This document shows, in pieces, positions 1-54,588 of a stretch of DNA of 54,588 nucleotides. The notes beneath the pieces were generated by a model. It ran no database searches and was not told the DNA's origin. It saw only the letters and a list, made by a program, of their open reading frames with translations. The stretch's first letter is position 1. The number at the start of each line of letters is the position of its first letter. This stretch comes from Gammaproteobacteria bacterium (GTDB lineage: Bacteria > Pseudomonadota > Gammaproteobacteria > SZUA-152). The translations under genes were made by a program, and so were the position numbers. The stretch covers positions 1-54,588 of the forward strand of contig JASFOJ010000014.1 of NCBI GenBank assembly GCA_050116575.1, given 5' to 3'.

Positions 1-391
1 CACTGGTCACGGATCCCACGATCGCTGTAATACCGTGGTGACCGTGCGAGCCCAGCACGATCAGATCGATGCTTGCCTCTTTGGCAAAACGGACGATCTC
101 CTTTTTAGCGGAGTCCGTGCAGAACCGTATCTCCTGCGCCACGTTTTGCATTTCCAGGCTATTGATCAGTTTCGCCAATGAGGCTTGTGCCTGTTGCTCC
201 CGAAAACTTTTCCGGTCAGTTCCCTCCGGCGCTATCATTTCATTGGACGCTTCCTCGGGGAAATATTCCACTACATAAAGCAGGGTAAGCTGCGCGCCAT
301 AGTATTGCGCCAACTCCGCACCTCTGGCTGCAGCCGCGTTGCCGGCTTCGGAAAAATCCGTCGCACATAGAATATTCTGATATTTTTTCAT
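1..391 (-). CDS. Universal stress protein UspA-family (C-terminal part cut by window edge; start codon at 389-391 preceded by GGAGG)
   Basis: Reverse-strand translation from the ATG at 391 gives MKKYQNILCATDFSEAGNAAAARGAELAQYYGAQLTLLYVVEY...IDLIVLGSHGHHGITAIVGSVTS, the typical Usp fold ending motif; strong SD upstream. Confidence 0.8.
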   Translation of the reverse strand, partial: MKKYQNILCATDFSEAGNAAAARGAELAQYYGAQLTLLYVVEYFPEEASNEMIAPEGTDRKSFREQQAQASLAKLINSLEMQNVAQEIRFCTDSAKKEIVRFAKEASIDLIVLGSHGHHGITAIVGSVTS

Positions 392-429
392 TACCGCCTC
401 CTTTTTGCCATTCTCATCATCCTAACCCA

Positions 430-696
430 TTAACTTGCAGACGCGCTTTGGTCATTCTCTCGCCGGGCCAGCAGACGTTCCCCTTTTGAACTTAATATCC
501 AGATGCGCGCGCGGCCCGGGAACAGACACGCTGTGTGTAAACGGCAAGCATCGCAGGAAATCGGACACTCATCCGCGACGGTTTTCAGATATCCTTGCCG
601 CGTCAAATCCTCGAGCATGTTTTGCATCAGTGCATGACTGACACCCAGTCTGCCCGCAAGAGTATCGGTGGATGCCGTTCCTTCCGCGGAGATCAT
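430..696 (-). CDS. feoC: FeoC-like small winged-helix protein with C-terminal Cys cluster (ORF track extends to 759; internal Met MISAEGT... preferred)
   Basis: Lies immediately downstream of, and overlapping, feoB on the same strand; has a wHTH-like segment and a CPISCDACRLHTAC cysteine cluster as in FeoC. Confidence 0.55.
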   Translation of the reverse strand: MISAEGTASTDTLAGRLGVSHALMQNMLEDLTRQGYLKTVADECPISCDACRLHTACLFPGRARIWILSSKGERLLARRENDQSASAS

Positions 697-718
697 GCGC
701 AACACTTTTTCCAGCACC

Positions 719-2761
719 TCAGACTCCCATATGCAGCCATTGCGTTCCCTGGTACACAACGATGCCAGCGCTCAGGGCAATGACCAGCAACATCAGTACC
801 GCAAACAGTGTCCAGCGCCAGCTGCGTGTTTCCTGGTACATGGCCGATAACGTCGCGACACAGGGAATGAAAAGCATGGTGACCACCAGGAACGATAACG
901 CCGTTGCCGATGACACGACTGTTGCCATGGTTCCCGCCAGTCCCGTGCCGTCACCGGTACCATAAAGAATGCCCAATGTGGCAATGGCGTTTTCCTTGGC
1001 GATAAAACTGCTTAGCAGCGCCACAATCAGGCGCCAGTCCATACCCATGAGCTGGCCGATGGGCGTCAGGCTTTTACCAAAGCGGGCCAGGTAGCTTTGC
1101 TCGATTCCGGGGCCCGGATAACTGCTGAGCGCCCAGACAATAACCGCAACCAGCAAAATAATCGTGCCCGCCTTGCGCAGAAAGGCCCAGGTGTTGTTCC
1201 ACACAAACTGCGCGATGGATCTCAGGCCGGGCCGGTGATAAAGGGGCAATTCCATGATGAAGGCGGTATGCTGACCCCGGAATAAGGTACGATTGAGAAC
1301 AGTGCCAACAATGGCGAGCACAACCATATTGAGCGCTACCAGCCCCCACGACACCACCACCGCCAACTTGCCAAAAAACAGCGGAGTTAATAGCGCCAGT
1401 ATCAGCAGCCGGGCGCTGCAGGGTACCAGCGGCGTCAGCAATATTGTAAGCAGTCGCCCGCGATGCGAGTCGATCACACGCGCCCCGATCACCGCGGGCA
1501 CATTACAACCAAAGCCCAGAAACAGCGATAGAAAACTTTTACCATGCAAACCGAGATAGTGCATGAAGCGGTCCATCACATAGGCTGCACGCGCCAGATA
1601 CCCGGTGTCTTCCAGAAAAGCGAGCGCGGTGAAAAATACGATAAGGATGGGCACAAAGGTAATCACAATACCCGCGCCACCGAGTACCCCGTTAACCAGA
1701 AGATTCGATAACCACGGTGGCGCGTTTACCAGTGCGGCGGCAAGCCAGGTGCGAAACGACTCAACCACGGCAACATCCAGCCAATGTTGAATGGGCGCGG
1801 CGACGGTAAACGTCAACCAGAACACCAGGGCAAACATGGCCAGTAATACCAGCAAACCCCAGAATGGATGCACGGCTATACGATCAAGGCGGTCAGTCAC
1901 ACTAATCTGGCCGAGTGCGGGATGGATCACTGCCGCGCGCACCATGCGGGCGATCCATTCATAACGGCCGCCGGCAATATCCAACACGGCGTCCTCATGT
2001 TCCCTTAGCAGGTCTGCGATCGATGACCAGTTGCTTTCCGGTAACCACGACTGGACCTTGTTAGTTACCTCCGTGTCACCTTCCAGCAGTTTAAGGGCGA
2101 CCCAATCTTCGTGATAAGGTTCTGGAACATGAGCCGCCAGCAAATTACGCACTTGTTCCAATACATCCCGATGAGAATCGGCAATCTCCGGCCGGTTGGG
2201 ATTAAAGCTCGCGGGATTCCGCGCCAGACGTTCCGCCGCCATGATGAGTTCGGAAACACCCTGGTTTTTGGCCGCCACCAGGGCTATGACCGGCAAGCCC
2301 AAAGCCGCTTCCAGCACATGGGGTTCGATACTGACGCCCTCTTCTTCGGCAACATCCATCATGTTTAACCCTAGTACCACCGGTACCGGTAATACGAGCA
2401 GTTCAGCCAGCAGATAGAGATTGCGTTCCAGGGCCGAGGCATTGGCGATCATTATGATCACGTCGGGTGCCTCATGAAGAATAAAATCACGCGCAACACG
2501 TTCTTCTTCAGAACTGGCGCTCAGGCTGTAAGTGCCCGGCAGGTCGATGATGCGCAAATGCATGTCGTCCCGGGAAAACATGCCTTCCTTGCGCTCCACC
2601 GTTTTGCCGGGCCAGTTACCCACGTGCTGGCTTAGCCCGGTCAACAAGTTGAAGACCGTTGACTTGCCCACGTTAGGCTGACCGGCAAGTCCCACGACGA
2701 TGTTCGTTGCAGGTTGCGTGGATTCGCGGGTGCGTTGCGGTGAGTCATTCGGTTGCATCTG
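719..2761 (-). CDS. feoB: Ferrous iron transporter FeoB (G-protein domain plus permease); likely start at the internal Met MQPNDSP (ORF track start 2866)
   Basis: VGLAGQPNVGKSTVFNLLTG P-loop near the N-terminus, a long polytopic membrane C-terminus, and feoA-feoB-feoC synteny. Confidence 0.93.
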   Translation of the reverse strand, partial: QMQPNDSPQRTRESTQPATNIVVGLAGQPNVGKSTVFNLLTGLSQHVGNWPGKTVERKEGMFSRDDMHLRIIDLPGTYSLSASSEEERVARDFILHEAPDVIIMIANASALERNLYLLAELLVLPVPVVLGLNMMDVAEEEGVSIEPHVLEAALGLPVIALVAAKNQGVSELIMAAERLARNPASFNPNRPEIADSHRDVLEQVRNLLAAHVPEPYHEDWVALKLLEGDTEVTNKVQSWLPESNWSSIADLLREHEDAVLDIAGGRYEWIARMVRAAVIHPALGQISVTDRLDRIAVHPFWGLLVLLAMFALVFWLTFTVAAPIQHWLDVAVVESFRTWLAAALVNAPPWLSNLLVNGVLGGAGIVITFVPILIVFFTALAFLEDTGYLARAAYVMDRFMHYLGLHGKSFLSLFLGFGCNVPAVIGARVIDSHRGRLLTILLTPLVPCSARLLILALLTPLFFGKLAVVVSWGLVALNMVVLAIVGTVLNRTLFRGQHTAFIMELPLYHRPGLRSIAQFVWNNTWAFLRKAGTIILLVAVIVWALSSYPGPGIEQSYLARFGKSLTPIGQLMGMDWRLIVALLSSFIAKENAIATLGILYGTGDGTGLAGTMATVVSSATALSFLVVTMLFIPCVATLSAMYQETRSWRWTLFAVLMLLVIALSAGIVVYQGTQWLHMGV

Positions 2762-3014
2762 GCCGGCCTCGTTCCAGTTCTTGCACCAGGATCTTCGATG
2801 CCTCGCCCCGACCCAACGCAATACGGGTATCGCGAACCCGCACCAACAAAGGGCCACGCGCCGCATTTTGCAATATTTCCAGTTGGCAGCCGACTGAAAT
2901 CCCCATGCCGGCCAACCGGCTAATGAAACCGCGCCCGCCCCGCATTTCGGTCACAATGGCATGTGCTTTCGGCGCAAGCTGGTCGAGAAAGACTTCCTTG
3001 TTCTCCAACATCAT
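2745..3014 (-). CDS. feoA: FeoA
   Basis: An 89-aa SH3-like FeoA-family sequence directly upstream of feoB on the same strand, with overlapping stop/start. Confidence 0.85.
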   Translation of the reverse strand: MMLENKEVFLDQLAPKAHAIVTEMRGGRGFISRLAGMGISVGCQLEILQNAARGPLLVRVRDTRIALGRGEASKILVQELERGRPDATE

Positions 3015-3055
3015 CGATGCACCCGTTTATTCCCTTTTTATGAAGACAGAGATTG

Positions 3056-4582
3056 TTATTCGTATCCCAATGTACTATTTATAAATAAACTGTGGCCGGT
3101 CATTTCAGCTGGTTGCGGAATATCTAATAAATCAAGCACCGTCGGCGCCACGTCAGCCAATCCCCGGCCGGTTCCCAGCCGCGCCTGGCGATCACCCAAG
3201 AAAAGCAATGGAACGGGATATTCGGTATGTTGCGTGTGGGGTTCACCGGTGGCAGGATCCACCATTTCATCGCAGTTGCCATGGTCGGCGGTTAACAATA
3301 CATAATAGTTATGCTTCATCGCCGACTGGATGACCCGGTGGCTTTGTTCGTCCAGGATTTCCACCGCTCTGATAATTGCGTCCCGCACGGCTGTGTGGCC
3401 AACCATGTCACCGTTGGCAAAATTAACCAGAACAAATTGATAACGGTTGGACTCTATGGCTTCAATCATCCGATCAGCGACCTGCGGCGCGCTCATCTCC
3501 GGCTGCAGATCATACGTGTCCACATCGGGCGACGGTATGATATCGCGCTCTTCACCGTCGAATGGTTTTTCCCGCCCGCCGTTAAAAAAATAAGTGACGT
3601 GCGGATATTTTTCCCGTTCGGCACAATGAAACTGTTCCAGGCCGGCATCGCTGATGACCTCGGCAAGTACTTTGTCGGGTTGATTCGGTGTAAAGACAAC
3701 GGGAAACGGAAATTGCGCATTATATTCCGTCATGCATACCACGTGGCGCGGCCCGTTATCGCGATCGAAGCGGTCAAAATCCTCCAGCCCCATGGCGGCG
3801 GCCAGTTGCCGCATGCGGTCACTGCGAAAGTTAAAGAAAAACACCGGCTCATCGGTGGCAATTACCGGCGTCGACGGAGAACCAATAACCGTCGGCTGAA
3901 TAAACTCGTCACCCTCGTCCCGGTCATAAGCGGCTTCGATAGCTTCATGGGCGGAGGCGGCATGCAGGCCCTCGCCTAACACCATGGCCGACCAGGCCTT
4001 CTCGGTACGATTCCAGTGCTTAGCGCGGTCCATGGCGAAGTAACGGCCACTAACGCTAGCAATCTCCCCGGTACCAAGCTTCTCCAACTGTCGGTCAAGC
4101 GCCGATAAAAATTTGCGCGCCGCCCTGGGTGCAGTATCCCGGCCATCGGTAATCACATGGATCACCGGTGTAATCCCCGCGTCCTTGAGCATGGATAGCA
4201 AACCGAACAAATGTTCAATATGCGAATGCACGCCGCCGTCGGAAACCATGCCGATAAGGTGAACGCGGCGAGCGTCTTCCAGGAGCTTTTGCCAGGCCGG
4301 ATTCTCCGTCAGGCTGCCGCTCTCGATGATCTTACTCACCCGTAACAGCCCCTGTTCCAGGATTCGTCCCGCCCCCAGGGTCAAGTGACCCACCTCAGAA
4401 TTGCCAAACTGCCCGTCAGGCAAACCCACCGCCAGCCCCGAAGCCTGCAATGTGGTGTGGGGATTGGAAGCGAAATAGTCGTCCAGATGCGGCGTTTGCG
4501 CTTGACTCCATCCGTTATTTTTTCGATTGGGATTGAGAGCGAAACCATCAAAAATGATAAGAAGCACTCCTCGTCTGTCCAT
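3056..4582 (-). CDS. gpmI: 2,3-bisphosphoglycerate-independent phosphoglycerate mutase
   Basis: 508 aa; N-terminal LLIIFDGFALNP..., metal-binding and phosphotransferase motifs typical of iPGM. Confidence 0.93.
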   Translation of the reverse strand: MDRRGVLLIIFDGFALNPNRKNNGWSQAQTPHLDDYFASNPHTTLQASGLAVGLPDGQFGNSEVGHLTLGAGRILEQGLLRVSKIIESGSLTENPAWQKLLEDARRVHLIGMVSDGGVHSHIEHLFGLLSMLKDAGITPVIHVITDGRDTAPRAARKFLSALDRQLEKLGTGEIASVSGRYFAMDRAKHWNRTEKAWSAMVLGEGLHAASAHEAIEAAYDRDEGDEFIQPTVIGSPSTPVIATDEPVFFFNFRSDRMRQLAAAMGLEDFDRFDRDNGPRHVVCMTEYNAQFPFPVVFTPNQPDKVLAEVISDAGLEQFHCAEREKYPHVTYFFNGGREKPFDGEERDIIPSPDVDTYDLQPEMSAPQVADRMIEAIESNRYQFVLVNFANGDMVGHTAVRDAIIRAVEILDEQSHRVIQSAMKHNYYVLLTADHGNCDEMVDPATGEPHTQHTEYPVPLLFLGDRQARLGTGRGLADVAPTVLDLLDIPQPAEMTGHSLFINSTLGYE

Positions 4583-5135
4583 CGCACCTCCAAGTGGTCT
4601 CTTTGACAGTTGCCGGTAGCGCTATCTGCGATTGCTGTCTATCACTACCTAAAACAATGTTTTTATCATAATCATGAAACCGTACGCCCGACATGATCTG
4701 CCTCAGGTTTGAGTGACAAAATGGCGTATTGTTGATCAACTTCACCGTGTCAAACCTACTGTATTGTAATTTATCGAAGCGACAGATAATGCGCTGTCTA
4801 AGGCCGAGCGTGCAAATTTTGCAGATACCAATAAAACCAGCAAAATAAATCATTTGGCGGGTTCGGCAGGAAACTCCGTACATTTTTTTACGCAAAAACT
4901 CGACGCGGTTCGGTCGTATACGAATGCTGCCCCCACCGATTCCCGCAACTTCAAAGTTCCATTTCTACGTCGGGAAAATTACCAATCAGCGCCCTTTTGG
5001 TTTAACGCCGACGCTATTATAATGTCTCATACGTAAAACGGCTCTCCATAAATTCCGATAGGACCGGGAATCGATGCACCTTTTCCATTGCCCGAATAAC
5101 AACAATAATCAAACAAAGGTCGATATCACAGAGCA

Positions 5136-7565
5136 ATGACAAATCCCGAACTGCAACTGGCCAACGATTTTGTCCGGCACACCGGCCATAACATTTTCCT
5201 GACGGGAAAAGCGGGTACCGGCAAGACCACGTTTTTGCACCGGCTCAGGGACAACATGCCAAAACGCATGATCGTCACCGCCCCCACCGGCGTGGCCGCC
5301 ATTAATGCCGGCGGTGTCACGCTGCATTCCTTTTTTCAAATGCCCTTTGGCCCGTACCTGCCGGGCAGCGACATTCAACGGCAAACGGAACAACGCCGCT
5401 TCAGCAAAGAGAAAATCAACATCATTAAGAGTCTGGACCTGCTGGTGATTGATGAAATCAGCATGGTGCGCGCGGATTTGCTGGATGGCGTTGACGCCGT
5501 GTTGCGCCGCTACAAAAACCGTCACCAGCCCTTTGGTGGTGTGCAACTGTTAATGATCGGCGATTTGCACCAGTTGTCGCCCGTGGTCAAAAACGACGAA
5601 TGGGACCTGCTTAAGAACCATTATGATTCGTGCTATTTCTTCAACAGCAACGCCCTGAAACAAACAGAGTTGGTTACCGTTGAGCTGAAACATATCTATC
5701 GCCAGTCCGATGAACATTTTATCCAACTGTTAAACCGGGTGCGCGACAACCGGCTCGATAACAACACGTTACAGGCGTTGAACTGCCGGCATCTGCCGGA
5801 CTTCCGGCCCGATGACAACGATGATTTCATTACTCTCACCACCCATAACCGCGGCGCCGACAATATCAATGACCGACAACTGCAGGCCTTGAACACCAAA
5901 CCATTCACCTTTCAGGCAACCATTGAGGGTGACTATCCGCCATACAGCTACCCGACGGCGGAAAAGCTGATATTAAAAGAAGGCGCGCAGGTGATGTTTG
6001 TGCGCAACGACAGTTCCACGGACAAACTGTATTTCAATGGCAAGATTGGAAAAATCACCCATATTGACGACCACGGCATCACCGTCAAATGTCCCGAAGA
6101 CGACGAAGAAATTCCTGTGGAGCCGGTTACCTGGGAAAACATCAAGTACACCGTCGACCCGAAGAGCAAGGAAATCACCGAAGATGTCATCGGCAAATTT
6201 ACCCAGTACCCGTTGCGGCTGGCCTGGGCGATCACTATTCATAAAAGCCAGGGATTGACCTTCGAGCGAGCCATTATCGACGCCAATGCCGCGTTCTCCC
6301 ACGGCCAGGTCTATGTAGCCTTGAGCCGGTGCAAAACCTTTGAAGGTATGGTGCTGAGTACACCCATTTCACAACGCGCCGTCAAGACGGATACAGCCGT
6401 ATCACAATTTGTGGAACGCGCTGGCCACAACCCGCCAACCCATGAACAATTAAACAACGCTAAGGTCCTCTATCAACAGAACACGTTGCTGGAGTGTTTT
6501 GACTATCAATCGCTGGCTTTCAGCTTAAGAAAACTGATCAAGCTATTGCGCGCCAACCAGCGTCTGATCCAGTATTCGGGTAGCGAATCCATCGACGAAA
6601 TGGAAAAACAGGTCAACGAAGAAATTATCGCCGTTGCAGATAAATTCAAACGTCAACTGCAATCCCTGTTTAGACCGGATCAAATACCGGAAAATGACCC
6701 ACACATACAGGAACGCATGCGTAAGGCATCTTATTATTTTATGGATAAACTACAAGTTGGATTGACCCCCTGGGTATCTGCTTTTCGCTGCATCACCGAC
6801 AACAAGGATATCAAAAAACAAATCAACAAGGCCTTCGAATGGCTGCACCACAATCTCGCCATAAAAATGGCTGCCCTGCATAGTTGCCGGGAAGGCTTCT
6901 CGACGAGTGAGTATTTGAACGCCGTTGCCCACGCACAAATTGATCTCAATTCAAAACCAACCACCAAATCGCAGGCAACGGAAATCAACGCCGCGGATAT
7001 GGAGCATCCCGAACTGTTCCAGGCGCTAAAAGACTGGCGGGCCGAACAAGCCAAAGAAGAGAACGTGGAGCATTACCGGATTCTGCACCAGCGGGTACTT
7101 ATACAAATTGCCAACGCATTGCCCGACACCCGTAACGCCTTGTTAAGTATCAACGGCATTGGCAAACGCACCGCCGAAAAATACGGTGACCGGCTTGCCG
7201 CCATGGTTGTCGACTATTGCCGCAAACACAACATTGAATCCCGACAAACACCACCGGAACCGGCTAGCGGTAACGGAAAAAAAGACACCAAACAAATCAG
7301 CTATGAACTTTATTTACAGGGCAAAGAAATCAAGGAAATCGCCGGCGAACGGGGGCTGGTCGCCAACACCATCGAAGGCCACCTGGCCCACTACGTGGGC
7401 CTGGGCCTGCTGGACGTTAAGGAGTTAGTTGCAGAAGCAAAAATTCCAGCGATTAAAAAAGCGGTGGATGATAAAGGCGTACAAAGCCTGAAAGTCATCA
7501 AGGAGCACCTGGGCGATGATTTTTCTTACGGCGAAATCAGGATGGTTGTGGAATCGTTGCGCTGA
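5136..7565 (+). CDS. PIF1/RecD-like ATP-dependent DNA helicase with C-terminal HRDC domain
   Basis: Walker A motif FLTGKAGTGKTT and AAA_30/PIF1-like helicase motifs; the C-terminal ~200 aa resembles an HRDC domain (NALLSINGIGKRTAEKYGDRL...). Confidence 0.8.
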   Translation: MTNPELQLANDFVRHTGHNIFLTGKAGTGKTTFLHRLRDNMPKRMIVTAPTGVAAINAGGVTLHSFFQMPFGPYLPGSDIQRQTEQRRFSKEKINIIKSLDLLVIDEISMVRADLLDGVDAVLRRYKNRHQPFGGVQLLMIGDLHQLSPVVKNDEWDLLKNHYDSCYFFNSNALKQTELVTVELKHIYRQSDEHFIQLLNRVRDNRLDNNTLQALNCRHLPDFRPDDNDDFITLTTHNRGADNINDRQLQALNTKPFTFQATIEGDYPPYSYPTAEKLILKEGAQVMFVRNDSSTDKLYFNGKIGKITHIDDHGITVKCPEDDEEIPVEPVTWENIKYTVDPKSKEITEDVIGKFTQYPLRLAWAITIHKSQGLTFERAIIDANAAFSHGQVYVALSRCKTFEGMVLSTPISQRAVKTDTAVSQFVERAGHNPPTHEQLNNAKVLYQQNTLLECFDYQSLAFSLRKLIKLLRANQRLIQYSGSESIDEMEKQVNEEIIAVADKFKRQLQSLFRPDQIPENDPHIQERMRKASYYFMDKLQVGLTPWVSAFRCITDNKDIKKQINKAFEWLHHNLAIKMAALHSCREGFSTSEYLNAVAHAQIDLNSKPTTKSQATEINAADMEHPELFQALKDWRAEQAKEENVEHYRILHQRVLIQIANALPDTRNALLSINGIGKRTAEKYGDRLAAMVVDYCRKHNIESRQTPPEPASGNGKKDTKQISYELYLQGKEIKEIAGERGLVANTIEGHLAHYVGLGLLDVKELVAEAKIPAIKKAVDDKGVQSLKVIKEHLGDDFSYGEIRMVVESLR

Positions 7566-7666
7566 AATTATGCGTTTGCGGTCCGGACAAACCATGACCA
7601 TTAGTACAGCCCGCGACATGTACTCAGGGCCGCTCCCTTAACTCGTAACGTGCGCCGTGCGCACGG

Positions 7667-8947
7667 TTGCCTCTGAAATTTAGTTGGCCCGCAACCAACC
7701 GGTGGACTTTCCCGGCAAAAGCGATTACTTTACGCATGAATTCCCGGCCCGGGCAAGGCCACGCATCCATCGATCATGAGACTTTCAATAAAACCCCAAT
7801 CAATAACTTATGGTGCTTCGTGAATATCGTTCTCAATCCCACATCAACCGCCAAACAATCAAAAAGCCAGCTGCAGGCGCGTTTCGACAAGCTGCGGCAA
7901 CAACTGCTGAAACAACAAAAACTTAACCAAAAATTCCAGGAAGATCTGGACGAACTGGTGACAATATATCAAACCGAGCTGGCACAAATGGACAGCAAAC
8001 AGGTTGAGCCCCTGACCCGGCTTACCGAAAAACTGATCGATTTCATGGGCCGCAAGAGCCTGTCCAACTGGCACCGGGAAGAGCTGGGGGACTGGATCAT
8101 CGAGACCATCAGCCGCATCGGCCGGGTGGACCCCGAAACCGCCGATAAACTGCACCGCCGGGTACGCCAACTGGTGGCCAGTCAGATGGGCATGACCGAA
8201 GAAGAAATGGATGAAGAAGCGCAGCAATTTGCCGAGTCTATGAAAGAAGCGTTTGAATCCGTTGGAGAAACGGAATCATCGGGGGCGGGCGCCGACTTCG
8301 ATGACGACGATCCTCAGGAGGATATGTTCGGCTTCGACGATGTCTTCGAGGATTGGGACGTGGATGACGATTTTGCCGAAAACAATGACCCTTTTGGTGG
8401 CAAAGCCCCGGACACCGATGAACGCCGCCGGCGGCTCATGGATGGTTCATGGGCACGCACGTTATTCCGGCGCGCCGCCCAGGCCCTGCACCCGGACCGC
8501 GAACAGGACCCCGAACAACGCCAGGCCAAGGAACGCTCCATGCAGCAACTGCTCGAAGCTCGCAACCAGGGTGACATCCTGACCCTGTTGCATCTGTACA
8601 GCGAGGGCGCTGGTGTCGACGACCTGGTGCTGGCCGAACAGGAAATGAAAAGCGCCTGTCAATTAATGGAGGAACAACTGAATGACTTACGTAATGAACA
8701 GTCCGATTTCATTTACGACCACCCACTGCGAATGCTGGTCCACGACCTGTTCTACAGCAGTTCGCGCAAAACCCGCGAGAAAAATATCCACTTATGGAAA
8801 CAAGACCTGAAAGCCGAGGCACAACTAACATCGGAGCTCGTGGGCGAACTGCGCAACCTCAAGGTGCTGAAGGAAATCCTGGAGGAACGCCGCGAGGAAC
8901 GGTATTTTCGTGACTTTGAAGAGATGTTTGACGGCCTGTGGAAATAA
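7667..8947 (+). CDS. J-domain (HPD motif) containing protein with coiled-coil and acidic tract; start uncertain
   Basis: The segment LFRRAAQALHPDREQDPEQRQAKERSMQQLLEARNQGDILTLLHL resembles a DnaJ J-domain helix II-III with HPD; a long D/E-rich stretch is present. Confidence 0.45.
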   Translation: MPLKFSWPATNRWTFPAKAITLRMNSRPGQGHASIDHETFNKTPINNLWCFVNIVLNPTSTAKQSKSQLQARFDKLRQQLLKQQKLNQKFQEDLDELVTIYQTELAQMDSKQVEPLTRLTEKLIDFMGRKSLSNWHREELGDWIIETISRIGRVDPETADKLHRRVRQLVASQMGMTEEEMDEEAQQFAESMKEAFESVGETESSGAGADFDDDDPQEDMFGFDDVFEDWDVDDDFAENNDPFGGKAPDTDERRRRLMDGSWARTLFRRAAQALHPDREQDPEQRQAKERSMQQLLEARNQGDILTLLHLYSEGAGVDDLVLAEQEMKSACQLMEEQLNDLRNEQSDFIYDHPLRMLVHDLFYSSSRKTREKNIHLWKQDLKAEAQLTSELVGELRNLKVLKEILEERREERYFRDFEEMFDGLWK

Positions 8948-9271
8948 ACTCCCGCTAACAATACCAAGCCCTTCAAACAGCGAACAGGAAAAGCCCCTCG
9001 AGAATTACACCTGATCCCTGTGTATTGCTTGTATCGCGGATAGCGCCCTTTCCGCCGGTTTCAACCCGCTACATGTTCACAACCCGGACACCCGGCTCGA
9101 TACTGTTATCCAGTCACGCCAATACTTGTATACCGGCGTATTTGCACTGTACAATAAGATTAGCCGCTGCTGGCAAACTGATCCAATCGATCGCTGCTCA
9201 AGAAGTCTTTTCCTGCGCCGCTGTTACGTTCACCCCAACGATGTTAACGATACCTCCCGGAGAACACCACG

Positions 9272-10264
9272 ATGTACGATACCACCATAAAACCCCGCCG
9301 ATATTTTTTGATAATTGTACTTCTTATTGCCCTGAGCGGCTGCGGTGGTGGCGGTTCATCGGGCGGTAACAGCGTACCTGATGGCCTGTCGGACTACATC
9401 GGCACGTGGGTGGCAAACTGCACCACCGATTGGCCGACTCATGTTTTCACCCTGTCCATCAATGACTCGGGGCAATATTTTCTTATCAGCAATGAATATG
9501 ATTCCGCGGCCAATTGCGGCAACGATGCCAATCTGTTGAACACCAACATTGATACCGCCACGGTCACTTCCATTGAAACCAATGCCAATAACGCGTCATA
9601 CAAGGATATTTATCTGTCCGTGATCGAGACGCGCAAAACACCCCAATCTTCCAGCGAAGCATCGGACTGGATATCACAGGAATATTGCGGCCAGACCCTC
9701 TGGTTGCCGGGTATGGAGGCAACATTTAATGCCAGTAATACCGGCAGCGCCACCAGTATCTGTTATCAACCAAATTTGCGCCCCGCGGCTCTGCTCAATG
9801 GATCAACACTTTCCATAAACGGTCGCGGTAGTTTCGACGGCGGCGACCCGCCCGATGTGGTGTACAGCAAACAGGCCAGCCTGCCACTGCTGTCCGGCGT
9901 CATCGATGATTCACCGTGGGTGATGGTTTCCGGGAAAGCGAGTCCCGATTTTGGAGCAGGTAGTCTTAGCTACTCTATGTATGACACCTATGTACCCGAT
10001 ACTGATATTTGCAACGGCTTTTTTGGCGGTCGCGATAAAGTATTGGCCGTACTGCCTGACACCGGCGGCAATTTCACACTGAATCTGGGCACTTACAGCG
10101 TCACTCTATTCGATGTAGGGAATAACGATAACTACATCATTCTATCGGGATCGGGCACCCTGCAAAATGTTACCAGCACCGAGGTCAGCGGCAACATGAG
10201 CATGAGCTATGATGGCAACAACCATGTCAGCGGGCAGTTTACTGTATCACGTTGTTCAAATTGA
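9272..10264 (+). CDS. Putative lipoprotein (hypothetical)
   Basis: Signal peptide with lipobox LSGC followed by a Gly/Ser linker; no recognisable domain. Confidence 0.6.
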   Translation: MYDTTIKPRRYFLIIVLLIALSGCGGGGSSGGNSVPDGLSDYIGTWVANCTTDWPTHVFTLSINDSGQYFLISNEYDSAANCGNDANLLNTNIDTATVTSIETNANNASYKDIYLSVIETRKTPQSSSEASDWISQEYCGQTLWLPGMEATFNASNTGSATSICYQPNLRPAALLNGSTLSINGRGSFDGGDPPDVVYSKQASLPLLSGVIDDSPWVMVSGKASPDFGAGSLSYSMYDTYVPDTDICNGFFGGRDKVLAVLPDTGGNFTLNLGTYSVTLFDVGNNDNYIILSGSGTLQNVTSTEVSGNMSMSYDGNNHVSGQFTVSRCSN

Positions 10265-10302
10265 TTGATCTATCAATATACTTTAATATATTGAATTGCA
10301 GC

Positions 10303-10322
10303 GTGATCTATTTGTAGATCAC
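10303..10322. promoter_or_regulatory. Perfect 8-bp-arm palindrome GTGATCTA-TTTG-TAGATCAC (candidate protein-binding site)
   Basis: Seen directly in the sequence downstream of the lipoprotein gene; there is no T-run after it, so an operator or binding site is more likely than a terminator. Confidence 0.2.
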
Positions 10323-10392
10323 AATAGTGGCTCGCTGCATGTCCGTGCGATGCAATAGTCAATCAGCACAAAACACCAATCTCTGCCACTAA

Positions 10393-10510
10393 TTCCTTAA
10401 CCATACTTTTTGATACTAAAAAGGGCAATTTAAGTGTTAAATTTGCAACTCATTTAGGTGGTTTGTTTTTATAACCAACGAGTTATATTGGTCCGGGCCC
10501 GCGAATCACC
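10393..10510. repeat. Dispersed ~120-bp intergenic repeat, copy R1
   Basis: Shares cttaaacNcaNctttttNataccaaaa...atttaag...aaatttgNNttttaattttggNggtttNtttttataa...ggtccgNgcccNcgaNtc with copies at 25801, 42790 and 40420. Confidence 0.6.
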
Positions 10511-10544
10511 ACGGATCACCATGAATCAGTTCGGCCACTACGTT

Positions 10545-11087
10545 TCAACAACTCCGTAGACGATTCAAGCACTCAAGGATATCCGCTTTTAAAGGATGCG
10601 CGCTAATCCACTCACGAAATTGAATCAACCTTTCGTATTCACTATCACCCAGCTTTTCGCGCAACTGCTTTTCTTGTGTTGCCATCACACGTGAGTCACG
10701 AATGGCTTTTTGCCAAGGTTCGTTGAATATTTTGGTGAGACTGGCATCAAGATTGAGGGCTTGCACCAGAGCCCATTCACCGCCATCCACCCAGAACCGC
10801 CCGCAGTTGCCGCACAAATCAATTTTATTTGATGCCTTCTCACTCATTGAAAATTTTGTCATTAACTTTTGGCATTGAGGACATACCAAGGCTTGTTTGG
10901 AATCAGTAACCTCGATGGGTTGAATGCGATCGGATTCGTGTACTAATGATGGTTCCCGTTCCGACCAATGTCTATAGCTTAAAATTTCAATCAGACAGCC
11001 TTCACAGGACGGACAGCCAAAACCCGGTAATCCGTCGGCAAGTTTGGTGGGTACCAGCGAGCTATTCTTACAAGTGGGACATTTCAT
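10545..11087 (-). CDS. Zinc-ribbon domain protein (hypothetical)
   Basis: N-terminal CPTC...CPSCEGC and an internal CPQC...CGNC zinc-ribbon pair; operon-like with the M48 peptidase and LemA genes. Confidence 0.55.
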   Translation of the reverse strand: MKCPTCKNSSLVPTKLADGLPGFGCPSCEGCLIEILSYRHWSEREPSLVHESDRIQPIEVTDSKQALVCPQCQKLMTKFSMSEKASNKIDLCGNCGRFWVDGGEWALVQALNLDASLTKIFNEPWQKAIRDSRVMATQEKQLREKLGDSEYERLIQFREWISAHPLKADILECLNRLRSC

Positions 11088-11102
11088 GTCGTGCTCCTTA
11101 AC

Positions 11103-13040
11103 CTAACCATGGATCGTGATCGGTGGCATCGGGGTTCCCAAACAACTGGCAACCGCACGGGTAAACTCGGCACTGCCGGCTTTGATTTTGTTATCAACCG
11201 TCAAACAACTCACCAGTGCTTTGAGTATGCGCGGCTTGAGCATCGGCTTGACCCGTTCGAGCTTATCCATGGCCTTGTCCAACTCTGCAATGGTGATCTG
11301 TTGACGTGCCACCGGCTGCAACGCGGTTGCGCCAATGGACCGGATAGCCGTGGCAAATGCATAGTGGGCATCACCTTCATCCTTGTGTTCAGCAAAAGCG
11401 ACCAGCGACAGTATGAGTTCCAACTCGTACTTCACCGCGCCGATGTGCGTGTGAACCGCAACCGGCGGCTTGCGAATCCCGAAAGCTTCGTCAAGTTGCT
11501 GGACAATGACCCGTTGCACGATCCATTCACGGATATCGACTTTGCGATCGGCCTGGATCAAGGCCTCTATATTGCGTTTAAAGACCACATACTGGGCGCT
11601 TGACAGGGATTTCAATGCTGGCATGCATAACTCAAAAACCGGTAGGCGCAGCTTGGCCGGCAACGCACTGACCTGCGGATGCAGTTGTTGCGCTTTTTCA
11701 AATACCATCGGATCGGCATTTTTGGCCAACAGATCCCACTGCTGATTTTGTATGCCAATACTGTGGTGAATGACGTAGCAATATATCAGTGCGCGGACGC
11801 CAAATGGATCTTCGGCCTCTTCGCGAATGAGTGGCGGTACTTCAGCCAATAGTCCCTGCGCGTAATTAATTTGCTGCTCATCCGTCTGACCGATGCGATC
11901 AATGGCCTGCATGGCCTCCTCCACCGCCGCCCCCACCTCGCCAGCTGTCACGACGCTCATCAACGCCTCCTTCCTGGCCTGCTTATCCTCCACCTGCGGT
12001 TGTTCCGCTGGCATTTCCCGTTTGGGTTCAAGGAATTTTCCGTCCCAGCGCGGTTCAATGCGGCGAATGCGATCCTTCAAAGGTGGGTGCGTGGCGAATA
12101 AAAATGAAGCGATACCATTGGAAAAGTAGGCGTGGCTGTATTCCGGAGCAGATGGTGACAACAACTGGGAACCGGCTTGCCAGCCACCGATTTTTTTCAG
12201 GGCACCGGCGATACCGGCGGACTGACGGGTAAATTGTACGGCGGAGGCATCAGCCAGGTATTCGCGCTGACGGCTGACAATGGCCTTTATCCAATTGCCA
12301 AAAAACGTGCCACAGTAGCCAATGACGGTCAGCCCCACACCCAGAATGAGTATAGCCACCACCAGACTACCGCCTTGTTTATTGCGGGAACGGCCGACGT
12401 AACGCACCGAACGCATCAGGAAATAGCCGATCATTCCCAACAATAAAATGCCATGAAGCACGCCAATGAGTCGAATATTCAACCGCATGTCGCCGTTGAA
12501 TATGTGGCTGAACTCATGGGCAATCACCCCCTGGAGTTCATCGCGCGTCAAATACGTTACCGCGCCGCGCGTGATACCGATTGCGGCGTTACTCGGTGAC
12601 CAGCCCGCCGCAAAGGCGTTGATGCCTGATTCATCCAATAAATAAACCGACGGCACCGGCGAGCCCGACGCGATGGCCATCTCTTCCACAACATTGAGCA
12701 CCTTACGATGCACGGGATCCTGGCTGTTTTGCGGCACAACCCGCCCACCCAGTATTTCAGCGACGGCTTTGCCGCCGGAGGCCAAAACAGACGTTTTATA
12801 AAAGCTGCCGGCTCCAATAATCAGAATAATAACAACGCCGATACCGATTCCGCGCGTGGTATCATAACCAGCTGACAAAGCTTCCCAGGTATTGGGCAAA
12901 TGGCCGGTGGTGTTATACACCATGACTGCCATGACCAGCAGGTTGGTGATCACAATCAAAGACACCACCGCCAGAACAAATAACACAACCAGTGTGAAAG
13001 TATTGCGGCGTGCCACCGCTTGTGCTTCAAAAAAATTCAT
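11103..13040 (-). CDS. M48-family zinc metallopeptidase (HtpX-like, with long C-terminal extension)
   Basis: Two N-terminal TM helices, an HEFSHI (HExxH) motif and a glutamate downstream; the LemA gene is immediately upstream on the same strand. Confidence 0.8.
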   Translation of the reverse strand: MNFFEAQAVARRNTFTLVVLFVLAVVSLIVITNLLVMAVMVYNTTGHLPNTWEALSAGYDTTRGIGIGVVIILIIGAGSFYKTSVLASGGKAVAEILGGRVVPQNSQDPVHRKVLNVVEEMAIASGSPVPSVYLLDESGINAFAAGWSPSNAAIGITRGAVTYLTRDELQGVIAHEFSHIFNGDMRLNIRLIGVLHGILLLGMIGYFLMRSVRYVGRSRNKQGGSLVVAILILGVGLTVIGYCGTFFGNWIKAIVSRQREYLADASAVQFTRQSAGIAGALKKIGGWQAGSQLLSPSAPEYSHAYFSNGIASFLFATHPPLKDRIRRIEPRWDGKFLEPKREMPAEQPQVEDKQARKEALMSVVTAGEVGAAVEEAMQAIDRIGQTDEQQINYAQGLLAEVPPLIREEAEDPFGVRALIYCYVIHHSIGIQNQQWDLLAKNADPMVFEKAQQLHPQVSALPAKLRLPVFELCMPALKSLSSAQYVVFKRNIEALIQADRKVDIREWIVQRVIVQQLDEAFGIRKPPVAVHTHIGAVKYELELILSLVAFAEHKDEGDAHYAFATAIRSIGATALQPVARQQITIAELDKAMDKLERVKPMLKPRILKALVSCLTVDNKIKAGSAEFTRAVASCLGTPMPPITIHG

Positions 13041-13063
13041 TGCTCAATGACCCGGGGGTGGGG

Positions 13064-13660
13064 CTAGAAAGATACCTTGGGTGCTTGCTGGATTTGCTTA
13101 CTATCCTCAAAGGCCAGTGGCGTGGCATCCTTGGCGTGACCAAACGAGCCGGCTAACACGTTTTGCGGGAACGACTGTTTATAGGTGTTGTATTCCATAA
13201 CCTGATCGTTAAACGCCTGCCGAGCGAAAGCCACTCGATTCTCCGTACTGGTTAACTCTTCGGTCAATTGCATCATATTTTGATTGGCTTTCAAATCCGG
13301 GTAAGCCTCCATCACCACATTCAACCGCCCCATCGCCGAGATCAAACCGTTCTCGGCATCGGATAATTGCCGGATGGCATCGGCGTTGGTGGGATCCACG
13401 TGAGCCGCCTGCAGTCCTTGCGCGGCCGCGTTTCGTGCATTGATGACCGCCTCAAGGGTTTCGCGTTCATGTTTTAAATAGCCTTTGGCGGTTTCCACCA
13501 AATTCGGAATTAAATCGTAGCGGCGTTTGAGCTGGACTTCGATTTGTGCAAACGCATTGGTTACCCGGTTTTTTAACGCCACAAGCTTGTTAAAAATGGC
13601 GATGACGTACAACACCAACAGGCCAATGACCGCAAGCACGACAATAATTGTAATATCCAT
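13064..13660 (-). CDS. lemA: LemA family protein
   Basis: N-terminal TM helix followed by the LemA-family conserved region (NKLVALKNRVTNAFAQIEVQLKRRYDLIPNLVETAK). Confidence 0.8.
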   Translation of the reverse strand: MDITIIVVLAVIGLLVLYVIAIFNKLVALKNRVTNAFAQIEVQLKRRYDLIPNLVETAKGYLKHERETLEAVINARNAAAQGLQAAHVDPTNADAIRQLSDAENGLISAMGRLNVVMEAYPDLKANQNMMQLTEELTSTENRVAFARQAFNDQVMEYNTYKQSFPQNVLAGSFGHAKDATPLAFEDSKQIQQAPKVSF

Positions 13661-13698
13661 AATTGTTACCTCTTAAAGATTACTACGTTAATTCGGTG

Positions 13699-13953
13699 TC
13701 AACTGGTCGCCAAGAACACCATCAAGATCAACAATAAAATGGCCAACCCGAGAAATACCCGTCCAAGTCCCGCGATTTCATTGAGCTCCTGCTCGCGACG
13801 CTGTTTAAACAACACCAGTTCTTCATCGGTCAGTGCGCTGCAATGGGGGCATTGAGTTAATCGCCAGGGATACTGCATCTCGCACCGGTCGCACCGATAC
13901 ACGCGTTGAATTTTAAAATAAATCACGAATGGCCAGGTCCCGGCTGCGCCCAT
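13699..13953 (-). CDS. Small zinc-ribbon membrane protein (hypothetical)
   Basis: CDRC...CPHC zinc ribbon followed by a C-terminal TM helix; sits between the lemA and flotillin genes. Confidence 0.45.
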   Translation of the reverse strand: MGAAGTWPFVIYFKIQRVYRCDRCEMQYPWRLTQCPHCSALTDEELVLFKQRREQELNEIAGLGRVFLGLAILLLILMVFLATS

Positions 13954-13994
13954 TGACCGGCGTTGGACGGTTCAATGGGCGGGGATTTATTTTG

Positions 13995-15761
13995 CTAACC
14001 GCTCTTTGCAGGACTACTGGCTTGTGGCGGACTGTCCTGTCCCGACCCCTGAATAACATTGGTCAGTCCATCGAGATCCTTGCCGTGCAATCCCAGCTCC
14101 GCCATCAGTGAATCAATGAGTGGCGCCTGGCTGCGATAACGCAGCGCGCTGTTCACCACCTGGTCGGCAAGATTGCCATTACCCTCCTCACCGGCTTTTC
14201 CGTTGCCGTTGCCATGACCGTTACTGCCATTCAGGCCATCAACCTGAAAGATCTTGATACCCTCAATTTGCTCCATGGGCTTGACACTTTCGCGAATGAT
14301 ATGCGGCAGCGTTTCCAATAGCGCCATACGAATTTGCATGGCAATTTGCTCCGCGGACAACACGTTTTGCGCTTCGTTAATGGCACGCTTACCTTCAGCT
14401 TCCACGGCATAGGTTTTCTCTGCCGCCTCGGCGCGCAGTTTTTCAGCCTCAGCAGCACCCTGCGCTTCGATACGGGCTTTGTCCGCGTCAGCGTTCGCCA
14501 GGATTTTGACTGATTCGGCCTGATCGTCTGCGGCCTGTTTTTCCGCTTCCGCGGCCACCTTGATTTTAATGGCTTCACGCTCGGCGTTTTTGCTGGCTTC
14601 GACCAACTCAACCGACTTGACCCGCTCAGCAACTTCTGTTTCGCGCACCGTGCGCACTTTCTCTTCTTCTCTTACCGCTGCTGCCCGGGCTTTGTCGGCT
14701 TCAGCTTGCGCCACGGATTGCTCCTTGGATTTTTCCGCAATAGCAATGGCACGGTCCTGTTCGGCCAGTTCAATGGCCTTGGCCTTGGCCACGTCTTTTT
14801 CCTTTACGACTCTGTCTTTTTCGATGCGTTCTTCTTCGACGGCACGTTCCGCCATGATCCGCGACATATCGACCTGGCGCACCGCATCGATGTCGGCCTG
14901 GTCGGCGGCTTGTTTTTTCTCCGCCTGTTCCCTCGCAATTTCTGATTGCTGCGCAGCGCGGCGCACTTCGACCTCGCGTTCCTGTTGCAGGCGCGCGTAT
15001 TCTTCTTCTTTTTTGATTTCCAGTGTCAGGCGTTCGGCTTCCAGGTTCTTCTGGGCCACCGCCACGTTGGTATCCTGTTCAATCTCGTTACGCTTCTTGC
15101 GGCGCTCTTCAATCTCCTCGGTGAGCTTGGTCAAACCTTCCGCGTCGAACGCGTTATCCGGATTGAAATATTCCTTTCCGGTTTGGTCTAATCCGGTCAG
15201 TGACACCGACTCCAGTTCCAATCCGTTTTTCAGCAAGTCTTCCGATACACTCTGTAAAACTTTTTGCACAAAACCCACCCGGTTTTCATGCAGTTCTTCC
15301 ATCGCCATTTGTGAGGCCACCGAACGCAAGGCATCGACAAACTTACCTTCCACCAACTGTTTCAGTTCTTCCGGGTGCAGGGTTTTCATGCCCAGGGTTT
15401 GCGCCGCATCCGCAATGGCCTCCACACTGGGTTGAACCCGCACGTAAAATTCGGCGCCCACATCCACGCGCATGCGGTCCCGGGTGATAAGTGCTTGCTC
15501 ACGGGCACGACGCACTTCAAGCCGCAGAGTGTTCATGTTCACCGGGATTATTTCATGGAGTACCGGAAAAACCAGCGCACCGCCATTCATAATAACTTTC
15601 TGGCCGCGAAACCCGGTGCGCACAAAGGACACTTCTTTCGAAGCCCGTTTATACAAGCGCGCCAAAATCAACCCGAGCAAGATCAACGCCACCATAATTA
15701 CGCCGGCAATCATGACGATGTCGCCTAAGCTCAAGACCTGGTTAAAATTTACATTGTTCAT
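13995..15761 (-). CDS. Flotillin-like SPFH/band-7 protein (YqiK family)
   Basis: N-terminal TM helix, an SPFH domain, and a long E/A/K-rich coiled-coil C-terminus typical of bacterial flotillins. Confidence 0.85.
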   Translation of the reverse strand: MNNVNFNQVLSLGDIVMIAGVIMVALILLGLILARLYKRASKEVSFVRTGFRGQKVIMNGGALVFPVLHEIIPVNMNTLRLEVRRAREQALITRDRMRVDVGAEFYVRVQPSVEAIADAAQTLGMKTLHPEELKQLVEGKFVDALRSVASQMAMEELHENRVGFVQKVLQSVSEDLLKNGLELESVSLTGLDQTGKEYFNPDNAFDAEGLTKLTEEIEERRKKRNEIEQDTNVAVAQKNLEAERLTLEIKKEEEYARLQQEREVEVRRAAQQSEIAREQAEKKQAADQADIDAVRQVDMSRIMAERAVEEERIEKDRVVKEKDVAKAKAIELAEQDRAIAIAEKSKEQSVAQAEADKARAAAVREEEKVRTVRETEVAERVKSVELVEASKNAEREAIKIKVAAEAEKQAADDQAESVKILANADADKARIEAQGAAEAEKLRAEAAEKTYAVEAEGKRAINEAQNVLSAEQIAMQIRMALLETLPHIIRESVKPMEQIEGIKIFQVDGLNGSNGHGNGNGKAGEEGNGNLADQVVNSALRYRSQAPLIDSLMAELGLHGKDLDGLTNVIQGSGQDSPPQASSPAKSG

Positions 15762-15765
15762 TTTG

Positions 15766-16446
15766 TTATTCCTCTGAAGGCTTGTCGATTAACACATCAT
15801 TGGTATTTCTTATTGCTAGAAAAACAGAGCTGGCTTTTTGAATCAGCAGCACCTGCTCTCCCTGTTCAAACACAACGTTGTCGCTATCCGGTTCCACCAT
15901 TATATAGTGCGACTTTCCGAAGCGGTCTTTTAAGCGCGCCTGGGCCGGGCTGCCTTGTTCGGCCTTGCCCAAAGTGATAAGCGCGATACGACCCACGAAT
16001 GAGTCCATGGAAACGGCTTCGGTTTCATCTTTTGGCATAAACCGCTCCAACAATCCGCCGAATAGACGCACCATGGGCGTTGCCAATACTACTGCGGGAA
16101 TCGATGCCAACCAGCCGGGCGCATACGCACCGATGATGCCATGGGTAACCGATTGTATACCCAGTCCCAGTAGCCCGAAGGCGGTAAGAAATATCACCAG
16201 CAACATCAGCACAGGAACACGCCCTACACGAAACCACCCGAGCAAGCGTGACAGTGCATTAGGCGTACGGATTTCCGAGCCATCGAGGTCCACATCGAAA
16301 TCCATATCCGGCAGCAGGGTATCCAGCACCGCTGAAATACCGGCGCCAAACACCGTAGTGATGCCTTCGAGCAGGGCAATACCGAACATCACCGCAAGTG
16401 CGACGGTAAACGGTAAATTTTCACTGGCTGTTATCAATTGCGTCAT
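15766..16446 (-). CDS. YqiJ/NfeD-like inner membrane protein
   Basis: Multi-TM N-terminus and a C-terminal OB-like segment; sits immediately upstream of the flotillin gene, as in yqiJK pairs. Confidence 0.65.
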   Translation of the reverse strand: MTQLITASENLPFTVALAVMFGIALLEGITTVFGAGISAVLDTLLPDMDFDVDLDGSEIRTPNALSRLLGWFRVGRVPVLMLLVIFLTAFGLLGLGIQSVTHGIIGAYAPGWLASIPAVVLATPMVRLFGGLLERFMPKDETEAVSMDSFVGRIALITLGKAEQGSPAQARLKDRFGKSHYIMVEPDSDNVVFEQGEQVLLIQKASSVFLAIRNTNDVLIDKPSEE

Positions 16447-16483
16447 GGATCAGTCTTCGCTCTTTATATTGTTTAACGAATCG

Positions 16484-17164
16484 TTACTTGGATTTGTTTT
16501 TAATCGCCGCCAATCGCTCCTGAATGCGATTGTTTCGCGCCAGATCATCCAACTCCGCTAACTTGGACGCAGTCTGTCGATCGGACGCACCCGTACTGCC
16601 CAGAACACCGGTAGCCTTTTCCACCACCCGGTCAAAGGCCGACGATGCTTTGTCGACGCGTGACTCGGCAGAACCGGCTGACGCAGCGCCTGCCCCTGGT
16701 GTGGTTGCCGATCCCGCGGCGGTTTTGGCCGCCCGGAAATGTTGCAGTTCTTCTTTCATTTCGCGCTTTTTGGCCTGCAACGCGGTGATGTACCCTTCCA
16801 GTTCTTTCTCCTGGGCAACACAATCCCCAATCGTCGCTTCCAACACCGGAATTTGTGCTTCAATGTCCAGTTGTTGTGAAATCGCCGCCTCGGCCAGATC
16901 TTCACGCGATTCGGCAACGGCCAGTTCTATTTTTTCCGTCAACGACTCGTGCTTTTTGTTTTCTTCCATAAGCCGAGTGTTAGCCAGATGTTTTTTCGCC
17001 ACCACACGGCCCAGTTCGGCACGTACCTCATCGATCACACTATCAATTTCCCTGATCGCTTCTTCCATGACCGTTTCCGGCACGGCGTTTTCAACCGCAT
17101 CGACGAGCGCATTCAAACTGCCGCTGATGATGCGTCCGACACGGCTTGTGATACTTTCATTCAT
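16484..17164 (-). CDS. pspA: PspA/IM30 family protein
   Basis: Coiled-coil PspA/Vipp1 signature at the N-terminus (MNESITSRVGRIISGSLNALVDAVENA...). Confidence 0.85.
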   Translation of the reverse strand: MNESITSRVGRIISGSLNALVDAVENAVPETVMEEAIREIDSVIDEVRAELGRVVAKKHLANTRLMEENKKHESLTEKIELAVAESREDLAEAAISQQLDIEAQIPVLEATIGDCVAQEKELEGYITALQAKKREMKEELQHFRAAKTAAGSATTPGAGAASAGSAESRVDKASSAFDRVVEKATGVLGSTGASDRQTASKLAELDDLARNNRIQERLAAIKNKSK

Positions 17165-17176
17165 CGTTGTTCTCCT

Positions 17177-17683
17177 CTATTTCGATTGCTTTGCAATGAC
17201 ATGAGCCAATTCCAGAATCGGCGTGATCCGTTGGTTGATGGCTGACGGCTCATAACAAGGACACTGTTGTGTCACGCCCATCTGCATGACCGATTCTATT
17301 AGTCGGAATATCCTGTCGGTGATTCCCTTTTCCAGGTCCAGCAAGTCCTGCTCGTTGATATCGTGGTCCGACCGGGTAAACGTCGATAGCAAATATGCCG
17401 TCATGTCCGGTATCCATTCAATTAACCGTGTCACCAGTTCCGAATGTTTACCGGTTTCCAATTCCGCCTCTCGAATATACTCCCGGACCGGCTGAAAGAA
17501 TTCCTGCATCATCGTGAAAGCACTGCGGTAGTCTTCCATCCCCGTCGATCGACGCTTGGCTTCGGCAATAATTGCCCGCACTTTGTCGCTGGGTGTGGTG
17601 GCACCCGACACTTTCAACTGACTGATAAACTCCACATCCTCCTGCGAAATCCGCGTGCTGATCGGTACCATTTTACTCGCCAT
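17177..17683 (-). CDS. Hypothetical protein, first gene of the pspA-flotillin operon
   Basis: A 168-aa ORF with good spacing to pspA; no recognised domain. Confidence 0.5.
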   Translation of the reverse strand: MASKMVPISTRISQEDVEFISQLKVSGATTPSDKVRAIIAEAKRRSTGMEDYRSAFTMMQEFFQPVREYIREAELETGKHSELVTRLIEWIPDMTAYLLSTFTRSDHDINEQDLLDLEKGITDRIFRLIESVMQMGVTQQCPCYEPSAINQRITPILELAHVIAKQSK

Positions 17684-17725
17684 GGAATACTCCCTAGGTT
17701 CCTACAATCGATTAATCGGACAAAT

Positions 17726-17768
17726 CGTATACGTATGAATATAATTATAGACATTTGTATACGTTTGT
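17726..17768. promoter_or_regulatory. Operator-like repeats (tcGTATACGtatg ... ttGTATACGtttg) flanking a TATAAT-like box upstream of the psp operon
   Basis: Two copies of GTATACG spaced ~27 bp apart around ataattata; no sigma-54 consensus was found. Confidence 0.25.
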
Positions 17769-17830
17769 AAACACCTATAAAGTAAGCAAAAACAGTAAGA
17801 TAGCGATAGACCCACGGCGCCAAAAGGGGA

Positions 17831-18913
17831 CTATAGTGATGGTCGCGCACTGCCGTCCTTCTCTGCCTGATGCAGGATCGGCGTACTGAGGGCGATGCCA
17901 TCCTCAGCGGCCTGCAGCAGGATATATTCAATCAGGCGGTAGCGTGTGCGGAACAACTGACGCACGCCTTTGGTATAGAAGAACACGGCGTATTCCACCG
18001 AATAATCCCCGGCGGCGACGGTAAACACTTCGACGCCGTGCTGGGATTCCACTGTCACGTCCTGATCCTTTTTTGCCTGTTCAAACGCGCGTTCAAACAT
18101 CTTGCGCACCCGATTTGGCGCTACATCGTAGCCGATGTTGAAACTCAGTTTTTCCCGCAAACCACGGGCCGAGGCGAACTTCGACTGATTGTGAATTATC
18201 AGGTCCCGCAGTCTGGCGTTTCGAATCATCAGCCGATGGTTGTTAATGATATTTAGCAGTTCGGTATGAAAAAGCCGCGTTTTGTGTACCACGCCGATTT
18301 CCCGTTCTTCGGCCTCAAATTCAATCACGTCTCCGGTTTCGAGCATGCCGGAGTTCAACATAATCAATCCGCTGAATAAATCCGGGGCCCATACACCTTG
18401 AGTCAGGGCAAGGAAAACACCGATCACGCCCAGTACGCCCCCGGCTTCCAGCCAGCTTTCAAATCCCATGACCCGCACCACTGCGACAATGACCAGCACA
18501 CCGGCCAGTATCGTTAAAACAATACTGATCAGTCGTGAGTTGTAGGTCTCGACCACAAGCGCTTTGCCGTCGATTTCCTTCTGCTTCCCATAACGGTTAT
18601 GAATAAAAGTGTTGATGGCATGGATCACCACGAAACTCAAATACAGTATCGTGATGGTAATTAACAGCTTCATGCCCGGGCCCCGTTCACTGACAGGCAA
18701 CACCGTGTGGTAATACATAAAAGCGCCGATTATGGCGAGATTGAAGGCTCGAAAAATATGGACACGCAAATTGAAGCGCTTCTCGTCATCCGCTCCGTGA
18801 TACACAGCGCGCATAATACGCCGGGCTAATATCATTAAAAGAATGTTGATCGACACCACAACAATATCAATGGCGTCCAGGCGACTGAGAAAATCCAGGC
18901 TCTCCTCCAGCAC
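17831..18913 (-). CDS. Mechanosensitive ion channel, MscS family
   Basis: Three or more TM helices followed by an MscS beta-domain region (GDVIEFEAEEREIGVVHKTRLFHTELL...). Confidence 0.85.
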   Translation of the reverse strand: MLEESLDFLSRLDAIDIVVVSINILLMILARRIMRAVYHGADDEKRFNLRVHIFRAFNLAIIGAFMYYHTVLPVSERGPGMKLLITITILYLSFVVIHAINTFIHNRYGKQKEIDGKALVVETYNSRLISIVLTILAGVLVIVAVVRVMGFESWLEAGGVLGVIGVFLALTQGVWAPDLFSGLIMLNSGMLETGDVIEFEAEEREIGVVHKTRLFHTELLNIINNHRLMIRNARLRDLIIHNQSKFASARGLREKLSFNIGYDVAPNRVRKMFERAFEQAKKDQDVTVESQHGVEVFTVAAGDYSVEYAVFFYTKGVRQLFRTRYRLIEYILLQAAEDGIALSTPILHQAEKDGSARPSL

Positions 18914-19284
18914 GGTGGTATTGCTCCCAAGGCGTTGTGCGATGTCTAAGGTGGCTACGCAGTTTGTTCGTTGATTTTATGCCCTGCATGGGGCTCTGCT
19001 TTTTATGTATTATGCTATGTAAAACTATTCATTGCCATGACAAGGGGCGATTAAACATTAACCAATGTTGCACCCCGTGTCTGTTGCACGGCATGTGTCT
19101 ATTAGCAAATCAATGAGTTATCGGCGGCGCCATTGATGTCAAACCGACCCTGTCACTGACCCGGCGCTCCCGGCAATTGCAGATGACAGACCGCCGATGA
19201 TTTGCGATCATTTCTCGGGACGCCTGTCCTGCACCGGGACACGGCAACGCCACCGATATAATAAAAAGATAACAAGGAGCCAGG

Positions 19285-20001
19285 ATGTCGTTACCCCGCC
19301 GATACCAGCAGTGTATAGAGCGCCTTTCTCGACAACTACCTTCGCTATTGGGCGAAAATCTTTTTTCATGCGTATTGTACGGAAGCACGGTGCGGGGCCA
19401 CGTTATCGACGGCGTGTCGGATATCAATCTTTTGATTGTATTACAGCATTCAACGCCGGACGCACACAGCGCAATCGCAGACTGTCTGCAGGGCAACATA
19501 TATATCGATCCGTTTGTAATCGCGCGCCCAGGTATGGCACGCAGTTTTAGTGTCTTTGCCATTAAGTTTCGAAGTATCAAGCGCAACTATAAAGTACTGG
19601 CCGGCGAGGACCCCATTAAGGATTTTAGTGTCGCAGACGAGCGCGTACGCTTCCTCGCCGAGCAGGCGTTGCGCAACCTGAGACTGCGAAGTGTCAATAC
19701 CTTTATTCACCACCGTAAAAACACCGCCCGTTACACCCGGTTTTTGTTAAATACACATACGGCGCTGTTCACCTACGTGGGCGAGATCATGCGCCTTGCT
19801 GACCACGAGGTGCCGCGCGCTTACGCGGACCGAATTCCGATGATTGAAGAGTATTTCAGCATCGATACCCGAATCCTCCAAACGCTGGAAAATATTCAGG
19901 CCGATCCCGCCCAGGTCACCGCCAAGTCGATCGCCGGACTTCACCGCGATCTGTTTTCCTTTGTCGATGGCATTGTATGCTGGATGGAGCAAACCTGGTG
20001 A
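19285..20001 (+). CDS. Nucleotidyltransferase-domain protein
   Basis: Minimal NTase fold motif LYGSTVRGHVIDGVSDINLLIVL near the N-terminus; its stop overlaps the start of the next gene. Confidence 0.7.
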   Translation: MSLPRRYQQCIERLSRQLPSLLGENLFSCVLYGSTVRGHVIDGVSDINLLIVLQHSTPDAHSAIADCLQGNIYIDPFVIARPGMARSFSVFAIKFRSIKRNYKVLAGEDPIKDFSVADERVRFLAEQALRNLRLRSVNTFIHHRKNTARYTRFLLNTHTALFTYVGEIMRLADHEVPRAYADRIPMIEEYFSIDTRILQTLENIQADPAQVTAKSIAGLHRDLFSFVDGIVCWMEQTW

Positions 20002-20636
20002 GCACTCAAATTATCCGATGCCCGATCTGTCTGTTGTCGCAACCTGTCAAAAGCGACGTCTCGCCGGATAAAATCCTGCATTGTGGTAACTGTCGCCGGG
20101 ATTTTGCGGTGAAAAACGGACTGCCGTTAAAAGAAAATATAATCCCTGGTACAGCGCCCGCAACAACAGCCGCCTCCTCGATAACAGGTATCAGTAACAT
20201 GGAACCGGCGACAACGCGAAACGCCGTGGTGACATGGATACTTGGTTTGATTATCGGACTTGTGGTTATCAAAACGTCACGATCTTATGTCGCCCCACTC
20301 GATGGACCGCATTTTTTAGTCTTTTACTTACTGTTTTTTGTTGGCGTGTGGGCGTCACTCGCCGTTATGCGAAATTTATGGGAAGACTCGGTACACGTCA
20401 CCTTGATCGCGTTATTTGTCTTTGAAGCAATCGGCCTTTTTCGTTTCCTTGATGCCAGTGCGGCGGGCATGCACAAGTTCGGCTTTTTGTTCATGATGAT
20501 GGCGATCGGAGCGATATTGCTGTTCACGCGCTATGATCATTCCCGCAACAGCGATGAGTACGGCTCGAGTTGCAGTGGCTGCAGCAGTTGCAGCGGCTGC
20601 GGCAGTGGCGGAGGTTGTGGCGGATGCGGCGATTAG
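19998..20636 (+). CDS. Zinc-ribbon plus 4-TM membrane protein with C-terminal Cys-repeat tail ending in Asp (candidate MNIO substrate); start GTG 19998 or ATG 19977
   Basis: N-terminal CPIC...CGNC ribbon, hydrophobic helices, and the tail SSCSGCSSCSGCGSGGGCGGCGD. There is a GGAG 8 nt before the GTG, and the GTGA overlaps the upstream stop. Confidence 0.55.
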   Translation: MSTQIIRCPICLLSQPVKSDVSPDKILHCGNCRRDFAVKNGLPLKENIIPGTAPATTAASSITGISNMEPATTRNAVVTWILGLIIGLVVIKTSRSYVAPLDGPHFLVFYLLFFVGVWASLAVMRNLWEDSVHVTLIALFVFEAIGLFRFLDASAAGMHKFGFLFMMMAIGAILLFTRYDHSRNSDEYGSSCSGCSSCSGCGSGGGCGGCGD

Positions 20637-21412
20637 GGGTGGGGTATCGTCAGCCGTTGGCCCACTGGATCAACACTCATCCGGCGCAACTCAATTGCCT
20701 GGAAATCACCGCAGAACATTTTTTTGATGATGCGTCAAAACTGGCGGCATTAGGGTCATATTATGATTTATTCGTCCACGGTTTGGGTCTATCGCTGGGC
20801 ACACCCGGTCCACTTGACAAGTCGTATTTAGATCGCTTTAAGACGGTCTGTGAGATAGCCCAGCCATTGTGGATAAGTGAACACATTGCGTTTACGCGAG
20901 CGGCTGACATCGATCTCGGTCATCTTAACCCGATACCCTACACACCGGATACACTGGCTTACTTTGTCGAACACGCCCTGGAACTCAAGGCACATTGCCA
21001 ACGGCCACTGCTACTGGAGAACGTCACCTCGCACATCGCAATCCCCAGCCCGTTATCGGAGACCGCTTTTATCAATGCGCTATGTCAACAGGCCGGCTGT
21101 GGCTTATTGCTCGATGTCACCAATTTACTGGTGAATAGCCGCAATCATGGCTATTCGCCTACGCAGTGGTTACGGGAAATCCATCCAGATTTCATCAAGC
21201 AATTGCATATTGTTGGATATAGCCAAAGCAATGGTACCTTTTTTGACTCTCATGCGAACAATATTCAACAGGACCTGTATCAACTAACCCGGCAGGTCAT
21301 TGATTACTCACAGGTGGATTCCATCATTATTGAACGTGACCATAACTTTCCATCTACTCTACAGCTGGAACAGGAACTTGCTAACCTGGAGCGTTGTTTT
21401 GACATCCATTGA
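20624..21412 (+). CDS. DUF692 / multinuclear non-heme iron oxidase (MNIO, MbnB/TglH family)
   Basis: GVGYRQPLAHWI (GlGlR motif), EHIAFTR...DLGHLNPIPYT, LLENVTSHI, GCGLLLDVTNLLVNSRNHGY and IVGYSQ all match the DUF692 TIM-barrel family; the ORF-track start at 20570 is trimmed to the Met just before the GlGlR motif. Confidence 0.88.
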   Translation: MRRLGVGYRQPLAHWINTHPAQLNCLEITAEHFFDDASKLAALGSYYDLFVHGLGLSLGTPGPLDKSYLDRFKTVCEIAQPLWISEHIAFTRAADIDLGHLNPIPYTPDTLAYFVEHALELKAHCQRPLLLENVTSHIAIPSPLSETAFINALCQQAGCGLLLDVTNLLVNSRNHGYSPTQWLREIHPDFIKQLHIVGYSQSNGTFFDSHANNIQQDLYQLTRQVIDYSQVDSIIIERDHNFPSTLQLEQELANLERCFDIH

Positions 21413-21920
21413 CTTTGTGACCGCCCTGGCAAAACTGCTGTCTCAGCCTGAACTGCAAAGGCTTTTTACCCAGGCACCGGAACAAGTAGCCGACAGGTTA
21501 AACCTCCTGGATGAACATCGCGCCCTGTTTGTCGCGTTGGTCCCCGAACAAGTCACCGCCCAGGCAAACCTGCTAACCACAAAAAGGTTAAAGGAAGCCC
21601 GGCGGCTTTTACCACAGACCTTTAAGCTGCTCGGCTCCAATGGGACAGCGTATTTCAATTCGTATGCGAGCACGTATTGGCCCCAAAGCCACCGGCGCCA
21701 CCTCGAAGATGCCGTTGAATTTTGCACCTACTTGAATAGCCACCACTACCCGGTCAACCATGGCGAAATAAATTACCTGAAATTTTTGATGAGCAGGCGC
21801 CGCGTTGGCCTGGCGTTGGCTAAAGACGCGATGGTCCAGGCATACCATTTTCCCGCCATACAGTTGTTTTACCGATACAAGGGAACAATGGGACAATGGC
21901 GCCTGTACTTGAAGGGATAA
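21396..21920 (+). CDS. MNIO partner protein candidate (DUF2063/RRE-like?); start TTG/GTG near 21396-21414
   Basis: About 170 aa; immediately downstream of and overlapping the MNIO gene, in the position of MbnC/TglI/BufC-type partners. Its sequence similarity to those families cannot be verified by eye. Confidence 0.45.
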   Translation, partial: VLTSIDFVTALAKLLSQPELQRLFTQAPEQVADRLNLLDEHRALFVALVPEQVTAQANLLTTKRLKEARRLLPQTFKLLGSNGTAYFNSYASTYWPQSHRRHLEDAVEFCTYLNSHHYPVNHGEINYLKFLMSRRRVGLALAKDAMVQAYHFPAIQLFYRYKGTMGQWRLYLKG

Positions 21921-22077
21921 GAATGTTGCGGCGGATATGACACCAATATCAAACACAACGCGTTATGACGTTCGGGTAATTTTTACCCGACTAAGATATA
22001 CCCACAAAGGCCGATAGAAAAACAATCTATGCCGCACTGCAAGACCTGACCGCATCTCTTCGCGATCCGATCGTTGA

Positions 22078-22782
22078 TCACCGTACGCTATACCCTCTTC
22101 CTTCCAGACAGGCTTTCATGGCGCGTTGATAGTCTTCCCGCAGCTGGGTTAGTTCCTGGACCGGCAAATTGCCGGGTGGCTGTGTAGGATCATAGCCGGA
22201 CTGATCTACTCCCCATTTGTGACAGGCATAACGATCGTCCGCCTGTTGTTGTTGGCTTTGGCCCTGTTTAGGATAGATAAACAATTCATCAGCCATATAT
22301 TCCGGCGTTATCTGGCTTTCTTCGGGGGGTGGTGATGTGACTTGATAACCATTAAGATCCGGCCGCCACATATAATAAACGTCATTGGCATAATAGTACG
22401 GCGTTCCGTGCAACCAGATCGTTGTGTAAAACGGCGGCAACATGGGTACCACTATACCCAGGGGCGGCCGCACGACCACATAGCTTGGTCCTGAGGGGAG
22501 GTACCATACGCCACTAATATAAAAGTAACTTTTGTTACGATAATGTATTGGACGACGCCGTTCGGGCAATACTTTCACCTTATGGCCGCTACGCGGATAG
22601 CGTCGGTCATGATGGTAACGCTTATCCAGCTTATAATGTGGATGAGATTTTTGCCGATGTTCATTGCGGTCACCCCTGTCACGCCGGTCCCGGTCACCGC
22701 GATCAGCGGAGGCTGTAACAGATACGCCAACCATCGCAAAGGCCAAAAATAAAACCGCTGGTTTTAGAAAATTTTTTTTCAT
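22078..22782 (-). CDS. Secreted protein with basic repeat region and conserved C-terminal CHxWG...DP...YQRAMxACLEGRGYxVR domain
   Basis: Sec signal peptide; the C-terminal ~55 aa are shared with the adjacent paralog. Confidence 0.55.
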   Translation of the reverse strand: MKKNFLKPAVLFLAFAMVGVSVTASADRGDRDRRDRGDRNEHRQKSHPHYKLDKRYHHDRRYPRSGHKVKVLPERRRPIHYRNKSYFYISGVWYLPSGPSYVVVRPPLGIVVPMLPPFYTTIWLHGTPYYYANDVYYMWRPDLNGYQVTSPPPEESQITPEYMADELFIYPKQGQSQQQQADDRYACHKWGVDQSGYDPTQPPGNLPVQELTQLREDYQRAMKACLEGRGYSVR

Positions 22783-22839
22783 CGCCGGATGTCCTTAAAT
22801 TGCTGAATACCACCAATCCAGTTATTCGAAAACACTATT

Positions 22840-23436
22840 TTATCGAACCGTATACCCACGGCCTTCCAGGCACGCTGTCATAGCGCGCTGATAATCTCGC
22901 GATTGTTTTTCCAACCGGGCATAGCGTTGGGCGTCCTTGGCATCGTAGTGCTGCTGAATCTGTTCCGCTTGCTGCTGGCGTGCCGCATCAGATGCCGCGC
23001 CCAGCATCGCGCCAGTAAGCGCACCAAACACCATGCCGAATCCTCGATCGTGACGAGATGACATCATGGATCCCACGATAGCGCCGCCAACCGCACCCGC
23101 TGCGGCGTCGGACCCAGGTGGCGCCACAGGTGTCACTTCAACACGTTGGTGCGGTGCCAGTTGCGCCTGACCGGGATCAAAACCGGATTGTTTAACCGCC
23201 CATAAATAACACTCGTACCGATCCCGTTCCTGTTGCGCTTCGGATTGGCCTTTGGTGGGATAAAAATAAACCACCGTACTGGGCAATGGCGGGTTGGGGG
23301 CAGGACGTTGCTTAACCATATATCCGGGGGGTGCACAACCAACCAGGGAAACACCGAAGATAGCAACAACAAAAAACAACCATAGCGAGGTCAATTGTGA
23401 CCTGCTCCAATGACTGCTATTTACCGACTCATTGTT
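22840..23436 (-). CDS. Lipoprotein with glycine-zipper segment and the same C-terminal domain as the 22078 gene
   Basis: Lipobox LVGC; a GAVGGAIVGSMM glycine zipper; the C-terminus ERDRYECYLWAVKQSGFDP...YQRAMTACLEGRGYTVR is paralogous to the neighbouring gene. Confidence 0.55.
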   Translation of the reverse strand, partial: NNESVNSSHWSRSQLTSLWLFFVVAIFGVSLVGCAPPGYMVKQRPAPNPPLPSTVVYFYPTKGQSEAQQERDRYECYLWAVKQSGFDPGQAQLAPHQRVEVTPVAPPGSDAAAGAVGGAIVGSMMSSRHDRGFGMVFGALTGAMLGAASDAARQQQAEQIQQHYDAKDAQRYARLEKQSRDYQRAMTACLEGRGYTVR

Positions 23437-23805
23437 CATTGAAATAATTTCCATTGAATGATACGACCATATTGGTGATACAGTATTAACGTTAGTGCCT
23501 ACTATTTCCGTCGGAACAAATACGATATTCTCAACTGCAAATAATCAACCTTGCTATCGATTAACCAGTCAATAATATATTTTTATAGTGCTCGATTAAA
23601 AAATTATATAATCGACACCGGTAATTGCCATGATTAAGATCAAATGACCGAAGAATGGGTTTCGCGTCATGTTCACATCTATACCGTGTATTGACACCCA
23701 GCTTGTGCCACGGACGAATTAATGGATAATTGATTGGACCTTAACTGACCCCAGATATTCGTTGAAATACTGGACCCTGTTTTCTACCTAGTATTATTCT
23801 AATTT

Positions 23806-24285
23806 TTATCCAGTTTTGTTGGGTGGAACGTCGCGACGGTAAGATTGTAACAGAAATCCCAGCAGATCATGTTGTACGGCACATAACAGGATGGGATAAA
23901 TACCGACAAATGGTAGATAGCGCAAGACCAGGGAGTCCATGTTGTGAAACATCACTCCTATAACGATACAAACCGACCCGATGAAGAAACATTCCAGTTG
24001 GGCCGCAACGCCAAGCGCCTGATTTAACCGCGGTCCCCGCGACGTCCTAAGCAATTTAAAGAATGGATCGCTGCCCATCAAACCCGTCACAATCGAATAT
24101 AGGGAAAGGACCGAGAAGACTACCTGCCAAAATACTGAAAGTGCCGGCTCTGTCAAAACGGTTACAGCAAGTAAGACGCTAATTACCAGTCTCACTAGCC
24201 GCAGGGATATGGGTAATAAATTTGAGAAATCGGTGTATGGCACAGAATTCATTTTAGCCTCCTGCATAACAATTTCTGAGCTCAA
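23806..24285 (-). CDS. Small multi-TM membrane protein (hypothetical)
   Basis: 159 aa with 3-4 hydrophobic helices. Confidence 0.5.
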   Translation of the reverse strand: MSSEIVMQEAKMNSVPYTDFSNLLPISLRLVRLVISVLLAVTVLTEPALSVFWQVVFSVLSLYSIVTGLMGSDPFFKLLRTSRGPRLNQALGVAAQLECFFIGSVCIVIGVMFHNMDSLVLRYLPFVGIYPILLCAVQHDLLGFLLQSYRRDVPPNKTG

Positions 24286-24308
24286 GAACAGTAACCGCTA
24301 TATGATTA

Positions 24309-24370
24309 GCTTAGGAGATTCCTATTCATTACCTCTTACCATTTTCTTAACGCAGGCTTAAGCGGAAGAC
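24309..24370. repeat. Second repeat family, copy R5 (…attttcttaacgcaggcttaagcgga…)
   Basis: Near-identical ~55 bp also occur at 42931-42990. Confidence 0.45.
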
Positions 24371-24747
24371 TCGAAGGAAAAGCGGGCCCCGAAACACTTA
24401 TTAGACTGGCGTAACGTGTTGGTGTGCGTTTACGCAACAATAAAAAAATTCACCGTCTGCCATTAGCGTTTATCCTTGATCACTGTTCTTAAGCCCAGCA
24501 TTTTGCGACAAAAAACCAATTTGAGAACGAATATTGCGAACTGCCGGAGATTATTCCTTAAATAACCAACAATTTATGTTGGTCTTAGCAATGCTTGCTT
24601 GGTTCGGTTGTACCGCTGTTTGCAAAACACCGACTCCGAGCTTTGTAACCACTCTATCAATAACTGAGAAATGCGCAGCGGATCACTATATATCTGGACA
24701 CACAAATAGGGTAATCTTGCCTCCCTTTGGCTGTGAGATCACATATA

Positions 24748-25017
24748 ATGAGCGCAAAAGGCACCTACAGCGACCCGGAATTGATGACCAAATTGACCAC
24801 CTTTCGAATGCCTTTTGGCAAGCATTCAAAATCGCTACTTACTGATCTGCCGTTGGTGTATTTGCAATGGTTTTGCAAACATGGCTACCCAAAGGGGGAA
24901 TTAGGTCAGTTGTTGCGCATTGTTTTTGATATTAAGTCGGGTGGCATGGAACATTTACTTGACAATATCCGCGTCCGTCAGACAACCCAGATGACTGATA
25001 CTAATAACTTTAGATAA
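24748..25017 (+). CDS. DUF3820-family small protein
   Basis: MPFGKHSKSLLTDLPLVYLQWFCKHGYP matches the DUF3820 consensus (MPFGKYKG..L.ELP..YL.W); the competing ORF 24534-24845 in another frame is rejected. Confidence 0.55.
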   Translation: MSAKGTYSDPELMTKLTTFRMPFGKHSKSLLTDLPLVYLQWFCKHGYPKGELGQLLRIVFDIKSGGMEHLLDNIRVRQTTQMTDTNNFR

Positions 25018-25177
25018 ATAAATAATTTATATAGCATTGTGGACCTATTGTTACTCTGGCATCGGACGCTATACAAAGCATTAATCTATCCGTTTATCGG
25101 TTCGGTGGCATTTAATTGGCCAGTCTTAACCTGAATAAATAAATTTTCCTCGGTCCTATAGCATTATTCGATCCTGG

Positions 25178-25633
25178 ATGATATACGTCTATTTTGTATC
25201 TATACACGAGGAAGCAACTAACGTGGACAGTATCAGCAACATCAAAATTACAGGAATTGATGAAACGCGGCCGCCAGTCATCAGAAAACAGCCGTATATC
25301 GACATTTTTTTTAAGTTATCCCATCAGGCGCCCGTGGACTGGTGCAAAGATTTTAATGCGTTGCTGGCAAAACACCCCACCGTCCCCAGAATCAAGGAAA
25401 AAGACGGCCTGTTTATTGAGGCATGGGTGAGAAAGCCGGATGAAGTTGTTGAATTGCTTAACAAACTAAAAGAAACCGTTGCAGAGTGCAACCGCCGCTA
25501 TATCGAGCGCATTGAACTTTCGACACGGAATATGAACGACGCCAATGCATTGGTGGCACAACAAGGGGGTGGCGAGCAAGGGCGTCTTAACGAAATTATC
25601 GCCTCGCTGAATTTTGATGATGCCGATGTATAA
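25178..25633 (+). CDS. Hypothetical protein
   Basis: 151-aa ORF with no recognised domain; its start is uncertain (a GTG at VDSISNIK is possible). Confidence 0.4.
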   Translation: MIYVYFVSIHEEATNVDSISNIKITGIDETRPPVIRKQPYIDIFFKLSHQAPVDWCKDFNALLAKHPTVPRIKEKDGLFIEAWVRKPDEVVELLNKLKETVAECNRRYIERIELSTRNMNDANALVAQQGGGEQGRLNEIIASLNFDDADV

Positions 25634-25800
25634 AGAAATAAATTATCTTCAGGAGAACCCTTCCACTTAGATCGCCTTTCGACGCAACAACCATGACTTC
25701 GCTTTATTTGAGAGGCCCGGAACGATTGACTCGGGCCACTCGCATAAATAGCAATACTACAAAGGACCGATGAACCAAAACATCAAAATCCCGCTCCTGG

Positions 25801-25915
25801 TTTCTTAAACGCACCTTTTTGATACCAAAAAAGACAGTTTAAGGACGAGATTTGTCTTTTATTTTGGCGGTTTATGCTTTTAATCAATAAGTTGCATCGG
25901 TCCGGGGCCCACAGT
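25801..25915. repeat. Dispersed ~120-bp intergenic repeat, copy R2
   Basis: Alignment to R1/R3 (tttcttaaacgcacctttttgataccaaaaaag...ttttattttggcggtttatgcttttaatcaataag...ggtccggggcccac). Confidence 0.6.
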
Positions 25916-25926
25916 TCGATTGCATC

Positions 25927-27093
25927 TCAGCGATCGACCCATGCCAACCAACGACGCAACGGATTGGGTCGTCTGCGATGCACTGTGCCACGCCGGGCCA
26001 CCACATGGTAGGCTTGCAGCATGTCGGGAAAAGCCTCAGCCCCACCCCATAAATATAACTGATAGATACGGAACAACTTCTCGCCCCATCGGGCGACAAT
26101 CATATCCTTGTTTTCCTCCAGGCGTTCAGCCCAGAGATACATGGTGCGACTATAGTGCGCACTTTCGTTTTCCACCTCCAACACTTCCAGGCCTTGATAT
26201 AACAACTCCCTGATGAGATCCTGCAGACATAAATAGGTGTGCGTCCCGGGCCAGATATATTTGCGCGCAAACGGACTCACATCGAACTTTTCAACCGTGG
26301 CCGAGGCGTCCAGGTATAACAACCCCCCTGGCTTAAGGCACTTCCAAACTTGCTCACTGAACTTACGATAATTCATGATATGTTCGATCACGCCAAGAAT
26401 CACAATAGCATCGTAGGGTTCTTCTGGCGTATGCTGTAGAAAATCCTCTTTTATTACCTGGCACGGCAGATTCTGTTCCCGGATCATTTTGTTAATAAAC
26501 CACTGCGCATGGTCACGAATATCGAGAGCGGTTACGTGCACCCCACGACTCCCGCAATATTGTTCCACAGTACCCCATCCCGCACCGATATCGAGGAGAC
26601 GCATACCGGATTTCAGGTTGAGCTTATTGAACATATTTTCTACCTTGTGCTCCGTTCCCTCTTCAAGAGTTTCGTTTTTATGGTGGTAGATACCATGAGA
26701 ATAACAACGGTATTTCCTGTCTAAAAAGGACAAATAAAAATCGTCGTCATGATGATAGTGCCCCCCAACTGCCGTTCGATTAACAACTGTCTCAGGCTTC
26801 AGTAAGTCGAAAAGGAATTTTAACCAGACTCTAAAGGGAAGACGGCCACGAATAAGCCGCCGTAACTTCAGCACTTCGCGAATATCGCCTTCTATGTCGA
26901 TCTCGCCATTGATATACGCTTCGGCAAAACTCATTTCGTCGAGTGCCCGAGCAAGGATTCGGTTATCATGAAATTTAATGCGTACATACGGTGTATCGCC
27001 AAAATGATAACAGGTGCCGCCAGGCAATTCGATCTGACAGTTTACGCCGCTTCCATCAACGATACTTCTTATCCATTCGACAGTTGCAGACAT
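25927..27093 (-). CDS. Class I SAM-dependent methyltransferase of the cyclopropane-fatty-acyl-phospholipid synthase family
   Basis: LLDIGAGWG SAM-binding motif and LKPGGLLYLD; start taken at MSATVEWI, which is preceded by GAGGGAGA. Confidence 0.8.
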   Translation of the reverse strand: MSATVEWIRSIVDGSGVNCQIELPGGTCYHFGDTPYVRIKFHDNRILARALDEMSFAEAYINGEIDIEGDIREVLKLRRLIRGRLPFRVWLKFLFDLLKPETVVNRTAVGGHYHHDDDFYLSFLDRKYRCYSHGIYHHKNETLEEGTEHKVENMFNKLNLKSGMRLLDIGAGWGTVEQYCGSRGVHVTALDIRDHAQWFINKMIREQNLPCQVIKEDFLQHTPEEPYDAIVILGVIEHIMNYRKFSEQVWKCLKPGGLLYLDASATVEKFDVSPFARKYIWPGTHTYLCLQDLIRELLYQGLEVLEVENESAHYSRTMYLWAERLEENKDMIVARWGEKLFRIYQLYLWGGAEAFPDMLQAYHVVARRGTVHRRRPNPLRRWLAWVDR

Positions 27094-27654
27094 TGTTCTT
27101 GTCTCCCTCGTTATTTTTGCATTCATTCCGCCCCTGAAGGCCAACCACGAAATCCACGGAGGAAAGGGAGCCATCTAAGCGACAGTCTGGCTAGTAGATG
27201 ACGCGACAACGCCGGCAACACTAGCAGGGGGCGGAACTGTCATTTTATTTCAGCTGGGATTTTACTATTTTACCCAATCATTGGGAATCCTGCCACATTC
27301 GAGGGGCATCCCTCCCACCGGCAACTATGCACTGCGTATGGGCACGTCGAACAAGGAGACTATTTGATAACCTGCCATTCGAACAGCGCGAAATTAGCGG
27401 TTAACGGGTCTACCATTGAATTTTGGTGGTAACAGATGCTCCAGCAGTCAATAGCAGGGGTTTTTGACAAGGGTGTGTATATAAAAGATCAAGTCTGTAC
27501 TTTTACAATCTAATTTGGCTTCAATAATAGTAAGTACAGAATTGACCCTTCGCGCGAACCAAAAACGAAGGGGATGAGGCCATCGATTTTTCACCGGAAC
27601 AGTTAACCAAAAAATCCTTTATCGAAATACTTCAGGCGTCTGGCTAATACGTTA

Positions 27655-29094
27655 TTATCCCGCCGCAACATAAGCAGCGATGCGAAACCCTTCCTTACTG
27701 GCCCAGAGACGAATCACTTGCATCTCCGGCTTGGCGGCCAAGCGGTTGCGTAGGCCCCGCACCTGACGGATGGTTTTTGTACGCAAATGTAATTCGATGG
27801 TCAGGCGCTTTTCCAGTTCGTAACTTGTTTGTAAATCCATGGTCCAGATTGACGTATGACCTGCCAGACAAGAGTGGGCGTAGGTCGCCACACAATGCTG
27901 TAGCGTTCGTCCTTCGGCAATGAGCTCTTTACTGTTCAGTAATTCTCGAATCGTCCACACTTTCATATTTCGGCTTTGCGCTTTTCCTTCCACATAACGA
28001 AAGTCGGCGTACTTGGATTTCATCCATTGAGCGTGTCCACCGCGCGATTCTTTACCCAGACGGCGGTGCCAGGCATCGACCTGGCGCAGTAATGTGTCGG
28101 GTGTACGACCGCGCATCGAGAAGTTCGGCTGTAGCGGTGGATCTTCACGCGCGACCCCGCGATCGATAAATACAATTTGAGGTTCATATTTCTGGTGCCA
28201 AATATAGTCGATGATGGGTCCGTAATGTCGCGTATCGAGCAGTGGATTGTCCACAAAGAACCGCAGGACACTGAGCCAGAAGTCTTCATCGTTGAATTGT
28301 CGCGCCATGCGCGTTTCCGCCACGGCATCGGCCGCAGCCTTATTCCCTCCCAACGCATGGATTTGTGCCCACCGAAATGCCGCGTTCACTGAATAGTGCC
28401 CTGAGGCCTGTAAAAAATGATTGGCCATTTTTTTGGTCAGTGTTATGGGTAAATGCGGCGCGGTACGGATATTGTGACCCATCCCAATATGGATAAACCA
28501 TCCTTTGGCTTTGCCACTGCCATGCTGCCAGACTTTATCCATAAAGGCCGGCACCGGGTACTTGGCAAACAAATGCCTGGCCAGTGAAGCGAACTGTCGC
28601 TCAGCGTTGCGAGAGTGGGGTTGCCAGTCGGCAAAAGGCCGAATCCACTTACTATAATGAAACACAAAACTGATAATGCCTTTTACGTAGTCAACATGCG
28701 AAAGCAGCTTTGACTTTTCTTCCAACTGGCACAACACATCGCACAACAGGCGCCGATTTTGTGTTTTACGGAAACCATTGCCAATGGTATGCAATACGTC
28801 ACTTTGTAAACCTGCGTATCGAATTTCTTGCGAATAAAGTTTTTTGATATAAAACTGAAGGTTACTTTCACGCTTGTGACGCTTGAGCATCCGCATCGCA
28901 ACGTTTCGCGTGTATTGCTGGTACTCGCACTCAAGTTCCCGTTGGGTCTTGTTTAACCGTGTACTGAATCCCTGTTGCTCACACCATTGTTGATATGCTT
29001 CAATCGACGGCAAATGCAGGCGATGCGCAAACGCCAGGATCGTCTCGCGACGATCCTGTTTATAGGAGGCTGCATTTTTCTGTTTACGTGCCAT
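27655..29094 (-). CDS. Hypothetical 479-aa protein in the rtcB-arfB operon
   Basis: A large ORF immediately downstream of arfB on the same strand; no domain recognisable by eye. Confidence 0.6.
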   Translation of the reverse strand: MARKQKNAASYKQDRRETILAFAHRLHLPSIEAYQQWCEQQGFSTRLNKTQRELECEYQQYTRNVAMRMLKRHKRESNLQFYIKKLYSQEIRYAGLQSDVLHTIGNGFRKTQNRRLLCDVLCQLEEKSKLLSHVDYVKGIISFVFHYSKWIRPFADWQPHSRNAERQFASLARHLFAKYPVPAFMDKVWQHGSGKAKGWFIHIGMGHNIRTAPHLPITLTKKMANHFLQASGHYSVNAAFRWAQIHALGGNKAAADAVAETRMARQFNDEDFWLSVLRFFVDNPLLDTRHYGPIIDYIWHQKYEPQIVFIDRGVAREDPPLQPNFSMRGRTPDTLLRQVDAWHRRLGKESRGGHAQWMKSKYADFRYVEGKAQSRNMKVWTIRELLNSKELIAEGRTLQHCVATYAHSCLAGHTSIWTMDLQTSYELEKRLTIELHLRTKTIRQVRGLRNRLAAKPEMQVIRLWASKEGFRIAAYVAAG

Positions 29095-29130
29095 GCTGTT
29101 TTCCGACCTTTTCCCGGTGCTTTTTTCGCA

Positions 29131-29571
29131 TTACTCTTGACCGGGGTGTACTTTACGACGTTGCGCCTTACGTTCACTGTTCCGACGTTTTTGTTCCAGG
29201 CGGTCATTATTCTCCGCAAATGAACGTTTTCGTTTCAGCCGAGGCTTGCGGCGCTCTGCGGCTTTACAAATCAACTCGCACAGACGCTCGATCACTTCAC
29301 GCTTATTGCGTGCCTGTGACCGATGACGTCGTGCGGTAATAACAAGTTGGTAGTCGTTGTTGACCCGTGATCCGCCCAACTGAATCAAACGCTGTTGCAC
29401 GGTATACGGCAATGAGGGAGATTGAATAATATCAAAACGCAATTGGACAGCCGTCTGGTTCTTATTGACGTGCTGGCCACCCGGGCCGGATGCGGTCAGG
29501 GCCTTAAAGTTCAGCTCCTCATCGTCGATCACGATGGAATCGGTAACGTGTACGGGGTTTCCCATGTTCAT
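29131..29571 (-). CDS. arfB: Peptidyl-tRNA hydrolase ArfB (alternative ribosome rescue factor B)
   Basis: A GGQ motif (SGPGGQHVNKNQTAVQLRFDI) and a basic C-terminal tail; ~140-aa size typical of ArfB/YaeJ. Confidence 0.8.
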   Translation of the reverse strand: MNMGNPVHVTDSIVIDDEELNFKALTASGPGGQHVNKNQTAVQLRFDIIQSPSLPYTVQQRLIQLGGSRVNNDYQLVITARRHRSQARNKREVIERLCELICKAAERRKPRLKRKRSFAENNDRLEQKRRNSERKAQRRKVHPGQE

Positions 29572-29661
29572 GTCCTCGGTAAATTTTCATTGTTAACTCG
29601 GTTCTATATTCGAAATAGAGTGCATTCATCGCTGTTCTCCTTTTCTGTTTTGTTTCGTTAA

Positions 29662-30858
29662 TTAACCTTTGACACACACGATTTGTTTCAACGTGTGCAC
29701 CACGTCCACCAGATCGCTCTGGTTTTCCATGACCACATCGATATCCTTATAAGCGGCCGGTATTTCATCCACCACGGCGGTGTCCTTGCGGCATTCAATC
29801 CCTTGCGTTTGGGATTCCATGTCTTCGGCACTAAATTGCTTTCTCGCTTTGGTTCGGCTCATACGGCGGCCGGCGCCATGAGAGCAGGAACAAAACGACT
29901 GGGCATTGCCTTTACCGCGGACGATATAGGATTTCGCACCCATGCTACCGGGAATTATCCCTAACTCACCCTCTCCCGCTCGGATCGCCCCTTTACGGGT
30001 CACGAACACTTGGGCGTCAAAGTGATTCTCAATCGCCACGTAGTTGTGATGACAATTGATCGCTTCCTTGGTCACGCCAAAGTGGTTCAATTCCTTGCGC
30101 AGCATCTCAAAAATGAAGTGCATCATTTCCCGGCGGTTAACCATGGCATAGTCCTGCGCCCAGTGCACTGCATCAACGTAATCATCAAAATTCTGGGCGC
30201 CTTCCTCGAAATAGGCCAGGTCTTTGTCCGGCAAGTTCACGATATGCTGGCGCATATCTTTTTTCGCCAGATCGATAAAGTAACGACCGATGGCGTTCCC
30301 AATCCCACGGCTACCGGAATGCAACATCACCCACACATCCTGATTTTCGTCCAGACACAACTCGATGAAGTGGTTACCACCACCCAATGTCGCGATCTGG
30401 CGCACCCAGGTTTGATAGGGCTTCTTTTGTAAATTGGCAATCTTGGGGTGTTTGTCCAAAATCTTATCCAATCCCGGCGCCAGGCCACGAATAGTGGAAT
30501 TACGCGCCCTGTCGGTTTTATGCATGTCAAACCCCACGGGTATGGTTTTCTCGATCAGCGATCGAATACGGCGCAAGTTGTCCGGCAACTGCTCTGCCTT
30601 GATGGACAGGCGCACCGCGTTCATGCCGCAACCAATATCCACGCCCACCGCCGCAGGGATAACTACCCCTTTGGTAGGAATTACCGAGCCCACCGTGGCC
30701 CCAATGCCGGCATGCACGTCGGGCATCGCCGCGATATGGCTATGAATAAATGGCAATTGAGCAATGTTCGTCAATTGCTGCATGGCCTGGTGTTCCACAT
30801 CATCCGTATAAATTTTTACCGGCACCTTGCCTTTAGTAATGTTTCGTTTTATGGGCAT
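29662..30858 (-). CDS. rtcB: RNA-splicing ligase RtcB
   Basis: GNHFIELC...SCSHGAGR and metal-binding His/Cys motifs of RtcB; 398 aa. Confidence 0.93.
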   Translation of the reverse strand: MPIKRNITKGKVPVKIYTDDVEHQAMQQLTNIAQLPFIHSHIAAMPDVHAGIGATVGSVIPTKGVVIPAAVGVDIGCGMNAVRLSIKAEQLPDNLRRIRSLIEKTIPVGFDMHKTDRARNSTIRGLAPGLDKILDKHPKIANLQKKPYQTWVRQIATLGGGNHFIELCLDENQDVWVMLHSGSRGIGNAIGRYFIDLAKKDMRQHIVNLPDKDLAYFEEGAQNFDDYVDAVHWAQDYAMVNRREMMHFIFEMLRKELNHFGVTKEAINCHHNYVAIENHFDAQVFVTRKGAIRAGEGELGIIPGSMGAKSYIVRGKGNAQSFCSCSHGAGRRMSRTKARKQFSAEDMESQTQGIECRKDTAVVDEIPAAYKDIDVVMENQSDLVDVVHTLKQIVCVKG

Positions 30859-30896
30859 CGCCCTGTCCTCGTCAATCAGTTAATTATTGCAGGCAT

Positions 30897-30934
30897 AAAA
30901 AAACCCTGGATAACGCTGTCAGCCAGGGTTTATG
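30897..30934 (-). terminator. Rho-independent terminator (CCCTGG…CCAGGG hairpin, A-run / T-run on both sides) between rtcA and rtcB
   Basis: aaaaaaaCCCTGGataacgctgtcagCCAGGGtttatg, seen directly in the sequence. Confidence 0.5.
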
Positions 30935-31139
30935 AGACTCTACCATGGAAGACAACGTCGACATGCCTTCCACGCAAAGAGAAAGACATTGTTAATTTGT
31001 ATCGCGTTTTTGCCGTAACACTTGAGCTTTCTCCTTGAGTAACTGTTAAATTGAAATCGTGCCGCAATTGTAGCGCAGTGATTCAGAATGTCAACGACCG
31101 CTTGTCTGTTGAATTAGTACGCTCAAACCAGAGCAGTGT

Positions 31140-32174
31140 TTAACTTGCAACTTTTATACTAAAGCAATTTTCATTTAATTCGCTGAGCCGGTAATTGATA
31201 TCGAGAAACTGTTTCACCGTTCTGATATTGGTTTCAGTGTGTTGCGTTAGCTGACATGTCACAAACTCTCCGCCACCCGCCAAGCCCATGGGCAACAACA
31301 GCTGATCAGCGAGGTGCTCATCCACAGCAACGCCACTGTCAATGTAACGGCGTACTTCGTTTGCGACTTTTTTCGCAACGATTTCTGCTTTCACGCCTTT
31401 TTGACCATACCCTGTAAATACCTCGCTGATATTTTCACTTTCCACAGCAACTGAGACGACATTACCTGGCCCCAGCTCGGTTCCATAAGAGATAATGTCG
31501 AAATGATTGATCGATACGTTTAACTGACGCGCCAATACATTGATCTCGCGTTCAGCAATGTGTTTCGGTAATCCCACGATGTATACTGCTCCATGTATCG
31601 ACTGAATTTTCCCACGCTGCTTTAATGAGATAGCCTTTAATTTCCCGGTCGGTTGCACGTGCAACTCGAGACAACCACCGCCTTTTGGGAAAAATCCCGG
31701 CCGTATCAACGCTATTTCTATATCGCCCCCCATTTTATCCAGGATGGGTAAATACGCCTGTTGAATGAATTCAAATGGCGGGGCCATGGGATTGTGCGTG
31801 CCGCCTTCTATGGCGATCTTGCTGGGGCCATCGGCAAACAGCAAGGGCAGCATGATCGTCTGCAATACCAACGTTGTACTACCGGCGGTTCCGATCGAAA
31901 AGTGATACTCTCCAGGCTGTACATCATTCGGCTCGAAAACCAACTGTTGAGATCCCAAATGATCGCCTTCCACTCTGGCGTTACTGATACGCGCCGCTGC
32001 TCTAACCGCGGTTAAATGCCGGCGCAACAGCCCGGGCTTTTTCCGCCTGGCACGTATGTTTTCCATTCTGAATGGTTTTTTAAGGCAGACGGATATCGCT
32101 AATGATGAGCGCAATACCTGGCCACCCCCTTCGCCTTGTGAACCATCGATATAGACATGTCTTTGTTCGTTCAT
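31140..32174 (-). CDS. rtcA: RNA 3'-terminal phosphate cyclase RtcA
   Basis: N-terminal DGSQGEGGGQVLRSSLAISV... motif of RtcA; 344 aa. Confidence 0.9.
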   Translation of the reverse strand: MNEQRHVYIDGSQGEGGGQVLRSSLAISVCLKKPFRMENIRARRKKPGLLRRHLTAVRAAARISNARVEGDHLGSQQLVFEPNDVQPGEYHFSIGTAGSTTLVLQTIMLPLLFADGPSKIAIEGGTHNPMAPPFEFIQQAYLPILDKMGGDIEIALIRPGFFPKGGGCLELHVQPTGKLKAISLKQRGKIQSIHGAVYIVGLPKHIAEREINVLARQLNVSINHFDIISYGTELGPGNVVSVAVESENISEVFTGYGQKGVKAEIVAKKVANEVRRYIDSGVAVDEHLADQLLLPMGLAGGGEFVTCQLTQHTETNIRTVKQFLDINYRLSELNENCFSIKVAS

Positions 32175-32301
32175 TTCAATTTCTTTTGAATTTTCAGTAA
32201 GTAAATAGTCGCTTTCTACTGTTTAGCATAAATAGACGATATTTAAAAAGTCTCCCCCACTTCCCTTTCGTAAAGGGAAGCAATCGGGGAGAAACAATGG
32301 T

Positions 32302-33633
32302 TTAGTTAATTTTCACCAAACCATTCATCAGTCCTTCAAGGCCACCGAAAACAGACAAGTTACCGACTTTTTCAGTGACTTTTTCCAACGTTTCCAGCTC
32401 TTTCAAGCGTAGCGCCGTTGGGTTGTCTTCCATGACTTTGGCGGTGTTCAACATTGAACGTGTGGCCGCCGTTTCTTCGCGACGTCGAATGGAGTTCGCT
32501 TGTGCGGCTTTTTCAGCTTCGACCACTTGGGCCAGAATGGTTTTCATATCACCTGGCAGGATAATATCTTTCACACCTACATCAGCGATAGAAATACCGA
32601 CATCCGCGGTTTTGGCCTTGATGTGCGCCAACACGCTATCATCGATGACCGTTTTATCTTCAAGCAACGCATCCAACGTACGTGTACCCACGGCCGCGCG
32701 CAAACCAAATTGCAGTTCACGGCGCACGTAGTCGTTGACGTCAGCCAATTTTGACGTTGCCGCCATCACATCCGTGATGCGGTAGCTGCAAGACAAGTTG
32801 ATACGCAGGTTTACCTTGTCTTTGGTCAAAATTTCCTGACCGGCGACGTCCATGTCTTGTACACGAGTATCGAACAATTCAATACGGATATTACGATTGA
32901 ACTTCCAGTACGCGTGCAGACCTGGCGTCAATGTACCTGCCGTTGCACCATCCACGTACAGAACACCTACGTTGTATTCTGGCACATGACGGAAGTACAC
33001 GGCGTGGATCATGGAGTCACGCAACAGACCACGGTCGGCGAACACCAGTTCGGCTGCCAGCCGTGATTCGATGGCGAAGTCATCCGCGATATCGATTACT
33101 TTGGCCTCAACGTCCACCAGTCCTTTCCAGAACAGCGTGCGCGTTGATGGACCCAGCACGTAGGCCAGGCGGCGATTTTTGAAGATCAATGCCACTTGCG
33201 TTGCGTTCAATTCCACGATATCGAAGCGTTTTGCCACTTCGCCCGCAAATTGTTTGATCAACAGGTCGGTCAAGCGGTGCTCGAACTCCGGTACGCTCAG
33301 GTCAAAAACCTCCACGTCGATTTTACGCAGTGGATCCAGGAAGTGGTACGTACCCGCATCCAGGAAGCGTACAAAATCCCCGTTTTTAAACAGCAATCCG
33401 CGTTCATTTTTTTTCACTATAAATTTACGTACTACCAACATTGTCTTACTCCCATTGTCCCTGTTACCACTCACTGGTTGTTTCACGTTCACCGCCTTGT
33501 CAGCGCCTGAAATGCCCTTATTTGTTAAACTTGAGTTCACACGCACAGAAGCCGGTTTGCCTCGATGCCGCTGTGAAATAAGGGCGGCCGTTTCTCCGAT
33601 TGTGCGTTGTGTGTTCATCGTAGAGTCCTTCAC
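32302..33633 (-). CDS. SPFH/band-7 (stomatin/HflKC-like) domain protein
   Basis: SPFH core and a C-terminal coiled coil (EAEKAAQANSIRRREE...); the N-terminal start is uncertain. Confidence 0.75.
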   Translation of the reverse strand: MKDSTMNTQRTIGETAALISQRHRGKPASVRVNSSLTNKGISGADKAVNVKQPVSGNRDNGSKTMLVVRKFIVKKNERGLLFKNGDFVRFLDAGTYHFLDPLRKIDVEVFDLSVPEFEHRLTDLLIKQFAGEVAKRFDIVELNATQVALIFKNRRLAYVLGPSTRTLFWKGLVDVEAKVIDIADDFAIESRLAAELVFADRGLLRDSMIHAVYFRHVPEYNVGVLYVDGATAGTLTPGLHAYWKFNRNIRIELFDTRVQDMDVAGQEILTKDKVNLRINLSCSYRITDVMAATSKLADVNDYVRRELQFGLRAAVGTRTLDALLEDKTVIDDSVLAHIKAKTADVGISIADVGVKDIILPGDMKTILAQVVEAEKAAQANSIRRREETAATRSMLNTAKVMEDNPTALRLKELETLEKVTEKVGNLSVFGGLEGLMNGLVKIN

Positions 33634-34002
33634 GTTTTATATATCATACAATCTAGTTAGTGGTGTCACTTCCACACCATTGCAGCGGGTGATAATTTGC
33701 GAATCACCGGGTTTGATCGGAACGTGACGCCGCAGTATCCCGTAACCCGAATAACTTCAAGCTACTGTCAACGTTAGCGAAACGTTGCGAAAAAACCGGG
33801 TAAATCCGTACCCGTTATCACACAGGCCCAATGGTGCTGTGTGAGCAACAGCGGTTCGGCATCAACTGCCTGCCTATTTCGCTACTGTCACACCGGAAGT
33901 GACATCCGGTGGTTTGGTTTCCTCTCGTACTCCCAAGGTGTCTTTACCTAAGACCAAAGAGGGGACTCGAACCCCAGACCGTTAAAGGGTCTTTACCATA
34001 GT

Positions 34003-34075
34003 TGCTTAGACAGGATTTGAACCTGCTACCTCACGATTTTCCGTCGTGTGCTCTACCCAATGAGCTACAAAGCAC
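34003..34075 (-). pseudogene. tRNA-Phe-like gene (anticodon GAA but G33, acceptor-stem mismatch, no CCA)
   Basis: Cloverleaf derivable by eye: D-arm GCTCATTGGGTAGAGC, anticodon arm CACGA-CGGAAAA-TCGTG, T-arm GCAGGTTCAAATCCTGT. The defects suggest decay. Confidence 0.35.
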
Positions 34076-34342
34076 TGGTGTGAATAGCCTTCTCCATAAC
34101 GGTACACGTCAATCAATTTTCAGATCCAACGCGCCAGCCAGGTATACAGAACCATCGCCGCTGTTACAAGTAAGACGCATACTCACTCTGTAAAGGGTTT
34201 GTGTTTTTCTTTACACAATCCACTTAATTTCTTTAATGCTCCCTCCTTTTCAACCGAGGGTTGGGGGGGGTTATTACATTAATCCTAGAATCAAATCCCC
34301 CTTCATTCTCCATTTGTAAAACGGGAAGTACCTCACCATTAA

Positions 34343-34906
34343 TCAAATCCAACGACAGTGTTTCGTAAATCCGGCTTTCAAAAATTCCATTTGATCGGCC
34401 AGGATTCTGCCGCTGTTGCGCAATGCCAGATATTCGGCATGGTTCGGTGTATGCGGCAACGCCAACAACTGCAAATTGCATTCTTCCGGCAAACGATCGC
34501 CTTTGTAATGGTTGCATCGTTTGCAGGCTGCCACGACGTTGGTCCAGGTGTTTTTACCGTTCCGTGACCGTGGAATCACGTGATCACGGGTCAGCTGCTG
34601 AGCGTTAAACTCACGACCACAATACATACACAGATGTCGGTCACGTCGAAACAATTCCTGGTTGGTCAACGGTGGTACTGAGCGAACACGAATGGTTTTA
34701 TCCACGCCTTTCACTGCAACGATCGAATGGATATCCACAAACGAGCGTTGGCTGGTCACACGGTTGACACCACCGTGGAACCGAAAACGATGTTCGCCCG
34801 CCGTCCAACCGATACGCTCTTTGGCATACAACATCACGGCGTCTTGCCAATGCATCCAGCCCAACGGCTGACCCGCCATATCCAAACGCAAAATCAATGG
34901 AACCAC
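34343..34906 (-). CDS. HNH endonuclease (start GTG preceded by GAGGAG; ORF-track extension to 35050 runs into tRNA-Leu and is rejected)
   Basis: C-terminal CMYCGREFNAQQLTRDHVIPRSRNGKNTWTNVVAACKRCNHYKG HNH motif. Confidence 0.75.
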   Translation of the reverse strand: MVPLILRLDMAGQPLGWMHWQDAVMLYAKERIGWTAGEHRFRFHGGVNRVTSQRSFVDIHSIVAVKGVDKTIRVRSVPPLTNQELFRRDRHLCMYCGREFNAQQLTRDHVIPRSRNGKNTWTNVVAACKRCNHYKGDRLPEECNLQLLALPHTPNHAEYLALRNSGRILADQMEFLKAGFTKHCRWI

Positions 34907-34964
34907 GCTTTTCTCCTCATACTCTATCGATACCTTTAACAAGTTGGGAAGTACCATTATTAAT

Positions 34965-35050
34965 TGGTGTGCCCGGTCAGATTCGAACTGACATTGCCAT
35001 TTGGGCATAGGGTTTGAGCCTATTGTGTCGGCCAATTGCACCACGGGCAC
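34965..35050 (-). tRNA. tRNA-Leu(CAA)
   Basis: Acceptor GTGCCCG/CGGGCAC, anticodon arm ATAGG-CTCAAAC-CCTAT, long variable arm, T-arm with TTCGAAT, encoded CCA. Confidence 0.85.
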
Positions 35051-35248
35051 ATTTTGCGAATTGGCGGAAGAGATAGGGCGAGCAACGGGTTAAGGAGTCG
35101 CGAGCGCCAAGTCATGGATGACTTGGCTGGACTTTCGCGCGAAGCATGGATAGCGAAGCGCGAAAGCGAACCTATAAATCCCTACCAGGGATCCACTGGT
35201 TAGCAACCAGCTGCCTTGCCATTCAGCCACTCTTCCGACTTATCGATT

Positions 35249-35336
35249 TGGTGCGTGCGGAGGGATTGGAACCCTCATGCTCGAACGGAGCGGCGGATTT
35301 TAAATCCGCTGTGTTTGGCGGCTCCACCACGCACGC
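35249..35336 (-). tRNA. tRNA-Leu(UAA), D-loop lacks GG
   Basis: Acceptor GCGTGCG/CGCACGC, anticodon arm GCGGA-TTTAAAA-TCCGC, long variable arm, CCA end. Confidence 0.8.
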
Positions 35337-35356
35337 AGCACCTACATTTATGTATT

Positions 35357-35432
35357 TGGTTGTGACAATTGGAGTCGAACCAATATCTTCAAGGGTATGA
35401 GCCTTGCGCTTTGCCAGTTAAGCTATGTCACA
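35357..35432 (-). tRNA. tRNA-Met or Ile2 (anticodon CAU)
   Basis: Canonical cloverleaf; anticodon arm CAAGG-CTCATAC-CCTTG. Confidence 0.85.
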
Positions 35433-35445
35433 ACTTCTACAACAT

Positions 35446-35521
35446 TGGCACCCTTGGTAGGATTTAAACCCACATCTGTCGAGGTAGAAGCTCGATGCTT
35501 TGTTCATTAAGCTACAAGGGT
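35446..35521 (-). tRNA. tRNA-Arg(UCU)
   Basis: Anticodon arm TCGAG-CTTCTAC-CTCGA; canonical D and T arms. Confidence 0.85.
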
Positions 35522-35539
35522 GTAGTTAATCAATGTATT

Positions 35540-35615
35540 TGGTGCCCCCGGCAGGATTTTCGCCTGCAACCTACCGCTTAAAAGGCGATTGCTCTTGATG
35601 TTGAGCTACGAAGGC
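35540..35615 (-). tRNA. tRNA-Lys(UUU) with atypical T-loop CGAAAAT
   Basis: Anticodon arm ATCGC-CTTTTAA-GCGGT; acceptor with two G-U pairs; the T-loop lacks TTC. Confidence 0.75.
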
Positions 35616-35642
35616 AATATTTCTATTTTTAAAAGAATAAAT

Positions 35643-35717
35643 TGGAGGTGCGGGCCGGAATTGCACCGACGAAAAGTTGGTTTGCAACCAACTGCATTGC
35701 TACTCTGCCACCGCACC
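35643..35717 (-). tRNA. tRNA-Cys(GCA)
   Basis: Anticodon arm GTTGG-TTGCAAA-CCAAC, discriminator U, CCA. Confidence 0.8.
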
Positions 35718-35718
35718 G

Positions 35719-35865
35719 TGGCACCTCGAGCAGGAGTCGACAATTTTGTATGGAGCAAAATTGGTCGAACTTTAGTTCACCCGTAGGGCGCAAGCCATGG
35801 ACGGCTTGCGACAGCCCACACCCACTGTTTTGGAGGCAGTTGTTCTACCGTTAAACTATCGAGGC
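35719..35865 (-). ncRNA. Elongated tRNA-Trp(CCA)-like gene carrying the ~80-nt three-hairpin module (copy A) between 5' T-stem and T-loop
   Basis: The 5' half GCCTCGA-TA-GTTT-AACGGTA-GAAC-A-ACTGC-CTCCAAA-ACAGT closely parallels E. coli tRNA-Trp. It is followed by GTGGG, the module, GTCGACT-CCTGC, TCGAGGT-G-CCA. Confidence 0.55.
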
Positions 35866-35877
35866 ACAATCTTTTAT

Positions 35878-35952
35878 TGGTAGGGGATCCTGGACTTGAA
35901 CCAGAACTCTGAGCTTCAAAGACTCGTGTGCTGCCGATTACACCAATCCCCT
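35878..35952 (-). tRNA. tRNA-Gln(UUG)
   Basis: Anticodon loop CTTTGAA; acceptor AGGGGAT/ATCCCCT; CCA. Confidence 0.75.
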
Positions 35953-35967
35953 ATCGGTTATTAAACT

Positions 35968-36043
35968 TGGCACGCCCACCAGGACTTGAACCTGGATCTC
36001 TCACATTCGTAGTGTGAGGCTCTCGCCATTGAGCTATAGGCGT
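35968..36043 (-). tRNA. tRNA-Arg(ACG)
   Basis: Anticodon arm TCACA-CTACGAA-TGTGA; canonical. Confidence 0.85.
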
Positions 36044-36045
36044 TT

Positions 36046-36120
36046 TGGTTGACGTGGTCAGAATCGAACTGACAACCTTCTGTTTGTAAGACAGACGCTC
36101 AACCATTGAGCTACACGCCA
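36046..36120 (-). tRNA. tRNA-Val(UAC)
   Basis: Anticodon arm TCTGT-CTTACAA-ACAGA; canonical. Confidence 0.85.
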
Positions 36121-36138
36121 TTTGATTTGTATAAAACG

Positions 36139-36232
36139 TGGCGGAAGGTGGAGGGCACGATCCCCAAACGGTGTTTCACGTTCCACTGGTTTTCAAGACC
36201 AGGCCAACGCCCATCGCGTCAGGTTACCTTCC
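36139..36232 (-). tRNA. tRNA-Ser(UGA)-like, class II, degenerate T-arm
   Basis: Acceptor GGAAGGT/ACCTTCC, anticodon arm CTGGT-CTTGAAA-ACCAG, long variable arm; the T-loop is not canonical. Confidence 0.55.
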
Positions 36233-36301
36233 TTACCTGTTTTACATACGTTCGCAATATAGAATTGTTTTGTGATGTTGTTTGTTGCAGTCTTTTAGAT
36301 T

Positions 36302-36358
36302 ACGATTGACGACGCACTTTCACCAAAGCTGCTAGTTGTTTTTTGGATAATTTCATTG
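36302..36358 (-). CDS. Candidate 18-aa ORF MKLSKKQLAALVKVRRQS with strong SD (GAGGAGGG) inside the tRNA array
   Basis: RBS and ATG spacing seen in the sequence; no other support. Confidence 0.2.
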
Positions 36359-36375
36359 CATCGCCCTCCTCTATT

Positions 36376-36451
36376 TGGCACGCCCGGAAGGATTCAAACC
36401 TTCGACCCCTTGGTTCGAAGCCAAGTACTCTGTTCACTGAGCTACGGACGT
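36376..36451 (-). tRNA. tRNA-Arg(UCG)
   Basis: Anticodon arm CTTGG-CTTCGAA-CCAAG; canonical arms. Confidence 0.75.
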
Positions 36452-36465
36452 ATGTGGCATTAAAT

Positions 36466-36542
36466 TGGTAGCGCGGGTGAGATTCGAACTCACAACATCC
36501 AGTTTCTAAGACTGGCGCGTCTGCCCATTGCGCCACCGCGCC
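36466..36542 (-). tRNA. Class I tRNA with anticodon UAG (Leu codon CUA) but short variable arm
   Basis: Anticodon arm CCAGT-CTTAGAA-ACTGG, 5-nt variable loop, A73; bacterial tRNA-Leu is normally class II. Confidence 0.6.
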
Positions 36543-36561
36543 GCTATACGACAAATAAGTA

Positions 36562-36639
36562 TGGGGCGACCGACGAGGTTCGAACTCGTATCCTCTCGGT
36601 TCACAGCCGAGGACTTTAGCCGGTTAAGCTACGGCCGCC
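36562..36639 (-). tRNA. tRNA-His(GUG) with encoded G-1
   Basis: Extra 5' G pairing with C73; anticodon arm CTCGG-CTGTGAA-CCGAG. Confidence 0.85.
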
Positions 36640-36661
36640 ACTAATTAACTTACAAATAATT

Positions 36662-36754
36662 TGGAGCGGGTAATGAGACTTGCACTCATAACCTCAACGT
36701 TGGCAACGTTACGCTCTTCTCATTGCACCCTCCGGGCATAAAAGCTATACCCGC
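36662..36754 (-). tRNA. tRNA-Gly(GCC) with ~18-nt D-loop expansion (UUAUGCCCGGAGGGUGCAAU)
   Basis: Acceptor GCGGGTA/TACCCGC with U73; anticodon arm TAACG-TTGCCAA-CGTTG. Closely parallels E. coli tRNA-Gly(GCC) apart from the insertion and the TGCAAGT T-loop. Confidence 0.6.
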
Positions 36755-36761
36755 AGTAAAT

Positions 36762-36856
36762 TGGTCTGGACGACAGGCCGCTCTTGAGCATCCCTGCTCT
36801 GGCGGCACTTGTGCATCCAAGCACATCGGATTCGAACACGATCCATACAGTTTTGT
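36762..36856 (-). pseudogene. tRNA-Pro 3'-end relic (duplicate of the last ~20 nt of tRNA-Pro, T-arm missing)
   Basis: aattggtctggacgacagg nearly repeats aatttggtctgggcgacagg at 36858; the upstream part lacks T-arm and anticodon features. Confidence 0.4.
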
Positions 36857-36860
36857 AATT

Positions 36861-36939
36861 TGGTCTGGGCGACAGGATTTGAACCTATGGCCTCTCGGTT
36901 CCAAACCGAGTGCTCTGCACAGACTGAGCTACACCCAGA
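36861..36939 (-). tRNA. tRNA-Pro(UGG)
   Basis: Anticodon arm CTCGG-TTTGGAA-CCGAG; canonical. Confidence 0.85.
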
Positions 36940-37049
36940 AAGATCACCAACGATGCACGTTGGCGGCACAGCTGTTGTCCTGCAGTTGTGCTCCCACACC
37001 TTTTACGGCGGTGGTATACCGGCGACAGGGAGTGTCGCGCTCCTGCTAT

Positions 37050-37197
37050 TGGTTGCCCTATCAGATTCGACAATTCTGACGGGATCAGAATTGGCCGCGC
37101 TTTAGCGCGCCCGGCAGGGTACGGGCCATGGATGGCCCGTAACAGCTGATCACCGCACGATTATCAGTCGTGTGCTCTGCCACTGAGCTAAAGGGCA
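37050..37197 (-). ncRNA. Elongated tRNA-Ile(GAU)-like gene carrying module copy C
   Basis: The 5' half TGCCCTT-TA-GCTC-AGTGGCA-GAGC-A-CACGA-CTGATAA-TCGTG is canonical. T-stem ATCAG then the module then TTGTCGAAT-CTGAT then AGGGCA-A-CCA. Confidence 0.5.
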
Positions 37198-37365
37198 TTG
37201 GCGAACCGGACGGGGTTATTCCGCACATCCATGTGCTCCACCCTTTGGGCCGTCGCTTCGCGACGTTCAAATTTGCTCCCGGCAAATTTGTCGAACCCGC
37301 AATGTCATCTCGACACCAGGTTGAAGGCCTGGCCGCTTTGTCCACTTTGCATACCGGTTCATCGT

Positions 37366-37442
37366 TGGCGACCATGACCGGCAATGATCCGGCATCTTCC
37401 ACCTTGACAGGGTGGCGCTTTCCCAAGTTAAGCTACATGGCC
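37366..37442 (-). tRNA. tRNA-Asp(GUC) with atypical T-loop
   Basis: Anticodon arm CCACC-CTGTCAA-GGTGG; acceptor GGCCATG/CATGGTC; T-loop ATCATTG. Confidence 0.7.
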
Positions 37443-37449
37443 TTTAAAT

Positions 37450-37521
37450 TGGTGGAGTGATTCGGAATCGAACCGAACCCGATCGCTTGCAAGGCGTTCA
37501 GTGCGACCCATCGCCCACCCC
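37450..37521 (-). ncRNA. Short tRNA-like gene (anticodon UGC-like) with mini D-arm (GCGA-TGG-TCGC)
   Basis: Acceptor GGGGTGG/TCACTCC with G-U pairs, T-arm TTCGG-TTCGATT-CCGAA, CCA; the D-loop is only 3 nt. Confidence 0.4.
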
Positions 37522-37543
37522 GTATGAAACAAGTGCAATTAGT

Positions 37544-37629
37544 TGGCTGAGAAGGTCGGACTCGAACCGACATTGAGTTCTCACTCACGGGTTAACAGCC
37601 CGCTGCATTACCTGGTCTGCCACTTCTCA
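37544..37629 (-). tRNA. Class II (long variable arm) tRNA with anticodon GUU (Asn codons)
   Basis: Acceptor TGAGAAG/CTTCTCA, D-stem GCA/TGC, anticodon arm GCGGG-CTGTTAA-CCCGT, 15-nt variable arm GAGTGAGAACTCAAT, T-arm GTCGG-TTCGAGT-CCGAC. Confidence 0.6.
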
Positions 37630-37637
37630 TTATCATT

Positions 37638-37714
37638 TGGTGCAGCGAAATGGATTCGAACCACTATCGCCCTGGGCTTCAACCAGGCGCTCTACCCATT
37701 GGAGCTATCGCTGC
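37638..37714 (-). tRNA. tRNA-Phe(GAA)
   Basis: Anticodon arm CCTGG-TTGAAGC-CCAGG; canonical D and T arms. Confidence 0.85.
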
Positions 37715-37720
37715 GAAATT

Positions 37721-37982
37721 TGGTGGAGCACGGAAGGCCGCTCTCGCAGATCCCTCGGCTATGGCTCCTGCTTCGCCCTACCTCCTGCATCCATGCAGTC
37801 GTGTGCTTCGCGGCACCTGTGCATCCATGCACAATGGAATCGACAATTTTGTCCGGAACAAAATTGGTCGAACTTTAGTTCGCCCGTAGGGCGCGAGCCA
37901 GGGATGGCTCGCGACAGCCTCTTGCCCGAAGGGCCTGGGCTACAACCAGGCCGTGGACCATCCACGCTTATTGACATGCTCC
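37721..37982 (-). ncRNA. Long tRNA-like RNA with Tyr-type anticodon arm (GUA), mini D-arm, module copy B and two GCATGGATGCA hairpins before a CCA end
   Basis: GGCCTGG-TTGTAGC-CCAGGCC anticodon arm, GTGGA-TGG-TCCAC mini D-arm, the module at 37840-37919, 3' CCGTGCTCCACCA; boundaries are uncertain. Confidence 0.4.
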
Positions 37983-37994
37983 AATACGCTTTTG

Positions 37995-38160
37995 TGGTTT
38001 ACTAAGGTCGGTTTCACCCCACCGACTCCCGAATCCGGTTTTTCAACCGTCGAACCGACTTTACTTACCCTTGCACACCCAGGCAGAAATGAATGGAGTA
38101 ACAACGGGTTTCGGTTACAACCTGGTGCTGCCACACCACTTAGTAAACCCAAAAACATAC
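37995..38160 (-). ncRNA. Structured RNA closed by 11-bp terminal helix (GGTTTACTAAG / CTTAGTAAACC) with CCA after the helix; tRNA-like acceptor
   Basis: Inverted repeat between 37996-38007 and 38136-38147, seen directly; the internal fold is unresolved. Confidence 0.3.
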
Positions 38161-38175
38161 GCACTAAAAAACAAT

Positions 38176-38269
38176 TGGTGCCGAAAGTAGGACTTGCACC
38201 CACAACCGTCTGCTTACAAGGCAGCTGCTCTGCTAAATTGCACCCAAAGGGCATAAAAGCTATTTCGGC
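38176..38269 (-). tRNA. tRNA-Thr(UGU)-like with the same D-loop expansion as the Gly(GCC) gene
   Basis: Acceptor GCCGAAA/TTTCGGC, D-loop TTATGCCCTTTGGGTGCAATTTAGCA, anticodon arm GCTGC-CTTGTAA-GCAGA, T-loop TGCAAGT. Confidence 0.55.
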
Positions 38270-38271
38270 AC

Positions 38272-38366
38272 TGGTTGTCCCGGCAGGACTTGAACCTACA
38301 ACTCGCGCTAATCTGGCGCTTTCCCAAGGTATAAGCTTGGCGTTTTACCAATTAAACTACGGGACA
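38272..38366 (-). tRNA. Class II tRNA with anticodon UAU (Ile AUA codon)
   Basis: Acceptor TGTCCCG/CGGGACA, D-arm GTTT-AATTGGTA-AAAC, anticodon arm CCAAG-CTTATAC-CTTGG, ~24-nt variable arm with GCGC stem. Confidence 0.55.
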
Positions 38367-38385
38367 CCTAATCATGTGCAGCCTC

Positions 38386-38559
38386 TTATGCCAGTTCTCT
38401 GGCCAACGCAAACGCTGCATCAAAGTTTCGATGTATTCGGTTCTGTATTGCGCCGTTACGTAAAAACCATCGCACGTTAGGCTGGCTGAAGGATTTCCTA
38501 GCCGCCGGCAGATTCATGGTTTTAATGAGGCGCTCATAGCGTTGCGCTTTCGTGTACAT
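38386..38559 (-). CDS. Candidate 57-aa ORF (MYTKAQRYERLIKTMNLPAARKSF...) with strong SD GGAGGTGA
   Basis: RBS and ATG at the edge of the tRNA array; no homology recognised. Confidence 0.3.
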   Translation of the reverse strand: MYTKAQRYERLIKTMNLPAARKSFSQPNVRWFLRNGAIQNRIHRNFDAAFALARELA

Positions 38560-38606
38560 AACACTCACCTCCTTTTCAATACGACCTGTTCCACATCAGC
38601 AAAAAT

Positions 38607-38755
38607 TGGTGCGGGCAGACAGAGTCGACAATTCTGACAGGATCAGAAATGGTCGCACTTTAGCGCGCCCGATAGGGTGCGGGCCATGGATGGCCCGCAA
38701 CAACTGTCATCTTCTGCTTGGAAAGCAGGTGTTCTACCATTGGACTATGCGCGCA
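38607..38755 (-). ncRNA. Elongated tRNA-Gly(UCC)-like gene carrying module copy D
   Basis: 5' TGCGCGC-ATA-GTCC-AATGGTA-GAAC-A-CCTGC-TTTCCAA-GCAGA, then the module, then TTGTCGACTCTGTC-TGCCCGC-A-CCA. Confidence 0.5.
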
Positions 38756-39278
38756 CATCAGGATGTCATGTTGCCTGTCCGATCTATCACCTTAGACAGG
38801 CAACACATCACCTAGTCATCACCATAAGTGATGACAAAAATGGTACTTCCCAACTTGTTAAAGAACATCGCTAAGTCAGCTTGTGCTTAACGGGGGCACA
38901 AAAAAAGCCCCGGCATTTATCGCGTTTGCGATACCTACCGAGGCTTTATGGTTCTTTCCTGCGGAAGGTGTCGCTTGTGGCCTCACCTTCCGCGCGCGAT
39001 TTCGCGAAAAGTTACCTCATACCGGCCTCATCATTACTGAGCTGATCATGCTTAAACTGTACGGGCACAATCCCCGTGGTTTGCTTACCCCACAAACACA
39101 CAGCATCACTTTTTGACGGGCATATATACCCCATGGTCAGTCGCCGATAACGGCTGACCGATGTCTGAGTGTGTTGTATGGATAATGGTTTCATGTCGCT
39201 ACGCTCGTTTATGTCTATCTGCTAATTTACTTTTGTTAGATTTTATCTCGTAACCTTTTTCTCAATTCATTCATGCAA

Positions 39279-39321
39279 TAAAAAAAACCCTGGCGGCTAT
39301 CTGTGCCGGCCAGGGTTTGTT
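39279..39321. terminator. Bidirectional Rho-independent terminator (A-run, CCCTGGCGG…CCGGCCAGGG hairpin, T-run)
   Basis: aaaaaaaaCCCTGGCGGctatctgtgCCGGCCAGGGtttgtt, seen directly; lies downstream of minus gene 39391-39684. Confidence 0.6.
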
Positions 39322-39390
39322 AGATCCTTTTAGCTGTTGTCCTGTACCCTGGCCGGCTCTTACAAACCTTCCAGAGTGTTGGAAGATTTG

Positions 39391-39684
39391 TCAGGTTCTC
39401 TGTTCCGCTTGTAAATTCAGTGTCTTGCTATAACCTTCTATTCGATATTCGCTGGACCAATCATCATTATGCTCAATGGCTATCACGGCGTGAATGCCGC
39501 CATCATACCCGCTACGGGCCCTTCCAAGGCTCGTGGCGATACGGTTCGGGTGACTAAATCCAATCGTTGCGTTGTTCATTTGCATGGCGGTAAGTATAAT
39601 TATTGAGAACAAGATTTCAAGTATAATTTTCAAGTTTCTTGTAATTAATTTCAAAGGCATTTTTTTTTCACGGACAACGCGCAA
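39391..39684 (-). CDS. Small secreted hypothetical protein
   Basis: The N-terminal hydrophobic signal-like segment (MPLKLITRNLKIILEILFSIIILTAMQ) argues for an exported protein; the terminator lies downstream. Confidence 0.4.
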   Translation of the reverse strand: MRVVREKKMPLKLITRNLKIILEILFSIIILTAMQMNNATIGFSHPNRIATSLGRARSGYDGGIHAVIAIEHNDDWSSEYRIEGYSKTLNLQAEQRT

Positions 39685-39690
39685 AAAATT

Positions 39691-40284
39691 ATGAAAACGC
39701 CCGACAAAAACCCCACCGCGTTAAAGATCGGCAACCGTATCAAACAAGCACGGAAAATGGCGGGCTTTGAGACAGCCGCGCAACTCAATAAACACCTAAC
39801 CGATTGGTCTGCCTCGCGATTAGGCAACTATGAAGCGGGTATATCGACCCCCTCGCCCGATGATATCGACCGCATCGCGCAATTGACCGATGCCTCACCT
39901 TGCTGGATTACCTTTGGTATCGGACCGATTCGCGCCTCCATGCGCGATGTCCAGGCAATCCGTCATCAAAACCTGGTATATCTTGTCGACCAGGCGAAAA
40001 AATCCAAGAAAATGAAGCCCCTGATCACCACACTCGGAATATCCCAAAAGAAACTGGACGAACACCTCGACAATCCTTTCATGAATATCACAGACCGGAT
40101 CGCCAGACGATGCGAGAAATTCCTGAAAAAATCGCATGGCTGGATGGATGAACAACACGTGGAATCCGACCCTGTGTGTGCGGCTTTCCCAGAGGACATG
40201 CGAGAAGTCATGGAGATTTATTCCAACCTCGAACCTGAAGAGAGGGACAGGTTTCTACGGATAGCCAGGGCATTTACTGAATAG
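39691..40284 (+). CDS. XRE-family helix-turn-helix transcriptional regulator with unknown C-terminal domain
   Basis: N-terminal IGNRIKQARKMAGFETAAQLNKHL...SRLGNYEAG Cro/C1-type HTH. Confidence 0.7.
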   Translation: MKTPDKNPTALKIGNRIKQARKMAGFETAAQLNKHLTDWSASRLGNYEAGISTPSPDDIDRIAQLTDASPCWITFGIGPIRASMRDVQAIRHQNLVYLVDQAKKSKKMKPLITTLGISQKKLDEHLDNPFMNITDRIARRCEKFLKKSHGWMDEQHVESDPVCAAFPEDMREVMEIYSNLEPEERDRFLRIARAFTE

Positions 40285-40419
40285 CCACGAAAACGCGATA
40301 TTCACGAGCAACGTATTTTCAACATTGCCACCGACCAAATGTCTGCGGGTCAATGAGGGGTCAAGTTGTATTTTACTAGCTAATCTGGCTTTGAATGATA
40401 ATAAGTACAGACTTGCCCG

Positions 40420-40492
40420 TTTTATGCTTTTATTCGCCTTTAATTTTGGAGTTCATTTTACAATCAAGTATTTATATGGGTCCGAGCAGTGT
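40420..40492. repeat. Dispersed intergenic repeat, partial copy R4
   Basis: ttttatgcttttattcgcctttaattttggagttcattttacaatcaagtatttatatgggtccgagc matches the 3' half of R1-R3. Confidence 0.45.
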
Positions 40493-40612
40493 GCTGACAA
40501 AAATATGACATTACTCATTTAATATGCTAATTAACTGTTTGCGACCAACCCGCCTACATGTCGGTTTCCAATTAGGTTGTACTTCTGCACGGTTACGCTA
40601 TGCTTTACCAGA

Positions 40613-40740
40613 TAATTGGGCAAGTAGCTCAGCGGTAGAGCACCGGGCTTATTTACTCTTCGCTTCTCGCACCAAGAGTTCCTAATTGATCTAACCCGGA
40701 GGTCGCAGGTTCGACTCCTGCCTTCCCTGCCCGTTTTTCG
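40613..40740 (+). ncRNA. tRNA-like gene interrupted by ~46-nt insertion in the anticodon loop; no encoded CCA
   Basis: GGGCAAG-TA-GCTC-AGCGGTA-GAGC-A-CCGGG-CTT[insert with ACTCTT/AAGAGT hairpin]CTAA-CCCGG-AGGTC-GCAGG-TTCGACT-CCTGC-CTTCCCT; the 3' end is followed by a GCCCG-TTTTT-CGGGGC hairpin. Confidence 0.45.
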
Positions 40741-40817
40741 GGGCACACGCGGTTCCTGTTTGCAATTATCCTTGTTTTACCGCCCGCCCCACCTATTCAA
40801 GCCGTATCGTCAATATC

Positions 40818-42683
40818 ATGCACAGAGCCACATTACGTTTATTTATCGCAGTAGCTGTTAAAGAGAAACGCCACCAGCCAATCGATCACGATATTTATGT
40901 ACGTACCCTTAAACAGGGATACGTCATCGAACCGACCTTCCAACCGTCTACATCATTGCTGCAAGATATCGAAGCTGTAGTGGGTCTGTCTGGCGAAAAA
41001 GCCAATGCTGCCTTCCATAAATCATGGAGAACCATCGAAGAATCGCCGCTTGAGACCCTGGTGATGCAACAATTGGTACACTACTTTACGACATACGGAT
41101 TTGAACAGCTTGATATATACCAAGAAGAGACGGTATACATCCCATCGGAAGCACTGGAACTACCTGATATTCGAGACTCCATCGCCCTAACGATTGTTAG
41201 AGCAATGACGCCGAAAGAACTCATAGAGGCTATTATAAAATTAGGCTCCGGCATCGCCCTTGCCGCCGAGACAATCGACGACATCATGACCATCGTGAAA
41301 GCGAGCGCCTTCGATAGCACCTTTGTAGATAAAATCCACAACCGCGAATTGAAAGCAGAATTGTATGAACATTATAATTTGGTGCCCACCGAACCGGTTG
41401 CCTTTTTACGTTATGTGGTCACTAAACTAACGGGCCAATCCTTATTGATTAAGAATGACGACCTCATCGAGAAAATTAAGAGTGCCGACGGTCGGCAACT
41501 GGACCTATTGTTGGACGCGGCTCCGAGTAACTTGGGGAGTATATTCTATCGGTTCAAGCTGCTGTTTCTCGCGCTGAAAACCATCTCCGTGAAAAAGCAT
41601 TTTTTTAATCAGTTGCGTAAAAAGGCGATCAAGCAACACATACCACTGCCGGCAGACTATCTCAATGACATAACTGCTCAAATCAAACACGGAAATCTGG
41701 ATCTCGACCTTCTTTCGAAAAGGCTGGCAAACGCCGGTCCATTTCGCAAGATTCGGCTGGCGTATGCACTCAAATACCGCTTGCACGCGGACGACGCTAT
41801 TGTCTATCGCGTTCGTAATGGACGCGGATGGGCGACCGAATTTCCCTGGCCGGAAAACGCACAATCCACAACCCACCAGGCCCTCGATCTGGTCGAATCA
41901 GCCATTATTGGCGATCTCCGACGACAAGTAGAAGGGAAATCACTATATATACCCGCTCATGTACATTACACCCTGCCCGCCACTGAAAAACAATTTACCG
42001 GGTTCCTACCGTCCGGGAGTTATGTGACGGTGCCAGGCGACTTAATTGTTGGTGTGCACTGGATGAATACACAGAAACCCGTGGATTTGGATTTATCTGT
42101 CATTGGAGCATCTGGCAAGTATGGTTGGGACGCATCATATCGATCAGAAAAGAAAGATGTTTTGTTCTCCGGCGACATGACCGATGCTCCCAAACCGCAC
42201 GGCGCAACCGAGCTGTTTTATCTGAAACAATGCCAAGACGAGCCCCGTATATTAATGGTGAATTATTTTAACTATCACGCCGGTGATGAAGTGGAAACCA
42301 AATTGCTGGTCGCTCACGAAAAACCGTCAAGATTCGGCCAAAATTACATGGTGGATATCAATAATATCGTCGCCTCAGCTATGATCAATATTTCGAAAAA
42401 GCAAAACATACTAGGCCTCATTGCGAATGTTAATGGAGAAAATCGCGTGTATTTTGCCAATATCAGTGTCGGCAATGCCGTTAGCGCTTCCAATAATGTA
42501 CATTCCAGGCAATCGAGGAAGTACCTGGTCAATCGAATGGTCCACTCGCTGGATTTTAATACGCTCCTGACCAAGGCAGGTGCCGTCGTGAGAACCAAAA
42601 AAGAAGGGGATGAAGATATCGGTTTGTCGCCGGAACAATTAACAAAAACATCTTTCATTGAATTACTCCAGCCAGCGGGTTAA
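40818..42683 (+). CDS. Hypothetical 621-aa protein (no recognisable domain)
   Basis: A long clean ORF downstream of the interrupted tRNA-like gene; flanked by repeats R4 and R3/R6. Confidence 0.6.
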   Translation: MHRATLRLFIAVAVKEKRHQPIDHDIYVRTLKQGYVIEPTFQPSTSLLQDIEAVVGLSGEKANAAFHKSWRTIEESPLETLVMQQLVHYFTTYGFEQLDIYQEETVYIPSEALELPDIRDSIALTIVRAMTPKELIEAIIKLGSGIALAAETIDDIMTIVKASAFDSTFVDKIHNRELKAELYEHYNLVPTEPVAFLRYVVTKLTGQSLLIKNDDLIEKIKSADGRQLDLLLDAAPSNLGSIFYRFKLLFLALKTISVKKHFFNQLRKKAIKQHIPLPADYLNDITAQIKHGNLDLDLLSKRLANAGPFRKIRLAYALKYRLHADDAIVYRVRNGRGWATEFPWPENAQSTTHQALDLVESAIIGDLRRQVEGKSLYIPAHVHYTLPATEKQFTGFLPSGSYVTVPGDLIVGVHWMNTQKPVDLDLSVIGASGKYGWDASYRSEKKDVLFSGDMTDAPKPHGATELFYLKQCQDEPRILMVNYFNYHAGDEVETKLLVAHEKPSRFGQNYMVDINNIVASAMINISKKQNILGLIANVNGENRVYFANISVGNAVSASNNVHSRQSRKYLVNRMVHSLDFNTLLTKAGAVVRTKKEGDEDIGLSPEQLTKTSFIELLQPAG

Positions 42684-42789
42684 CACGGTATTACCCACCA
42701 GCGGTATAGCTGTCAATACGGAGTCCTTTTTGTCGAGCGTTGATCATAAATATTAGTCTGAAATCCTTTCTTAAACAGCGCAACGTGTT

Positions 42790-42900
42790 CCTTAAACGCA
42801 TCTTTTTCATACCAAAATGGGCTATTTAAGGACCAAATTTGCCTTTAATTTTGGTGGTTTATTTTTATAATTAATAACTTACACGGGTCCGAGCCCACGA
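42790..42900. repeat. Dispersed ~120-bp intergenic repeat, copy R3 (with partial tandem duplication of the cttaaac segment)
   Basis: ccttaaacgcatctttttcataccaaaatgggctatttaaggaccaaatttgcctttaattttggtggtttatttttataattaataacttacacgggtccgagcccacga. Confidence 0.6.
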
Positions 42901-42930
42901 TTCCTGCCAGATGAAAAACGCTCTATTACT

Positions 42931-42990
42931 AGCTTAGAAAAGCTCTATTTGTCAGCTTTTACTATTTTCTTAACGCAGGCTGAAGTGGAT
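42931..42990. repeat. Second repeat family, copy R6
   Basis: agcttagaaaagctctatttgtcagcttttactattttcttaacgcaggctgaagtgga aligns with 24309-24370. Confidence 0.45.
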
Positions 42991-43128
42991 TAAAAGAGGG
43001 AATCAGGGTCAGGATCAAACTTGGTCTGGCAGATCGCGCTGGTGCGAGATTGCGCCACCACTACGAATAAGTTTCTTTAGTAAAGTTTGACGTATTGTTC
43101 AATTGGTCAAGTGATTGCTTAAGGACAA

Positions 43129-44121
43129 CTATTGCATTGGTTTTTGTTTCGCATTCATATATTCAATTTGATCATACAGCCCCATGATTGCCGCATGTGA
43201 GACCAGCACCAACTCCTTGGTCCAAACCTCCGTCTCCAACTGGCTACCAAGGTGTTTGAATTGAGCAAGTTCCTGTGAAATATCTCTCTCGGTTTTGAGG
43301 GGAACAAATCCATCATCCAGATAGAACAATTCAGAGTAGTCTTTATGCATATCCTGAGGCGAGATCTTACCTTCCTTCATATGCAAGCGATAAGATGCCT
43401 CTGACCGCCAAATAATCCCATTTTTATCTTTCAGTGTTGCTGCTGCAGAGAATTCCCATTGATGATCCATTTGATATTCCAACTCGCCGCCGTTGCGTTG
43501 AAATTGAAACAGCACCAACTCAAGGTCAGTATTCTCAGGTGCCGATTCTCCTATTGCACCGCCGGTATTTCGCATATAATTTGCAACCGTTTCCCCTGTT
43601 TCAACCGCCCATTTTTCGACCAGAAAATTTGCCGCGGCTCCTACTGCATTGAGTGTGGCAAATGCGAGTTGCGTGCCTGCCATTGCGCGTTCAAAAGCGA
43701 TTTCCTGCTGCGCCGCGCCGTATGACATCTGGGTATACATACCTGCCTCACCGCTGTTGCCCTGTCGGCGCGCATAATCCGCACGCTGTTTATAGACTTC
43801 GCTCATCTTGGCGCCCGAACTTACTGGTTGAGCATGATAATTTGCCAATGAGTTAAACTGCGCCTTTGACTTTACGAGATTACCATCAGCCACCAACCTG
43901 ACGGTTTTCTTCCCGCCATCTAGTTGAGCACCAGAGTAAAATTGGTAGGTCAACTTGCGTGCAATTGGGTACGGTACTTTTTCCGGCAATCTCAGCAAGA
44001 TAGGCTCAAAACTTTTGTCAATAAACTGTGTGTAAGTTGAACAAGCCGTTAGTAAACTAAAACCAATAGCGACCACGGCCAGGCGCATTAATTGGTTCAA
44101 TTTCTCCTCAGTGTTCATCAT
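43129..44121 (-). CDS. Putative lipoprotein (hypothetical)
   Basis: Signal peptide with lipobox LTAC; no recognised domain. Confidence 0.6.
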   Translation of the reverse strand: MMNTEEKLNQLMRLAVVAIGFSLLTACSTYTQFIDKSFEPILLRLPEKVPYPIARKLTYQFYSGAQLDGGKKTVRLVADGNLVKSKAQFNSLANYHAQPVSSGAKMSEVYKQRADYARRQGNSGEAGMYTQMSYGAAQQEIAFERAMAGTQLAFATLNAVGAAANFLVEKWAVETGETVANYMRNTGGAIGESAPENTDLELVLFQFQRNGGELEYQMDHQWEFSAAATLKDKNGIIWRSEASYRLHMKEGKISPQDMHKDYSELFYLDDGFVPLKTERDISQELAQFKHLGSQLETEVWTKELVLVSHAAIMGLYDQIEYMNAKQKPMQ

Positions 44122-44231
44122 TTTAGTTTGCTACCCGGCCGGTTCGCCATTTGCCTGTCACGGCAAAACTGGAATTATTTCTATGTTGGCGTTGTCATCC
44201 ATCGCTCGAATCATTGGTTCGCTTCTGCCCA

Positions 44232-46193
44232 CTAACGGCAGATCCCCAGACTACAGAACATCGTCTCCAACGACTGCCCGTCGTCACCGCCGTTGCCCGC
44301 CGCTTCTGACGTGCCGCCGGCGCCGGCGTCGCCGATGGTAAACGTATTGGTGTCGATGTTGGCCGTATCCACCTGGCGAACAATGCCCGTGTTCCAGCCA
44401 CCTTCACCGGCCTTGCCATTGCGACTGTCGCCACCCGCGCCGCCATTGCCGGTCGCGATGGTGTTGTTTTCAATGGTGCCGGCAGACAACGCGCCCAACT
44501 GAACGATACCGTAGGAAGGACCGCCACCGCCACCGGAGCCATCACCACCGGCGGTGCTGTTACCACCGCGACCGCCGTTGCCGCCGCTTATCGCCGGCGC
44601 CTTAACGCCGGCTCCTATGCCGCCGATACCTCCCAGGGCAGCCGTACCGCCGTTGCCACCGTGCCCGGCATTACCGCCGTCGCCGCTGGTTAGGGTGTTG
44701 CCGATGATCTTCAATAAGTTACTTTCTTCGGTTTCGACGTAGATAGCCACGGAGGCCCCACCGCCATAGCCGCCGGTTCCGCCCCTGCCAGCACTGGCTG
44801 CGGCACCACCACCTCCGCCACCGCCACCGAAACTACAGGGAGAGAGACTTCCATTTCCACCACCACCGCCGCTGCCAGGGACACCCGGCTGACCATCGCC
44901 ACCGGGGACCCCCGACACGGGCGCAACCGAGATGCCGCTGCCGCCTTGGTCGGCATGTGCACCGGGTTCGGTGCCATCCACCCCATCTGCACCGTTGCCC
45001 CCATCGCCGGCCGAGCCGCCGCCGGCACCACCCGTTGGGTCTTCGCCGGGTTGCGCTGGAAGATCCACCGAAAAGATACAAGCGTTAGCCAGGTCGATAA
45101 CCGTTTGCCCGTCTCCCCCGGCGCCACCATTGAGGCTCGAGTCCACCAGATTTTCGCCCCCGGCACCCAGTTGAGCCGAGTTGCCCGGGTTGCCATTCCC
45201 TCCGCCAACACCGCTGGCACCATCGTTGCCGTCCGGCCCGTCACCGCCGCGGGCGGCAGTAATCACGTTGTCAATAACCGCCAAGTTAACGATGTCGTAG
45301 CTCTTGATGCCGAAGCTACCGCCGGCACCGCCAAAAGGCGCTTTGTTCGTAGCCAGGTTTGTACCCACATCGCCGGCGGTAAGAATGTTGTCCCGAATCA
45401 CCAGGCGACCTACGCCACCGATATTCTCCAGGTCGAGGACCAATACAGTTTCATCCATATTGCCACTGCCCTGGGCAAGGATGTCAAAACCAGACAGCCA
45501 CATATCATCGTTATATACATTCACACGCGCTGCCAAAGCAAAACCCGAAATAGCTGTTTTATGGGCGTCCACATCGCGAATCCAGTTATCACTAAAGCCA
45601 CCATAGAAGCTGGTGCCAGGTGGGATTTCCAACGCGCCAATCGTTTCGTCGTATCGGGCGTCATTGGCCAGCGATTTGACGTAAACGTCTTGGCCAACCA
45701 ATGCTGTATCCACGGCTCTACGTATGGACGCATAGGGATTATCCTTGCTGCCAACACCGTTCTCGTCACTGCCGCTGTCGCCGTCCACAAACAACGCATT
45801 GGCGGGGTCTTCCATAACGTTGATCTGTACCGGGTCCGGCGCGCTATCCAGGCCATCGTTGACCACCAACTCAAAAATCACAGTACTGACTTCCGCGGGA
45901 GCGGTAAAACTGGGCGCGTCTCCCGTTAGTACTCCGGCGCCACCTGTCACATCGGGACCATACACCTGTGTCCAGGTGTAACTGAGTTGCGCACCTTCCG
46001 GGTCACTGCTACCACTGCCATCGAGCGTGATCATGGCATTACGCGTCACATCCTGATCCAGCCCGGCATCGGCTGTCGCATTACTCACCGGCTTGCCTGG
46101 ATTACCACCGCCACCGCCACCACTGCTGCAGGCAACCAGCATCCCGACAACAGCCAACGTACTTACCATTCCTCTCAACCACTTTGTGCTCAT
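44232..46193 (-). CDS. Lipoprotein with PKD/Ig-like domain, right-handed beta-helix region and Gly-rich C-terminal repeats
   Basis: Lipobox LVAC followed by a G-linker; LSYTWTQVYGP PKD-like motif; a long Gly-rich low-complexity C-terminus. Confidence 0.6.
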   Translation of the reverse strand: MSTKWLRGMVSTLAVVGMLVACSSGGGGGGNPGKPVSNATADAGLDQDVTRNAMITLDGSGSSDPEGAQLSYTWTQVYGPDVTGGAGVLTGDAPSFTAPAEVSTVIFELVVNDGLDSAPDPVQINVMEDPANALFVDGDSGSDENGVGSKDNPYASIRRAVDTALVGQDVYVKSLANDARYDETIGALEIPPGTSFYGGFSDNWIRDVDAHKTAISGFALAARVNVYNDDMWLSGFDILAQGSGNMDETVLVLDLENIGGVGRLVIRDNILTAGDVGTNLATNKAPFGGAGGSFGIKSYDIVNLAVIDNVITAARGGDGPDGNDGASGVGGGNGNPGNSAQLGAGGENLVDSSLNGGAGGDGQTVIDLANACIFSVDLPAQPGEDPTGGAGGGSAGDGGNGADGVDGTEPGAHADQGGSGISVAPVSGVPGGDGQPGVPGSGGGGGNGSLSPCSFGGGGGGGGAAASAGRGGTGGYGGGASVAIYVETEESNLLKIIGNTLTSGDGGNAGHGGNGGTAALGGIGGIGAGVKAPAISGGNGGRGGNSTAGGDGSGGGGGPSYGIVQLGALSAGTIENNTIATGNGGAGGDSRNGKAGEGGWNTGIVRQVDTANIDTNTFTIGDAGAGGTSEAAGNGGDDGQSLETMFCSLGICR

Positions 46194-46606
46194 CACAGCT
46201 CTCCCCAACGTCCTGGTTCTTGGTAGAATTCTTCACTGACATTAAGGTAAAACACGAAAACTTACAGATTACTGACGACCTCAACATCACATCCACTTTC
46301 GATAATTTCCACTGATAATCAGTCAATCCGCTGGTCGGTTTCCTCCTCGCTGAAGAGCATTTTCAGGATTTCCCACAACTCGTCCTTGTCTTGAAATGCC
46401 AGACGCTCATCATGCGTAACCGGCTCGACGACGCCGATAAGCCGGGGGTTTTCTTCGTCGCCGCCGTGGTATATCCGAATGATCGTGCTAATCAACGGTC
46501 CGCCTCCTTTTTGTAGCGTCCAATATCAAATTAGCAACACCAGACTTACAGCTGACTCACAGATTCAGATTTACGTGATTTAGCTTAGCAAGAGAAAAAA
46601 TGTGCG

Positions 46607-49600
46607 CTAGCGGGTGGTGGAGTATTGGTAGTTTTTAGCGTGGCAAATAGTACAGGTCCCTTCGAGCTGCGCCTTATCACCTTGTTTAATCGCCGCGTAC
46701 AGGCGTTCAGTTTCCGGGGAGGGATTAATATTCAACACGGTCTGCATCATGTTCTTACACTTGCCGTATACGGCAATCGCTTCAGCATAACATTGCCGGG
46801 CAGCATAACAACCCATCAGGCCGCGATAGTATTCTTCGGCAAGATCATCAATTTCAATCATTTTTTGGTACACCTCGATTGCCTGCTCACACTTGCCGTT
46901 ATGTCCCAAGGCGTACACCAGGCGTTTGCTGATGCGCAACCAGCGCAGCTTAAGGCGTTCACGCAGACCCAACATCCACGCTGTTGTACTTTCATTTTGC
47001 AAAAAATCGCCTTGATAAAGATTACGCAGGCGTTGGAACCCCTGGTGCAGCTGTGCAGCATCAGGGATAGGGGTGGAAAGTTCCTGTTCGAGCGAGGATA
47101 ATTGGCGTTCGAAGGCCCAAACGTCGATCCACACATTCCGGGGATTTAACGTTAATTGTCCTTCCTGCAACAGCAGCGCCTCTTGCCCCAGTAATTTGCG
47201 TAATCGATACAAATTCGTATCAAAGCTCTTATTAGCCATATCGCCGTCGGCATCCGGCCAGACCGCTTCCATGAGTTTTTCCTTGCTAACTCCAAGACCG
47301 CCAAAGGCAATCAGCACCTTGAGCAGCTCGAGGGGTTTGTTTTGCGCCTTACGCGTAAAGCGCAAGGGCTGGTCGTCTTTCAATATACGGAAAGGACCCA
47401 GGGCGTATATCTCGATCGCCCAAGGCCAGTTAGCAAGGCAGGAGCCGCTAGATACCGGTTTAAGTTTGCGTTTAGTGATCAGGCCACGAACATATTCTAT
47501 TTCTATATCATGCTCCAACGCGACCCCGCACAATTCACTCATAATATCATCTTTCCAGCGTGGCAAATTAACATAGCCCTGCTCGGCACCGTTTGCCATG
47601 GAACGCCGTAAAAAAACCAATCCTTGATCCAGCTGGTCAGTTTTCAACAAAAACCAGGCCTGATAGAGGTCACACATAAACTCTATATGCTTCATCCCCA
47701 CACCAGCTTCACGGCCTCTCGCAAGACTCTCCATTGCGTCCTGTTGCCTGCCGTCGTCAAACAGCGATATTGACTGTTCCGCATAACATAATGCGATAGG
47801 CAACGCACTGCCGGTCTGGTTGGCAAACTTGATGGCGATGTCACCAGCCTGAATTGCGCTCTGGAGTTTATTTTCGTACCAGGCGGTTGAGGCATAAAGA
47901 TAGTGATACAGGGATTTATCCATCAACCGCGTCGATCCGTGATCCGACATTTTTTTCAATAACTGCCTGGCAACATGATGTTTACCCCCGGTCTGCCCAC
48001 TATAAATTCCTTGCGCATAGAGATAGGGATCCAAAATATGAACGCCGCTTTGCTTCGCCAATTCGATACCCGCGTTGACCGCTTTGAGACAGGCTTCATG
48101 CCGCGCGTTAAAAAAAGCATGCATGGCTTCCAAAACATACCAGTTAAGCTGAATAAGAGGATCGCTGTCCAGCCGCTCACGAACATCGCGCAAGGCATCT
48201 ATCATTATTGTTGCCGAGGCAAAGTTTCCTGACCACAGATAGTAAAACACCAATGGATTTCCCAATACCATGCATATTGGTTTGTCCGCATTGCTGAGAG
48301 CGATATATTTCACTCGCTCCGCCCATTTTGGCAAATCCTTATGTTGTGGTTGACGCCACAACAAGGCGCTAAATATCGCTGAAGAGACATGAGCTGCGAC
48401 TTCTTCATTGGGAAAATCGGTATTTGATGTATAAAGGCTAAAAAACAGCTCAATCCATGGATCAATTGTAGTGAAGTCATTCCAGGTAAATACATAAGTT
48501 TCAATCACCGCCGCCCAACTTAGATAGCAGCCGGTTCGATCCCCTAGCTCTGAAAACAATTCAAAGGCCTTGGCAAAATCATTTCTTGCTTCCAGCGGCT
48601 CGGTGGCAAAACGGCCGTAGCCAAGCCAGTAGAATAACCAGGGTTTACGGTAGTATATTTTTTCAGGAATACTTTCGAGCCATGACATCAGAGTTTGTGT
48701 TCGCCCCTGTGCCAGCATATCATTCGCATGGTGCAATACCAATTCCGAAAGGCTTTGCCAATCTTCCAGATCGACAAGCAGCCCGGCCGCGTTCTCTATT
48801 TGACCGTTCTCAATAAGAATTTGCGAGGCCTCACCTCGAACCCTTATCAGTTCCGCCGTTGTGTATTCCCGTTGCGACCGGTTTAGTAAAAACTCCCGAA
48901 ACAAGGGATGATACTCATAAATAGTCTCATCACCCCCATGCGGATAGATGAAATATTTTTTCCGTACTAGCTCAGCCAGCATGTTGTTCGCATCCCTTTC
49001 GTCGGAAAGCCGTACTGCCATAGCAGCCGTCATTTTTGGCAAAAATGCGGTGCGTAATAAAAATTTTTGCAGTTTTGCATCAGTAAAAGCAAAAACCTCA
49101 CCGGCAAAGTAATCGAATATCCGCTCCCTGCTGCAATGATGGATATCCTGCGGAGCTTCTCCCTGAATATCCTGTACGTACATTTGCTCAAGCAACAATA
49201 CCATACCGGCCACCCAGCCATCTGACTGCTCAAAGAGCGCTTTCACGTGTTCTTTTTTAATATTATTAAAACCTCTCGAAGCCACAAGTTCCTCACATTC
49301 CTGCAAGGTAAATCGCAGTTCCGGCCAGTCAAGTTGCCAAAATTCAGAATTCGCTCTGAGGCGGGTATAGCTTTCCGGGGGGTCGCTGCGGCTGAGCACC
49401 ACAAGATTGATCCCTTCCGGTAACTCCTCTATCGCCAGTGGAATGATCTGATGCAGTAACGCATCCGGCGCTACATCCTGATAATTATCGAGAACAATAA
49501 AACAGGGGTTACGTAATCGGGCATAGACCTTGCGAAAAAAATTCCGCGTAAAAACAGGCAGGCTTTCGCTGTATTCAAGGGTCAGTTTTGGTAACGGCTC

Positions 49601-49888
49601 TGCCTCGCTGTCGGTGACTAGCTGTACAGCCGAGCCTAAATAATGATAGAAAGCGGCAGGATCCGCGTCACCCCCATCCAGCTGATACCAAACATGGGGA
49701 AATGCTCTTGCCTCAAGATAGCTTGCCATCAAGACTGTTTTTCCCGAACCACCCGGCGCTGAAATCCATATTGATTTGTATTGCCTGATATCGTCCAGCA
49801 AGGTAAACAATCGCTCACGTTTCGACCACCCCTTATCTCGTGGTGCGGTAAGCTTTGCAATGAATGGATTTTTCTTTTTTTTCACCAT
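46607..49888 (-). CDS. Large AAA-ATPase / TPR / winged-helix (OmpR-type) / BTAD transcriptional regulator
   Basis: N-terminal P-loop ISAPGGSGKTVLM (MalT-like); the C-terminal wHTH (LGPFRILKDDQPLRF...KPLELLKVLIAFGG) is followed by a BTAD-like TPR segment. Confidence 0.75.
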   Translation of the reverse strand: MVKKKKNPFIAKLTAPRDKGWSKRERLFTLLDDIRQYKSIWISAPGGSGKTVLMASYLEARAFPHVWYQLDGGDADPAAFYHYLGSAVQLVTDSEAEPLPKLTLEYSESLPVFTRNFFRKVYARLRNPCFIVLDNYQDVAPDALLHQIIPLAIEELPEGINLVVLSRSDPPESYTRLRANSEFWQLDWPELRFTLQECEELVASRGFNNIKKEHVKALFEQSDGWVAGMVLLLEQMYVQDIQGEAPQDIHHCSRERIFDYFAGEVFAFTDAKLQKFLLRTAFLPKMTAAMAVRLSDERDANNMLAELVRKKYFIYPHGGDETIYEYHPLFREFLLNRSQREYTTAELIRVRGEASQILIENGQIENAAGLLVDLEDWQSLSELVLHHANDMLAQGRTQTLMSWLESIPEKIYYRKPWLFYWLGYGRFATEPLEARNDFAKAFELFSELGDRTGCYLSWAAVIETYVFTWNDFTTIDPWIELFFSLYTSNTDFPNEEVAAHVSSAIFSALLWRQPQHKDLPKWAERVKYIALSNADKPICMVLGNPLVFYYLWSGNFASATIMIDALRDVRERLDSDPLIQLNWYVLEAMHAFFNARHEACLKAVNAGIELAKQSGVHILDPYLYAQGIYSGQTGGKHHVARQLLKKMSDHGSTRLMDKSLYHYLYASTAWYENKLQSAIQAGDIAIKFANQTGSALPIALCYAEQSISLFDDGRQQDAMESLARGREAGVGMKHIEFMCDLYQAWFLLKTDQLDQGLVFLRRSMANGAEQGYVNLPRWKDDIMSELCGVALEHDIEIEYVRGLITKRKLKPVSSGSCLANWPWAIEIYALGPFRILKDDQPLRFTRKAQNKPLELLKVLIAFGGLGVSKEKLMEAVWPDADGDMANKSFDTNLYRLRKLLGQEALLLQEGQLTLNPRNVWIDVWAFERQLSSLEQELSTPIPDAAQLHQGFQRLRNLYQGDFLQNESTTAWMLGLRERLKLRWLRISKRLVYALGHNGKCEQAIEVYQKMIEIDDLAEEYYRGLMGCYAARQCYAEAIAVYGKCKNMMQTVLNINPSPETERLYAAIKQGDKAQLEGTCTICHAKNYQYSTTR

Positions 49889-50418
49889 GCCGGTAACCGC
49901 ATAGCCTCCATATACTGACTATAGAAAATATTTCTATAAAAAAATAGATGGTCACAGCCTCCTTTTCGAACGTCACTTCTTAATAAAAAACAGTACGTGC
50001 ATGGGCGCTGCCGATTTTTTGAGTCAGCCCACGCAAATAAGAGCCCCCAATGCAAGCGACGAGGCTTACGTTGGGAATTTAGTCCACAAGACATTATTGC
50101 AGCCTGATTGGAATGGGGATATACGTGAAAAACCGTATCGCGCACCCAAATAGACAGTGGCGAAAACACATCTGACACCGTTGTGGCATCGGAACCACTT
50201 ATATAATTGGAAATTTTTCAAACGGGATCTATTGAAATATCACTTTCAGTATGGGGCATACAGCAGTAGCGTTAACTTATATAGTTTAGTTTTATGCTTG
50301 GTTATGCAGGAAAGTCACTAATATTCCCACATGGGAGGACTTCCCAGCCTTCCCGCTTGTAGAGATAGAGTTACTACGGACTGACTCAGGCGGCAATTGC
50401 AAGCACAGTCTGCCGACT

Positions 50419-53400
50419 TTATTCCACAGCTCTACTGCCTTGGCCCAGGAACAAATAACTTGCACCGGAATTAGTGGTACCTCCCAGGTCGGCTCCATAC
50501 GCACCGATGAGGATATCACTGCGGCCGTCACCATTGATGTCGCCGCCACCGGACAACGATCGCCCGCTGTATTCGCCCGCCATCACGCCATTGAAGATAG
50601 CATCGGCATCGCTCAGGACCAGATGAACGGGCAGCGCAGGTCCGCCGTAAACCAGGTAACTGGTCCCGGCACTGGCATTGCCGCCCGGTGATGAGCCCGT
50701 GGCACCGATGAGAATGTCATCGTATCCGTCATTGTTAACATCGCCTGCGCGCGCCACAGCGCCACCACTTAAATCATTCGTTGCCACACCGCCAAGTATG
50801 ACATCGGCACCAGCCAGACTGATACTGGCGGATAACCCGGGCCCACCATAGACCAGGTAACTCGCACCGGCCTTGGTAGATGCACCAACGTCGGCCCATA
50901 TGGCGCCAATGATGATATCGTCGTAGCCGTCACCGTTGACGTCCCCCGCCCCAGCTACGGAATGGCCACTCCATTCGTTCACCGCCACCCCATTAAAAAT
51001 GACATCGGCGTCTGTCAGTGACAGGCTGGTGGGTAAATCAAGTCCACCATAGACCAGGTAACTTGCGCCGGAGCTACTGTTTCCCGTTGAATCCGCTTTA
51101 TAGGCGCCGATAAGGATGTCATCATAGCCATCACCGTTGACATCTCCCGCTCCGGCCACTGATACACCACTGTAATCACCCGCCGCTGCGCCGCTGAGCG
51201 TAACATTGGCGGTCGCAAGCTCGATAATGGCTGGCAGCGTTGACCCGCCATAAATGAGGTAACTCACACCGGCTTCGCTGTTACCACCCGGGTCAGCATA
51301 GTAGGCGCCAATCAGGATATCGTCATAACCATCACCATTGACATCTCCTGCGCCTGCCACCGAGATTCCGCTGACATCTCCAGTCGTCATACCGTTCAGA
51401 ACAACATCGGCGTCAACCAACGACAGATTTGCCGGCATGGTGGGTCCGCCAAAGACAAGATAGCTCGCCCCGGCTCCTGACTTGCCATTGGGACTGGCTC
51501 GATAGGCGCCGATAACGATGTCGTCGTAACCATCACCGTTCACATCCCCGGCTCCGGCTATTGAAGAGCCGCTCCTGTCACCGGCGGCCACTCCCTCGAA
51601 GGTAACGTCAGCTTCCATAGCCAGAGCCAGACTCGTATCCATGACGTGCCGGCCATAAATCAGGTAACTCTCTCCCGCAACAGCGTTACCACCGGGGTCG
51701 GCCGCAGGGGCACCCACAAGAATGTCATCAAACCCATCACCATTAACATCACCGACAATAGCCACCGAGAAGCCACTGGAATCGTCCACATTGGCACCCA
51801 TGAAGTGGGCATCGGCCGTAGCATTGGAACGGCTGCCTGCCAATTGACTAGGAAGCGATTCCACACCTCGGGGGCGTCCCATGACAAGATAGCTGGCGCC
51901 GGCATCAAGGTTGTTGCCGCGATCAACCCATGGAGCACCGATGAGCATGTCATCATAACCGTCACCGTTAACATCCCCCGCACCGGCCACTGCGCTACCG
52001 GCAATATCGACCATCGCCAACCCCCCGAGCGTAACATCGGCTTCGGCCAGCGACAGGCGAGCCGGCAGGGCAGAACTGCCATAGACCAGGTAGCTTGCAC
52101 CAGCGTCCGTATTTCCACCGTAGTCAACATGGACAGCACCTATAAGAAAGTCATCATAACCATCGGCGTTAACATCGCCGGCGCCTGCCACGGCGATGCC
52201 ACTCTTATCATCCTCCGCTACTCCACTGAACACGGCATCGGCGTCGGCCAGCGACAGGCTTTCAGCCAGCGCAGGCCCACCATAGACCAGGTAGCTCTCA
52301 CCCGCATTCATGTCACCACCCGGGTCAGCATATAAGGCGCCGATAAGAATATCATCATAGCCATCACCGTTGACATCGCCTGCACCTGCAACCGAGCCGC
52401 CGCTCAAAATACTCGGTGCCGCACCACCCAACGTAACATCGGCGCCGGCCAGATTCACAGCGGCTGGCAAAGCGGGGCCACCATAGACCAGGTAACTTAC
52501 CCCTGCGTCCGCATTACCGGCGACGTCAGCCCCAAGGGCACCGATAAGCAAATCATCATAACCGTCGCCGTTAACGTCCCCCGCCCCGGCCAGCGAATAT
52601 CCAGATTGATCGTCCGCCGCCACTCCGCTTAGGACGACATCGGCGCCGGCCAGCGACAGGCTGTCCGGCAGGGAAGCGCCGCCATAAATGAGGTAACTCT
52701 CACCGGCACGGGTATTGCCTCCAGGGGAGGCATAAAAGGCGCCGATAAGGATGTCATCAAAGCCATCGCCGTTGACATCTCCCGCGCCAGCCACCGATCG
52801 ACCGCTCCAATCAGCCAATGCTTTTCCCGTAAACGTGACGTCAGCGCTGGCCAATCCCACGCTGGCGGACAATGCCGGACCACCATAGATCAGGTAGCTC
52901 GCTCCGGATTCCATGTTGCCACCGGGATCCGCCCTATACGCGCCGATAAGAATGTCATCATAGCCGTCGCCGTTAACGTCCCCCGCACCGGCCACCGCGG
53001 AACCACTATAATCATCCGTCGACTCACCGGTAAAAATAACATCCGCCGCCAGCGCTAAATCCCCGCTAAGCACATTGCCTAAATCCATCCCTGGCCGGCC
53101 GTAAATCAGGTAACTCTTGCCGGCATCAATGTTGCCGCCTACGTCGGCATCAGCGGCGCCGATGAGAATGTCATCATAACCGTCGCCGTTGACGTCACCG
53201 GCAGAAGCCATCGATTGCCCGCTGCGGTCTTCCATGAACTGACCCACCAGGGCTTTGGCGTTCGCCAGAGAAAAATTACCGGGAAAAGGTTGGCGTTTCT
53301 TGTATAAGAGAACATCCTGCAACGTGGTGGTATTATTGCTAGTTACAGGCTGGTCTTCCAGGCGCACGGTAGTGTAACCATCCAGCGTAATAGTGATGTT

Positions 53401-54015
53401 GTGATGCCCGGCGGCGACATAGTCAAACCGATAGTGCCCAAAACCATCGGCGAAGGCGTAATGACGGGTTCCGGCAATGGATACAATGGCGCCTTCCGCC
53501 GGGGTGCCTGATTCCCGGTCGACGCGGCCTTCCAATGCGCCGGTGGCACCCAAGTCGTCCCACCAATTAGAGCCGTCGGCTCCCGGCGCGCCGTTACAGA
53601 TATAATCGGTTGCACTGATCTCGACTTCGTCCAGTTCGCCGCTCGCATTGGCATCCAGCCCCGAATCGATACGTATGCCTCCATAGATACAATTCGGGCC
53701 AGCACGTTCATTACCCAGCGTCACCAGGGCAGCAAGGCCATTCGCACCGGCAAGACCATTACATACTTTTTCACTCTTATCGACTTCGGCTGTGTCAAGA
53801 AGGCCATTACCGTTTTCATCAATGCCGGTCTCCACCAGCACACCACCGCTCGGGCAATCCACATCACCGGGGTCAATTGCGGCGGTACGCGCGGCAACAG
53901 AGTGATTGGCGCCTCCACCACCCCCACCGCCGCCGCTACTGCTGCCCCCGCCGAAACAACCAGTGAGTGTCAGCATAAGCAACAACATACCTATAACGTG
54001 TATTAAGCGTCGCAT
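50419..54015 (-). CDS. 1198-aa FG-GAP/integrin-alpha-like beta-propeller repeat lipoprotein
   Basis: Lipobox LTGC; more than 15 repeats of AGDVNGDGYDDILIGA with intervening ASYLIYGG segments, typical of FG-GAP repeats. Confidence 0.8.
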   Translation of the reverse strand: MRRLIHVIGMLLLMLTLTGCFGGGSSSGGGGGGGGANHSVAARTAAIDPGDVDCPSGGVLVETGIDENGNGLLDTAEVDKSEKVCNGLAGANGLAALVTLGNERAGPNCIYGGIRIDSGLDANASGELDEVEISATDYICNGAPGADGSNWWDDLGATGALEGRVDRESGTPAEGAIVSIAGTRHYAFADGFGHYRFDYVAAGHHNITITLDGYTTVRLEDQPVTSNNTTTLQDVLLYKKRQPFPGNFSLANAKALVGQFMEDRSGQSMASAGDVNGDGYDDILIGAADADVGGNIDAGKSYLIYGRPGMDLGNVLSGDLALAADVIFTGESTDDYSGSAVAGAGDVNGDGYDDILIGAYRADPGGNMESGASYLIYGGPALSASVGLASADVTFTGKALADWSGRSVAGAGDVNGDGFDDILIGAFYASPGGNTRAGESYLIYGGASLPDSLSLAGADVVLSGVAADDQSGYSLAGAGDVNGDGYDDLLIGALGADVAGNADAGVSYLVYGGPALPAAVNLAGADVTLGGAAPSILSGGSVAGAGDVNGDGYDDILIGALYADPGGDMNAGESYLVYGGPALAESLSLADADAVFSGVAEDDKSGIAVAGAGDVNADGYDDFLIGAVHVDYGGNTDAGASYLVYGSSALPARLSLAEADVTLGGLAMVDIAGSAVAGAGDVNGDGYDDMLIGAPWVDRGNNLDAGASYLVMGRPRGVESLPSQLAGSRSNATADAHFMGANVDDSSGFSVAIVGDVNGDGFDDILVGAPAADPGGNAVAGESYLIYGRHVMDTSLALAMEADVTFEGVAAGDRSGSSIAGAGDVNGDGYDDIVIGAYRASPNGKSGAGASYLVFGGPTMPANLSLVDADVVLNGMTTGDVSGISVAGAGDVNGDGYDDILIGAYYADPGGNSEAGVSYLIYGGSTLPAIIELATANVTLSGAAAGDYSGVSVAGAGDVNGDGYDDILIGAYKADSTGNSSSGASYLVYGGLDLPTSLSLTDADVIFNGVAVNEWSGHSVAGAGDVNGDGYDDIIIGAIWADVGASTKAGASYLVYGGPGLSASISLAGADVILGGVATNDLSGGAVARAGDVNNDGYDDILIGATGSSPGGNASAGTSYLVYGGPALPVHLVLSDADAIFNGVMAGEYSGRSLSGGGDINGDGRSDILIGAYGADLGGTTNSGASYLFLGQGSRAVE

Positions 54016-54183
54016 TTTACCCTCCCCTGGGTGGCACTTTACCCGTCAATGCTGGAATTTGATCACACCTTAACGTTGCGCCACTTACAGATGGCTGACA
54101 AAATGATGTATCCAACCACCGGTAAAAATTACCTGTTTCTTGCTGTGCAAAGATATAACGAATTGATCAAAATGTAATAGACA

Positions 54184-54558
54184 TCAATCACAAAGCCTCA
54201 TTTCAAAATCAATAGTATTTGCGATTACACCAAATTTTCGAACATTGACATTTACAATCCCGTAATTTGACGACCAACTGCGTACATGTAATCGGAGCCA
54301 GTAGGAAACGACGTCACCTTGCTCCAAGTCAAGGTAGGCTTCATCAGGAAGTGTTACATTTCTCCAAAAACTATAATGCCGGTTGTTGTCAGTAGTGCCA
54401 GCGCTGATAAGATTTCTGGTGCTATAACTAACAGATGCGCTGTTTACCAATATAAATGTCTCTATCATTATCCAGACGCTTGAGTCGCTACTCCCCCAGT
54501 TGTGCCAATAATCACCAGTTACCAGCACATCTGCTTCAACACGACAGAGATTTGGCAT
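54184..54558 (-). CDS. Hypothetical protein
   Basis: 124-aa ORF near the window end; no domain recognised. Confidence 0.3.
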   Translation of the reverse strand: MPNLCRVEADVLVTGDYWHNWGSSDSSVWIMIETFILVNSASVSYSTRNLISAGTTDNNRHYSFWRNVTLPDEAYLDLEQGDVVSYWLRLHVRSWSSNYGIVNVNVRKFGVIANTIDFEMRLCD

Positions 54559-54588
54559 AGAAAGCCTGTGATAACCATTGTTTTGAGC

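Follow-up and report, generated by a model that had tools for sequence, protein, structure and literature searches.

Shape-variant tRNALeu, tRNAAsn and tRNAIle genes, probably cognate isoacceptors, in a long tRNA array beside rtcA and rtcB on the chromosome of a gammaproteobacterium

Long tRNA arrays (L-arrays), as described in PMC8421152, consist of dozens of tRNA genes on the same strand that are supernumerary and horizontally spread, have an HNH homing endonuclease gene and rtcB in their neighbourhood, are induced under translational stress and were proposed to act under it. Long variable arms joined to anticodons that do not match Ser, Leu or Tyr are known from bacterial and phage allo-tRNAs, whose defining traits are an 8/4 or 9/3 configuration of acceptor and T stems, a Sec-like D arm and an identity of Ser or Ala, whose most abundant anticodon is UAU and which include "five-stem-junction" forms (PMC5389517). 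The allo-tRNA(UAU) species tested gave no suppression, and a non-translational role was suspected (Mukai et al. 2017, PMC5389517). The nev-tRNAs, specific to nematodes according to Hamashima et al. (2012, PMC3333845), have a class II shape and an anticodon for Ile (UAU) or Gly, with which they decode an alternative code for Leu. Here we describe a tRNA array that shares features with each of these systems. It lies in a stretch of gammaproteobacterial DNA of 54,588 nucleotides (the window, to whose full length all coordinates refer), in which the following features were identified:

29131..29571, minus strand: small protein with an RF-1 domain, of peptidyl-tRNA hydrolase or ribosome-rescue type (Pfam PF00472)
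29662..30858, minus strand: RtcB RNA ligase (PHROG tRNA-splicing ligase, E = 7e-154; Pfam RtcB)
31140..32174, minus strand: RtcA, RNA 3'-phosphate cyclase (Pfam RTC, RTC_insert)
32302..33633, minus strand: SPFH/Band_7 protein, encoded between array and Rtc genes (Pfam PF01145)
34001..38754, minus strand: tRNA array of about 29 tRNA or tRNA-like genes on one strand (ARAGORN, Rfam, direct reading, synteny)
34343..35050, minus strand: HNH endonuclease ORF within the array (PHROG HNH families, best E = 1.5e-28; Pfam HNH)
36466..36542, minus strand: tRNA-Leu(UAG), 77 nt (ARAGORN; Rfam tRNA model, 62.6 bits; parse; relatives)
37544..37629, minus strand: tRNA-Asn(GUU), 86 nt (ARAGORN; Rfam tRNA model, 55.3 bits, and alignment; MFE fold; relatives)
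37572..37586, minus strand: variable arm of the Asn tRNA (ARAGORN structure, parse, geometry of relatives)
38272..38366, minus strand: tRNA-Ile(UAU), 95 nt (ARAGORN; Rfam tRNA model, 59.9 bits, and alignment)
38304..38320, minus strand: second hairpin of the Ile tRNA (direct reading; geometry, conservation and covariation in relatives)

The array is a horizontally transferred long tRNA array in a gammaproteobacterial chromosome. It forms a long same-strand run of supernumerary, patchily distributed tRNA genes spanning all 20 amino acids, it is linked to an HNH endonuclease gene and rtcB, and the window also holds bacterial housekeeping genes. RtcB relatives with 70–78% identity were found in 80 gammaproteobacterial genomes, and besides the window only three of these 80 loci (L011, L012 and L025) have a tRNA cluster. 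The 25-gene arrays of L011 and L012 lie upstream of RtcB and are syntenic with the window array, sharing the order Tyr-Phe-Asn-Ala...Arg-Val-Arg-Gln-Trp-Cys-Arg...Leu-Leu. The window gene order matches that of other gammaproteobacterial arrays and not that of phage arrays, and a BLAST search of the whole array against cultured phages returned generic tRNA matches only. The window array may likewise act under translational stress, as suggested for L-arrays (PMC8421152). Compared with the L-arrays of that paper, the window array is gammaproteobacterial, is directly linked to rtcA, rtcB and the RF-1-domain gene, and includes tRNAs of variant shape as well as genes with inserts; term searches of the paper brought up nothing on variable arms.

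At least eight neighbouring array genes carry inserts in D loops, in T loops or after the T arm, and the insert found in T loops resembles a small mobile element in its behaviour. Within the window, a covariance model purpose-built for this insert matched the four source T-loop copies, one diverged copy in reverse orientation and nothing else. The same model found no copy in 82 Rtc-related loci, a DNA pattern search found none in viral contigs, and comparison with Rfam gave no match at E ≤ 1. As several other genes are broken by insertions, the array may be partly decaying.

The initial annotation had pointed to three genes whose anticodons disagree with their scaffolds, and this structural mismatch is real. 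A short-arm tRNA with anticodon UAG and long-arm tRNAs with GUU and UAU are found by ARAGORN as well as by the Rfam tRNA model, at the coordinates and in the loop registers first read by hand. Alignment to the Rfam model, which is independent of ARAGORN, places the anticodon loop CUUAUAC and a 20-nt variable-region insertion in the Ile tRNA and the loop CUGUUAA and a 12-nt insertion in the Asn tRNA, so that another 7-nt loop register, yielding a Leu, Ser or Tyr anticodon, is not what the model finds. In the ARAGORN cloverleaves all three tRNAs have 7-bp acceptor stems and 5-bp T stems with every pair formed, and CCA is gene-encoded in 3/3. Relatives of each tRNA in other genomes show compensatory changes; the three cloverleaves are therefore not due to chance. 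The accompanying premise that only Leu, Ser, Tyr and Sec tRNAs of bacteria have long variable arms is valid for housekeeping tRNAs but fails for the phage and array tRNAs sampled.

The three genes are probably working cognate isoacceptors of a horizontally acquired L-array, and their unusual shapes, far from being one-off defects, are variants in architecture circulating among phages and mobile tRNA arrays. What the sequences show directly are the structures with their recurrence and covariation, the retained cognate identity nucleotides, the synteny and the gene neighbourhood; the amino acid attached and the use in translation are what we infer for all three tRNAs. Decaying pseudogenes, with long arms left as debris of the insertions that interrupt neighbouring tRNA genes, would fit the insert-bearing neighbours and the mobile-element-like T-loop insert described above. 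This is very improbable, as all stems are intact, the Rfam scores of 55–63 bits lie above the gathering score of 29, and the arms are conserved with compensatory changes in unrelated phage arrays. Moreover, arms and mobile inserts have no sequence in common, and the insert model finds only T-loop copies in the window.

The tRNALeu(UAG) has a 5-nt variable loop (AUGUU) in place of a long arm, that is, a class I shape, and so departs in shape from canonical tRNALeu, of which it is a variant. Its anticodon loop CUUAGAA presents UAG, its acceptor end has G1·U72 and discriminator A73, its D arm is of Leu type (UG-GCG(C)-AAUGGGCAG-(A)CGC), and its core has U8, A14, G18G19 and a 3-bp D stem with a 13·22 mismatch. 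In isotype profiles with the anticodon masked (leave-one-out accuracy of 80.6%), the best isotype of the D arm is Leu (5.3 bits) and that of the acceptor stem is Met, with a near tie in the totals (Met 4.1, Leu 3.5). A73 is kept in 210 of the 213 class I (short-arm) Leu tRNAs sampled, and every Leu tRNA of the L011 and L012 arrays is 77–79 nt long. Bacterial LeuRS relies on A73 and the tertiary core and not on the extra arm (PMC2377443, PMC9976931), the removal of which mainly lowers LeuRS affinity (PMC2377443). Given these LeuRS requirements, the Leu-type D arm and A73, tRNA(UAG) is a Leu tRNA minus its arm and not a foreign body bearing a Leu anticodon, and is a putative LeuRS substrate: having lost the extra arm, it would still be charged via A73, the Leu-type D arm and the core. 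Animal mitochondrial tRNALeu, an organellar tRNA with a co-evolved LeuRS, likewise has no long variable arm; unlike it, the array tRNALeu retains the bacterial Leu-type D arm and A73. Relatives of the short tRNA(UAG) occur in 165 fetched loci altogether, most of them viral.

The tRNAAsn(GUU) is of class II shape, with a 3-bp D stem and a variable arm of 15 nt and 4 bp (GAGU-GAGA-ACUC, then AAU) that has a GNRA-type tetraloop and three unpaired nucleotides on its 3' side, and its MFE fold is the five-arm structure. The loop CUGUUAA presents GUU with U33 and A37, and the acceptor end has U1-A72 and G73, as in canonical tRNAAsn. U1-A72 and G73 were found in 68/83 and 80/83 of the class I Asn tRNAs sampled and in 8/9 and 9/9 of the class II Asn tRNAs; among Ser tRNAs, U1-A72 occurred in 0/181 and G1-C72 in 167/181. 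With the anticodon masked, the best isotype of the acceptor profile is Asn (11.2 bits), and whole-body scores lie close together (Tyr 11.2, Asn 9.8, Ser 7.8). The gene is the only one for Asn in an array that serves all 20 amino acids, and it occupies the slot of a normal class I tRNAAsn in the syntenic arrays L011 and L012. Long-arm relatives are present in L025, L083–L086, L099, L116, L150, L283 and Aeromonas phage AhMtk13a, and long-arm tRNAAsn is found in cultured, lytic T4-like Aeromonas phages. The relatives differ in their stems, share the arm geometry and have mostly GNRA-type loops. Their arms were compared by position-based parsing, since MAFFT plus RNAalifold, applied to nine class II Asn tRNAs, misaligned both the D arm and the variable arm and missed the extra arm. 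The tRNAAsn would have gained a short GNRA-type-capped arm on a class II-type core, with AsnRS or the AspRS/GatCAB route reading the retained Asn acceptor end (U1-A72, G73) and the anticodon.

The initial annotation had instead suggested that the long-arm GUU and UAU tRNAs, if charged by synthetases that recognize the tRNA body and not the anticodon, as LeuRS and SerRS do, would recode Asn and AUA codons in analogy to nev-tRNAs. These codons would then be translated as Ser or Leu, in the manner of allo-tRNAs and nev-tRNAs. The tRNAAsn does carry most E. coli Ser determinants (G73, G2-C71, A3-U70, C11-G24 and the long arm) together with G13·A22, its D-arm profile is Ser-like, and the anticodon plays no part in serine identity (PMC9976931). 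It also has G34-U35 and an arm geometry resembling that of Tyr tRNAs, and in view of G73, G2-C71, A3-U70, C11-G24 and G34-U35, some charging by SerRS or TyrRS may be conceivable. Recoding is nevertheless unlikely, and the proposal found no support. The Asn tRNA has U1-A72 where most Ser tRNAs sampled have G1-C72, and the near-constancy of U1-A72 in class II Asn tRNAs contrasts with its absence from the Ser tRNAs sampled. C2-G71 in 4/9 class II Asn tRNAs indicates that the Ser acceptor set is not conserved there. Class II Asn arms have 13–16 nt and 3–4 bp compared with mostly 16–21 nt and 5–7 bp in Ser tRNAs, which puts the window arm at the short end of the tRNASer range. Against recoding also stand the position of the gene as sole counterpart of a normal tRNAAsn, the recurrence of long-arm tRNAAsn in lytic phages, and the codon usage of 15 linked ORFs, in which the anomaly in Asn or Ile codons that the annotation had proposed to look for was absent, as was any in Leu codons.

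The same conclusion is reached for the tRNAIle(UAU). It has no class I variable loop but a variable region of 24 nt that includes a hairpin, and its anticodon loop CUUAUAC presents UAU with U33 and A37. The D arm is of class I: its stem has the canonical 4 bp, and GG lies within its 8-nt loop. The E. coli-type Ile determinants A73, C4-G69 and U12-A23 are all present; in the class II Ile(UAU) family, A73 (77/79) and A37 (79/79) are kept, and C4-G69 (21/79) and U12-A23 (23/79) are not general. With the anticodon masked, the best isotype of the acceptor and T-arm profiles is Ile, although at family level the profiles of class II Ile bodies are weak and not clearly Ile. What could speak for recoding here is that A73 and an extra arm resemble nev-tRNAIle(UAU), which is leucylated (PMC3333845), and that UAU anticodons are common among allo-tRNAs (PMC5389517). 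The acceptor profiles for Leu, Ser and Tyr are, however, strongly negative (−10 to −19 bits for Leu and Ser), those of the D arm are about −10 to −13 bits, the 7-nt loop and the 4–5-nt 3' linker of the hairpin differ from Leu arms, and the stems are 7/5, not 8/4 or 9/3. A Leu-derived body like that of nev-tRNAs was rejected on the Leu profiles (acceptor −10.2, D arm −11.9); compared by description with nev-tRNAs, the window tRNA differs in its class I D arm and its sequence-conserved hairpin with a 7-nt loop. Likewise, membership in the allo-tRNAs was rejected for all three window tRNAs, which are 7/5 with every pair formed, and the Ile tRNA, again compared by description, has a canonical D arm and A73 and not the Sec-like D arm with long stem and tetraloop.

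The hairpin of the tRNAIle(UAU) that follows the anticodon arm reads (A)GCGC-CAGAUUA-GCGC(G), a 4-bp stem flanked by an A·G mismatch, with loop positions 33–36 being A-G-A-U, so that the loop reads GAU. Between hairpin and T stem lies AGUU, or GAGUU if counted from the 4-bp stem. Geometry and conservation were assessed in 77–81 unique relatives: the loop has 7 nt in 71/81, the linker to the T stem, measured from a 5-pair stem, has 4 nt in 25/77 and 5 nt in 52/77, and A33, G34, A35 and U36 are invariant across 14 stem variants. Stem covariation was 0.61 versus 0.14 in shuffles, none of 500 shuffles being as high. Matches to a 15-nt version of the hairpin lie within UAU tRNAs in 108/119 cases and within other tRNAs in none. 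In stem pairs, 7-nt loop and 4–5-nt linker the second hairpin has the dimensions of an anticodon arm; no description of such a conserved hairpin was found in the literature searched. When the UAU hairpin was removed in silico, a tRNA was called by ARAGORN in only 29/81 relatives, 14 of them as Ile(GAU), but the predictor is misled here by the linkers left behind, by A33 and by unusual D arms. The same GAU hairpin occurs in a phage subfamily with a short D arm and tetraloop, with which allo-tRNAs may overlap.

E. coli IleRS charges a UAU tRNA inefficiently (Taniguchi et al. 2013, PMC3575796). In Mycoplasma mobile, as would be the case here, AUA is read by tRNAIle(UAU) with an unmodified-type UAU instead of lysidine, to which IleRS (Arg865) and the ribosome are adapted (PMC3575796). 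The array tRNAIle(UAU) itself bears an extra hairpin with a GAU loop; the M. mobile tRNA is not known to have an extra hairpin. As cognate isoacceptor, the array tRNA would decode AUA, and its second hairpin may be a putative recognition handle specific to the UAU isoacceptor, with IleRS as its most likely reader since a typical bacterial IleRS charges UAU poorly. A more specific and speculative reading, to which we give a modest chance, is that the tRNA has two tandem anticodon-arm-like hairpins, the second mimicking the major Ile anticodon. The first (Y-U-UAU-A-N) would decode AUA, the second (C-A-GAU-U-A with a linker of class I length) would present GAU as a built-in mimic, and the host IleRS or another tRNAIle-specific enzyme would thereby accept an otherwise poorly handled UAU tRNA. 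Either hairpin might stack on the D stem.

All three variant shapes occur in IMG/VR phage contigs, two of which (L099 and L116) carry all three; the copy in L099 is 84% identical to the window tRNAIle(UAU). Cultured Aeromonas, Gordonia, Streptomyces and Sinorhizobium phages annotate such genes as tRNA-Asn, tRNA-Leu and tRNA-Ile, several cultured-phage copies lack annotation, and the literature searched held nothing specific on long-arm Ile, long-arm Asn or short-arm Leu tRNAs of phages. In distinction to phage tRNA clusters, the window variants sit in a bacterial chromosome. Among phage tRNAs in loci fetched for a different tRNA, counts of which are biased by retrieval through sequence patterns and labelling by anticodon, class I tRNAs made up about 45% of Leu tRNAs (20/44 and 59/133), and class II tRNAs about 6% of Asn tRNAs (5/86), 14/28 of Ile(UAU) and 0/23 of Ile(GAU). 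In loci fetched in the same way the arm was retained in Ser (91/91) and Tyr (31/32) tRNAs, and it was occasionally gained by Thr, Lys and Met tRNAs. These frequencies of loss and gain, with retention in Ser and Tyr, form the pattern expected if the requirements of cognate synthetases shape the tRNAs.

Another explanation, of which the initial annotation had raised the decoy and non-translational variants, is that the array tRNAs do not decode. They would instead divert tRNA-targeting toxins or anticodon nucleases, acting as decoys or sponges, or provide the adjacent RtcA/RtcB repair system with substrates or signals, and the arms would tune that role. The array lies 1–5 kb from rtcA and rtcB, and in other Gammaproteobacteria short tRNA(UAG) genes recur beside RtcB even where there is no array (L042, L051, L054, L071 and L073). 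L-array tRNAs have been proposed to act as sponges (PMC8421152), and the suspicion of Mukai et al. that translation makes no use of allo-tRNA(UAU) species (PMC5389517) points the same way. We regard this explanation as doubtful because identity nucleotides, encoded CCA, anticodon loops with U33 and A37, and T loops are intact over hundreds of copies, none of which a pure decoy would need. In addition, 23/26 L-array tRNAs of Anabaena were aminoacylated in vivo (PMC8421152), and the same kinds of tRNA occur in phages without Rtc genes nearby.

The tRNA classes that textbooks present as fixed for bacteria are not fixed in mobile tRNA sets: nearly half of the sampled phage copies of tRNALeu have lost the arm, and tRNAAsn and tRNAIle(UAU) have gained one. 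Flags raised in annotation when shape and anticodon disagree would misreport such tRNAs as recoding. Abundant, conserved in sequence and specific to one anticodon, the hairpin of tRNAIle(UAU) makes testable the question of how a UAU tRNA comes to be aminoacylated and used in ordinary bacteria; if the mimic reading is true, phages and mobile arrays could provide for AUA decoding with no need of TilS or an adapted IleRS. The shape variants thus bear on the compatibility of phages and stress-response arrays with the synthetases of their hosts.

We screened the window with ARAGORN and the Rfam tRNA covariance model (threshold 29 bits). ARAGORN identified 18 tRNA genes on the minus strand between positions 34001 and 38366, among them the following three, all of which encode CCA:

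36466-36542, minus strand: tRNA-Leu(tag), 77 nt, ARAGORN, Rfam 62.6 bits; acceptor G1.U72, A73; D arm UG-GCG(C)-AAUGGGCAG-(A)CGC; variable loop AUGUU, 5 nt (cloverleaf and position parse)
37544-37629, minus strand: tRNA-Asn(gtt), 86 nt, ARAGORN, Rfam 55.3 bits; acceptor U1-A72, G2-C71, A3-U70, G73; D stem of 3 bp, G13.A22; variable arm GAGU-GAGA-ACUC-AAU, 15 nt
38272-38366, minus strand: tRNA-Ile(tat), 95 nt, ARAGORN, Rfam 59.9 bits; acceptor U1-A72, C4-G69, A73; D stem of 4 bp, 8-nt loop, U12-A23; variable region GAAA-GCGC-CAGAUUA-GCGC-GAGUU, 24 nt

The initial annotation had described a short-arm (class I) Leu tRNA and long-arm (class II) Asn and Ile tRNAs, and this mismatch of shape and anticodon was borne out, with ARAGORN, Rfam, cloverleaves and position parse in agreement. 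The Rfam alignments place the anticodon loops at CUGUUAA in the Asn gene (12-nt variable-region insertion) and CUUAUAC in the Ile gene (20-nt insertion); the registers are therefore independent of hand folding and are the same as those first proposed.

FeoB, phosphoglycerate mutase, flotillin, M48 peptidase and further housekeeping genes identify the window as bacterial chromosome. The tRNA array contains an HNH endonuclease gene, and genes for an SPFH protein, RtcA, RtcB, a small RF-1-domain protein, a PcfJ-like protein and a methyltransferase lie immediately downstream. When the sequence between ARAGORN calls was read directly and low-threshold Rfam hits were added, the array comprised about 29 tRNA or tRNA-like genes for all 20 amino acids, Asn being represented by a single gene. 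The identical RtcB protein was found in metagenome assemblies only, and relatives with 70-78% identity derive from Gammaproteobacteria (Chromatiales, Thiodiazotropha, Methylococcaceae and large sulfur bacteria). Two genomes encoding such relatives (L011, L012) have 25-gene arrays upstream of RtcB in the gene order of the window. With HNH and rtcB likewise in its neighbourhood, the array matches the published picture of L-arrays as horizontally transferred and supernumerary; translational stress induces the L-array of Anabaena, 23 of whose 26 tRNAs are aminoacylated in vivo (PMC8421152). In array-less RtcB loci of other Gammaproteobacteria (L042, L051, L054, L060, L071, L073), RtcB is still preceded, at a distance of 1.5-3 kb, by between one and three isolated tRNA genes. 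Short-arm tRNA(UAG) is among these, and L060 and L071 have a tRNA whose UUA anticodon would read the UAA stop codon. Further atypical genes in the window are:

40617-40732, plus strand: 57 bits over 112 nt with the Rfam tRNA model, CCA not encoded; tRNA-Arg(tct) with a 40-nt insertion within the anticodon loop according to ARAGORN with introns allowed
36143-36232, minus strand: tRNA-Sec-like gene, Rfam 33 bits (below the threshold of 47), 6-bp anticodon stem, anticodon UGA (Ser); may be an allo-type or 8/4-type tRNASer
37450-37517, minus strand: tRNA-Ala(UGC), 68 nt as folded by ARAGORN, D arm truncated, anticodon at position 27
35543-35615, minus strand: tRNA-Lys(UUU), Rfam 55 bits, missed by ARAGORN, T loop GCGAAAAUCC

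Because inserts interrupt several neighbouring genes, part of the array may be non-functional. Four genes, Trp(CCA), Tyr(GUA), Ile(GAU) and Gly(UCC), have a T loop that houses a four-hairpin element of about 80 nt, flanked by the T-stem 5' strand on one side and by GUCGAnU on the other:

35733-35816, minus strand: T-loop element copy
37836-37919, minus strand: T-loop element copy
37062-37148, minus strand: T-loop element copy
38620-38706, minus strand: T-loop element copy
37210-37300, reverse-oriented: diverged T-loop element copy

The copies form two pairs (89% identical), and compensatory changes between the pairs affect 11 of 33 predicted base pairs. The element has no Rfam match and was absent from 82 Rtc-related loci searched with a covariance model; a DNA pattern recovered it from eight metagenome contigs and no viral contigs. 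On the two metagenome contigs that were read (L376, L380), an intact tRNA gene adjoins the element, and a second copy of that tRNA's 3' end comes after it. The element looks like a small mobile element that would target T-loop DNA, and the interrupted genes may be either dead or spliced, RtcA and RtcB being next door. Other inserts and affected genes are:

38177-38270 and 36662-36755, minus strand: Thr(UGU) and Gly(GCC) genes with a common D-loop insert UUUUAUGCCC(nnn)GGGUGCAAU, an odd T loop (UGCAAGU) and Rfam scores of merely 22-26 bits
36770-36835 and 37730-37843, minus strand: second insert type, GUGCwUGGAUGCAC...GCCGC...AGGGAU...GAGAGCGGCC, inserted after the T arm and before the 3' acceptor strand; carried by the Tyr gene and by a fragment at 36765-36860 whose 5' half is seemingly missing

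The 77-nt Leu design recurs elsewhere with D arm UG-GCGC-AAYNGGNAG-ACGC, A73 and often G1.U72. It adjoins RtcB in three loci (L051, L054, L071), and every Leu anticodon (UAG, UAA, CAA) in the L011 and L012 arrays is on this design. Scanning IMG/VR for the Leu D arm yielded at least 120 loci, and among the matches listed six of six Leu anticodons were found on short-arm tRNAs. Among Leu tRNAs in loci that had been retrieved on account of another tRNA, 20 of 44 and 59 of 133 were short-armed, and the arm was kept in 91/91 Ser and 31/32 Tyr tRNAs. A73 was present in 210 of 213 short-arm Leu tRNAs from the sampled loci, and such genes are annotated as tRNA-Leu in cultured Gordonia, Streptomyces, Vibrio and Cronobacter phages. 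Bacterial LeuRS requires A73 and the tertiary core, and arm deletion in Aquifex chiefly reduces affinity (PMC2377443); the extra arm has been reviewed as of low importance for Leu, and arm size as the major determinant for Ser (PMC9976931). Cognate charging predicts arm loss in Leu and not in Ser or Tyr tRNAs, as was seen. Comparison tRNAs were retrieved by sequence pattern, with isotype labels taken from the anticodon, and isotype profiles came from a classifier trained on phage tRNAs (80.6% accurate). For the window Leu gene the classifier was weakly informative (D arm best as Leu, acceptor best as Met, totals near a tie). G1.U72 wobble pairs occur in 92/213 short-arm Leu and 62/79 long-arm Ile(UAU) tRNAs of phages and arrays (fetched loci L083-L369).

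Class II Asn tRNAs were represented by nine distinct sequences in ten fetched loci, namely a gammaproteobacterial MAG (L025) and phage contigs (L083/L086, L084, L085, L099, L116, L150, L283), and by one more in a T4-like cultured phage, Aeromonas phage AhMtk13a, where it is annotated as tRNA-Asn(GTT) (83 nt); Aeromonas phage phiAS4 also has a class II Asn tRNA. The class II Asn arms differ in sequence and have a common geometry of 3-4 bp, with a GNRA-type tetraloop in most and, as a rule, three unpaired 3' nucleotides. Occasional Thr(UGU), Lys, Met(CAU), Cys and Glu tRNAs have short arms with GNRA-type caps as well (fetched loci L083-L369).

Acceptor nucleotides of Asn and Ser tRNAs
U1-A72: class II Asn 8/9; class I Asn 68/83; Ser 0/181
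G73: class II Asn 9/9; class I Asn 80/83; Ser 135/181
Position 2-71: class II Asn C-G 4/9; class I Asn C-G 48/83; Ser G-C 172/181

The window Asn gene is a mosaic, with an acceptor domain that scored highest as Asn (11.2 bits), a Ser/Cys-like D arm and a Tyr-like anticodon stem. The Phe(GAA)-Ala(UGC) slot in L011 and L012 holds an ordinary 75-nt tRNAAsn with a T arm nearly identical to that of the window gene. From these sequence comparisons we conclude that the GUU gene probably encodes a tRNAAsn built on a class II-type core. The window copy has enough Ser determinants (G73, G2-C71, A3-U70, C11-G24, long arm), besides Tyr features (G34, U35, arm geometry), that it may be partially mischarged.

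The long-arm tRNA(UAU) is the most interesting of the three. An anticodon stem-loop scan recovered ordinary 74-75-nt Ile(UAU) genes and ten of 94-96 nt in phage arrays, and loci fetched for the Leu pattern added more long-arm copies; in the latter loci, which are unbiased in this respect, 14/28 Ile(UAU) versus 0/23 Ile(GAU) genes were long-armed. The extra element forms a hairpin whose loop measures 7 nt in 71 of 81 unique long-arm sequences and whose best stem is 5 bp in 55 of 81 (4 bp in the window), with a spacing to the T stem of 4 or 5 nt (25 and 52 of 77, counted from a 5-pair stem). Leu, Ser and Tyr arms in the same data have loops of 3-5 nt (7 nt in merely 7/377) and 1-3 unpaired 3' nucleotides. 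Loop positions 33-36 read A-G-A-U in 14/14 distinct hairpin variants, with A38 in 13/14. The four inner pairs are 94.6% paired, three with compensatory changes, and the covariation score was 0.61 versus 0.14 for shuffles, none of 500 of which reached it, and no more than 0.21 for slid controls. The "variable arm" of Ile(UAU) thus has the dimensions of an anticodon arm, is followed by a linker of class I length and contains the major Ile anticodon, GAU, in its loop. The identical hairpin is present on at least two scaffolds, with a canonical D arm (28 sequences) or a short tetraloop D arm (50 sequences). A 15-nt version had 119 new matches listed, of which 108 were UAU tRNA genes (96 of them ARAGORN calls, the other 12 cut or missed), none another tRNA, and 11 chance matches in coding sequence. 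Long-arm Ile(UAU) tRNAs have A73 (77/79), A37 (79/79) and encoded CCA, and the window copy additionally has C4-G69 and U12-A23; its acceptor and T arms scored best as Ile, with Leu/Ser/Tyr acceptor and D-arm scores of about -6 to -19 bits. Hairpin-bearing copies are annotated as tRNA-Ile(tat) in Sinorhizobium phage Phosso and unannotated in Aeromonas phage 1233 and Synechococcus phage S-SRM01. An 18-nt stretch in the D region of the Asp tRNA (37413-37430) is 94% identical to one spanning the anticodon-stem 3' strand, linker and second-hairpin start of Ile(UAU) (38314-38331; UACCUUGGGAAAGCGCCA and UAACUUGGGAAAGCGCCA), which could be chance or a trace of recombination.

Anticodon-blind charging of the GUU and UAU tRNAs by LeuRS- or SerRS-type enzymes, with recoding of Asn and AUA codons, had been suggested initially. 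Judged by sequence, recoding by the three tRNAs is unlikely, because each of the three families retains its cognate identity nucleotides; Ser and Tyr tRNAs depart from the Leu pattern in the way that synthetase rules predict; the Asn gene is the positional orthologue of a normal Asn gene and the only one for Asn in a complete set; cultured phages, including lytic T4-like ones, carry the same designs; and two phage arrays (L099, L116) each have all three. The anticipated codon usage anomaly did not appear either: 15 linked ORFs were ordinary (AUA 14% of Ile codons, CUA 3% of Leu codons, Asn 44 per 1000 codons). The genes are not nev-tRNAs, the analogy first proposed, since those are specific to nematodes and read an alternative code for Leu (PMC3333845). 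Identity as allo-tRNAs was rejected, as the 8/4 or 9/3 stems needed (PMC5389517) are absent from the three cloverleaves. Allo-tRNA(UAU), the most abundant group of Mukai et al., has "five-stem-junction" structures and showed no suppression in tests as Ser tRNAs (PMC5389517); by its description, it may overlap the short-D-arm hairpin subfamily. The designs are known kinds of tRNA in new shape variants. The literature searched contains no description of long-arm Ile or Asn or short-arm Leu tRNAs in phages, which is weak evidence for newness because many subscription papers lie outside its partial coverage.

In E. coli, a UAU tRNA is charged inefficiently by IleRS and misreads AUG on the ribosome (PMC3575796), which provides a rationale for a UAU-specific accessory element. 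We infer that the GAU hairpin could serve IleRS, a modification enzyme, fidelity or protection, and the GAU-loop hairpin of tRNAIle(UAU) merits experimental follow-up.

Follow-up and report, generated by a model that had tools for sequence, protein, structure and literature searches.

Several families of short palindromic repeats have been described, among them the REP/BIME-type repeats, the Rickettsia palindromic elements and the double-hairpin elements of fungal mitochondria. Archaeal tRNA genes carry non-canonical introns of the bulge-helix-bulge type, and intron 'transposition' between tRNA genes is known in Thermoproteales. The group I introns of bacterial tRNA genes are at least 200 nt long, lie in the anticodon loop, have a catalytic core (P3–P9) and are often accompanied by HNH-type homing endonucleases. 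To our knowledge, group I introns in the anticodon loop are the only interruptions of bacterial tRNA genes, 17–18 nt is far below the size of any described mobile unit, and no known enzyme moves units as small as 17 nt. [quoted passage not shown] Natural non-canonical tRNAs include tRNA-Sec with its long D-stem, tRNAs with class II variable arms and allo-tRNAs with extra loops (Krahn et al. 2020, PMC7609411), and irregular tRNAs are known in polycistrons on mobile elements (PMC7609411).

The window, that is, the whole 54,588-nt (54.6-kb) stretch of DNA analysed here, contains two minus-strand tRNA genes with an insert in the D-arm: tRNA-Gly(GCC) (36662..36754; 93 nt, U73, encoded CCA; read by eye, with four drawable cloverleaf helices) and tRNA-Thr(UGU) (38176..38269; 94 nt, A73, encoded CCA). 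The Gly gene (36754->36662) reads GCGGGTA TA GCTT TTATGCCCGGAGGGTGCAATGAGAA GAGC G TAACG TTGCCAA CGTTG AGGTT ATGAG TGCAAGT CTCAT TACCCGC T CCA, and the Thr gene (38269->38176) reads GCCGAAA TA GCTT TTATGCCCTTTGGGTGCAATTTAGCA GAGC A GCTGC CTTGTAA GCAGA CGGTT GTGGG TGCAAGT CCTAC TTTCGGC A CCA. A sequence-only reading of the locus had reported a common D-loop segment, TTATGCCC-NNN-GGGTGCAAT. Pairwise alignment of the minus-strand reads showed that this segment is real, that the spacer between the ATAGCTTTTATGCCC and GGGTGCAAT blocks (GGA in Gly, TTT in Thr) is its sole difference and that the T-loop TGCAAGT is common to both genes; the reported anticodons (GCC and UGU) and U73 of the Gly gene were also confirmed by sequence. 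The insert itself, given as ~18 nt, had to be corrected to 17 nt, located at the border of D-stem and D-loop between nt 12 and 13. The close match claimed between the Gly gene and E. coli tRNA-Gly(GCC) found no support at BLAST level: the insert-free version of the gene had no match in 5,426 E. coli genomes.

Both genes have a 7-bp acceptor stem followed by the discriminator and CCA (GCGGGTA/TACCCGC-T-CCA in Gly, GCCGAAA/TTTCGGC-A-CCA in Thr). The anticodon arm of Gly is canonical (UAACG-UUGCCAA-CGUUG; 5-bp stem, 7-nt loop, U33, purine 37), and that of Thr (GCUGC-CUUGUAA-GCAGA) has the same features, with a G27.A43 mismatch. The T-stem is intact (5 bp), and its loop reads U-G-C-A-A-G-U where the canonical form is U54-U55-C56-R57-A58. 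Neither gene has a canonical D-arm, defined by a 4-bp stem, a 7–11-nt loop and G18 G19: when U13'.G22 closes the D-stem, the D-loop is 25–26 nt long, with A18-G19 in place of G18-G19. A class II long variable arm (positions 44–48) was rejected, as the variable region is 5 nt (AGGUU / CGGUU) and the additional nucleotides are located on the 5' side of the anticodon arm. Realignment likewise showed that the shared segment is not a misaligned ordinary variable region, a concern voiced when it was first noticed, but a discrete D-arm module. Like the tRNAs reviewed in PMC7609411, which remain functional, the two genes depart from the 76-nt cloverleaf; unlike them, they have a hairpin within the D-stem/D-loop, and none of the reviewed tRNAs is of this kind.

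The same Thr and Gly genes are found in the same order, without the segment, in related arrays from other metagenomes (four array types; loci L067, L069, L149, L150 and L151). Aligned with these orthologs (colinearly for L069 and L150, gene by gene for L067, L069, L150 and L151), both genes show one clean gap of 17 nt at nt 12/13. The insert of tRNA-Gly, TTTATGCCCGGAGGGTG, occupies 36726..36742 on the minus strand, with a clean gap against L069, L150 and L151, and that of tRNA-Thr, TTTATGCCCTTTGGGTG, occupies 38241..38257 on the same strand, with a clean gap against all five loci. Uninserted Gly orthologs lie at L150:6706-6781, L151:2067-2141 and L069:5121-5196, and the inserted Gly gene still matches the L150 and L151 genes in its acceptor stem, U73 and anticodon arm. 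The Thr ortholog at L069:4040-4116 is identical at 76 of 77 positions outside the insert. Judged from these alignments, the insert is a lineage-specific gain in both genes. Since each inserted gene has its own uninserted ortholog, the suggestion that the two descend from a shared ancestor later retargeted by anticodon change is not supported. An independent 14.6-kb contig (JGI 3300042731) has an HTH-to-HNH spacing across the array of 4733 nt versus 4732 nt in the window; this match, of array length alone, speaks against the insert being an assembly artefact, within the limits of such a comparison. Exact look-ups of the HTH protein and a 204-aa HNH protein led to short contigs, and exact look-ups of RtcA and the 187-aa HNH protein of the window found no record.

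The insertion junctions are the same in both genes (AGCT|TTTATGCCC-NNN-GGGTG|CAAT): the site follows G10-C11-U12, and the flanks (...AGCT|CAAT...) are identical. Uninserted DNA reads TAGCTCAAT in the D-arm and GGTTCGA in the T-loop. The first inserted U takes the place of C13 opposite G22; the insert displaces C13 and may sequester A14 and A15. The motif TTATGCCCNNNGGGTGCAAT occurs exactly twice in the 54.6 kb, even with three mismatches allowed (0.19 expected). The insert is an imperfect palindrome, UGCCC/GGGUG, of 5 bp extendable to 8 pairing positions. The two copies differ at all three loop bases and at none of the other 14, for which the chance is 1/680 if differences are random. The loops are GGA or UUU in the window, and TTTA, CGT, TTCA and others in copies elsewhere.

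These other copies lie outside tRNA genes. The module TTTATGCCC-N3-4-GGGTR, following GCT or CCT, is variably present in REP elements on other gammaproteobacterial contigs and in a repeat of Desulfobulbales. In locus L135, a plain REP reads ...CGCTTCGCT|ATGCCGACCTAC and two module-bearing copies read ...GCT|TTTATGCCC(TTTA/CGT)GGGTA|ATGCCGACCTAC; in L100, the same module follows CCT in a different REP. GTAG/CTAC flanks the module-hosting REPs of both loci. The Desulfobulbales repeat, 75 nt long, occurs with and without GCT|TTTATGCCCTTTAGGGTG|CAA, the indel being not perfectly clean. The loop sequence is variable in the REP and Desulfobulbales copies, too. In ~0.9 Mb of fetched non-array loci, TTTTATGCCC-N3-4-GGGT has three independent copies against ~0.01 expected by our own arithmetic. 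A scan of genome contigs for the exact motif returned 62 loci, 59 of which belong to one Desulfobulbales repeat family and three of which are chance-like single matches, and in a genome-wide pattern scan the number of independent matches was about equal to the chance prediction (~4). The Desulfobulbales match is therefore weak evidence by itself. Exact-motif scans gave 0 matches in viral contigs and 0 in metagenome contigs, no tRNA bearing the same insert was found elsewhere in the viral, metagenome and genome contig scans, and a REP query against plasmids returned nothing useful.

Like REP/BIME-type repeats, the module is a short imperfect palindrome with conserved arms, a variable loop and presence/absence at conserved sites, whether orthologous or paralogous, and the identical hairpin is embedded in the GTAG-type REPs of L135 and L100 and in the Desulfobulbales repeat. 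With the Rickettsia palindromic elements it shares an insertion within a functional gene (function here being predicted), where the structure may tolerate extra sequence. Unlike REP/BIME-type repeats, it sits in tRNA genes and not in intergenic DNA, has two copies in the window, and has neither GTAG nor RAYT nearby: no GTAG signature adjoins the tRNA copies, and no RAYT, Y1 or other transposase was detected among the ~30 window ORFs scanned with Pfam. Only two copies and one doubtful hairpin (at 18976) in the 54.6 kb covered suggest that the repeat is not abundant in this genome. The proposal of a modular insertion that spread between tRNA backbones is thus borne out in one part, the discrete module in two different backbones, and not in the other, a tRNA-specific spread, as the same hairpin is found in REP-type repeats. 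Because the module is not specific to tRNA, insertion by a small palindromic DNA element is the better interpretation of the spread.

We consider it somewhat better than an even bet (about 0.55) that the segment common to both genes arose by insertion of a tiny palindromic DNA module, which probably persists as an extra D-arm hairpin in a tRNA that still functions. It looks like selfish DNA tolerated in tRNA and not like an inherited tRNA feature. A 17-nt self-complementary module (TTTATGCCC-loop-GGGTG) would have been inserted, as DNA, at one and the same position in two accessory tRNA genes of one long tRNA array. It could have arrived on two occasions, from different members of a family of small palindromic repeats, or on a single occasion, with later transfer between identical flanks. 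In the transcript, the insert would most likely remain as an additional stem-loop of 5–8 bp, attached to the D-arm close to the tRNA elbow. The other three arms (acceptor, anticodon and T), the CCA end, the identity nucleotides and the elbow contacts A18-G19/G55-C56 would be undisturbed. The predicted product is a 93–94-nt tRNA with a tolerated 'expansion segment', encoded in an accessory array. Of this picture, the insertion, its site and polarity, its relatives in other repeats and the intact cloverleaf were observed, and mobility at the DNA level, persistence in the mature tRNA and continued function are inferred.

The unusual T-loop, initially grouped with the insert, is not part of the module. 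In tRNA-Gly (36678..36684, minus strand), UGCAAGU has G55 instead of U55, goes with A18-G19 and is also present in the uninserted L150 Gly gene; in tRNA-Thr (38192..38198, minus strand), the same loop is also present in the uninserted Thr genes of L067, L069 and L151. The uninserted Gly gene of L151 has UGCAAAU. The UGCAA-type T-loop accompanies a GG-less 'UAG' D-loop, the combination with A18-G19 being found in those Thr, Gly, Cys and Gln genes of these arrays that lack the insert, and the U-G-C-A-A-G-U variant recurs with A18 in eight array tRNAs.

The host array comprises ~30 tRNA(-like) genes at 34001..38754, all on the minus strand (ARAGORN, Rfam, a scan for acceptor stem plus CCA, and colinear alignment with L069 and L150). 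Inside it lies an HNH_5 endonuclease gene (34343..34906, minus strand; Pfam PF14279 and PF01844), whose orthologs in related arrays are 78–85% identical. Directly downstream of the array, on the same strand, are genes for slipin/SPFH (32302-33633), RtcA (31140-32174) and RtcB (29662-30858), all assigned with Pfam and together spanning 29662..33633. With more than 20 co-oriented tRNA genes and linked HNH, RtcB and slipin genes, the locus qualifies in gene content as an L-array. The L-arrays of PMC8421152 and PMC10272220 resemble it in the co-oriented tRNA genes, the encoded CCA, the HNH gene, the adjacent RtcB and slipin genes and the accessory tRNAs, and the same gene set forms the Anabaena TrcR/L-array regulon. 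Unlike in the L-arrays of PMC8421152, the RtcB/slipin gene set is physically clustered here, and its host is a gammaproteobacterium. On this likeness, the array tRNAs would be accessory to the housekeeping set. Term searches of PMC8421152 turned up nothing on insertions in the D-loop or T-loop. Array BLAST found nothing in phages and only generic tRNA matches in plasmids, and the ~76 loci with HNH homologs of ~55–60% identity (L070-L148) have no tRNA arrays.

An insertion into an accessory gene may simply inactivate it, in which case the hairpin would have killed two dispensable array genes, now young pseudogenes with no RNA-level role. ARAGORN called neither inserted gene, and their Rfam tRNA (RF00005) scores, 25.6 bits for Gly and 22.3 bits for Thr, are below the gathering threshold of 29. 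The insert breaks the 5' strand of the D-stem, and in Anabaena, according to PMC8421152, 3 of 26 genes of the accessory array gave no detectable tRNA. Both genes can be folded into a cloverleaf with an extra hairpin; for Thr, this is the minimum-free-energy type of fold, and for Gly (-21 to -22 kcal/mol) it is ~10 kcal/mol worse than a non-tRNA fold that pairs the insert with the acceptor strands. Conservation argues the other way. The Thr gene is nearly identical to an ortholog (L069) whose neighbouring HNH gene differs at 44% of third codon positions (56% identity there, versus 90% for tRNA exons). In the Gly gene, every helix is kept via compensatory changes, the differences from the L150 and L069 genes being largely double and pair-preserving (31-39, 49-65, 50-64). 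Moreover, the hairpin arms are identical with loops saturated with differences, and the insert-bearing genes have diverged no more than other array genes. By these signs, the inserted genes are not decaying. If the insertions are very recent, such decay-based arguments are not decisive; on balance, inactivation seems to us doubtful, though well worth keeping in mind.

Retention of the hairpin can also be contrasted with its removal, by which the 17-nt insert, like the larger T-loop modules of the array, would be cut from the precursor and the halves sealed by the adjacent-encoded RtcB ligase, in a bacterial equivalent of archaeal splicing at non-canonical positions of tRNA. Removing the insert in silico restores exactly a canonical 76–77-nt tRNA equal to the uninserted orthologs, and removing the 73–74-nt T1 module restores a 7-nt T-loop. 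RtcA and RtcB genes lie downstream in the same orientation, and both are present with the two arrays that have large modules (those of the window and L150); among arrays that lack such modules, L069 has only RtcB, and the flank fetched for L065 contains neither. Archaeal introns offer a parallel: hairpins of 11–30 nt in the D-arm or T-arm, near-identical inserts in different tRNA genes, a canonical tRNA restored by removal, and an available RtcB ligase. Unlike them, the present module resides in a bacterium and also occurs outside tRNA genes, within repeats where splicing would be senseless. Nor could a bulge-helix-bulge (two 3-nt bulges with splice sites, 4 bp apart) be drawn by hand at either junction, since both mirror arrangements on ...AUAGCU|UUUAUGCCCNNNGGGUG|CAAU... 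leave no possible 4-bp central helix. No splicing endonuclease domain was found among the ~30 window ORFs scanned with Pfam. Rfam searches at the gathering threshold and at E<=5 to 10 assigned no intron, ribozyme or other family to the inserts, the sole match being a weak TwoAYGGAY (19 bits, E=5.7) on a T1 hairpin, and 17 nt is too short for catalysis. RtcB is linked to L-arrays generally, including insert-free ones (L069; PMC8421152), and was rejected as a marker of insert-bearing arrays. A group I intron was rejected as well: like such introns, the insertion is in a bacterial tRNA gene with HNH nearby; unlike them, it is 17 nt long, lies in the D-arm and has no Intron_gpI match. Overall, an intron-like nature of the module is improbable.

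If the hairpin is instead retained, it might be under selection for changing the role of the tRNA, as a decoy or a specialised tRNA. It might block contacts of the ribosome, RNase P or a toxin at the elbow, or a second UGCAA T-loop-like motif might dock on the UGCAA T-loop. The insert and its flank form GGGUGCAA, which duplicates GGGUGCAA of the T-arm of the same Thr gene. The conserved arms with free loops, the location of all array insertions at the elbow and the suggestion, in PMC8421152, that array tRNAs may be sponges for toxin RNases would all agree with such a role. However, all four related array types do without the insert, the REP copies have a different 3' flank, so that the tRNA flank itself accounts for part of the UGCAA, and there are only two copies and no covariation. 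We therefore regard selection for a new role as very improbable. The idea that the Thr T-arm served as template for a copy of GGGTGCAA was rejected, as the insert supplies only 5 of the 8 bases.

The palindromic module bears on a wider question, since a precise D-arm hairpin in two tRNAs is found here next to 73–175-nt T-loop insertions in at least eight neighbours, with exons still conserved. Retained inserts would reveal the limits of extra RNA tolerated at the tRNA elbow and could mark non-translational tRNAs in a putatively stress-induced array; removed inserts would imply a new bacterial RNA processing pathway. Variably present in tRNA genes, REPs and a further repeat family, the 17–18-nt module would be the smallest unit of insertion described so far, and the enzyme that mobilises such units would be worth looking for.

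The structured T-loop insertions, at least eight and 73–175 nt long, lie at the elbow as does the D-arm insert: all map to D-arm 12/13, T-loop 54/55 or after 57-58. A more speculative, and unlikely, view is that accessory arrays have been colonised by several families of small structured modules homing to these conserved positions, either retained as 'expansion segments' or removed by a hitherto undescribed route of bacterial tRNA splicing that uses the adjacent RtcA and RtcB; the 17-nt hairpin would then be the minimal member. If retained, such modules might confer new tRNA properties, for example through contacts between complementary loops of different modules, or by making the tRNAs decoys for toxins that target tRNA. 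For the larger modules, which include T1 and T2, the loop-loop pairings AUCCAU:AUGGAU and AUCCCU:AGGGAU are predicted. A T1-derived pattern had 0 matches in viral contigs. One of the T-loop insertion families shows strong covariation.

Genes A and B lie within an array of about 30 co-oriented tRNA and tRNA-like genes with encoded CCA (34001–38754, minus strand). Gene A, tRNA-Gly(GCC), runs from 36754 to 36662 on the minus strand (93 nt) and has the acceptor GCGGGUA/UACCCGC, U73, CCA and the anticodon loop UUGCCAA; gene B, tRNA-Thr(UGU), runs from 38269 to 38176 on the same strand (94 nt) and has GCCGAAA/UUUCGGC, A73, CCA and CUUGUAA. Minus-strand reading and pairwise alignment confirmed that these two tRNA-shaped genes have a segment in common that differs in a 3-nt spacer (ATAGCTTTTATGCCC-NNN-GGGTGCAAT, NNN being GGA or TTT). 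Both also have the T-loop TGCAAGT. The insert motif, with 17 specified bases, is present in exactly two copies in the window even at three mismatches (0.19 expected). ARAGORN called neither gene as a tRNA, and both stay below the Rfam tRNA threshold of 29 bits, A with 25.6 and B with 22.3.

The window represents chromosomal DNA, encoding FeoB, iPGM, a PIF1-type helicase and others; names of slipin homologs hint at a Beggiatoa/Thiotrichales-like gammaproteobacterial host. An HNH_5 endonuclease gene is located within the array, a divergent HTH regulator gene lies upstream, and downstream, on the same strand, follow genes for slipin/SPFH, RtcA, RtcB and an RF-1-domain (ArfB-like) protein, the last (29131–29571) likewise following RtcB in the related locus L150. 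[quoted passage not shown] HNH_5 homologs outside arrays (L066:6682–8600 and 11885–12301) adjoin translation and RNA-repair genes, their partners being KptA/Tpt1 2'-phosphotransferase, EF-Tu and an RF-1-domain protein. The array also holds two small minus-strand ORFs with a strong Shine-Dalgarno sequence (38386–38568 and ~36300–36356), one of 60 aa and the other MKLSKKQLAALVKVRRQS, both conserved in L069 and L150.

Related arrays were found via homologs of the HNH and slipin genes: L065, L067 and L069 (HNH 78%, 83% and 83%), L149 (same type as L069), and L150 and L151 (slipin 81% and 87%). They have the gene order of the window in common, and in all of them Thr(UGU) and Gly(GCC) are 75–77 nt long. 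When the window is aligned colinearly with L069 and with L150, and likewise gene by gene, its Thr and Gly genes are set apart by one clean 17-nt gap at an identical site, the boundary between nt 12 and 13: AGCT-TTTATGCCCTTTGGGTG-CAAT in Thr (38241–38257, minus) and AGCT-TTTATGCCCGGAGGGTG-CAAT in Gly (36726–36742, minus). Such a gap excludes a misalignment as well as a variable arm, the ordinary variable region against which the sequence-only reading had cautioned. On these alignments, the insert is a recent, clean insertion. An uninserted ortholog exists separately for each gene: the window Thr is identical to the L069 gene at 76 of 77 positions, and the window Gly has its acceptor, U73 and arm architecture in common with the L150 and L151 genes. 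Thus, the two genes are not paralogs, as had been proposed, and a shared inserted ancestor retargeted by anticodon change is excluded. What held up was the idea of a module, a discrete insert in two different tRNA backbones that is absent from their orthologs. Moreover, an independent 14.6-kb contig (JGI 3300042731) encodes HTH and HNH proteins identical to those of the window, with an HTH–HNH spacing across the array of 4733 versus 4732 nt; by this comparison of proteins and spacing, the array with its many inserts is reproduced in its overall length.

Between its arms the insert can form five base pairs (UGCCC/GGGUG), of which two are G.U; by recruiting C13-A14-A15 of the tRNA, this helix can grow to UUAUGCCC/GGGUGCAA. 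The two window copies differ in 3/3 loop bases and in 0/14 others (chance 1/680 if three differences fell at random). A search of ~0.9 Mb of loci fetched for other purposes revealed three independent copies (~0.01 expected), and the module lies inside REP elements of unrelated gammaproteobacterial contigs. In L135, a plain REP reads GTCGGCAAACGCTTCGCT-ATGCCGACCTAC, and two module-bearing copies read ...GCT-TTTATGCCCTTTAGGGTA-ATGCCGACCTAC and ...GCT-TTTATGCCCCGTGGGTA-ATGCCGACCTAC, all in inter-ORF gaps; in L100, the module follows CCT within a REP of different arms. A ~75-nt repeat in Desulfobulbales MAGs reads ...TCTGCT-TTTATGCCCTTTAGGGTG-CAAACG...; tandem units without those 18 nt are present, the comparison not being a perfectly clean indel. 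This repeat accounted for 59 of the 62 loci in a genome-wide scan, and independent matches in the 596-Gb scan equalled chance expectation (~4). In these MAGs (L003–L064) the repeat (TAAAGCTGAGTTGAGCAGCTTGTCTGCTTTTATGCCCTTTAGGGTGCAAACGAAACTTATGCCCTGTGGGTATAAA) occurs dozens of times per genome, some copies having a further 50-nt insert. Thus, three unrelated backgrounds have a 17–18-nt unit, TTTATGCCC-N3-4-GGGTR, present or absent immediately 3' of GCT (or CCT), with conserved arms and a variable loop. We read the D-arm insert as a putative member of a family of tiny palindromic insertions.

The tRNA genes would have gained the module as DNA, through two arrivals from donors with different loops or through a single arrival that was then copied from one gene to the other by way of their identical ATAGCT/CAAT flanks. 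No transposase was seen among the scanned window ORFs. Described mobile units are, to our knowledge, all several times as long as the insert, and we know of no mechanism for moving so small a unit. The closest likeness is to REP-like palindromic elements, inside which the module is found, although the insert differs from them in its location within tRNA genes. Nothing similar appears in a review of non-canonical tRNAs (PMC7609411). Apart from the two copies, the window contains one doubtful candidate at 18976, where an intergenic hairpin (TTTTATGCCC-TGCAT-GGGGC) precedes a T-run (18972–19000, plus); it may be a third, diverged copy or a mere terminator.

We next consider what becomes of the insert in the RNA. 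That the inserted genes are young pseudogenes is a minority reading. The comparative data speak against it, unless the insertions are very recent, since the exons of array tRNAs show no decay: relative to L069, the window has an identity of 56% at HNH third codon positions, 90% in tRNA exons and 84% in non-tRNA array DNA, and insert-bearing genes are no more diverged (1–14 differences) than the others (1–20). Most differences between Gly(GCC) and its orthologs are double changes that preserve pairing (31–39 C-G or U.G to G-C; 49–65 G-C to A-U; 50–64 C-G to U-A). The predicted minimum-free-energy fold of Thr is a cloverleaf with an extra hairpin; the corresponding Gly fold is predicted at -21 to -22 kcal/mol, ~10 kcal/mol worse than an alternative with the insert paired to the acceptor strands. 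The insert spares the E. coli identity elements of Gly (U73, first acceptor pairs, C35 C36) and those of Thr (acceptor pairs, G35 U36). Exon conservation, the Thr fold and intact identity elements therefore favor retention of the insert as a tolerated extra stem-loop, to which we assign a probability of about 0.55. Excision of the insert and sealing of the halves by RtcB is improbable. The insert resembles archaeal non-canonical tRNA introns in size, type of position and recurrence across different tRNA genes, but no bulge-helix-bulge, their defining feature, could be drawn around it; no splicing endonuclease was seen among the scanned window ORFs and no ribozyme was matched in Rfam, and the insert-free L069 array is likewise flanked by RtcB.

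The T-loop UGCAAGU had been noted alongside the shared insertion but does not belong to it: uninserted Thr (L067, L069, L151) and uninserted L150 Gly have it too. L151 Gly has UGCAAAU, and the ordinary UUCGA is found in L069 Gly and L150 Thr. The UGCAA elbow variant is, by this distribution, independent of the 17-nt insert. Among ARAGORN-called array tRNAs, all eight UGCAA genes (Thr, Gly, Cys, Gln) have UAG in the D-loop instead of GG, and a large majority (77 genes) combine UUCGA or UUCAA with GG. This looks like elbow covariation in at least eight array tRNAs, G18/U55 being replaced by A18/G55 with G19–C56 kept. Within the window, the alternative elbow is found at 38192–38198, 36678–36684 and 35643–35717 (Cys); elsewhere it occurs among the Thr, Gly, Cys and Gln genes of L069, L150, L151 and L065. 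In both inserted genes A18-G19 is kept 3' of the insert; that the insert is itself a selected remodelling of the elbow seems quite unlikely.

All array inserts are positioned at the tRNA elbow, and such structured insertions in many tRNAs of one array are a more remarkable result than the 17-nt insert. Alignment of the window with L069 defined two larger families. T1 (73–74 nt, T-loop nt 54/55) interrupts Gly(UCC) (38629–38702), Tyr (37844–37916), Ile(GAU) (37071–37144) and Trp (35741–35813), all on the minus strand; T2, 3' of T-loop nt 57–58, occurs in Glu (37216–37290) and Ser(GCU) (35079–35166), and Tyr has a second, T2-type insert (37738–37837). The Glu and Ser inserts are common to the window and L150, where T1 sits instead in Val(UAC) and one further gene (L150:7439–7512, 9281–9353); the modules thus vary between genes and between lineages, at constant tRNA positions. 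T1 forms four hairpins, with double compensatory changes in 14 of 32 pairs (six copies); it is absent from L065, L067, L069 and L151, has no Rfam family and gave no matches in viral contigs. T2 hairpin loops are of AUGGAU type (AYGGAY), and the sole Rfam signal is a weak TwoAYGGAY match (19 bits). Further T2 sequences lie at L150:6340–6413, 7014–7087 and 8410–8496, L109:4207–4277 and L142:9808–9863 and 9954–10014, including related free-standing copies close to HNH genes at non-array loci. The Tyr T2 core is intergenic in Pseudoalteromonas chromids (2–5 copies per chromid) and, on two enterobacterial plasmids (Moellerella, Salmonella; L155, L156), falls within the pglX ORF. T1 hairpin-1 loops (AUCCAU, AUCCCU, GUCCAU) are exact complements of T2 loops (AUGGAU, AGGGAU), the AUCCCU/AGGGAU partners both lying within the tRNA-Tyr gene (37738–37916). 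This complementarity may reflect loop–loop kissing, or recognition of the hairpins on either DNA strand by a single binding factor. Pro(UGG) has a 98-nt 3' extension (36762–36859, minus), absent from L069 and L150 and ending in a second acceptor 3' strand plus CCA (CGTCCAGACCA), which could pair with the Pro 5' strand.

Other unusual RNAs lie nearby. One is a conserved ~152-nt RNA between Thr and Tyr (37995–38146, minus; L069:4138–4296; L065:7762–7925; L151:225–390). An 11-bp terminal helix with A-CCA after it, a GGUG/CACC hairpin resembling a D-arm and a degree of covariation make it tRNA-like; it has no Rfam match and is missing from L150. An 86-nt class-II-shaped tRNA (37544–37629, minus; L150:5989–6074) with a long variable arm, a Ser/Tyr-like D-arm and the Asn anticodon GUU, a possible mismatch of identity and anticodon, takes the place of the ordinary 75-nt tRNA-Asn of L069, L065 and L151. 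tRNA-Ile(UAU) (38272–38366, minus), 94–95 nt with a long variable arm and only 2 nt from the Thr gene, is conserved in L065, L067, L069 and L151. The tRNA at 36139–36232 (minus; 94 nt, anticodon UGA, Ser), conserved in L069 and L150, has an irregular D-arm and scores 33.3 bits against Rfam tRNA-Sec, under the threshold of 47. Outside the array, a 112-nt tRNA (40618–40729, plus; Rfam 57 bits) has a C.C mismatch in its acceptor stem and an anticodon loop enlarged by ~40 nt that include an ACTCTT/AAGAGT hairpin. This tRNA adjoins a 621-aa ORF without a Pfam match.
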